A DNA stretch of 64,000 nucleotides from contig CBDBZY010000016.1 in assembly GCA_965213685.1 (NCBI GenBank), forward strand, positions 288,001 through 352,000, given 5' to 3'. The position numbers and the translations under genes are program-made. Every line of letters starts with the position of its first letter. Position 1 is the stretch's first letter. Below the pieces are notes generated by a model. The model was not told where the DNA came from and ran no database searches. It saw nothing but the letters and a program-made list of their open reading frames with translations. Of this stretch, positions 1 through 64,000 are shown piece after piece. The stretch comes from a bacterium (lineage in GTDB: Bacteria > UBA8248).

Positions 1-15
1 TAGGAGTAAGCATAG

Positions 16-655
16 AAACAAGGGCATTATCTTACATCTGACCAACAAATGTTCTCCATCTCCAAATTTGGGATAAAAGTAACAGACTCCCAAAGGCAGC
101 GCGTTTTCACCCGCCACCCCCTGCACCGAATAGTGAACATCACCTACTATGAGGACACGTACAAGAAGCACATGCTGGCAGTGAGGGTGTCTGGAGCAGA
201 GGACGGGCAGCAAGAGCTGCACATTTATGAGAGTGAGAGTGAGGTGAGGAGTGCAGGGAAACCCCTCTCATTAGGACACCCTTAATTAGGACACCTTGAG
301 AGACAGATCACTATTGCTATCCCATATACCATATCTGTGTTCATGCCAATGAGGACACCATTCTAGTGAGGACAGTCCTTCTTTGTGCCAAGAGTGGTTT
401 GATTAGAGGGGCTCTATGCTGTGCACCATGTTGCTTGCGTGCTGTAGTGATCCAATTCACTCAGTTATGCATTAACACTTTCACCATCACTCCTTCTCCC
501 CCTCCCTCACTCTTCCCTCCCTCTCTCCTTCCCTCTCTTGCCACCATCCCCAGGCACAGGCTAAGGACATCTGCCTCACTCTGGCTCAGGCATTTGAGGC
601 AGTCTACAACAAACTGCAGTTGGAACAGAACCTCCACTCCTCAGACCTCAGATAG
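16..655 (+). pseudogene. ITGB1BP1: ICAP1-like PTB gene copy I0, last two exons only (5'-rearranged type)
   Basis: Exon MFSISKFGIKV...ESESE|gtgagg and last exon AQAKDICLTLAQAFEAVY...TAG(655). The 5' edge matches the degraded copy at 14517, not the intact copies. Confidence 0.65.
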
Positions 656-959
656 CCTGTGTATTGTGTCAATGTACCTATATGTACACATACTTAACTA
701 TGACATCATCTCTATAATACTGTTTACTCTGATTACATGACTGTGCATAATGATTATTTCAAACATTGCCATCATAGCTAATACTGACCAATCATATTCC
801 ATTATCCATACATGGGCACCATGATTCCACTTATGCTTAAAACATATCATGAATATGATGACACCTCCTATGCTCAGCAGTTACCATAACAACGTACAGA
901 AAAACAAGGTCCTTGTTCTCCATTGCGTTGCCTTACTGGAGCACCCTGGGAAGCCCACA

Positions 960-3092
960 ATGGCTCAAAATCCAGACGTTCCCTCCCTTACCCCTCGAGA
1001 CCTCACCCTCCCTGGTAGGTCCCTCCCTCCTGCCATGCCCCTCATCATCTCCACCCAAGACAGGTGGGACCCTCACAGCTGCAAGCTGGAGACTCACCAG
1101 CACAACAGCCAGCCACAACACCTACAGCTAGTCACAGACACTCTACAACTGCTGGGAACCATCAACAAGCCTGTGGCTGTCCTGTCCATCTGTGGCCCCT
1201 ATCGCTCGGGGAAGTCCTACTTCATCTCCCGACTGCTGGGCAGGCCTGGGGCCTTTCAGCTGGGCCACAGTATGCGAGCCTGTACACGTGGAATCTGGAT
1301 GGCCACCACTGTCCTGGAGTGTGAGCAGTTTGCCACAATCCTGCTGGATACGGAAGGCATCGATGCCATTGGAGCCTCCGAGACCATGGCCATGAGCTTG
1401 CTGACTGTCACCACACTCCTCAGCTCCTACCTCATCTACAACTCCAAGAAGGTGCCCCAGAAGGTGGACCTGGACAAGATGAGGTGCTTCACCCAGCTCT
1501 CCAGGTCTCTGCTTGTGCAGAAAGGGGAGTCCATGAGGGCAGAGGTCATGAGGAAGTTCTTCCCTCACTTTCTGTGGCTACTGCGAGACGTGACACTGAC
1601 TGTGACAGACAGAGCCGGCCAGACCATCTCAGCCACTGAGTTCCTGCACACTCGTGTGCTGGCATCCGAAGCTGGCCAGCCTACAGAGCTGGGCAAGTCT
1701 CTTTGCAGCCTCTTCCCCTCACTGGAGTGCCACACTCTTCCCATGCCAAGCATCAACCCCAAAGTCATCAAGAACATTGTGGAGCAACAGGACAAGCTGG
1801 AACCAGCATTCAACAAGGCAGTGGATGAGCTGATCCAGCGAATCCTGCAGCAAGTCACACCCAAGAAAGCCATCGATGGAGTGAATGTGGTGGATGGCCC
1901 AGCTCTCGCTGCTCTGACCCGTGGGTATGTGGATGCCATCAACACACCAGGAGCAATACCAGACCTGGAACAAGGCTGGCAGGCCGTCATCAAGTGGAAA
2001 CTGAAGGAACTGTCAGACAAGCTAGTGGAGGAGTACAGGAGAGAGATGGAGGAATGTTTAGGAGACAATCTTCCCATGGAGGAGAGGAATCTGATGAGAA
2101 TCCACAAACAGACACTGAGCAGGAAAAGGGAGTCACTGCAGCAGGAGATCCGTCGACTCAAGCCATTGAGTTCCACCTCTGGAGACAAAGACCCAGTCCT
2201 CAGTCAACTGGAGCAGGCAATCAGTCAGACAAATGAGGGGGGTGAGGTGATTGGGGGGGTCCTGTTCCAGTTCACCACTCACAACTACTCCAAGTCCAAG
2301 CAGCAGTGTGAAGAGGTGCTGATGGAAGCAGTGAAGAGCAGTGAAATTCACAAGAAGTGTCAAGAAGCCTTCATCAACTCACAGCCACTGGACATAATGG
2401 CAGAGATACAGGAGATTGAGTGGCAATACCACAGGCAAGCTGTCGGACCAGCAGCCAGTGAAGTGCTGGAGAAAGGCCTCAGAGAACTGAACCAACTGGG
2501 AGACTCACTCAAGAGAATTCCTGGCCCACCTCGTGAGGTGAGGGACATTGGACGAGGACCTGATCGAGTGAAGCTGAGCTGGAAACCTCCAGAGAAGAAC
2601 CCTGAGGCTGCTGAGAGCTATGTGGTGTGGAAACAAGAGGAGGGGAAGCAGTGGGAGAGGGTGAGGGAGACAAAGAAGACCAAAATCCTCATCACTGGAC
2701 TGAAGTCAGGGACATACTACCAGTTCAGAGTCACAGCCACTAATGACCTGATTAAGAGTGTGGATACAACACAGCGCTCAGAGACAAATGTGTCAAAAGC
2801 TAAGATGGGAGCTATTGGTGGTGGTTTTGGAGCACTTGGATTTGCAGTGTCCCCAGTTTTAGGTTATTTGGCTATGACTAATGGAGACATGAGTACAAGA
2901 AAAATAGTAGCCATATCAGTCGCCACTGCACCAATCAGCCTCATATGTGCTCCAGTTACTGCTACTGTGGGTGCAGTTTGGTTTGCTAGGGAAGAGATCA
3001 AGGACTGGTGCTACAGTGGAGACCTGTCCCCAGAGAGTGATGATCTGTCCCCAGAGAGTGATGATGAAACATCATGTGACTCCACAGAATGA
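960..3092 (+). CDS. GBP/atlastin-family GTPase-FN3-hydrophobic hairpin protein, copy G1 (intronless; N-terminus MAQNPDV)
   Basis: G1 GPYRSGKS, G2 CTRGIW, G3 LLDTEG, G4 WLLRD; FN3 PGPP..VKLSW..GLKSGTYYQFRVTATN; two hydrophobic segments; 21-nt DLSPESD duplication in the tail. ATG 960 chosen by homology with other copies (ORF opens at 849). Confidence 0.9.
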   Translation: MAQNPDVPSLTPRDLTLPGRSLPPAMPLIISTQDRWDPHSCKLETHQHNSQPQHLQLVTDTLQLLGTINKPVAVLSICGPYRSGKSYFISRLLGRPGAFQLGHSMRACTRGIWMATTVLECEQFATILLDTEGIDAIGASETMAMSLLTVTTLLSSYLIYNSKKVPQKVDLDKMRCFTQLSRSLLVQKGESMRAEVMRKFFPHFLWLLRDVTLTVTDRAGQTISATEFLHTRVLASEAGQPTELGKSLCSLFPSLECHTLPMPSINPKVIKNIVEQQDKLEPAFNKAVDELIQRILQQVTPKKAIDGVNVVDGPALAALTRGYVDAINTPGAIPDLEQGWQAVIKWKLKELSDKLVEEYRREMEECLGDNLPMEERNLMRIHKQTLSRKRESLQQEIRRLKPLSSTSGDKDPVLSQLEQAISQTNEGGEVIGGVLFQFTTHNYSKSKQQCEEVLMEAVKSSEIHKKCQEAFINSQPLDIMAEIQEIEWQYHRQAVGPAASEVLEKGLRELNQLGDSLKRIPGPPREVRDIGRGPDRVKLSWKPPEKNPEAAESYVVWKQEEGKQWERVRETKKTKILITGLKSGTYYQFRVTATNDLIKSVDTTQRSETNVSKAKMGAIGGGFGALGFAVSPVLGYLAMTNGDMSTRKIVAISVATAPISLICAPVTATVGAVWFAREEIKDWCYSGDLSPESDDLSPESDDETSCDSTE

Positions 3093-3482
3093 CATGACAA
3101 TACTCTATGGCTAGCTATAGCTGCTCTTGTGTGTACAAGTTCATGTACTCTCATACCTGCCACAATACACACAATGTACACATGTATTTTGATATAATTA
3201 TTATGGAGTGGATATAACTCAATACAAGCTTTGTTACTATGACACTGTGTTGGCATGGCAACAGCAGACCCTGAGTGAGCATCCATAGTGTGGGTGGAGC
3301 CAGAGAGGTCACCAGTGGGTAGCACACACAGCAGTGATCATCACTGGTTGTCATGACAAGATGGGCCCCTGTCAATTATTATGTAGTTGGCAGGTCCCTA
3401 TAACATGTCGCAGTCTGTACCGGCTTCTGGTGCAATCTCATTGGTCATTTGATTCTTCTCATCACATGATTTGCTTGCATTG

Positions 3483-5773
<2,291 letters not shown>

Positions 5774-5907
5774 AGCAGCGGAAGAATCGCCACACGGTCT
5801 CGGCAAACACGACAACAAAGTATACTGACGTGTACGGTGCGTTGCATTCCGTATATGTTGGGTATCCGGTAAATGGGTGGGGCTGCAATACGAGTTGCAG
5901 CTCCTAG

Positions 5908-5966
5908 CATAGATAGTATAGACAAGTAACCTATTACTTACTAGTTACTTGTCTATACTATCTATG
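5908..5966. mobile_element. 59-bp hairpin, P-element-like remnant in the kintoun/ICAP1 intergenic region
   Basis: 23-bp TIR catagatagtatagacaagtaac and 7-bp TSD ctcctag; the empty site is seen in the paralog at ~58030. Confidence 0.8.
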
Positions 5967-6009
5967 CTCCTAGTAGGGTGGCTTACTGAGGTAAGAGAAA
6001 AGCGTAGCG

Positions 6010-7952
<1,943 letters not shown>

Positions 7953-8174
7953 CCTGTGTATTGTGCCATTATCTGTACTACCACTATTACATCATGGTTT
8001 AAAATGACCAATCAAAACCTACTGCCCATATAAGGATCCCCTGCTGCTACAACCCTGACATGAATATAATTATGGTTTGCTATGCTCAGCAATTCCATAA
8101 CGTGTAGCAAGAGAGAAGCACTAGAAATCACCACTTTCTCATCGCCTCACTCCAGTACCAAACAGCTACCAGCG

Positions 8175-10292
8175 ATGGCTAAGAAGCAGGAAGTTCCCTC
8201 TCTCACCCCTCGAGACCTCACCCTCCCTGGTAGGTCCCTCCCTCCTGCCATGCCCCTCATCATCTCCACCCAAGACAGGTGGGACCCTCACAGCTGCAAG
8301 CTGGAGACTCACCAGCACAACAGCCAACCACAACACCTACAGCTAGTCACAGACACTCTGCAACTGCTGGGAACCATCAACAAGCCTGTGGCTGTCCTGT
8401 CCATCTGTGGCCCCTACCGCTCGGGGAAGTCCTACTTCATCTCCCGACTGCTGGGCAGGCCTGGGGCCTTTCAGCTGGGCCACAGGATGCAAGCCTGTAC
8501 ACGTGGAATCTGGATGGCCACCACTGTCCTGGAGTGTGAGCAGTTTGTCACAATCCTGCTGGACACAGAAGGCATCGATGCCATTAGAGCCTCCGAGACC
8601 ATGGATGCAAGCTTGCTGACTGTCACCACACTCCTCAGCTCCTACCTCATCTACAACTCCATGAAGGTGCCCCAGAAGGTGGATCTGGACAAGATGAGGT
8701 GCTTCACCCAGCTCTCCAGGTCTCTGCTCGTGCAGAAAGGGGAGTCCATGAGGGCAGAGGTCATGAGGAAGTTCTTCCCTCACTTTCTGTGGCTACTGCG
8801 AGATGTGACACTGAAAGTGACAGACAGAGCCGGCCAGACCATCTCAGCCACTGAGTTCCTGCACACTCGTGTGCTGGCATCACAATCTGGCCAGCCTACA
8901 GAGCTGGGCAAGTCTCTTTGCAGCCTCTTCCCCTCACTAGAATGCCACACTCTTCCCATGCCAAGCATCAACCCCAAAGTCATCAAGAACATTGTGGAGC
9001 AACAGGACAAGCTGAAACCAGCATTCAACAAGGCAGTGGATGAACTGATCCAGCGAATCCTGCAGCAAGTCACACCCAAGAAAGCCATCAATGGAGTGAG
9101 TGTGGTGGATGGCCCAGCTCTAGCTGCTCTGACCCGTGGCTATGTGGATGCCATCAACACACCAGGAGCAATACCAGACCTGGAACAAGGCTGGCAGGCC
9201 GTCATCAAGTGGAAACTGAAGGAACTGTCAGACAAGCTAGTGGAGGAGTACAGGAGAGAGATGGAGAAATGTTTAGGAGACAATCTTCCCATGGAGGAGA
9301 GGAATCTGATGAGAATCCACAAACAGACACTGAGCAGGAAAAGGGATTCACTGCAGCAGGAGATCCATCGGCTCAAACCATTGAGTTCCACCTCTGGAGA
9401 CAAAAACCCAATCCTGATCATGAGTCAACTGGAGCAGACAATCAGTCAGACAAACGAGGGGGGTGAGGTGATTGGGGGGGTCCTGTTCCAGTTCACCACT
9501 CAGAACTATTACAAGTCCAAGCAGCAGTGTGAAGAGGTGCTGATGGAAGCAGTGAAGAGCAGTGGAATTCACAAGAAGTGTCAGGAAGCCTTCATCAACT
9601 CACAGCCACTGGACATAATGGCAGAGATATGGGATATTCATACACAATACTGCAAGCAAGCTGTCGGACCAGCAGCCAATGAAGTACTGGAGAAAGGTCA
9701 CAGAGAACTGAACCAACTGGGAGACTCACTCAAGAGAATTCCTGGCCCACCTAGTGAGGTGGAGGTCATTGGAGAGGGATCTGATCGAGTGAAGCTGAGC
9801 TGGCAACCTCCAGAGAAGAACCCTGAGGCTGCTGAGAGCTATGTGGTGTGGAAACAAGAGAAGGGGAAGCAGTGGGAGAGGGTGAGGGAGACAAAGAAGA
9901 CCAAAATCCTCATCACTGGACTGAAGTCAGGGACAGTGTACCAGTTCAGAGTCACAGCCACTAATGACCTGATTAAGAGTGTGGCTACAACACAGTGCTC
10001 ATTGACAAAGGAGTCAAAAGCTATGATGGGAGCTATTGGTGGTGGTGCAGGAGCACTTGCATTTGCATTGTCCCCAGTTTTAGGTTATGTGGCTATGACT
10101 GAAGGAGGCATGAGTACAAGAAAAATAGTAGCCATATCAGTCGCCACTGCACCAATCAGCCTCATATGTGCTCCAGTTACTGCTACTGTGGGTGGAGTTT
10201 GGGCTGCTAGGGAAATGATCAAGGATGAGCGTGACTGGGGAGACCTGTCCCCAGGGAGTGATGATGAGACGTCATGTGACTCCACAGAATGA
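8175..10292 (+). CDS. GBP-FN3-hairpin protein copy G2 (N-terminus MAKKQEV)
   Basis: Intact ORF with the same motifs as G1; in-frame upstream ATG at 8082 is a possible alternative start. Confidence 0.9.
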   Translation: MAKKQEVPSLTPRDLTLPGRSLPPAMPLIISTQDRWDPHSCKLETHQHNSQPQHLQLVTDTLQLLGTINKPVAVLSICGPYRSGKSYFISRLLGRPGAFQLGHRMQACTRGIWMATTVLECEQFVTILLDTEGIDAIRASETMDASLLTVTTLLSSYLIYNSMKVPQKVDLDKMRCFTQLSRSLLVQKGESMRAEVMRKFFPHFLWLLRDVTLKVTDRAGQTISATEFLHTRVLASQSGQPTELGKSLCSLFPSLECHTLPMPSINPKVIKNIVEQQDKLKPAFNKAVDELIQRILQQVTPKKAINGVSVVDGPALAALTRGYVDAINTPGAIPDLEQGWQAVIKWKLKELSDKLVEEYRREMEKCLGDNLPMEERNLMRIHKQTLSRKRDSLQQEIHRLKPLSSTSGDKNPILIMSQLEQTISQTNEGGEVIGGVLFQFTTQNYYKSKQQCEEVLMEAVKSSGIHKKCQEAFINSQPLDIMAEIWDIHTQYCKQAVGPAANEVLEKGHRELNQLGDSLKRIPGPPSEVEVIGEGSDRVKLSWQPPEKNPEAAESYVVWKQEKGKQWERVRETKKTKILITGLKSGTVYQFRVTATNDLIKSVATTQCSLTKESKAMMGAIGGGAGALAFALSPVLGYVAMTEGGMSTRKIVAISVATAPISLICAPVTATVGGVWAAREMIKDERDWGDLSPGSDDETSCDSTE

Positions 10293-10689
10293 CGTGACAA
10301 TACTCTATGGCTAGCTATAGCTGCTCTTGTGTGTACAAGTTCATGTACTCTCATACCTGCCACAATACACACAACATGCACATGTATTTTGATTTAATTA
10401 TTATGGAGTGACATTTACAAATCAATACAAGCTTTGCTACTATGGCATTGTGTTGGGCATAGCAACAGCAGAACCCAAAAAGAGCATCCATAAATAGTGT
10501 GGGTGGAGCCAGAGAGGTCACCAGTTGCCACATGCCAGCACAACACCACACCCAGCATGATGGAGTGCTTGTGTGTGGGGGCAGTCTGAGAACAAGGCTA
10601 GAGTGATGTGAATTGATACATAGCAAATGACCGTAAACATCATAATAATTATACATAGTGGTGAGTGTTATGAGCACTGCTAGTGATGA

Positions 10690-10809
10690 TCATGACTTGT
10701 GTTCCTCTGTGGTGACTGAGTGTAGAGGTGATTGTGGTTCTCTCGGCCTGATCCACAGCAGCGGGAACATTCCAATCAAACATCCAATGATGATACCAGC
10801 ACAGCGACC
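10690..10809 (-). pseudogene. TMEM65: Orphan last exon of a TMEM65-like gene (T1)
   Basis: cag|GRCAGIIIGCLIGMFPLLWI..* resembles the TMEM65 C-terminus as recalled (GKAVGVTIGCILGMFPLIF); polypyrimidine acceptor present, no upstream exons recognised. Confidence 0.6.
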
Positions 10810-11664
10810 CTGAGACGGGGGAAGAGGAGGATGAGAAAGAGAGTAAGTAACCAGAGGAAGAGGTACATGTATGAGAGTGGAAGCAGATAAGCAGGCTGGC
10901 AGGCCAAAGGCAGACAGACAGATACAGACAGACATGGAATTTTGACTCCATAGAATAACATGACAATGGCTCCTCTTGTGTGGTAGTACAACCTCTTGCA
11001 CTCTCATACGTGCCATATAGCCTCGTTCCCAGGCTCTTTTCGGGCCTGGATACGAGGCTAACCTAAACATCACATCAACCAGGTCCTTGCACCACCCCAC
11101 CAGGCGGGCCACTGAATGTACCTGGCGTCCAACACTGTTGTTACGCTCAAAATATGCCATTTGCTGACTGAACTAAGTCAAACAATTACATGTACACAAT
11201 GATCGTATACCCCAGCAGATGGCGGCGGTACTTTAGACCACAGAATATCAATGACTAGACATCATTAGCGTATTCTCACAAGCCTCCAATCTACCTGCAT
11301 ATTTACTAGAGATCTATGGACCAGCCAAGAATGCGGATAATTATATCACTGTTACCTACAATGTACTGCCCACTCGCTACTCGGTGCCCACTATTGAACA
11401 CCAGCACCGTGTAGCGCCATACACGCTAAATATTGATGGTAGCTATTTGCTAAACACCAAAGCTATTTACTAAACATCCACCCCTTTGCTATATCCCCTT
11501 AAAAAATTAGGGTTTTCAAATTTGGGCTAACAGCACCCCATAACTCTTTGGAGAGTAGTACGTCACAGCATAGATATCTATGGTCACGACGGTGTGGGGG
11601 AAGTCCCTACGTTTAGAACGCGACGCACAGGTATTAGAGCCCACCAGTAGCTTTGCTCATCTGC

Positions 11665-13797
11665 ATGGCTGCCTCTGGAGCCACAGCTGAGGATGTTAGT
11701 GCCTCCTCCCTCACCCCTCGAGACCTCACCCTCCCTGGTAGGTCCCTCCCTCCTGCCATGCCCCTCATCATCTCCACCCAAGACAGGTGGGACCCTCACA
11801 GCTGCAAGCTGGAGACTCACCAGCACAACAGCCAACCACAATACCTACAGCTAGTCACAGACACTCTACAACTGCTGGGAACCATCAACAAGCCTGTGGC
11901 TATCCTGTCCATCTGTGGCCCCTACCGCTCAGGGAAGTCCTACTTCATCTCCCGACTGCTGGGCAGGCCTGGGGCCTTTCAGCTGGGCCACAGGATGCAA
12001 GCCTGTACACGTGGAATCTGGATGGCCACCACTGTCCTGGAGTGTGAGCAGTTTGCCATAATCCTGCTGGACACAGAAGGCATTGATGCCATTGGAGCCT
12101 CCGAGACCATGGCCATGAGCTTGCTGACTGTCACCACACTCCTCAGCTCCTACCTCATCTACAACTCCAAGAAGGTGCCCCAGAAGGTGGACCTGGACAA
12201 GATGAGGTGCTTCACCCAGCTCTCCAGGTCTCTGCTCGTGCAGAAAGGGGAGTCCATGAGGGCAGAGGTCGTGAGGGAGTTCTTCCCTCACTTTCTGTGG
12301 CTACTGCGAGATGTGACACTGAAAGTGACAGACAGAGCCGGCCAGACCATCTCAGCCACTGAGTTCCTGCACACTCGTGTGCTGGCATCACAGTCTGGCC
12401 AGCCTACAGAGCTGGGCAAGTCTCTTTGCAGCCTCTTCCCCTCACTGGAATGCCACACTCTTCCCATGCCAAGCATCAACCCCAAAGTCATCAAGAACAT
12501 TGTGGAGCAACAGGACAAGCTGAAACCAGCATTCAACAAGGCAGTAGATGAGCTGATCCAGCGAATCCTGCAGCAAGTCACGCCCAAGAAAGCCATTGGT
12601 GGAGTGAGTGTGGTGGATGGCCCAGCTCTAGCTGCTCTGACCCGTGGCTATGTGGATGCCATCAACACACCAGGAGCAATACCAGACCTGGAACAAGGCT
12701 GGCAGGCCATCATCAAGTGGAAACTGAAGGAACTATCAGACAAGCTAGTGGAGGAGTACAGGAGAGAGATGGAGGAATGTTTAGGAGACAATCTTCCCAT
12801 GGAGGAGAGGAATCTGATGAGAATCCACCAACAGACACTGAGCAGGAAAAGGGAGTCACTGCAGCAGGAGATCCGTTGACTCAAGCCATTGAGTTCCACC
12901 TCTGGAGACAAAGACCCAGTCCTGAGTCAACTGGAGCAGACAATCAGTCAGACAAACGAGGGGGGTGAGGTGATTGGGGGGGTCCTGTTCCAGTTCACCA
13001 CTCACAACTATTCCAAGTCCAAGCAGCAATGTGAAGAGGTGCTGATGGAAGCAGTGAAGAGCAGTGGAATTCACAAGAAGTGTCAGGAAGCCTTCATCAA
13101 CTCTCATCCACTGGACATAATGGCAGAGATATGGGATATTCATACACAATACTGCAAGCAAGCTGTTGGACCAGCAGCTGGTGAAGTGCTGAAAAAAGGT
13201 CACAGAGAACTGAACCAACTGGGAGACTCACTCAAGAGAATTCCTGGCCCACCTTGTGAGGTGGAGGTCATTGGATGGGGACCTGATCGAGTGAAGCTGA
13301 GCTGGCAACCTCCAAAGAAGAACCCTGAGGCTGCTGAGAGCTATGTGGTGTGGAAACAAGAGGAGGGAATGCAGTGGGAGAGGGTGAGGGAGACAAAGAA
13401 GACCAAAATCCTCATCACTGGACTGAAGTCAGACACAGACTACCAGTTCAGAATCACAGCCACTAATGACCTGATTAAGAGTGTGGCTGCAACACATGAC
13501 TCATGGACAATGGAGTCAAAAGCTAAGATGGGAGCTCTTGCTGGTGGTGTAGGAGCAATTACATTGTCACTGATGCCAGTTGCAGCAGCTATTGCGAATG
13601 TGACTGCTGAAGACATGAGTGGAGGAAAAATAGTAGCCATATCAGTCGCCACTTTACCAATTAGCCTCATATGTGCTCCAGTTACTGCTACTGTGGGTGG
13701 AGTTTGGATTGCTAGGGAAGTGATCAAGGACGGATGCTACAGTGGAGACCTGTCCCCAGAGAGTGATGATGAGACGTCATGTGACTCCACAGAGTGA
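11665..13797 (+). pseudogene. GBP-FN3-hairpin copy G3 with in-frame nonsense codon (N-terminus MAASGATAEDV)
   Basis: CGA>TGA at 12877-12879; the frame is otherwise open to the normal stop. Confidence 0.85.
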
Positions 13798-14149
13798 CAT
13801 GTCAATACTCTATGGCTAGCTATAGCTGCTCTTGTGTGTACACGTTCATGTACTCTCATACCCGCCACAATAAACACAACATGCACATGTATTTTGATAT
13901 ATTATGGAGTGGATGTAACAGAAATTGAGTTATTTATTAGTATAAGCTTTGTTACTATGACATTGTGTTGGCATGGCAACAGCAGAACCTAAATGAGCAT
14001 CCATTGTGGGTGAAGCCAGATAGGTTACCAATGGGTAGCGATTCTAGTAAATATAGCAGTGATCATCACTGCTTATCATGATGAGATGGGCCCCTGTCAT
14101 CAACCACAATTATTATGGAGTTGCCGTGTCCCCAGCCACAGCGCAATGC

Positions 14150-14246
14150 TAGCCTCATTCCCAGGCCTTCCCCCACATGCCAGCACAACACCACACCCAG
14201 CATGGTGGAGTGCTTGTGTGTGGGGGGCAGTCTGGGAACAAGGCTA
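14150..14246. mobile_element. Degenerate TAG...CTA MITE (also ~32695-32791 and ~46792-46888)
   Basis: Imperfect TIR tagcctcattcccagg / tctgggaacaaggcta; no clear TSD. Confidence 0.45.
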
Positions 14247-14333
14247 GAGTGATGTGGATTGAATGACCATAAACTAATTATTATACACTGTACATGTAGT
14301 GGTGAGTGTTATGAGCACCGCTAGTGATGAATA

Positions 14334-14453
14334 TCATGACTTGTGTTCCTCTGGGGTGACTGAGTGTTGACGTGATTGTGGTTCTCTTGGCCTGATCCAC
14401 AGCAGCGGGAACATTCCAATCAAACATCCGATGATGATACCAGCACAGCGACC
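14334..14453 (-). pseudogene. TMEM65: TMEM65-like last exon (T2)
   Basis: Same exon as T1; the upstream intron joins directly to the ICAP1 fragment. Confidence 0.6.
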
Positions 14454-14526
14454 CTGAGACGGGGGAAGAGGAGAAAGTGAAAAAGTATAAGTATTCATTT
14501 GCAAGCATTGGATAAGAGTAAGCATA

Positions 14527-15284
14527 GAAACAAGGGCATTATCTTACGTCTGACCAACGAATGTTCTCTGGGATAAAAGTAACGGACTCCCAAAGGCAGT
14601 GTGTCTTCGCCCGCCACCCCCTGCACCGAATAGTGAACATCACCTACTATGAGGACACGTACAAGAAGCACATGCTGGCAGTGAGGGTGTCTGGAGCAGA
14701 GGACGGGCAGCAAGAGCTGCACATTTATGAGAGTGAGAGTGAGGTGAGGAGTGCAGGGAAACCCCTCTAATTAGGATACCCTTAATTAGGACACCTTGAG
14801 AGACAGGTCACTATTGCTATCCCATATACCATATCTGTGTTCATGCCAATGAGGACACCATTCTAGTGAGGACACTCCTTCTTGTGCCAAGAGTGGTTTG
14901 ATTAGAGGGGCTCTATGCTGTGCACCATGTTGCTTGTGTGCTATAGTGATCCAATTCACTCAGTTATGTTTTTTCACCTGACGCTATCCCCAGACACAAG
15001 CCATTCTAGTGAGGACATACCTTCTTGTGCCAAGAGTGGCTTATTAGAGGGTTCTGTACTGTATACCATGCTGCTTACATGCTGTAGTGATCCAATTCAT
15101 ATGAACATTTTTACCATCCCTCCCTCTTCCCTCCCTCTTTCCTTTCCTCCCTCACTCTTCCCTTTCTTACCACCATCCCCAGGCACAGGCTAAGGACGTC
15201 TGCCTCACTCTGGCTCAGGCATTTGAGGCAGTCTACAACAAACTGCAGTTGGAACAGAACCTCCACTCCTCAGACCTCAGATAG
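14527..15284 (+). pseudogene. ITGB1BP1: ICAP1-like copy I2, 5'-truncated
   Basis: Only exons 5-6, with small deletions at the start of exon 5. Confidence 0.75.
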
Positions 15285-15490
15285 CCTGTGTATTGTGCCA
15301 TTATCTGTACTACCACTATTACATCATGGTTTAAAATGACCAATCAAAACCCACTGCTCATATAAAGAAGGCCCCTTGCTGTTACAACCCTGATATGAAT
15401 ATAAATATTTTGTCCATAGCATAGCAGGTGAGAACACTAGAATATTATCCCTCCATATTGCCTCCGTACAGTGGTAAACATCCAGCAGCA

Positions 15491-15520
15491 ATGGCTGGAT
15501 GTTCCCTCCCTCACCCCTCG
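15491..15520 (+). pseudogene. 30-bp relic of a GBP 5' end
   Basis: atggctggatgttccctccctcacccctcg matches the GBP start (VPSLTPR), then breaks off. Confidence 0.6.
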
Positions 15521-32338: not shown

Positions 32339-32877
32339 CATGACCATACTCTATGGCTAGCTATAGCTGCTCTTGTGTGTACACGTTCATGTACTCTCAT
32401 ACCTGCCACAATACACACAACATGCACATGTATTTTGATATGGAGTGGATGTAACTGACAAGGACAGTTATTATCAATACAAGCCTTGTTTATATGACAT
32501 TGTTAGCATGACATTGTGTTGGCATGGCAACAGCATATAAATGAGAACCCATCAGTAGTGTGGGTGGAGCCAGAGAGGTCACCAGTGGGTAGCACACACA
32601 GCAGTGATCATCACTGGTTGTCGTGATGAGATGGGCCCCTGTCATCAACTACAATTATTATGGAGTTGCCATGTCCCCAGGCACAGAGCAGTGCTAGCCT
32701 CATTCCCAGGCCTTCCCCCACATGCCAGCACAACACCACACCCAGCATGGTGGAGTGCTTGTGTGTGGGGGGCAGTCTGGGAACAAGGCTAGAGTCATGT
32801 GGATTGATGCATAACAAATGACCATAAACATTATACACTGTAGTGGTGAATGTTATGAGCACTGCTAGTGATGAGTA

Positions 32878-32997
32878 TCATGACTTGTGTTCCTCTGTGG
32901 TGACTGAGTGTTGAGGTGATTGTGGTTCTCTCGGTCTGATCCACAGCAGCGGGAACATTCCAATCAAACATCTGATGATGATACCAGCACAGCGACC
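32878..32997 (-). pseudogene. TMEM65: TMEM65-like last exon (T3), acceptor mutated
   Basis: GRCAGIIIRCLIGMFPLLWI; acceptor cag changed to ctg. Confidence 0.55.
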
Positions 32998-33787
32998 CAG
33001 AGACGGGGGAAGAGGAGGATGAGAAAGGGAGTAACCAGAGGAAGAGATACATGTATGAGAGTGGAAGCAGATAAGCAGGCTGGCAGGCCAAAGGCAGGCA
33101 GACAGATACAGACAGACATGGCATTTTGACTCCATAGAATAACATGACAATGGCTCCCCTTGTGTGGTAGTACAACCTCTTGCACTCTCATACGTGCCAT
33201 ATAGCCTCGTTCCCAGGCTCTTTTCGGGCCTGGATACGAGGCTAACCTAAACATCACATCAACCAGGTCCTTGCACCACCCCACCAGGCGGGCCACTGAA
33301 TGTACCTGGCGTCCAACACTGTTGTTACGCTCAAAATATGCCATTTGCTGACTGAACTAAGTCAAACAATTACATGTACACAATGATCATACCCTAGCAG
33401 ATGGCGGCGGTACTTTAGACCACAGAATATCAATGACTAGACATCATTAGCGTATTCTCACAAGCCTCCAATCTACCTGCATATTTACTAGAGATCTATG
33501 GACCAGCCAAGAATGCGGATAATTATATCACTCAAGCCCGTAGGCAGCAAACGAAGTGGGCGGGTGCTTTTTTTGATTAAGTGGACCTTAAATAAGGCTA
33601 ACTTACTCATTCAGAGAATGTTACAATTACATGAAGTAGTGTGTCATACACTTTTCAAAGGTGGTGTACACTTACAAATTTTTTACAATAAACTGTTAAG
33701 TATCGGGGGTGACTCCTGAACAAAAGTTGAGTGGTTTCTAAGGGCTAAGAATTTGCTGCAGACAAAAGACTGCAGTAGTTAGGGGGG

Positions 33788-33840
33788 TAGTCTCGCGAGC
33801 CATACGTATTTTCAAAACGTAGGCGACGCGCGCGAGACTA
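33788..33840. mobile_element. Nested TAG...CTA mini-element
   Basis: tagtctcgcg/cgcgagacta with ~10-bp TSD gttagggggg/cttagggggg. Confidence 0.65.
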
Positions 33841-34180
33841 CTTAGGGGGGTCTGGGGGCATGAGCCCCCAGGAAAAGTTTGAAAATCAGGCCTCCAGAGA
33901 TTGAATCTGAGCCATATATTGAGCAGTTGTGCAAACAAAATCAAAATTAATGTCACCTTGAATTCTCACCGCTAATAATCAGTACGCACGAGTAGCGCTA
34001 CGCTCGGCGGTAAAAATTAATGGCGGGCAAAGTTTGACCAGTTTCCAGAACCCCCAGAAACCCCCCAGGAGCCGCCACTGAGTATCGTACACACAGACGT
34101 ATAATGCTACTTATATGCGCAAAGACTCTAATTCAAGCATCATTGGTTCACGTACTCACGCAGTACAGTAAGCATGTGGG

Positions 34181-34304
34181 TAGTCTCGTGAACCAGACCG
34201 TATTCCGTGAACGCGCATGCGCGAGCGAAAGGGGGAGGGGAGGAAGGGCTATACTTTCGCTCGCGCATGAGCGTTCACCGAGTACAGTCTGGTTCACGAG
34301 ACTA
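34181..34304. mobile_element. Nested TAG...CTA MITE
   Basis: 18-bp TIR tagtctcgtgaaccagac; flanking repeat agcatgtggg. Confidence 0.7.
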
Positions 34305-34748
34305 CATGTAGCATGTGGGCAAACATGCGTATAATTGTATTACTCAATGCTTTGAAAGTAGGCTCGCTCCGCACGCGTCAAATGCTCAAGGTGGACCTCT
34401 GTGCAAACGGGGCGGGTGCGTACGCACCCTACGCACCCCCCCTGCCTACGAGCTTGTCACTGTTACCTACAATGTACTGCCCATTCGCTACTGCCCGCTA
34501 TTGAACACCAGCACCGTGTAGCGCCATATACGCTAAATATTGATGGTAGCTATTTGCTAAACACCAAAGCTATTTACTAAACATCCACCCCTTTGCTATA
34601 TCCCCTTAAAAATAGGGTTTTCAAATTTGGGCAAACAGCACGTTACAGCATAGATAGCTATCTATGGTCGCAGCAGTGTGGGGGAAGTCCCTACGTTTAG
34701 AACGCGACGCACAGGTATTAGAGCCCACCGGTAGCTTTGCTCATCTAC

Positions 34749-36878
34749 ATGGCTGCCTCTGTAGCCATAGCTGAGGATGTTAGTGCCTCCTCCCTCACCC
34801 CTCGAGACCTCACCCTCCCTGGTAGGTCCCTCCCTCCTGCCATGCCCCTCATCATCTCCACCCAAGACAGGTGGGACCCTCACAGCTGCAAGCTGGAGAC
34901 TCACCAGCACAACAGCCAACCACAATACCTACAGCTAGTCACAGACACTCTACAACTGCTGGGAACCATCAACAAGCCTGTGGCTGTCCTGTCCATCTGT
35001 GGCCCCTACCGCTCGGGGAAGTCCTACTTCATCTCCCGACTGCTGGGCAGGCCTGGGGCCTTTCAGCTGGGCCACAGGATGCAAGCCTGTACACGTGGAA
35101 TCTGGATGGCCACCACTGTCCTGGAGTGTGAGCAGTTTGTCACGATCTTGCTGGACACGGAAGGCATTGATGCCATTAGAGCCTCCGAGACCATGGATGC
35201 GAGCTTGCTGACTGTCACCACACTCCTCAGCTCCTACCTCATCTACAACTCCATGAAGGTGCCCCAGAAGGTGGATCTGGACAAGATGAGGTGCTTCACC
35301 CAGCTCTCCAGGTCTCTGCTTGTGCAGAAAGGGGAGTCCATGAGGGCAGAGGTCATGAGGAAGTTCTTCCCTCACTTTCTGTGGCTGCTGCGAGACGTGA
35401 CACTGAAAGTGATAGACAGAGCCGGCCAGACCATCTCAGCCACTGAGTTCCTGCACACTCGTGTGCTGGCATCACAATCTGGCCAGCCTACAGAGATGGG
35501 CAAGTCTCTTTGCAGCCTCTTCCCCTCACTGGAATGCCACACTCTTCCCATGCCAAGCATCAACCCCAAAGTCATCAAGAACATTGTGGAGCAACAGGAC
35601 AAGCTGAAACCAGCATTCAACAAGGCAGTGGATGAGCTGATCCAGCGAATCCTGCAGCAAGTCATGCCCAAGAAAGCCATCGATGGAGTGAGTGTGGTGG
35701 ATGGCCCAGCTCTAGCTGCTCTGACCTGTGGCTATGTGGATGCCATCAACACGCCAGGAGCAATACCAGACCTGGAACAAGGCTGGCAGGCCGTCATCAA
35801 GTGGAAACTGAAGGAACTATCAGACAAGCTAGTGGAGGAGTACAGGAGAGAGATGGAGGAATGTTTAGGAGAAAATCTTCCCATGGAGGAGAGAAATCTG
35901 ATGAGAATCCACCAACAGACACTGAGCAGGAAAAGGGAGTCACTGCAGCAGGAGATCTGTCGACTCAAGGCATTGAGTTCCACCTCTGGAGACAAAGACC
36001 CAATCCTCAGTCAACTGGAGCAGGCAATCAGTCAGACAAACGAGGGGGGCGAGGTGATTGGGGGGGTCCTGTTCCAGTTCACCACTCACAACTACTCCAA
36101 GTCCAAGCAGCAGTGTGAAGAGGTGCTGATGGAAGCACTGAAGAGCAGTGGAATTTACAAAAAGTGTCAAGAAGCCTTCATCAACTCACAGCCACTGGAC
36201 ATAATGGCAGAGATACAGGAGATTGACAGGCAATACCACAAGCAAGCTGTTGGACCAGCAGCCAGTGAAGTGCTGGAGAAAGGTCACAGAGAACTGAACC
36301 AACTGGGAGACTCACTCAAGAGAATTCCTGGCCCACCTCATGAGGTGAGGGACATTGGACGAGGATCTGATCGAGTGAAGCTGAGGTGGCAACCTCCAAA
36401 GAAGAACCCTGAGGCTGCTGAGAGCTATGTGGTGTGGAAACAAGAGGAGGGGAAGCAGTGGGAGAGGGTGAGGGAGACAAAGAAGACCAAAATCCTCATC
36501 ACTGGACTGAAGTCAGACACAGACTACCAGTTCAGAGTCACAGCCACTAATGACCTGATTAAGAGTGTGGCTACAACACAGGACTCATGTACAATGGAGT
36601 CAAAAGCTAAGGTGGGAGCTCAAGGTGGTGGTAAAGGAGCACTTGCACTTGCATTGTCCCCAGTTTTAGGTTATGATGCTATGACTGAAGGAGACATGAG
36701 TACAAGAAAAGTAGTAGCCATATCACTCGCCACTGCACCAATCAGCCTCATATGTGCTCCAGTTACTGCTACTGTGGGTGCAGTTTGGGCTGCTAGGGAG
36801 TTCATCAAGGAAGAGTGCTACAGTGGAGACCTGTCCCCAGAGAGTGATGATGAGACGTCATGTGACTCCACAGAATGA
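34749..36878 (+). CDS. GBP-FN3-hairpin protein copy G6 (MAASVAIAEDV)
   Basis: Intact ORF. Confidence 0.9.
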   Translation: MAASVAIAEDVSASSLTPRDLTLPGRSLPPAMPLIISTQDRWDPHSCKLETHQHNSQPQYLQLVTDTLQLLGTINKPVAVLSICGPYRSGKSYFISRLLGRPGAFQLGHRMQACTRGIWMATTVLECEQFVTILLDTEGIDAIRASETMDASLLTVTTLLSSYLIYNSMKVPQKVDLDKMRCFTQLSRSLLVQKGESMRAEVMRKFFPHFLWLLRDVTLKVIDRAGQTISATEFLHTRVLASQSGQPTEMGKSLCSLFPSLECHTLPMPSINPKVIKNIVEQQDKLKPAFNKAVDELIQRILQQVMPKKAIDGVSVVDGPALAALTCGYVDAINTPGAIPDLEQGWQAVIKWKLKELSDKLVEEYRREMEECLGENLPMEERNLMRIHQQTLSRKRESLQQEICRLKALSSTSGDKDPILSQLEQAISQTNEGGEVIGGVLFQFTTHNYSKSKQQCEEVLMEALKSSGIYKKCQEAFINSQPLDIMAEIQEIDRQYHKQAVGPAASEVLEKGHRELNQLGDSLKRIPGPPHEVRDIGRGSDRVKLRWQPPKKNPEAAESYVVWKQEEGKQWERVRETKKTKILITGLKSDTDYQFRVTATNDLIKSVATTQDSCTMESKAKVGAQGGGKGALALALSPVLGYDAMTEGDMSTRKVVAISLATAPISLICAPVTATVGAVWAAREFIKEECYSGDLSPESDDETSCDSTE

Positions 36879-37719
36879 CATGACCATACTCTATGGCTAG
36901 CTATAGCTGCTCTTGTGTGTACACGTTCATGTACTCTCATACCTGCCACAATACACACAACATGCACATGTATTTTGATATATTATGGAGTGGATGCAAC
37001 TCAATACAAGCTTTGATACTATGACATTGTGTTGGCATGGCAACAGCAGACCCTGAGTGAGCATCCATAGTGTGGGTGGAGCCAAAGAGGTCACCAGTGG
37101 GTAGCACACACAGCAGTGATCATCACTGGTTGTCATGACGAGATGGGCCATGTAAATAATTACGTAGTTGCTATAACATGTCACTGTCTGTATCGGCTCC
37201 GGGGCAATCTGATTGGTCATTAATAATAATTTTGATTCTTCTCATCACATGATTTGCTTGCATTGTCACATGACTTGGTTTCTGAGTTCTGGTTGGTGGC
37301 TAAATGGTGGCTGCTACTCAACTTCAGTGGCAAAGGTGTGAGGGGGGAGGGGTGAGGAGGGGAGGGGGAGGATGGGGAGGGTGATTGTGAGAGTCTTTTT
37401 GCTCTTGTCAAACTTTGCTCTCCCATTGAGTTGGTCTACTGGGTAAGAGAGGGCCACCTGGAATGAGTTAAGGGAGGGAGGGAAAGAGGGAGAGAGAGGA
37501 AGGGAGGAAGGGAGGAAGGGAGGAAGGGAGTGGGAAAGGGAAGGAGAAAAGGAGAGGGAGGGAGGGGGAAAAGGGAGAGGAAGAGAGGGAGGGAAGGAGA
37601 GGGAGGGAGGGAGGGAGAAGGTAAGATGTTGCTAGGATACATCCAGGAGGTATGGTGGTGTTTTGTTCTGAAGTAGCAGCTGTTTCTCAAACACATCCAA
37701 TTCCACATCTGCTGCAGAG

Positions 37720-37969
<250 letters not shown>

Positions 37970-38112
37970 ATGAAAGAAGAGAGAGAGCTCACCTCCCCCC
38001 CACACAGCCACCCTCCCCTCCACTCACTCACCTGGACCACTCACCACTCCAGGCAGCTCCACACACACTACCATCTCCTTCGGTCTCCTCCCTCTCCTGG
38101 ACCCCCCGTCAT

Positions 38113-38411
38113 CAGGCCTGTAGCCAGGGGGGGGGGGGGTTCGGGTGGTTCGATCGAACCCCCTAAATAATACTCGCCCACAGTGACTTCTCTTACACGA
38201 TGCATGCGTACGCGCTACGCGTAGAGTAAAGATGGCTAGTGGAGCTATGTCCATGGAGACTTCAACTTAGTAGCGTACTTTTAGGGTCAAATATCATTTT
38301 TCATTGTACTGTTGCATTTGGAATGTCGTCAATTGCGGGGCAGCGAGGGTGGGCGGGGCAATGGGTGGGACTTATAGAACCCCCTAAGCTGGGAGGTTGG
38401 CTATGGGCCTG
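38113..38411. mobile_element. hAT-like MITE, same insertion as 23691-23973
   Basis: Same TIRs, same gtcat TSD and same site. Confidence 0.85.
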
Positions 38412-40108
38412 GTCATTAGTGAAGTCCTCCATAGCAACCTCCCCTCTGTAGGTGAGGGTGTAGGATGGTTGGGGAGGGGGGGAGGAGGAGGAGGGGGAGG
38501 AGGTGGAGGAGTGCTTTTTTCTTTTCTCTCTGTTCCTTTTGGTGGGTTTCTTCTCTTTGGGAGTGAGAAATTTGAAAGAGGAGGGAAGGAGAGGGAGGGA
38601 GGGAGGCACAGAGAGAGGGAGGGAGGGAGGCAGGAAGAGAGGGAGAGTAGGCGGCAGCGTATACATAATGCAGTCAAGTGTACATGATTGTGTGTTTGTG
38701 GACTGCACACAATGTACATGTGCAATACAACAATAATAGAGTTGCTAGGTTACCACATGAGGTCACTCACTCTGTGCTGTCTGAGCTGAGGGGAGGGTAT
38801 GGGATAGGGAATGGGAGGGAGGAGGAGGAGGAGGAGGAGGAGGAGGAGGAGGTGGGGGAGGAGGAAGAGGAGGAGGAGGAGGAGGTGGGGGAGGAGGAGA
38901 AGGAAGGAGAGGAGGCACCTTTGGACTGGAGGAGAGAGAGAAGAGGGTCAGTCACTCACTCACACAAAAATTCCTCCTTCTCTATTGGGTCAAACGTAAG
39001 GCCTGATGCTGCATATTCCTGCATGTACCCTTTGGTGCAAGCTTTCTAAATTTGGCAACAGTTGCATAGTAAATTTGGTAACATTACATCATGACAATGC
39101 TTTCCCTTCATAACTAACTTTTGAATGCTTTTTTTATTTTCCCTGATGACAGTTGGGTGTGGTTTGCCCTTATAAGGCATCTTGAGGAACTTCATTTTGG
39201 CGGTGTCGACCTTTCCCCCGTCCTTTGTCTCTATGGCTTCAATCACCGTGTCGATCAGCAGCTGCATGAACCTGGGATACTAGGGAGAGGAGGAGGGGGG
39301 AGGGGAAGGAGGGAGGGAGGGAGGAAGAGAGGGAGGGGAGGAGGGGAGGAGGGAGGGAGGGAGGGAGGGAGGGCGGAATGGGGAAATTTGCAACACACCA
39401 CAAAACTTGGTCAGTAGTGATGTGTACATGGATCACAGTGTTGAGCATGCAATGATCATGTGATGATCACATGGTGGTCATGTGACTCCTACCTTCTGCC
39501 CTCTCTTGTAGATGTGTGGGTTGAACACCATGTCAATCACCACACACCTCTTCCCAGCTGCAGGGAGGCAGGGAGGGAGGGAGGGAGCAGCGGCTGAGAA
39601 TGATCACCAGTGCACTCAGAAATACACCCCTCCCTCCCTACATCCCTCCCACTATCCTCACATCCCTCCCTTACTTTCTCCCTCCCTCCCTCCCTCCCTC
39701 CCTCCCTCCCTCCCTCCATCCCCCTATCCCCACCTCCCTCACATTCTCCCTCTCTTCCTCCCCCCTCCATCCATCCCCTCTCCCCCCCCTCCCTCCCAAC
39801 ATCCCTTTCTCCCTCCCTTCCTCCCTCCCTCTCTCTCCTCCTTTCTCCCCCCCTCCCTCCCTCTCTCTCCCCCTCCCCCCCCTCCCCCCCTCCCTCCCTC
39901 CTTCCCCCCCTCCCACACACTTGTCCAGGTCCTCTCTGTCGGGGGTGATGGAGTACGGGATCTGCCACTGCTACCCACGTTTCTTACTGCTCCCTTTACC
40001 AGCCACACATGTTGCCGTAGAAACCACATCACTCTGACAGGCATTAATGAATGTCTTGCGGTGACCAGGTTCAACAAATACCTTCATTACGAACCCAGGC
40101 TGTGTGTG

Positions 40109-40221
<113 letters not shown>

Positions 40222-40422
40222 AAAAGAGAGAGCAAAACTATAAAAGAAAAGTTGGCCAAATGTCGGCCGAAGTTGGACAAGCGATTCAGTCATATTCCTG
40301 TGACCCTTATCAGTGACAAAATAATTTATGGCCAGTGTACATTGATTAGTATTAAAGTTACAGTAACACACAACTGCACATGGAGAAAGGCTTGGGAATA
40401 TTTTTAGAGAACTGTGAAAAAC

Positions 40423-40494
40423 TGGCAGCCACCTGGGATTGAACCGGGGGCCTCTGACTTCTGTCAGTGCTCTACCACCTGAGCTATGGCCACC
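40423..40494 (-). pseudogene. tRNA-like element (tRNA pseudogene or SINE head)
   Basis: GGTGGCC/GGCTGCC acceptor stem, A box TAGCTCAGGTGG, B box GGTTCAATCCC; anticodon loop only 4 nt (CTGAC-AGAA-GTCAG). Confidence 0.65.
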
Positions 40495-40576
40495 GGGTGA
40501 CAGCCAGCCTTCACAATTCTCAATATCACTCCGTACATATATGTGCACATATCATGCACACACGTCCTAACAGTAG

Positions 40577-41124
40577 GGGGTCGGCCCAGCACAGCCAGCA
40601 AGGCCGGTACTGGTGGGGGGTCGGCCCAGCACAGCCGGCGAGGCCGGTACTGGTGGGGGGTCAGCTCAGCACAGCCAATACTGGTGGGGGGTCAGCCCAG
40701 CACAGCCGGCGAGGCCGGTACTGGTGGAGGGTCGGCCCAGCACAGCCGGCGAGGCCGGTACTGGTGGGGGGTCGGCCCAGCACAGCCGGCGAGGCCGGTA
40801 CTGGTGGGGGGTCGGCCCAGCACAGCCGGCGAGGCCGGTACTGGTGGGGGGTCGGCCCAGCACAGCCGGCGAGGCCGGTACTGGTGGGGGGTCGGCCCAG
40901 CACAGCCGGCGAGGCCGGTACTGGTGGGGGGTCGGCCCAGCACAGCCGGCGAGGCCGGTACTGGTGGGGGGTCGGCCCAGCACAGCCGGCGAGGCCGGTA
41001 CTGGTGGGGGGTCGGCCCAGCACAGCCGGCGAGGCCGGTACTGGTGGAGGGTCGGCCCAGCACAGCCGGCGAGGCCGGTACTGGTGGAGGGTCGGCCCAG
41101 CACAGCTGGTGAGGCCGGTACTGG
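40577..41124. repeat. GC-rich 40-bp minisatellite, ~13-14 units
   Basis: Unit ggtcggcccagcacagccggcgaggccggtactggtgggg, head-to-tail with no spacers. Confidence 0.95.
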
Positions 41125-41272
41125 CATCCTGTGCACTGAGTGGCTCCTCAACAGCCTGGCCTGAGGGTTGCCATGGAGACCAGGGAGGTGTGGTTCTGTA
41201 ATGCCCACGTACCAGTCTTGGCTAGTATGGCATGCCACACACCATCAGGTGATACCAGCACAAGCAGCAGAG

Positions 41273-41366
<94 letters not shown>

Positions 41367-42156
41367 AGGTGAGTGTCTGCCTCCCTCCCTCCCTCACTGT
41401 GGGGTTGATGAACTTGACCTCCTGCCCTCTCATCCTCTCCAGCTCAGTCATCTCATGCTCATAGCGCTGGAGATGAGAGAGACAAAGAAAGTAAGCTCTC
41501 TCCCTCTCTCTCTCTGTCTCCCTCCTTCCTTTCTCCACAAAACTCACTCTCCTGTTCTCTGGGTCCTCAATCTCTTTTGCATACTCCACAAGCAGCTTCC
41601 GAAACTCCTCCTCCTTCAGAGCCTTTTGGAAGGACTTGATCTCCTGTGGAGGCAGAGACTGGAGGTGGGGACACACTCGCTGGCCAGACAGAGACATAAG
41701 GCATTTGGCTAACGGGCTAGCGAGACTACACGCAGAGGAACGCAGTGACGAGTGCAGCTGGAGGGAAATGCTGTTAGAAAAAGCTGATTAAAATGTGAGT
41801 TCTTGTTCATGCGAGGCATGGCAACGGATACCCACTGACTGGTGCAGAGCTACAGTGGCATTCTAATTAAAGCACACCAGTAGCTATGCCAGTTGCAAGA
41901 GGTAAATACTCCTCCACAGCGCGCTCGACCTCTCGTTCGGTACGACCTCGCCAGTCTCACCTCTTCCGTCACCTTAAAGTCTGCCATAGCAGCGGAAGAA
42001 TCGCCACACGGTCTGGGCAAACACGAAAGCAAAGTATACTAACGTGTACGGTGAGTTGCTTCCGTGTATGTCGAGTATCCGGTAAATGGGTGGGGCTGTA
42101 GTACGAGTTGCAGCTCACAGTAGTGTGGCTTACTGAGCTAGGAGAAAAGCGTAGCG

Positions 42157-44093
<1,937 letters not shown>

Positions 44094-44315
44094 CCTGTGT
44101 ATTGTGTCATTATCTGTACTACCACTATTACATCATGGTTTAAAATGACCAATCAAAACCTACTGCCCATATAAGGATCCCCTGCTGCTACAACCCTGAC
44201 ATGAATATAATTATGGTTTGCTATGCTTAGCAATTCTATAACGTGTAGCAAGAGAGAAGCACTAGAAATCACCACTTTCTCATTGCCTCGCTCCAGTACC
44301 AAACAGCTACCAGCG

Positions 44316-46430
44316 ATGGCTAAGAAGCAGGAAGTTCCCTCCCTCACCCCTCGAGACCTCACCCTCCCTGGTAGGTCCCTCCCTCCTGCCATGCCCCTCA
44401 TCATCTCCACCCAAGACAGGTGGGACCCTCACAGCTGCAAGCTGGAGACTCACCAGCACAACAGCCAACCACAACACCTACAGATAGTCACAGACACTCT
44501 ACAGCTGCTGGGAACCATCAACAAGCCTGTGGCTGTCCTGTCCATCTGTGGCCCCTACCGCTCAGGGAAGTCCTACTTCATCTCCCGACTGCTGGGCAGG
44601 CCTGGGACCTTTCAGCTGGGCCACAGGATGCAAGCCTGTACACATGGAATCTGGATGGCCACCACTGTCCTGGAGTGTGAGCAGTTTGCCATAATAATGC
44701 TAGATACAGAAGGTATCGATGCCATTAGAGCCTCTGAGACCATGGCCATGAGCCTGCTGACTGTCACCACACTCCTCAGCTCCTACCTCATCTACAACTC
44801 CAAGAAGGTGCCCCAGAAGGTGGACCTGGACAAGATGAGGTGCTTCACCCAGCTCTCCAGGTCTCTGCTCGTGCAGAAAGGGGAGTCCATGAGGGCAGAG
44901 ATCATGAGGAAGTTCTTCCCTCACTTTCTGTGGCTACTGCGAGATGTGACACTGAAAGTGACAGACAGAGTTGGCCAGACCATCTCAGCCACTGAGTTCC
45001 TGCACACTCGTGTGCTGGCATCAGAAGCTGGCCAGCCTACAGAGCTGGGCAAGTCTCTTTGCAGCCTCTTCCCCTCACTGGAATGCCACACTCTTCCCAT
45101 GCCAAGCATCAACCCCAAAGTCATCAAGAACATTGTGGAGCAACAGGACAAGCTCAAACCAGCATTCAACAAGGCAGTGGATGAACTGATCCAGCGAATC
45201 CTGCAGCAAGTCACGCCCAAGAAAGCCATCGATGGAGTGAGTGTGGTGGATGGCCCAGCTCTAGCTGCTCTGACCCGTGGCTATGTGGATGCCATCAACA
45301 CACCAGGAGCAATACCAGACCTGGAACAAGGCTGGCAGGCTGTCATCAAGTGGAAACTGAAGGAACTATCACACAAGCTAGTGGAGGAGTACAGGAGAGA
45401 GATGGAGGAATGTTTAGGAGACAATCTTCCAATGGAGGAGAGGAATCTGATGAGAATCCACCAACAGACACTGAGCAGGAAAAGAGAGTCACTGCAGCAG
45501 GAGATCCGTCGACTCAAGCCATTGAGTTCCACCTCTGGAGACAAAGACCCAGTCCTCAGTCAACTGGAGCAGGCAATCAGTCAGACAAACGAGGGGGGTG
45601 AGGTGATTGGGGGGGTCCTGTTCCAGTTCACCACTCACAACTACTCCAAGTCCAAGCAGCAGTGTGAAGAGGTGCTGGTGGAAGCAGTGAAGAGCAGTGG
45701 AATACGCAAGAAGTGTCAGGAAGCCTTCATCACCTCACAGCCACTGGACATAATGGCAGAGATACAGGAGATTGACAGGCAATACCACAGGCAAGCTGTT
45801 GGACCAGCAGCCAGTGAAGTGCTGGAGAAAGGCCACAGAGAACTGAACCAGCTGGGAGACTCACTCAAGAGAATTCCTGGCCCACCTAGTGAGGTGGAGG
45901 TCATTGGAAAGGGACCTGATCGAGTGAAGCTGAGCTGGCAACCTCCAGAGAAGAACCCTGAGGCTGCTGAGAGCTATGTGGTGTGGAAACAAGAGGAGGG
46001 GATGGAGTGGGAGAGGGTGAGGGAGACAAAGAAGACCAAAATCCTCATCACTGGACTGAAGTCAGGGACAAAGTACCAGTTCAGAGTCACAGCCACTAAT
46101 GACCTGATTAAGAGTGTGACTATAACACAGGACTCACAGACATTGTGGTCAAAAGCTAAGATGGGAGCTATTGCTGGTGGTGCAGGAGCAATTGGTCTGT
46201 CTCTGATGCCAGTTGCACTTGCTATTCATGTTATGAGTGATAAAAAAATGAGTATAAAAATGGCAGTAGCCATATCAGTCGCCACTGCACCAATCAACCT
46301 CATATGTGCTCCAGTTACTGCTACTGTGGGTGGAGTTTGGTTTGCTAGGCAAATGATCAATTTGTGCTACCACAGTGGAGACCTGTCCCCAGAGAGTGAT
46401 GATGAGACGTCATGTGACTCCACAGAATGA
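44316..46430 (+). CDS. GBP-FN3-hairpin protein copy G7 (MAKKQEV)
   Basis: Intact ORF (upstream ATG at 44223); G2 motif variant CTHGIW. Confidence 0.9.
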   Translation: MAKKQEVPSLTPRDLTLPGRSLPPAMPLIISTQDRWDPHSCKLETHQHNSQPQHLQIVTDTLQLLGTINKPVAVLSICGPYRSGKSYFISRLLGRPGTFQLGHRMQACTHGIWMATTVLECEQFAIIMLDTEGIDAIRASETMAMSLLTVTTLLSSYLIYNSKKVPQKVDLDKMRCFTQLSRSLLVQKGESMRAEIMRKFFPHFLWLLRDVTLKVTDRVGQTISATEFLHTRVLASEAGQPTELGKSLCSLFPSLECHTLPMPSINPKVIKNIVEQQDKLKPAFNKAVDELIQRILQQVTPKKAIDGVSVVDGPALAALTRGYVDAINTPGAIPDLEQGWQAVIKWKLKELSHKLVEEYRREMEECLGDNLPMEERNLMRIHQQTLSRKRESLQQEIRRLKPLSSTSGDKDPVLSQLEQAISQTNEGGEVIGGVLFQFTTHNYSKSKQQCEEVLVEAVKSSGIRKKCQEAFITSQPLDIMAEIQEIDRQYHRQAVGPAASEVLEKGHRELNQLGDSLKRIPGPPSEVEVIGKGPDRVKLSWQPPEKNPEAAESYVVWKQEEGMEWERVRETKKTKILITGLKSGTKYQFRVTATNDLIKSVTITQDSQTLWSKAKMGAIAGGAGAIGLSLMPVALAIHVMSDKKMSIKMAVAISVATAPINLICAPVTATVGGVWFARQMINLCYHSGDLSPESDDETSCDSTE

Positions 46431-46975
46431 CATGACCATACTCTATGGCTAACTATAGCTGCTCTTGTGTGTACACATTCATGTACTCTCATACCTGCCA
46501 CAATACACACAACATGCACATGTATTTTGATATGGAGTGGATGTAACTGACAAGGACAGTTATTGCCAATACAAGCCTTGTTTATATGACATTGTTAGCA
46601 TGACATTGTGTTGGCATGGCAACAGCATATAAATGAGAACCCATCAGTAGTGTGGGTGGAGCCAGAGAGGTCACCAGTGGGTAGCACACACAGCAGTGAT
46701 CATCACTGGTTGTCATGATGAGATGGGCCCCTGTCATCAAATCAACCACAATTATTATGGAGTTGCCATGTCCCCAGCCACAGAGCAGTGCTAGCCTCAT
46801 TCCCTGGCCTTCCCCCACATGCCAGCACAACACCACACCCAGCATGGTGGAGTGCTTGTGTGTGGAGGGCAGTCTGGGAAGAAGGCTAGAGTGATGTGGA
46901 TTGAATGACCATAAACTAATTATTATACACTGTACATGTAGTGGTGAGTGTTATGAGCACTGCTAGTGATGAGTA

Positions 46976-47093
46976 TCATGACTTGTGTTCCTGTGTTGAC
47001 TGAGTGTTGAGGTGATTGTGGTTCTCTTGGCCTGATCCACAGCAGTGGAAACATTCCAATCAAACATCTGATGATGATACCAGCACAGCGACC
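46976..47093 (-). pseudogene. TMEM65: TMEM65-like last exon (T4)
   Basis: Homologous to T1-T3, with a small deletion near its end. Confidence 0.55.
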
Positions 47094-47213
47094 CTGAGAC
47101 GGGAGAAGAGGAGGATGAGAAAGAGAGTGAGTACATTAAAACACCAGAGAAAGGAAGGAGAGAGGCAGGCAGGCAGGCAGGCAGGCAAGCAGACAAGCAA
47201 CCAAGCAAGTAGG

Positions 47214-47244
<31 letters not shown>

Positions 47245-48876
47245 CTGTATCCACTTCAGGAGAGAAGCTTCATAGATGCCATAGGGTGGGTAGTATACAC
47301 AACATTTTGGCTATTATGCCCTCCTCAGTGTGATGTACAAACACGAGAAAGAGGTGCTCCATATTGAGGGTGACTATTAATGTCTGAGTCAGCATGCCAG
47401 GTACTACAGAGCAAGGTTAATTAGGATGCGGAGATAAAATTATGACAAGCATTGTAACATGCTGGACAGGAGTTGTGCATGTACAATGCATCACAGACTA
47501 TCGACCCTGAGGTTCATGCCTGTGAGATGAGAGGTCTCCAGGAGCCTTTATATCCACTTGCTCTCCCTATAAAACTCCTGGAGACCTCTCATCCCAATGT
47601 GATAGCGAAGGAACCCCCCAGAGTGAAATTTGGGGTTCCCGGGAATAACATTCTCTCCAGAGTGCTAGCAAGGCAAACACATATTCACTGTAGCCCATGC
47701 AACAATATAGGGCTTGTGTTGCATAACCAGGCGTGAGGTACTCCACATTTCATCATCATTCCCATGACAACTGGTTACAATATAGCGTGTACTTTGCATC
47801 CAAGCCTTGTCTCCGTACCTTTTATGCAATCCCTATATTCCTTTCTAAAATTAAATTTTTTAAATTTACTAGTATATATTTCGCCAGGTCGCTTACGTGG
47901 CCACTCGAACCCCCGCATGAATGTGTCTGCCCGCATGGCGCGTCCTTGATACAAGTGTACAGCACTCAACTAGCTGGGTAAGAACTCTTTGGACTTGTGC
48001 AAGTGCTCTTCAAACTCTCCTTACTGCAAGGAAAAGAGATGGCTAAAGTGCTGTGGTGGCTGTCTTGACAGAATGTGATATTTTGGATGTGAGCACTCAC
48101 TGGGAGATTTTCGTAACTGAACCTTACATCATAATTACACAATATCTGTACTTATGATAGTACAATATCCGCACAGAAAAGCGAACATACGTTACCATAC
48201 ATGGAGTACCACACTACAAATACATCACACAGGGCAGCTATACATGTACATGGCACTGCTAGACACATACAATATTGAGGAAGGTGAATTGATGTACACT
48301 GCAGCAATACAACCTACTCAGCTTTCATTGTTACACGACATTCAGTTCAATTTGAACCCTCTTCGGGCATAATTATTATGTTTTCTACTTCCCATGATCA
48401 TGCAGCTCAAAGAATGTTGTGTAACTTTAAAACTCTAGCTTTTACCTTGACAGAGCACAAATTACCTACTGCTGTACTTGCCCATACTATGAGGAATATT
48501 TCCTTATATTCAGTGAACATGAAAACACAAGAGTGCATGTATATGTGTTAAAACAAGAAAGAGTTGTATGAGAGGAGTTGCTATACAGCAGTCCTCCTTG
48601 TCAGAAACACAGAAGGAAAAGCTCCAGCCTTGAGACTCAGGCTACTTGTGGAAACACTGACTTATTGTCTATAGTATACCACACAATAATATATACACAC
48701 ACTACTCCATTTTGGACACGCACATTGAGCTCTACTCACTAGCTACTGGTGTCATGTGAATTTCAATGTTTATACAGCCCAACTTCCATTCACAGCACGG
48801 AGGTCACTGAGGTCATTCAGTGTATTTGAGTCTGGGCAATTGGTGCTTGTATTGATCCACTGCTGTTAGCTTTACA

Positions 48877-50988
48877 ATGGCTGCCTGTGGAGACACAGTT
48901 GAGAAAGCTGCCTCCTCCCTCACCCCTCGAGACCTCACCCTCCCTGGTAGGTCCCTCCCTCCTGCCATGCCCCTCATCATCTCCACCCAAGACAGCTGGG
49001 ACCCTCACAGCTGCAAGCTGGAGACTCACCAGCACAACAGCCAACCACAACACCTACAGATAGTCACAGACACTCTACAACTGCTGGGAACCATCAACAA
49101 GCCTGTGGCTGTCCTGTCCATCTGTGGCCCCTACCGCTCGGGGAAATCCTACTTCATCTCCCGACTGCTGGGCAGGCCTGGGGCCTTTCAGCTGGGCCAC
49201 AGGATGCAAGCCTGTACACGTGGAATCTGGATGGCCACCACTGTCCTGGAGTGTGAGCAGTTTGCCACAATCCTGCTGGACACGGAAGGCATCGATGCCA
49301 TTAGAGCCTCTAAGACCATGGATGCAAGCTTGCTGACTGTCACCACACTCCTCAGCTCCTACCTCATCTACAACTCCATGAAGGTGCCCCAGAAGGTGGA
49401 CCTGGACAAGATGAGGTGCTTCACCCAGCTCTCCAGGTCTCTGCTCGTGCAGAAAGAGGAGTCCATGAGGGCAGAGGTCATGAGGAAGTTCTTCCCTCAC
49501 TTTCTGTGGCTACTGCGAGACGTGACACTGAAAGTGACAGACAGAGCCGGCCAGACCATCTCGGCCACTGAGTTCCTGCACACTCGTGTGCTGGCATCAG
49601 AAGCTGGCCAGCCTACAGAGCTGGGCAAGTCTCTTTGCAGCCTCTTCCCCTCACTGGAAGGCCACACTCTTCCCATGCCAAGTATCAACCCCAAAGTCAT
49701 CAAGAACATTGTGGAGCAACAGGACAAGCTGAAACCAGCATTCAACAAGGCAGTGGATGAGCTGATCCAGCGAATCCTGCAGCAAGTCACACCCAAGAAA
49801 GCCATCGATGGAGTGAGTGTGGTGGATGGCCCAGCTCTAGCTGCTCTGACCCGTGGCTATGTGGATGCCATCAACACACCAGGAGCAATACCACACCTGG
49901 AACAAGGCTGGCAGGCCGTCATCAAGTGGAAACTGAAGGAACTATCAGACAAGCTAGTGGAGGAGTACAGGAGAGAGATGGAGGAATGTTTAGAAGGCAA
50001 TCTTCCCATGGAGGAGAGGAATCTGATGAGAATCCACCAACAGACACTGAGCAGGAAAAGGGAGTCACTGCAGCAGGAGATCCGTCGACTCAAGCCATTG
50101 AGTTCCACCTCTGGAGACAAACACCCAGTCCTCAGTCAACTGGAGCAGGCAATCAGTCAGACAAATGAGGGGGGTGAGGTGATTGGGGGGGTCCTGTTCC
50201 AGTTCACCACTCACAACTACTCCAAGTCCAAGCAGCAGTGTGAAGAGGTGCTGATGGAAGCAGTGAAGAGCAGTGGAATTCACAAGAAGTGTCAGGAAGC
50301 CTTCATCAACTCACAGCCACTGGACATAATGGCAGAGATACAGGAGATTGACCGGCAATACCACAGGCAAGCTGTCGGACCAGCAGCCAGTGAAGTGCTG
50401 GAGAAAGGCCACAGAGAACTGAACCAACTGGGAGACTCACTCAAGAGAATTCCTGGCCCACCTCGTGAGGTGAGGGACATTGGACGAGGACCTGATCGAG
50501 TGAAGCTGAGCTGGAAACCTCCAGAGAAGAACCCTGAGGCTGCTGAGAGCTATGTGGTGTGGAAACAAGAGGAGGGAAAGCAGTGGGAGAGGGTGAGGGA
50601 GACAAAGAAGACCAAAATCCTCATCACTGGACTGAAGTCAGAGACGGACTACCAGTTCAGAGTCACAGCCACTAATGACCTGATTAAGAGTGTGGCTACA
50701 ACACAGGACTCGGAGACAATGATGTCAAAAGCTAAGAGGGGAGCTCTTGCTGGTGGTGTAGGAGCAGTTGTATTTCTATTAGCCCCACTGACAACTACTT
50801 ATATGGCTAAGACTGATGAAGAGATCAGTACAGGAAAAATAGTAGCCATATCAGTCACCACTGCACCAATCAGCCTCATATGTGCTCCAGTTACTGCTAC
50901 TGTGGGTGGAGTTTGGCTTGCTAGGGAAGTGATCAAGCAAGGGTGCTACAGTGGAGACCTGTCCCCAGAGAGTGATGATGAGACATAA
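48877..50988 (+). CDS. GBP-FN3-hairpin protein copy G8 (MAACGDTVEK), lacking the last 6 residues
   Basis: Open ORF; TCA>TAA removes SCDSTE; most divergent hairpin of the set. Confidence 0.88.
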   Translation: MAACGDTVEKAASSLTPRDLTLPGRSLPPAMPLIISTQDSWDPHSCKLETHQHNSQPQHLQIVTDTLQLLGTINKPVAVLSICGPYRSGKSYFISRLLGRPGAFQLGHRMQACTRGIWMATTVLECEQFATILLDTEGIDAIRASKTMDASLLTVTTLLSSYLIYNSMKVPQKVDLDKMRCFTQLSRSLLVQKEESMRAEVMRKFFPHFLWLLRDVTLKVTDRAGQTISATEFLHTRVLASEAGQPTELGKSLCSLFPSLEGHTLPMPSINPKVIKNIVEQQDKLKPAFNKAVDELIQRILQQVTPKKAIDGVSVVDGPALAALTRGYVDAINTPGAIPHLEQGWQAVIKWKLKELSDKLVEEYRREMEECLEGNLPMEERNLMRIHQQTLSRKRESLQQEIRRLKPLSSTSGDKHPVLSQLEQAISQTNEGGEVIGGVLFQFTTHNYSKSKQQCEEVLMEAVKSSGIHKKCQEAFINSQPLDIMAEIQEIDRQYHRQAVGPAASEVLEKGHRELNQLGDSLKRIPGPPREVRDIGRGPDRVKLSWKPPEKNPEAAESYVVWKQEEGKQWERVRETKKTKILITGLKSETDYQFRVTATNDLIKSVATTQDSETMMSKAKRGALAGGVGAVVFLLAPLTTTYMAKTDEEISTGKIVAISVTTAPISLICAPVTATVGGVWLAREVIKQGCYSGDLSPESDDET

Positions 50989-51313
50989 TGTGACTCCACA
51001 GAATGACATGACAATACTCTATGGCTAGCTATAGCTGCTCTTGTGTGTACACGTTCATGTACTCTCATACTTGCCACAATAATCACAACATGCAATTATG
51101 CACATTTTGATATCATTATTATGGAGTGGATGTAACTCAATACAAGCTTTGTTACTATGACATTGTGTTGGCATGGCAACAGCAGACCCTGAGTGAGCAT
51201 CCATAGTGTGGGTGGAGCCAGAGAGGTCACCAGTGGGTAGCACACACAGCAGTGATCATCACTGGTTGCCATGACGAGATGGCCTCTGTCCTTATTGTGT
51301 AGTTGCCATGTCC

Positions 51314-54657
<3,344 letters not shown>

Positions 54658-54916
54658 CTGTGGAGGGTGAGGGGGTGAGGGCAGGGAAGGGGAAGACATT
54701 GGAAGTGGAGACATTCTAATCATCTCGCTGGCCAGACCGCGACGCAAGCTATACGGCTAACCGGCTAGGGAGTAGACGAACGCAGCATCTATGAACGCAG
54801 TGACGAGTGCAGCTGGGGGAGAAATGTTGTTAGAATATGCCGTTGAAAACGTGAGCTCTTGTTCATGCGAAATATGGCAACGGATACCCACTGACTGGTG
54901 CTGTGGCATTCTAATT

Positions 54917-55338
54917 GAAGACCTCCGGTCAAAAAGGGCATTAAAACACTTCGAGGTAAAAAGACGACTTTTACATGAAAAGTAACGGAATATGACTCTA
55001 ACTATCTGCTGCCGAAGTATTACAGTCTAAATATTTGCCTTGCGTGATTTATAACCTTCAACCTCCGACCAAAAGGGCCTTGTCATATACTTTCACCTCT
55101 TTCTGCATTCGCCGCATGGGTAGTTCGCGATATTCGTAGTCTAGAAAGCGCCTTGAACCCCCCAGAAGGTATAGCAAACAGAAGAAACCTTCGTGGACAA
55201 CTCCTAGGCCTCCAAAGAAACATTTTCATTCGTATATTTAAAGAACAAAACCCGTAAACTAAACCCTAAATCTTTCAATGGCCGTTTTCTCGACGTATAC
55301 GAACGTCGTTTTAACGCCCTTTTTGACCGGAGGCCTTC
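54917..55338. mobile_element. 422-bp TIR element with AATT TSD (Sola-like)
   Basis: TIR gaagacctccggtcaaaaagggcattaaaac / gttttaacgccctttttgaccggaggccttc; empty site ttctaattaaagca in paralogs. Confidence 0.8.
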
Positions 55339-55346
55339 AATTAAAG

Positions 55347-57890
55347 CATAGATATTTAACCTCACGGAACGGGATTGGAAACGGGCGGCGCGCGCGCTAC
55401 GTTCCGCGTTGTTCCGGAAGCGCCGAGGCCGGTTACAAATCGGTTACAAGATACACAAGTATGATACAAGATAAACAATATTTCTACAGAATATACAAAT
55501 GTGTTTACAGATTGGAAGTTTCGGCACTTTGGGCACTTTTCTTGATATTATTTCTTTACAAAAACACTCAGAGAAGGGAAGAAAATCATCAAATCATTGA
55601 GGTAATGACGTATGCTGAAAGTTGAACCATTGCTGAACATTCAACCAAGGTCAACAGCACAAATCCATAGCACGTTGCTAGAACAGTGCAGCATAAACTG
55701 TGGGATTGATTATGAATAAGTTGAAGGTGATATCAACCAGCTCAAGGGCTGTGGTGGGCTGTTACTCTTCTGTCATGATGTGGTCTGTCAAGCTCACTAG
55801 CAGAGATCACTGCTTAGTCCTCATTGGCTATGCTAGAAGGTGGTGGAGTCTACCCATGAGTGGCGAGTGGTGACACAACTGGATTGATCAGAGCACTAAC
55901 AGTCCCAGGAGTGGATGGAAGGTAGATAGTGGTAAGAGGAATGAATACAGCATGAGCTGGTACTCCATAATCCATTGTTTTAGTGGTAATACTTCTGCTG
56001 TTTTTCAGTATCTGTAGGTAAGTGTTTCACAAGTTAAAGCAGATGTAACTCTAAGTTGAAATGTTCTATGTCTTTAAAACAAACACCATGCAAACGAACT
56101 GCTCTTGGTGAACACATTGAACTGTAACACGGATTTATTTGGTATGGCATGGGAGAAATTCAAGCTGACAAAACGGACCCATTATTCGAGGCCGCAACAC
56201 GGAGTATCGTCGGCCTAACTTAGTCATGCATGCACGTATTGAAACCAAACAAACTCCATGCAAAACTTCAGCTTTCGAAGAAGGAGGAGCCGTAGTTTCC
56301 AAGGTCATTCTTCGGTCCATAGCGCTACTAGGGCCTGACAAAAAACGCTGGTTGAGTCGCCATTACGTATACCGCGGCACAAACCACATAACTGTTCGAA
56401 AAACACACAACTGTGCTAAAAACATTTGTTACGCTGTTGACTAACCTTCAACTGTCACTTGAGTGTAGTGTAAGGGAGCTTTGTGGTGCTCTTCTTCCTC
56501 GCCTGGGCGCTTACGCCAAAAACGGGTGCGCGAGGTAACAACGGGGAGTGTCTCAACCATAGATATTTAACCTCACGGAACGGGATTGGAAACGGGCGGC
56601 GCGCGCGCTACGTTCCGCGTTGTTCCGGAAGCGCCGAGGCCGGTTACAAATCGGTTACAAGATACACAAGTATGATACAAGATAAACAATATTTCTACAG
56701 AATATACAAATGTGTTTACAGATTGGAAGTTTCGGCACTTTGGGCACTTTTCTTGATATTATTTCTTTACAAAAACACTCAGAGAAGGGAAGAAAATCAT
56801 CAAATCATTGAGGTAATGATGTATGCTGAAAGTTGAACCATTGCTGAACATTCAACCAAGGTCAACAGCACAAATCCATAGCACGTTGCTAGAACAGTGC
56901 AGCATAAACTGTGGGATTGATTATGAATAAGTCGAAGGTGATATCAACCAGCTCAAGGGCTGTGGTGGGCTGTTACTCTTCTGTCATGATCTGGTCTGTC
57001 AAGCTCACTAGCAGAGATCACTGCCTAGGCCTCATTGGCTATGCTAGAAGGTGGTGGAGTCTACCCATGAGTGGCGAGTGGTGACACAACTGGATTGATC
57101 AGAGCACTAACAGTCGCAGGAGTGGATGGAAGGTAGATAGTGGTAAGAGGAATGAATACAGCATGAGCTGGTACTCCATAATCCATTGTTTTAGTGGTAA
57201 TACTTCTGCTGTTTTTCAGTATCTGTAGGTAAGTGTTTCACAAGTTAAAGCAGATGTAACTCTAAGTTGAAATGTTCTATGTCTTTAAAACAAACACCAT
57301 GCAAACGAACTGCTCTTGGTGAACACATTGAACTGTAACACGGATTTCTTTGGTATGGCATGGGAGAAATTCAAGCTGACAAAACGGACCCATTATTCGA
57401 GGCCGCAACACGGAGTATCGTCGGCCTAACTTAGTCATGCATGCACGTATTGAAACCAAACAAACTCCATGCAAAACTTCAGCTTTCGAAGAAGGAGGAG
57501 CCGTAGTTTCCAAGGTCATTCTTCGGTCCATAGCGCTACTAGGGCCTGACAAAAAAAGCTGGTTGAGCCGCCATTACGCATACCGCGGCACAAACCACAT
57601 AACTGTTCGAAAAACACACAACTGTGCTAAAAACATTTGTTACGCTGTTGACTAACCTTCAACTGTCACTTGAGTGTAGTGTAAGGGAGCTTTGTGGTGC
57701 TCTTCTTCCTCGCCTGGGCGCTTACGCCAAAAACGGGTGCGCGAGGTAACAACGGGGAGTGTCTCAACGGGGATGTACATATCGCAATGAGTGCACGTGA
57801 CCCGTTTCCAATCCCGGTTACGTAGTCTTTACAATCTATGGTCTCAACGGGGATGTACATATATATCGCAATGAGTGCACGTGACCCGTT
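55347..57890. mobile_element. Outer copy of a ~1.28-kb P-like non-autonomous element, right end truncated
   Basis: Starts catagatatttaacc; interrupted at 56557 and resumes at 57849. Confidence 0.75.
56558..57840. mobile_element. Complete 1283-bp P-like element inserted into a copy of itself
   Basis: CATAGAT...ATCTATG ends, subterminal inverted cgggattggaaacggg, 8-bp TSD gtctcaac (56550-56557, 57841-57848). Confidence 0.85.
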
Positions 57891-58072
57891 GCGGAGAGAG
57901 TCTGGCTAGGCTACGCGAGACTACGGTCTCGACAAATACGACAAGCAAAGTATACCAACGTGTACGGTGCGTTGCTTCCGTATATGTTGAGTATCCGGTA
58001 AATGGGTGGGGCTGCAATACGAGTTGCAGCTCCTAGTAGTATGGCTTACTGAGCTAGGAGAAAAGCGTAGCG

Positions 58073-59197
<1,125 letters not shown>

Positions 59198-59403
59198 CCT
59201 GTGTATTGTGCCATTATCTGTACTACCACTATTACATCATGGTTTTAAATGACCAATCAAAACCCACTGCTCATATAAAGAAGGCCCCTTGCTGTTACAA
59301 CCCTGACATGAATATAAATATTTTGTCCATAGCATAGCAGGTGAGAACACTAGAATATTATCTCTCCATATTGCCTCCGTACAGTGGTAAACATCCAGCA
59401 GCA

Positions 59404-59433
59404 ATGGCTGGATGTTCCCTCCCTCACCCCTCG
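59404..59433 (+). pseudogene. 30-bp relic of a GBP 5' end
   Basis: Identical to 15491-15520, with the same breakpoint. Confidence 0.6.
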
Positions 59434-59925
59434 TTATTATGTTGCTGTATATTTTTACTTTACATGATTATTGTGTAACTATTCTTTGCCCTGACAAGAA
59501 AGAGAGAACCAACTCAACAACTATTCTAAAACAACTGCTTGTCCATACTATGAGAAATTGTGCATTTCCCTATATTCTGTAAACACGATAATATGAGGAC
59601 GCATGATTGTATAGGTGTTCATACAGGAGAGGGTGGCCACCGATACAGCAGTACTTCTTGTCACAAACACAGAGGAGAAACTCTAGCCTTGTGACTCAGC
59701 TAACACTGACATATTGTCTATAGTATACCACACAATAATATAATCACACACTACTCCATTTTGGACATGTACATTGTGCTCTGCTCACTAGCTACTGGTG
59801 TCATGTGAATTTCAATGTTTATACAGCCCAACTTCCATTCAGGGACAGAGGTCACTGAGGTCATTTAGTGTATTAGAATACTGGGCAATTGGTGCTGGTA
59901 TTGATCCACTGCTGTTAGCTTTACA

Positions 59926-62055
59926 ATGGCTGCCTGTGGAGACACAGTTGAGAAAGCTGCCTCCTCCCTCACCCCTCGAGACCTCACCCTCCCTGGTAGG
60001 TCCCTCCCTCCTGCCATGCCCCTCATCATCTCCACCCAAGACAGCTGGGACCCTCACAGCTGCAAGCTGGAGACTCACCAGCACAACAGCCAACCACAAC
60101 ACCTACAGATAGTCACAGACACTCTACAACTGCTGGGAACCATCAACAAGCCTGTGGCTGTCCTGTCCATCTGTGGCCCCTACCGCTCAGGGAAGTCCTA
60201 CTTCATCTCCCGACTGCTGGGCAGGCCTGGGGCCTTTCAGCTGGGCCACAGGATGCAAGCCTGTACACGTGGAATCTGGATGGCCACCACTGTCCTGGAG
60301 TGTGAGCAGTTTGTCACAATCCTGCTGGACACGGAAGGTATCGATGCCATTAGAGCCTCCGAGACCATGGCCATGAGCTTGCTGACTGTCACCACACTCC
60401 TCAGCTCCTACCTCATCTACAATTCCATGAAGGTGCCCCAGAAGGTGGACCTGGACAAGATGAGGTGCTTCACCCAGCTCTCCAGGTCTCTGCTCGTGCA
60501 GAAAGGGGAGTCCATGACGGCAGAGGTCATGAGGAAGTTCTTCTCTCACTTTCTGTGGCTACTGCGAGACGTGACACTGAAAGTGACAGACAGAGCCGGC
60601 CAGACCATCTCAGCCACTGAGTTCCTGCACACTCGTGTGCTGGCATCACAGTCTGGCCAGCCTACAGAGCTGGGCAAGTCTCTTTGCAGCCTCTTCCCCT
60701 CACTGGAATGCCACACTCTTCCCATGCCAAGCATCAACCCCAAAGTCATCAAGAACATTGTGGAGCAACAGGACAAGCTGAAACCAGCATTCAACAAGGC
60801 AGTGGATGAGCTGATCCACCGAATTCTGCAGCAAGTCACGCCCAAGAAAGCCATCAATGGAGTGAGTGTGGTGGATGGCCCAGCTCTAGCTGCTCTGACC
60901 CGTGGCTATGTGGATGCCATCAACACACCAGGAGCAATACCAGACCTGGAACAAGGCTGGCAGGCCGTCATCAAGTGGAAACTGAAGGAACTATCAGACA
61001 AGCTAGTGGAGGAGTACAGGAGAGAGATGGAGGAATGTTTAGGAGACAATCTTCCCATGGAGGAGAGGAATCTGATGAGAATCCACCAACAGACACTGAG
61101 CAGGAAAAGGGAGTCACTGCAGCTGGAGATCCGTCGACTCAAGCCATTGAGTTCCACCTCTGGAGACAAAGACCCAGTCCTGAGTCAACTGGAGCAGGCA
61201 ATCAGTCAGACAAACAAGGGGGGTGATGTGATTGGGGGGGTCCTGTTCCAGTTCACCACTCACAACTACTCCAAGTCCAAGCAGCAGTGTGAAGAGGTGC
61301 TGATGGAAGCAGTGAAGAGCAGTGGAATTCACAAGAAGTGTCAGGAAGCCTTCATCAACTCACAGCCACTGGACATAATGGCAGAGATACAGGAGATTGA
61401 CAGGCAATACCACAGGCAAGCTGTCGGACCAGCAGCCAGTGAAGTGCTGGAGAAAGGCCACAGAGAACTGAACCAACTGGGAGACTCACTCAAGAGAATT
61501 CCTGGCCCTCCTGGTAAGGTGGTGATCATTGGACGAGGATCTGATCGAGTGAAGCTGAGCTGGCAACCTCCAGAGAAGAACCCTGAGGCTGCTGAGAGCT
61601 ATGTGGTGTGGAAACAAGAGGAGGGGAAGCAGTGGGAGAGGGTGAGGGAGACAAAGAAGACCAAAATCCTCATCACTGGACTGAAGTCAAACACAGACTA
61701 CCAGTTCAGAGTCACAGCCACTAATGACCTAATTAAGAGTGTGGCTACAACACAGAACTCATGGACATATGAGTCAAAAGCTAAGGTGGGAGCTATTGCT
61801 GGTGGTAAAGGAGCAGTTGTATTTGCATTGTCCCCAGTTATAGGTTATGAGTCTATGACTGGTAGATACATGAGTGTAAGAAAAGTAGTAGCCATATCAG
61901 TCGCCATTGCACCACTCAGCCTCATATGTGCTCCAGTTACTGCTACTGTGGGTGGAGTTTGGGCTGCTAGGGAAGAGATCAATCAAATCAGATGCTACAG
62001 TGGAGACCTGTCTCCAGAGAGTGATGATGAGACGTCATGTGACTCCACAGAATGA
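59926..62055 (+). CDS. GBP-FN3-hairpin protein copy G9 (MAACGDTVEK)
   Basis: Intact ORF. Confidence 0.9.
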   Translation: MAACGDTVEKAASSLTPRDLTLPGRSLPPAMPLIISTQDSWDPHSCKLETHQHNSQPQHLQIVTDTLQLLGTINKPVAVLSICGPYRSGKSYFISRLLGRPGAFQLGHRMQACTRGIWMATTVLECEQFVTILLDTEGIDAIRASETMAMSLLTVTTLLSSYLIYNSMKVPQKVDLDKMRCFTQLSRSLLVQKGESMTAEVMRKFFSHFLWLLRDVTLKVTDRAGQTISATEFLHTRVLASQSGQPTELGKSLCSLFPSLECHTLPMPSINPKVIKNIVEQQDKLKPAFNKAVDELIHRILQQVTPKKAINGVSVVDGPALAALTRGYVDAINTPGAIPDLEQGWQAVIKWKLKELSDKLVEEYRREMEECLGDNLPMEERNLMRIHQQTLSRKRESLQLEIRRLKPLSSTSGDKDPVLSQLEQAISQTNKGGDVIGGVLFQFTTHNYSKSKQQCEEVLMEAVKSSGIHKKCQEAFINSQPLDIMAEIQEIDRQYHRQAVGPAASEVLEKGHRELNQLGDSLKRIPGPPGKVVIIGRGSDRVKLSWQPPEKNPEAAESYVVWKQEEGKQWERVRETKKTKILITGLKSNTDYQFRVTATNDLIKSVATTQNSWTYESKAKVGAIAGGKGAVVFALSPVIGYESMTGRYMSVRKVVAISVAIAPLSLICAPVTATVGGVWAAREEINQIRCYSGDLSPESDDETSCDSTE

Positions 62056-62491
62056 CATGTCAATACTCTATGGCTAGCTATAGCTGCTCTTGTGTGTACA
62101 AGTTCATGTACTCTCATACCTGCCACAATACACACAACATGCACATGTATTTTGATATAATTATTATGGAGTGGATGTAACTCAATACAAGCTTTGTTAC
62201 TATGACATTGTGTTGGCATGGCAACAGCAGACCCTGAGTGAGCATCCATAGTGTGGGTGGAGCCAGAGAGGTCACCAGTGGGTAGCACACACAGCAGTGA
62301 TCATCACTGGTTGCCATGACGACATGGCCTCTGTCATTATTATGTAGTTGCCATGTCCCTATAACATGTCACTGTCTGTACCGGCTTCTGGTGCAATCTG
62401 ATTGGTCACTTGATTCTTCTCATCACATGATTTGTTTGCATTGTCACGTGACTTGGTTTCTGAGTTTTGGTTGGTGGCTAAATGGTGGATG

Positions 62492-64000
<1,509 letters not shown>

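What the first reader, a model, noticed from the sequence alone, without database searches (positions are those of the whole stretch)
2516..2795. FN3 variation is confined to codons predicted to lie at the hairpin-proximal pole
Seen across G1-G9: PP-x = R,S,C,R,S,H,S,R,G; IG-x-G = R,E,W,R,Q,R,K,R,R (cga/gag/tgg/cag/aag); KS-xTx = GTY,GTV,DTD,ETD,NTK,DTD,GTK,ETD,NTD; last strand DTTQRSETNV, ATTQCSLTKE, AATHDSWTME, TITQDSETMW, ATTQNSWTYE etc. Intervening codons are almost identical even at third positions. Inference from FN3 topology: these sites are strand A, the AB loop, the EF loop and strand G, whereas the BC and FG loops (NPEAA, TNDLIK) are constant. The variable patch would therefore face the hairpin or membrane.
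Basis: partly seen in the sequence, partly recalled or inferred. Interest (0 to 1): 0.8.

Follow-up and report, generated by a model that had tools for sequence, protein, structure and literature searches.

The report
Hypervariable surface on GBP-linked FN3 domain
About 28 tandem copies of a GBP-type immune GTPase gene, on a probably sponge-derived contig, differ mainly at a dozen FN3 codons and on one face of the neighbouring membrane helices, the pattern expected of a diversified recognition or arms-race surface.

Summary
The window holds nine intronless paralogs with the order GBP GTPase, helical domain, FN3, two hydrophobic helices, acidic tail. They belong to an array of about 28 copies over 200 kb.

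In 26 aligned paralogs, the 12 FN3 sites with at least 1 bit of entropy all lie in strand A, the AB turn, the EF loop or strand G. That is 12 of 32 positions there against 0 of 61 elsewhere. The 17 copies outside the window give 11 of the same sites. Four of five other clades show the same bias.

A codon site model gives omega about 11 on 14% of FN3 codons, LRT 157. Control blocks give LRT 0.8 to 7.3.

"Confined to the pole" is overstated. Sites 525, 602 and 603 sit at or towards the N-terminal end of their strands, so the patch is the A and G strands plus the C-terminal pole. Variation is stronger still in helix 1, the loop after it and the helix after TM2.

Best reading: diversifying selection on a membrane-proximal surface of an immune-type GTPase family. 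Function, expression and 3-D contiguity are untested.

The parts
960..3092 (+). G1, an intact intronless gene of 710 codons plus stop: GBP GTPase, helical domain, FN3, two hydrophobic helices, acidic tail
   Evidence: ORF. All copies share an 'MA...' start just upstream of SLTPRD. Pfam domains.
1119..1859 (+). GBP N-terminal GTPase domain (G1 residues 54-300)
   Evidence: PF02263, 131.9 bits against a cut-off of 21.1. P-loop, switch-I T, DTEG and RD motifs align with human GBP2 7e58. dN/dS is 0.32.
2517..2795 (+). FN3 domain of G1 (residues 520-612); this is the finding
   Evidence: PF00041, 37.6 bits against a cut-off of 25. AF2 pLDDT 95-98 over most of it. Foldseek hit to FN3con 4u3h, rmsd 1.3 over 91 columns.
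2532..2561 (+). Strand A and AB turn, with selected codons R525, R528, D529, R532 and P534
   Evidence: Entropy. NEB posterior above 0.9 for the omega>1 class.
2709..2717 (+). EF loop and start of strand F, with selected codons G584 and Y586
2763..2792 (+). Strand G and the linker to helix 1. Variable codons are D602, T603, R606, E608, N610 and V611. S607 and T609 stay conserved.
2796..2906 (+). Hydrophobic helix 1 and the following loop (residues 613-649), the most variable part of the protein
   Evidence: 23 of 37 sites have H of at least 1 bit. dN/dS is 1.83, bootstrap p=0.004. Selected sites 619/623/627/631/634 have helical spacing. G617, G621, G622, G624 and A625 are conserved.
2907..2978 (+). 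Hydrophobic helix 2 (residues 650-673), nearly invariant
   Evidence: 0 of 24 sites have H of at least 1 bit. The best 19-residue Kyte-Doolittle mean has a median of 1.99 over the 26 copies.
2979..3020 (+). Helix continuing after helix 2 (residues 674-687), variable on one face
   Evidence: 7 of 14 sites have H of at least 1 bit. Helical moment at 100 degrees gives p=0.002-0.004. Selected sites.
3021..3089 (+). Conserved acidic tail (...GDLSPESDDETSCDSTE). G1 has a 7-residue duplication here.
   Evidence: 0 of 23 sites have H of at least 1 bit.
8175..10292 (+). G2, intact. FN3 at 9738-10016.
11665..13797 (+). G3, with an in-frame TGA at 12877-12879. FN3 at 13240-13518.
16005..22621 (+). G4, split by an LTR retroelement at 16893-21380 and carrying the same TGA as G3. 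FN3 at 22070-22348.
28899..31007 (+). G5, intact. FN3 at 30456-30734.
31722..32338 (+). Broken partial copy: part of the FN3 plus the helices, G7-like, with stops and a frameshift
34749..36878 (+). G6, intact. FN3 at 36324-36602.
44316..46430 (+). G7, intact. FN3 at 45873-46151.
48877..51006 (+). G8, with a TAA 6 codons before the usual end (50986-50988). FN3 at 50449-50727.
59926..62055 (+). G9, intact. FN3 at 61498-61776.

Best explanation
The window is part of a birth-and-death tandem array of about 28 GBP-family GTPase genes. It lies on a eukaryotic, probably sponge, contig. In place of the lipid anchor of vertebrate GBPs, these proteins carry an FN3 domain followed directly by two hydrophobic helices.

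Shown here:
- The GTPase domain, most of the helical domain, the FN3 core, helix 2 and the acidic tail are held constant by purifying selection, and probably also by gene conversion.
- A discrete set of positions is driven apart by positive selection. These are strands A and G, the AB and EF turns, one face of helix 1, the loop after it, and one face of the helix after helix 2.
- As a result nearly every copy carries its own combination.

Inferred, not shown:
- These positions form one composite surface at or in a membrane.
- That surface either recognises varied microbial or compartment-specific ligands, or is the target of microbial antagonists.
- The array therefore gives a repertoire of differently aimed, membrane-anchored GBP effectors.
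For: Architecture
- PF02263 (131.9 bits), PF02841 and PF00041 (37.6 bits) all score above their cut-offs.
- The best solved relatives are human GBP2/1/5, E about 1e-31. All nucleotide-binding motifs are kept.
- Two hydrophobic helices follow the FN3.

Array
- 28 full or near-full copies lie on the + strand of contig C16 between 178,747 and 375,530.

Position of the variation
- 12 of 32 A/AB/EF/G positions have H of at least 1 bit, against 0 of 61 others, in 26 paralogs.
- The 17 paralogs outside the window give 11 of 32 against 0 of 61, at the same sites.
- Four of five further clades, taken from 104 unique database FN3s, show higher entropy in the same segments: Mann-Whitney p = 1.8e-4, 2.4e-4, 1.2e-3 and 2.3e-3. 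The fifth gives 0.082.

Selection
- FN3, M2a against M1a: LRT 157, omega2 = 11.1 on 14% of codons. The two halves on their own trees give LRT 38.6 and 90.6.
- Helices and loop: LRT 158.
- Controls from the same array: GTPase blocks 0.76 and 1.45, helical blocks 7.3 and 7.1.
- Tree-free minimum changes, nonsynonymous to synonymous: FN3 94.5:31.5 against GTPase+helical 141.5:119.5 (OR 2.5, p=7e-5); helix 1 plus loop 132:34 (p=5e-8).
- At the 12 variable codons the minimum is 61 nonsynonymous and 5 synonymous changes. Synonymous change per synonymous site is 0.74, against 0.48 in the rest of the FN3.

One-sided helices
- The entropy helical moment gives p=0.02-0.04 for helix 1 and 0.002-0.004 for residues 670-687.

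Mosaicism and diversity
- 34-50% of informative nucleotide pairs fail the four-gamete test.
- There are 24 distinct A cassettes, 21 G cassettes and 20 helix-1 types among the 26 copies.
Against: - Averaged over the whole FN3, pairwise dN/dS in 26 paralogs is 1.35 and not significantly above 1 (bootstrap P(dN<=dS)=0.105). The minimum-change ratio for the whole domain is 0.85. The case rests on site heterogeneity.
- The site-model test is my own simplified script. The tree is fixed for each block, only a global branch scale is fitted, and posteriors are NEB. It assumes one tree, although recombination is rife, and recombination is known to inflate such tests. The control blocks argue against a general artefact but do not remove the concern.
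- The 12 sites used in the 61:5 count were chosen for being variable.
- One of five other clades is not significant. Two clades also vary at 542/545 and in the FG loop.
- No coordinates were available, so the single-surface idea is untested.
- Nothing here shows expression, membrane insertion, topology or any immune role.
- Six of the 28 copies carry a premature stop, a frameshift, an internal deletion or a retroelement insertion (a11, a13, a15, G3, G4, G8). One more, a08, appears to stop 11 codons short of the usual end, which I did not confirm.
- A sponge origin is inferred only from which public runs hold the 31-mers.
Confidence: 0.6

Rival explanations
1. Target escape rather than recognition. 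The variable FN3 and helix surface is where microbial antagonists (effectors, proteases, ligases) bind the GTPase, and the paralogs diversify to evade them.
For: It rests on the same selection signal. Nothing in the sequence separates escape from recognition.
Against: Almost every copy carries a unique combination, with 24 of 26 distinct A cassettes. That looks more like a maintained repertoire than serial sweeps. The argument is weak and the two readings are not exclusive.
Confidence: 0.2
2. A paralog-specific assembly code. The variable surface is a self-association interface. It keeps each paralog assembling with its own kind, or in defined pairs, when GBP-like coats form.
For: Variation sits on one face of two helices and on the FN3 edge strands, which are typical protein-protein contact elements. 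Conserved small residues G617/G621/G624/A625 suggest that helix 1 packs against another helix.
Against: Self-association was not tested. In GBPs and atlastins dimerisation runs through the conserved GTPase domain (recalled, not tested here).
Confidence: 0.1
3. Neutral relaxation. These are simply unconstrained surface positions, while gene conversion homogenises everything else.
For: Gene conversion or recombination is pervasive. FN3-wide dN/dS is not significantly above 1.
Against: Conversion acts on synonymous and nonsynonymous sites alike, so it cannot produce omega of about 11, nor 61 nonsynonymous against 5 synonymous minimum changes at the variable codons. The same positions recur in other clades. 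Multi-nucleotide codon steps are enriched: 10 in 93 FN3 codons against 10 in 511.
Confidence: 0.05
4. Targeted mutagenesis (diversity-generating retroelement or hypermutation type) or an assembly artefact creates the variation.
For: A reverse transcriptase gene lies in the window.
Against: - That gene is a Ty3/gypsy-type gag-pol with integrase, sitting between identical LTRs.
- The variation is between germline paralogs. No search for a template/variable repeat pair was run.
- Codon changes involve all bases and positions, for example cga/gag/tgg/cag/aag.
- Synonymous change at the variable codons is only 1.5-fold that of the rest.
- Logan contigs of run X1 match G1's copy-specific stretches 2505-2596 and 2744-2912 without a difference. 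X1 may be the source sample.
- Related but distinct proteins come from other assemblies.
Confidence: 0.02

Closest known systems
Vertebrate guanylate-binding proteins (GBP1-7), dynamin superfamily
   Same: - They are the best sequence relatives among solved structures (E about 1e-31).
- P-loop with arginine, switch-I Thr, DTEG and RD motifs are kept.
- They are also tandem multigene families with gain and loss.
- In primates a short membrane-targeting element next to the C-terminal anchor, the polybasic motif, evolves rapidly and sets bacterial detection (Kohler et al. 2020, PMC7240152; I saw the search listing and the start of the abstract only).
   Different: - No CaaX box; the protein ends ...SCDSTE.
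- The helical domain matches only 78 of 297 GBP_C profile positions.
- An FN3 domain and two hydrophobic helices replace the lipid anchor.
- The rapidly evolving element is a folded surface plus helix faces, not a basic peptide.
Atlastin / Sey1 / RHD3 (GBP-related membrane-fusion GTPases)
   Same: The order of parts is the same: GBP-like GTPase, helical middle domain, two closely spaced hydrophobic helices, short cytosolic tail. Atlastin-1 is a significant but weaker hit (E 8e-9).
   Different: - The sequence is much closer to GBPs than to atlastins.
- Atlastins have no FN3 (recalled).
- Atlastins are conserved low-copy housekeeping genes (recalled), not a hypervariable array of 28 copies.
Titin-type (intracellular) FN3 domains and engineered FN3 binders (monobodies, FN3con)
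   Same: The fold is the same. Titin FN3s and FN3con are the top Foldseek hits, at 24-32% identity and rmsd 1.3-2.4. The core Trp (W541), tyrosine-corner Tyr (Y587), L581, A593 and N595 are invariant.
   Different: Classical FN3 binders diversify the BC, DE and FG loops at the N-terminal pole (recalled). Here those loops are the constant part, with mean entropy 0.08 bit in 26 copies. The variable part is the opposite pole plus strands A and G.
GTPase-FN3 fusions of other families (Septin/AIG1-type with fn3, mostly molluscan)
   Same: They are the nearest clusters by language-model features (scores 0.80-0.81, below the 0.9 level, so a lead only). They pair an immune-type GTPase with an FN3.
   Different: The GTPase family differs (PF00735/PF04548, not PF02263). 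No alignment or test was made.

Membership tests
GBP family (PF02263, dynamin superfamily) | N-terminal GBP-type GTPase domain above the curated threshold | tested here: met
   131.9 bits against a cut-off of 21.1, residues 91-337 of the 747-aa ORF.
GBP family (PF02263, dynamin superfamily) | Nucleotide-binding motifs: GxxRxGKS P-loop, switch-I Thr, DTEG, (T/L)RD | tested here: met
   Alignment to human GBP2 7e58: ICGPYRSGKSY with IVGLYRTGKSY, ACTRGIWM with SHTKGIWM, LLDTEG with LLDTEG, FLWLLRDVTL with FVWTLRDFTL.
GBP family (PF02263, dynamin superfamily) | C-terminal helical domain (GBP_C) | tested here: met
   44.7 bits against a cut-off of 24.3, but only profile positions 3-78 of 297 match. 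AF2 predicts helices up to residue 517 at low confidence.
GBP family (PF02263, dynamin superfamily) | CaaX prenylation box or polybasic motif (present in a subset of GBPs; not defining) | tested here: not met
   All copies end ...SCDSTE or a close variant.
GBP family (PF02263, dynamin superfamily) | GTP hydrolysis to GDP/GMP, nucleotide-driven oligomerisation, induction by infection | not testable with these tools
   This needs biochemistry and expression data. No usable RNA evidence was found.
Atlastin / Sey1 | Closest sequence affinity of the GTPase domain to atlastins | tested here: not met
   Atlastin-1 E 8e-9 against GBP2 E 1e-31.
Atlastin / Sey1 | Two adjacent membrane helices forming a hairpin, with both ends cytosolic | tested here: inconclusive
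   AF2 predicts helices 613-639 and 646-684. The best 19-residue hydropathy has medians of 1.77 and 1.99. G1's own first helix reaches only 1.51. Topology was not tested.
Fibronectin type III domain (PF00041) | Profile match above threshold and a seven-strand sandwich fold with core Trp and tyrosine corner | tested here: met
   37.6 bits against a cut-off of 25. Seven strands at pLDDT 95-98 over most of the domain. FN3con 4u3h at rmsd 1.3 over 91 columns. W541 and Y587 are invariant in 27 sequences.
Diversity-generating retroelement target | Template/variable repeat pair, DGR-type reverse transcriptase, adenine-specific changes | tested here: not met
   The only RT is in a gag-pol with integrase and LTRs. 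Variable codons change at all bases. No dedicated search for a template repeat was run.
Positively selected immune multigene array (a kind, not a family) | Tandem paralogs with pseudogenes, recombination, and a site class with omega above 1 on a defined surface | tested here: met
   The caveats on the site model are given in the Against line.

The most novel reading that the evidence does not exclude
The FN3 strands A and G, one face of membrane helix 1, the loop after it and one face of the juxtamembrane helix together form a single germline-diversified recognition surface that works at, and partly inside, a membrane. Each of the roughly 25 distinct modules would aim a GBP effector GTPase at a different microbial or symbiont-compartment membrane. 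That would give a sponge a variable receptor repertoire fused directly to its effector.
Probability: 0.25. Interest if true: 0.85.

Novelty: new variant of a known kind. Interest (0 to 1): 0.62.

Why it matters
GBPs are central effectors of cell-autonomous immunity in vertebrates, and how they are aimed at particular membranes is an active question. This family would show a different aiming device in an early-branching animal that lives with dense microbial communities. The device is a folded FN3 plus a helical membrane anchor, and it is diversified across a large gene array.

Positive selection on one face of a membrane helix is unusual. It points to recognition, or evasion, within or at the bilayer.

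The FN3 part shows natural diversification of the pole and edge that binder engineering usually leaves constant.

Four full-text searches found no paper describing a GBP-FN3 fusion or GBPs of this kind in sponges. One paper notes enrichment of the GBP domain in the sponge Xestospongia testudinaria (PMC4772301, one passage read). None of the 120 listed relatives carries a name from any source.

Tried and rejected
- **Full-length AF2 model.** Mean pLDDT was 51.9 and the GTPase part below 50. Only its FN3 strand limits were usable, and they agree with the second model.
- **Structure tools.** They return no coordinates, so per-residue exposure and distances could not be computed.
- **First entropy test.** It used ungapped windows in which copy a12, which has a one-residue deletion, was shifted. 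Its own-array figures (13 of 32) are superseded.
- **Beta-periodicity of entropy.** Strand G gave p=0.12 and strand A gave p=0.83, neither significant.
- **Sequencing runs.** No RNA holder was listed.
- **Laying contigs of four runs on G1.** Only short fragments came back. The two runs guessed to be RNA covered short pieces between about 1120 and 2650, mainly in the GTPase and helical parts. No statement on expression, ends or introns is possible. Run X6 did not cover 2480-2647 or 2816-2899 at 98% likeness, which proves nothing.
- **Other collections.** The search for related loci in genome contigs gave one spurious FN3 hit in a bacterial bin. In metagenome contigs it gave none. No DNA of the other clades was obtained, so there is no codon-level replication outside this array.
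- **Representative-library search with the C-terminal module.** It was swamped by giant multi-FN3 proteins. 214 proteins scored at E of 1e-30 or better, but few of the 150 listed are family members. It gives no estimate of family size.
- **Protein Atlas.** All scores were 0.81 or lower, so they are leads only.
- **The listing of cluster members.** It returned no names or accessions.
- **Earlier findings.** Nothing was on record.
- **Pfam scan of the partial gene upstream of G1.** It failed because my frame contained stops, and I dropped it.
- **Complex prediction.** Not used. No binding claim is made, and the output could not have shown whether the variable sites lie at an interface.
Full report
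**What is in the window**

The window is eukaryotic in character. It has long non-coding spacers, (CA)n and GGGAGG-type tracts and an LTR retroelement. It lies at C16:288001-352000 of a 7.97-Mb genome held as prokaryotic.

That bin is bimodal. Many contigs have about 65% G+C and 97-100% cover by long stop-free frames. C16 and the other five contigs over 400 kb (C64, C18, C41, C51, C7) have 44-53% G+C and 23-51% cover; some smaller contigs look the same. The 31-mers of G1 are held by runs labelled sponge metagenome from several studies. I therefore treat C16 as a mis-binned contig of a eukaryote, most probably the sponge host. This is an inference.

Nine + strand paralogs are present.
- G1, G2, G5, G6, G7 and G9 are intact.
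- G3 and G4 share an in-frame TGA at the same arginine codon.
- G4 is also split by a retroelement.
- G8 stops six codons early.
- A broken tenth fragment lies at 31722-32338.

Each protein has, in order:
- a GBP GTPase domain (PF02263, 131.9 bits);
- the start of the GBP helical domain (PF02841);
- further helices;
- an FN3 domain (PF00041, 37.6 bits);
- two hydrophobic helices;
- a conserved acidic tail.

Human GBP2, GBP1 and GBP5 are the best solved relatives, at E about 1e-31. Atlastin-1 follows at 8e-9. The P-loop with its arginine, the switch-I threonine, DTEG and the RD motif all align with GBP2. There is no CaaX box.

The array extends well beyond the window. There are 28 full or near-full copies, all on the + strand, between C16:178,747 and 375,530, plus fragments and a degenerate copy on C64. 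I aligned 26 of them. I left out a13 (frameshift) and a15 (internal deletion).

**Checking the observation**

Residues are numbered from the ATG at 960.

In G1-G9 the FN3 sites with at least 1 bit of entropy are 525, 528, 529, 532, 584, 586, 602, 603, 606, 608, 610 and 611. All twelve fall in the 32 positions of strand A, the AB turn, the EF loop with the first residue of F, and strand G with its linker. None falls in the other 61 positions (Fisher 5.4e-7).

They give 11 of 32 against 0 of 61, at the same sites except 611 (p=2.1e-6).

Among database relatives, 116 candidates gave 104 unique FN3s not identical to the array over their first 60 residues (sequences with more than 8 gaps dropped). 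Five further clades had five or more members. Entropy is higher in the same segments in four of them, with Mann-Whitney p = 1.8e-4, 2.4e-4, 1.2e-3 and 2.3e-3. The fifth gives 0.082. Two of these clades also vary at 542/545 and in the FG loop, so the constant pole is not constant everywhere.

The statement that intervening codons are nearly identical even at third positions also holds. Only six FN3 codons vary synonymously alone in the nine copies. FN3 pS is 0.039, lower than in the GTPase domain at 0.058.

**Is it selection?**

Pairwise Nei-Gojobori estimates over the nine copies are as follows.

| Region | dN/dS |
|---|---|
| GTPase | 0.31 |
| Helical domain | 0.43 |
| FN3 | 1.99 |
| Helix 1 plus loop | 2.42 |
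| Helix 2 | 2.73 |

With 26 copies and a bootstrap over codons the picture is more sober.

| Region | dN/dS | P(dN<=dS) |
|---|---|---|
| FN3 | 1.35 | 0.105 |
| Helix 1 plus loop | 1.83 | 0.004 |
| GTPase | 0.32 | 1.0 (dN below dS in every replicate) |
| Helical domain | 0.37 | 1.0 (dN below dS in every replicate) |

Heterogeneity among sites is the point. I wrote a codon site-model script. It uses GY94 with F3x4 frequencies and a tree built by IQ-TREE for each block. Only a global branch scale is fitted, and posteriors are NEB.

For the FN3 it gives M0 omega 1.56. M2a against M1a gives LRT 157.2, with omega2 = 11.1 on 14% of codons. Posterior exceeds 0.9 at 525, 528, 529, 532, 534, 584, 586, 602, 606, 608 and 610. 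The two halves of the domain on their own trees give LRT 38.6 and 90.6. Helices and loop give LRT 158, with omega2 = 6.3 on 32% of codons.

Blocks of the same length from the same array serve as controls. GTPase blocks give 0.76 and 1.45. Helical blocks give 7.3 and 7.1.

Recombination is pervasive: 34-50% of informative nucleotide pairs fail the four-gamete test. It can inflate such tests, so I added tree-free counts on minimum spanning trees of codon states.
- FN3: 94.5 nonsynonymous to 31.5 synonymous, against 141.5:119.5 in GTPase plus helical (OR 2.5, p=7e-5).
- Helix 1 plus loop: 132:34 (p=5e-8).
- Multi-nucleotide steps: 10 in 93 FN3 codons, against 10 in 511.
- The twelve variable codons: a minimum of 61 nonsynonymous and 5 synonymous changes.
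- Synonymous change per synonymous site: 0.74 there against 0.48 elsewhere in the FN3. Nonsynonymous change per site: 2.08 against 0.18.

A raised local mutation rate therefore cannot account for the pattern. These twelve sites were picked for being variable, so this last contrast is descriptive only.

**Where the sites lie**

The C-terminal module was modelled from a 51-row alignment. Mean pLDDT is 84.3 and pTM is 0.71. pLDDT is 95-98 over most of the FN3 and 89-94 over strand G. Foldseek confirms the fold: titin FN3 domains match at rmsd 1.8-2.4 and FN3con 4u3h at rmsd 1.3 over 91 columns.

The strand limits place the sites as follows.
- 525-532 in strand A.
- 534 in the AB turn.
- 584 in the EF loop.
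- 586 as the first residue of F.
- 602-608 in G.
- 610-611 in the four-residue linker to helix 613-629.

In textbook FN3 topology (recalled), A and G run from the N-terminal pole to the C-terminal pole. They are the edge strands on the same side of the sandwich. AB and EF are C-terminal-pole turns, and BC, C'E and FG are N-terminal-pole loops.

A crude axial coordinate gives a mean of 0.29 for the variable sites against 0.53 for all residues (p=0.015). The 17 residues of the N-terminal-pole loops have mean entropy 0.08 bit.

But 525 sits at the far end of strand A and 602/603 in the N-terminal third to half of strand G. The patch is the A and G strands plus the C-terminal pole.

On strand G the strongest sites (602, 606, 608, 610) alternate with conserved T604, S607 and T609. 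This fits one face of a strand, although the periodicity test is not significant (p=0.12).

The variable sites accept charged, aromatic and small residues alike. Site 532 takes R/W/K/Q/S/E and site 608 takes W/Q/L/E/Y/C/H. I read this as exposure. No coordinates were available to test it.

**The larger picture**

Sites with at least 1 bit of entropy in the 26 copies are distributed as follows.

| Region | Sites with H >= 1 bit | Positions |
|---|---|---|
| GTPase | 2 | 297 |
| Helical domain | 8 | 214 |
| FN3 | 12 | 93 |
| Helix 1 plus loop | 23 | 37 |
| Helix 2 | 0 | 24 |
| Helix after helix 2 | 7 | 14 |
| Tail | 0 | 23 |

In helix 1 the selected sites 619, 623, 627, 631 and 634 have helical spacing. 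G617, G621, G622, G624 and A625 stay constant. The helical moment of entropy gives p=0.02-0.04. In 670-687 it gives p=0.002-0.004.

The FN3 patch is thus one end of a longer variable zone. That zone skips the FN3 core, helix 2 and the tail. Nearly every copy has its own combination: 24 distinct A cassettes, 21 G cassettes and 20 helix-1 types among 26 copies.

**How it most likely works**

Shown: a large GBP-family array evolving by duplication, loss and recombination, with positive selection focused on defined positions of the FN3 and the helices.

Inferred:
- The protein has no N-terminal signal-like segment.
- With two adjacent hydrophobic helices it would sit like an atlastin, with both ends in the cytosol.
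- The FN3's C-terminal pole would then rest on the membrane.
- The variable positions would form a composite surface at the bilayer.
- That surface would decide which membrane or microbe each paralog acts on, or would be the surface that microbial antagonists attack.

Primate GBPs offer a parallel. The short polybasic motif beside the lipid anchor evolves rapidly and modulates bacterial detection (PMC7240152; search listing and start of abstract only).

Rivals are a paralog-specific assembly code, neutral relaxation, and targeted mutagenesis or artefact. The evidence for each is set out in its own section.

**Comparison with what is known, and novelty**

By domain scores and motifs these are members of the GBP family. 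They are not atlastins by sequence, though they resemble them in layout.

Four full-text searches found no paper describing a GBP-FN3 fusion or GBPs of this kind in sponges. One paper reports enrichment of the GBP domain in the sponge Xestospongia testudinaria (PMC4772301, one passage read). Another mentions GBP GTPase fusions to TRADD-N domains in animal conflict systems (PMC8195603, passage read).

The family is large. 213 clusters match the GTPase and helical part (G1 residues 40-440) at E of 1e-20 or better. Of these, 120 are listed. Nearly all carry PF02263, PF02841 and PF00041, and none has a name from any source.

I rate it a new variant of a known kind.

Noticed in passing
whole genome G000; window = C16:288001-352000: The genome held as prokaryotic is a chimeric bin. 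Many contigs have about 65% G+C and 97-100% long-ORF cover. C16 and the other five contigs over 400 kb (C64, C18, C41, C51, C7) have 44-53% G+C and 23-51% cover and look eukaryotic; some smaller contigs look the same.
   Followed up: partly
window 16893-21380: An LTR retroelement lies inside G4. It has 195-nt LTRs that are 100% identical (16893-17087 and 21186-21380), a 5-bp duplication of the target site, and one 1316-codon gag-pol ORF with protease, RT, RNase H and integrase domains. It looks like a recent insertion.
   Followed up: partly
window 12877-12879 (G3) and the matching codon of G4: G3 and G4 carry the same nonsense codon (TGA where the other copies have an arginine codon). This suggests it was copied between paralogs by duplication or conversion.
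   Followed up: no
G1 residues 484-492 (window about 2409-2435) and equivalents: The last helix before the FN3 has three main haplotype-like forms (QEIDRQYHR, WDIHTQYCK, QEIEWQYHR) among eight distinct types in all. They reassort with the FN3 cassettes. The block shows weak evidence of selection (LRT 7.1).
   Followed up: partly
window 3021-3089 and equivalents: The acidic Ser/Asp/Glu-rich tail (GDLSPESDDETSCDSTE) is almost invariant across the array and recognisable in distant clades. G1 alone has a 7-residue duplication (LSPESDD). It resembles acidic-cluster sorting or kinase sites, but that is a recollection and was not tested.
   Followed up: no
window 31722-32338: A broken partial copy holds part of the FN3 and the helices. 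It is nearly identical to G7 in the variable sites and has a stop and a frameshift.
   Followed up: partly
window 3540-5460 and downstream of other copies; 62492-63583: Long purine/pyrimidine low-complexity tracts (GGGAGG/CCCTCC type) and (CA)n/(GT)n microsatellites fill the spacers. They create spurious long ORFs.
   Followed up: no
G000:C64:1589043-1590945 and C64:300949-301399: Degenerate copies of the same gene family, broken into several frames, lie on another eukaryote-like contig outside the array.
   Followed up: no
window 800-3300, run X1: In Logan contigs of run X1 the stretches shared by all copies carry word depths in the thousands. The G1-specific stretch 2744-2912 has 81 and 2505-2596 has 350. 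This fits many copies sharing the conserved parts, but the tool warns that such depths cannot be ranked.
   Followed up: no
window 1-660: Upstream of G1 there seem to be coding pieces of another gene, with a pyrimidine-rich tract before a possible exon at about 552-655. This was not analysed, because my one Pfam attempt used a frame with stops.
   Followed up: no
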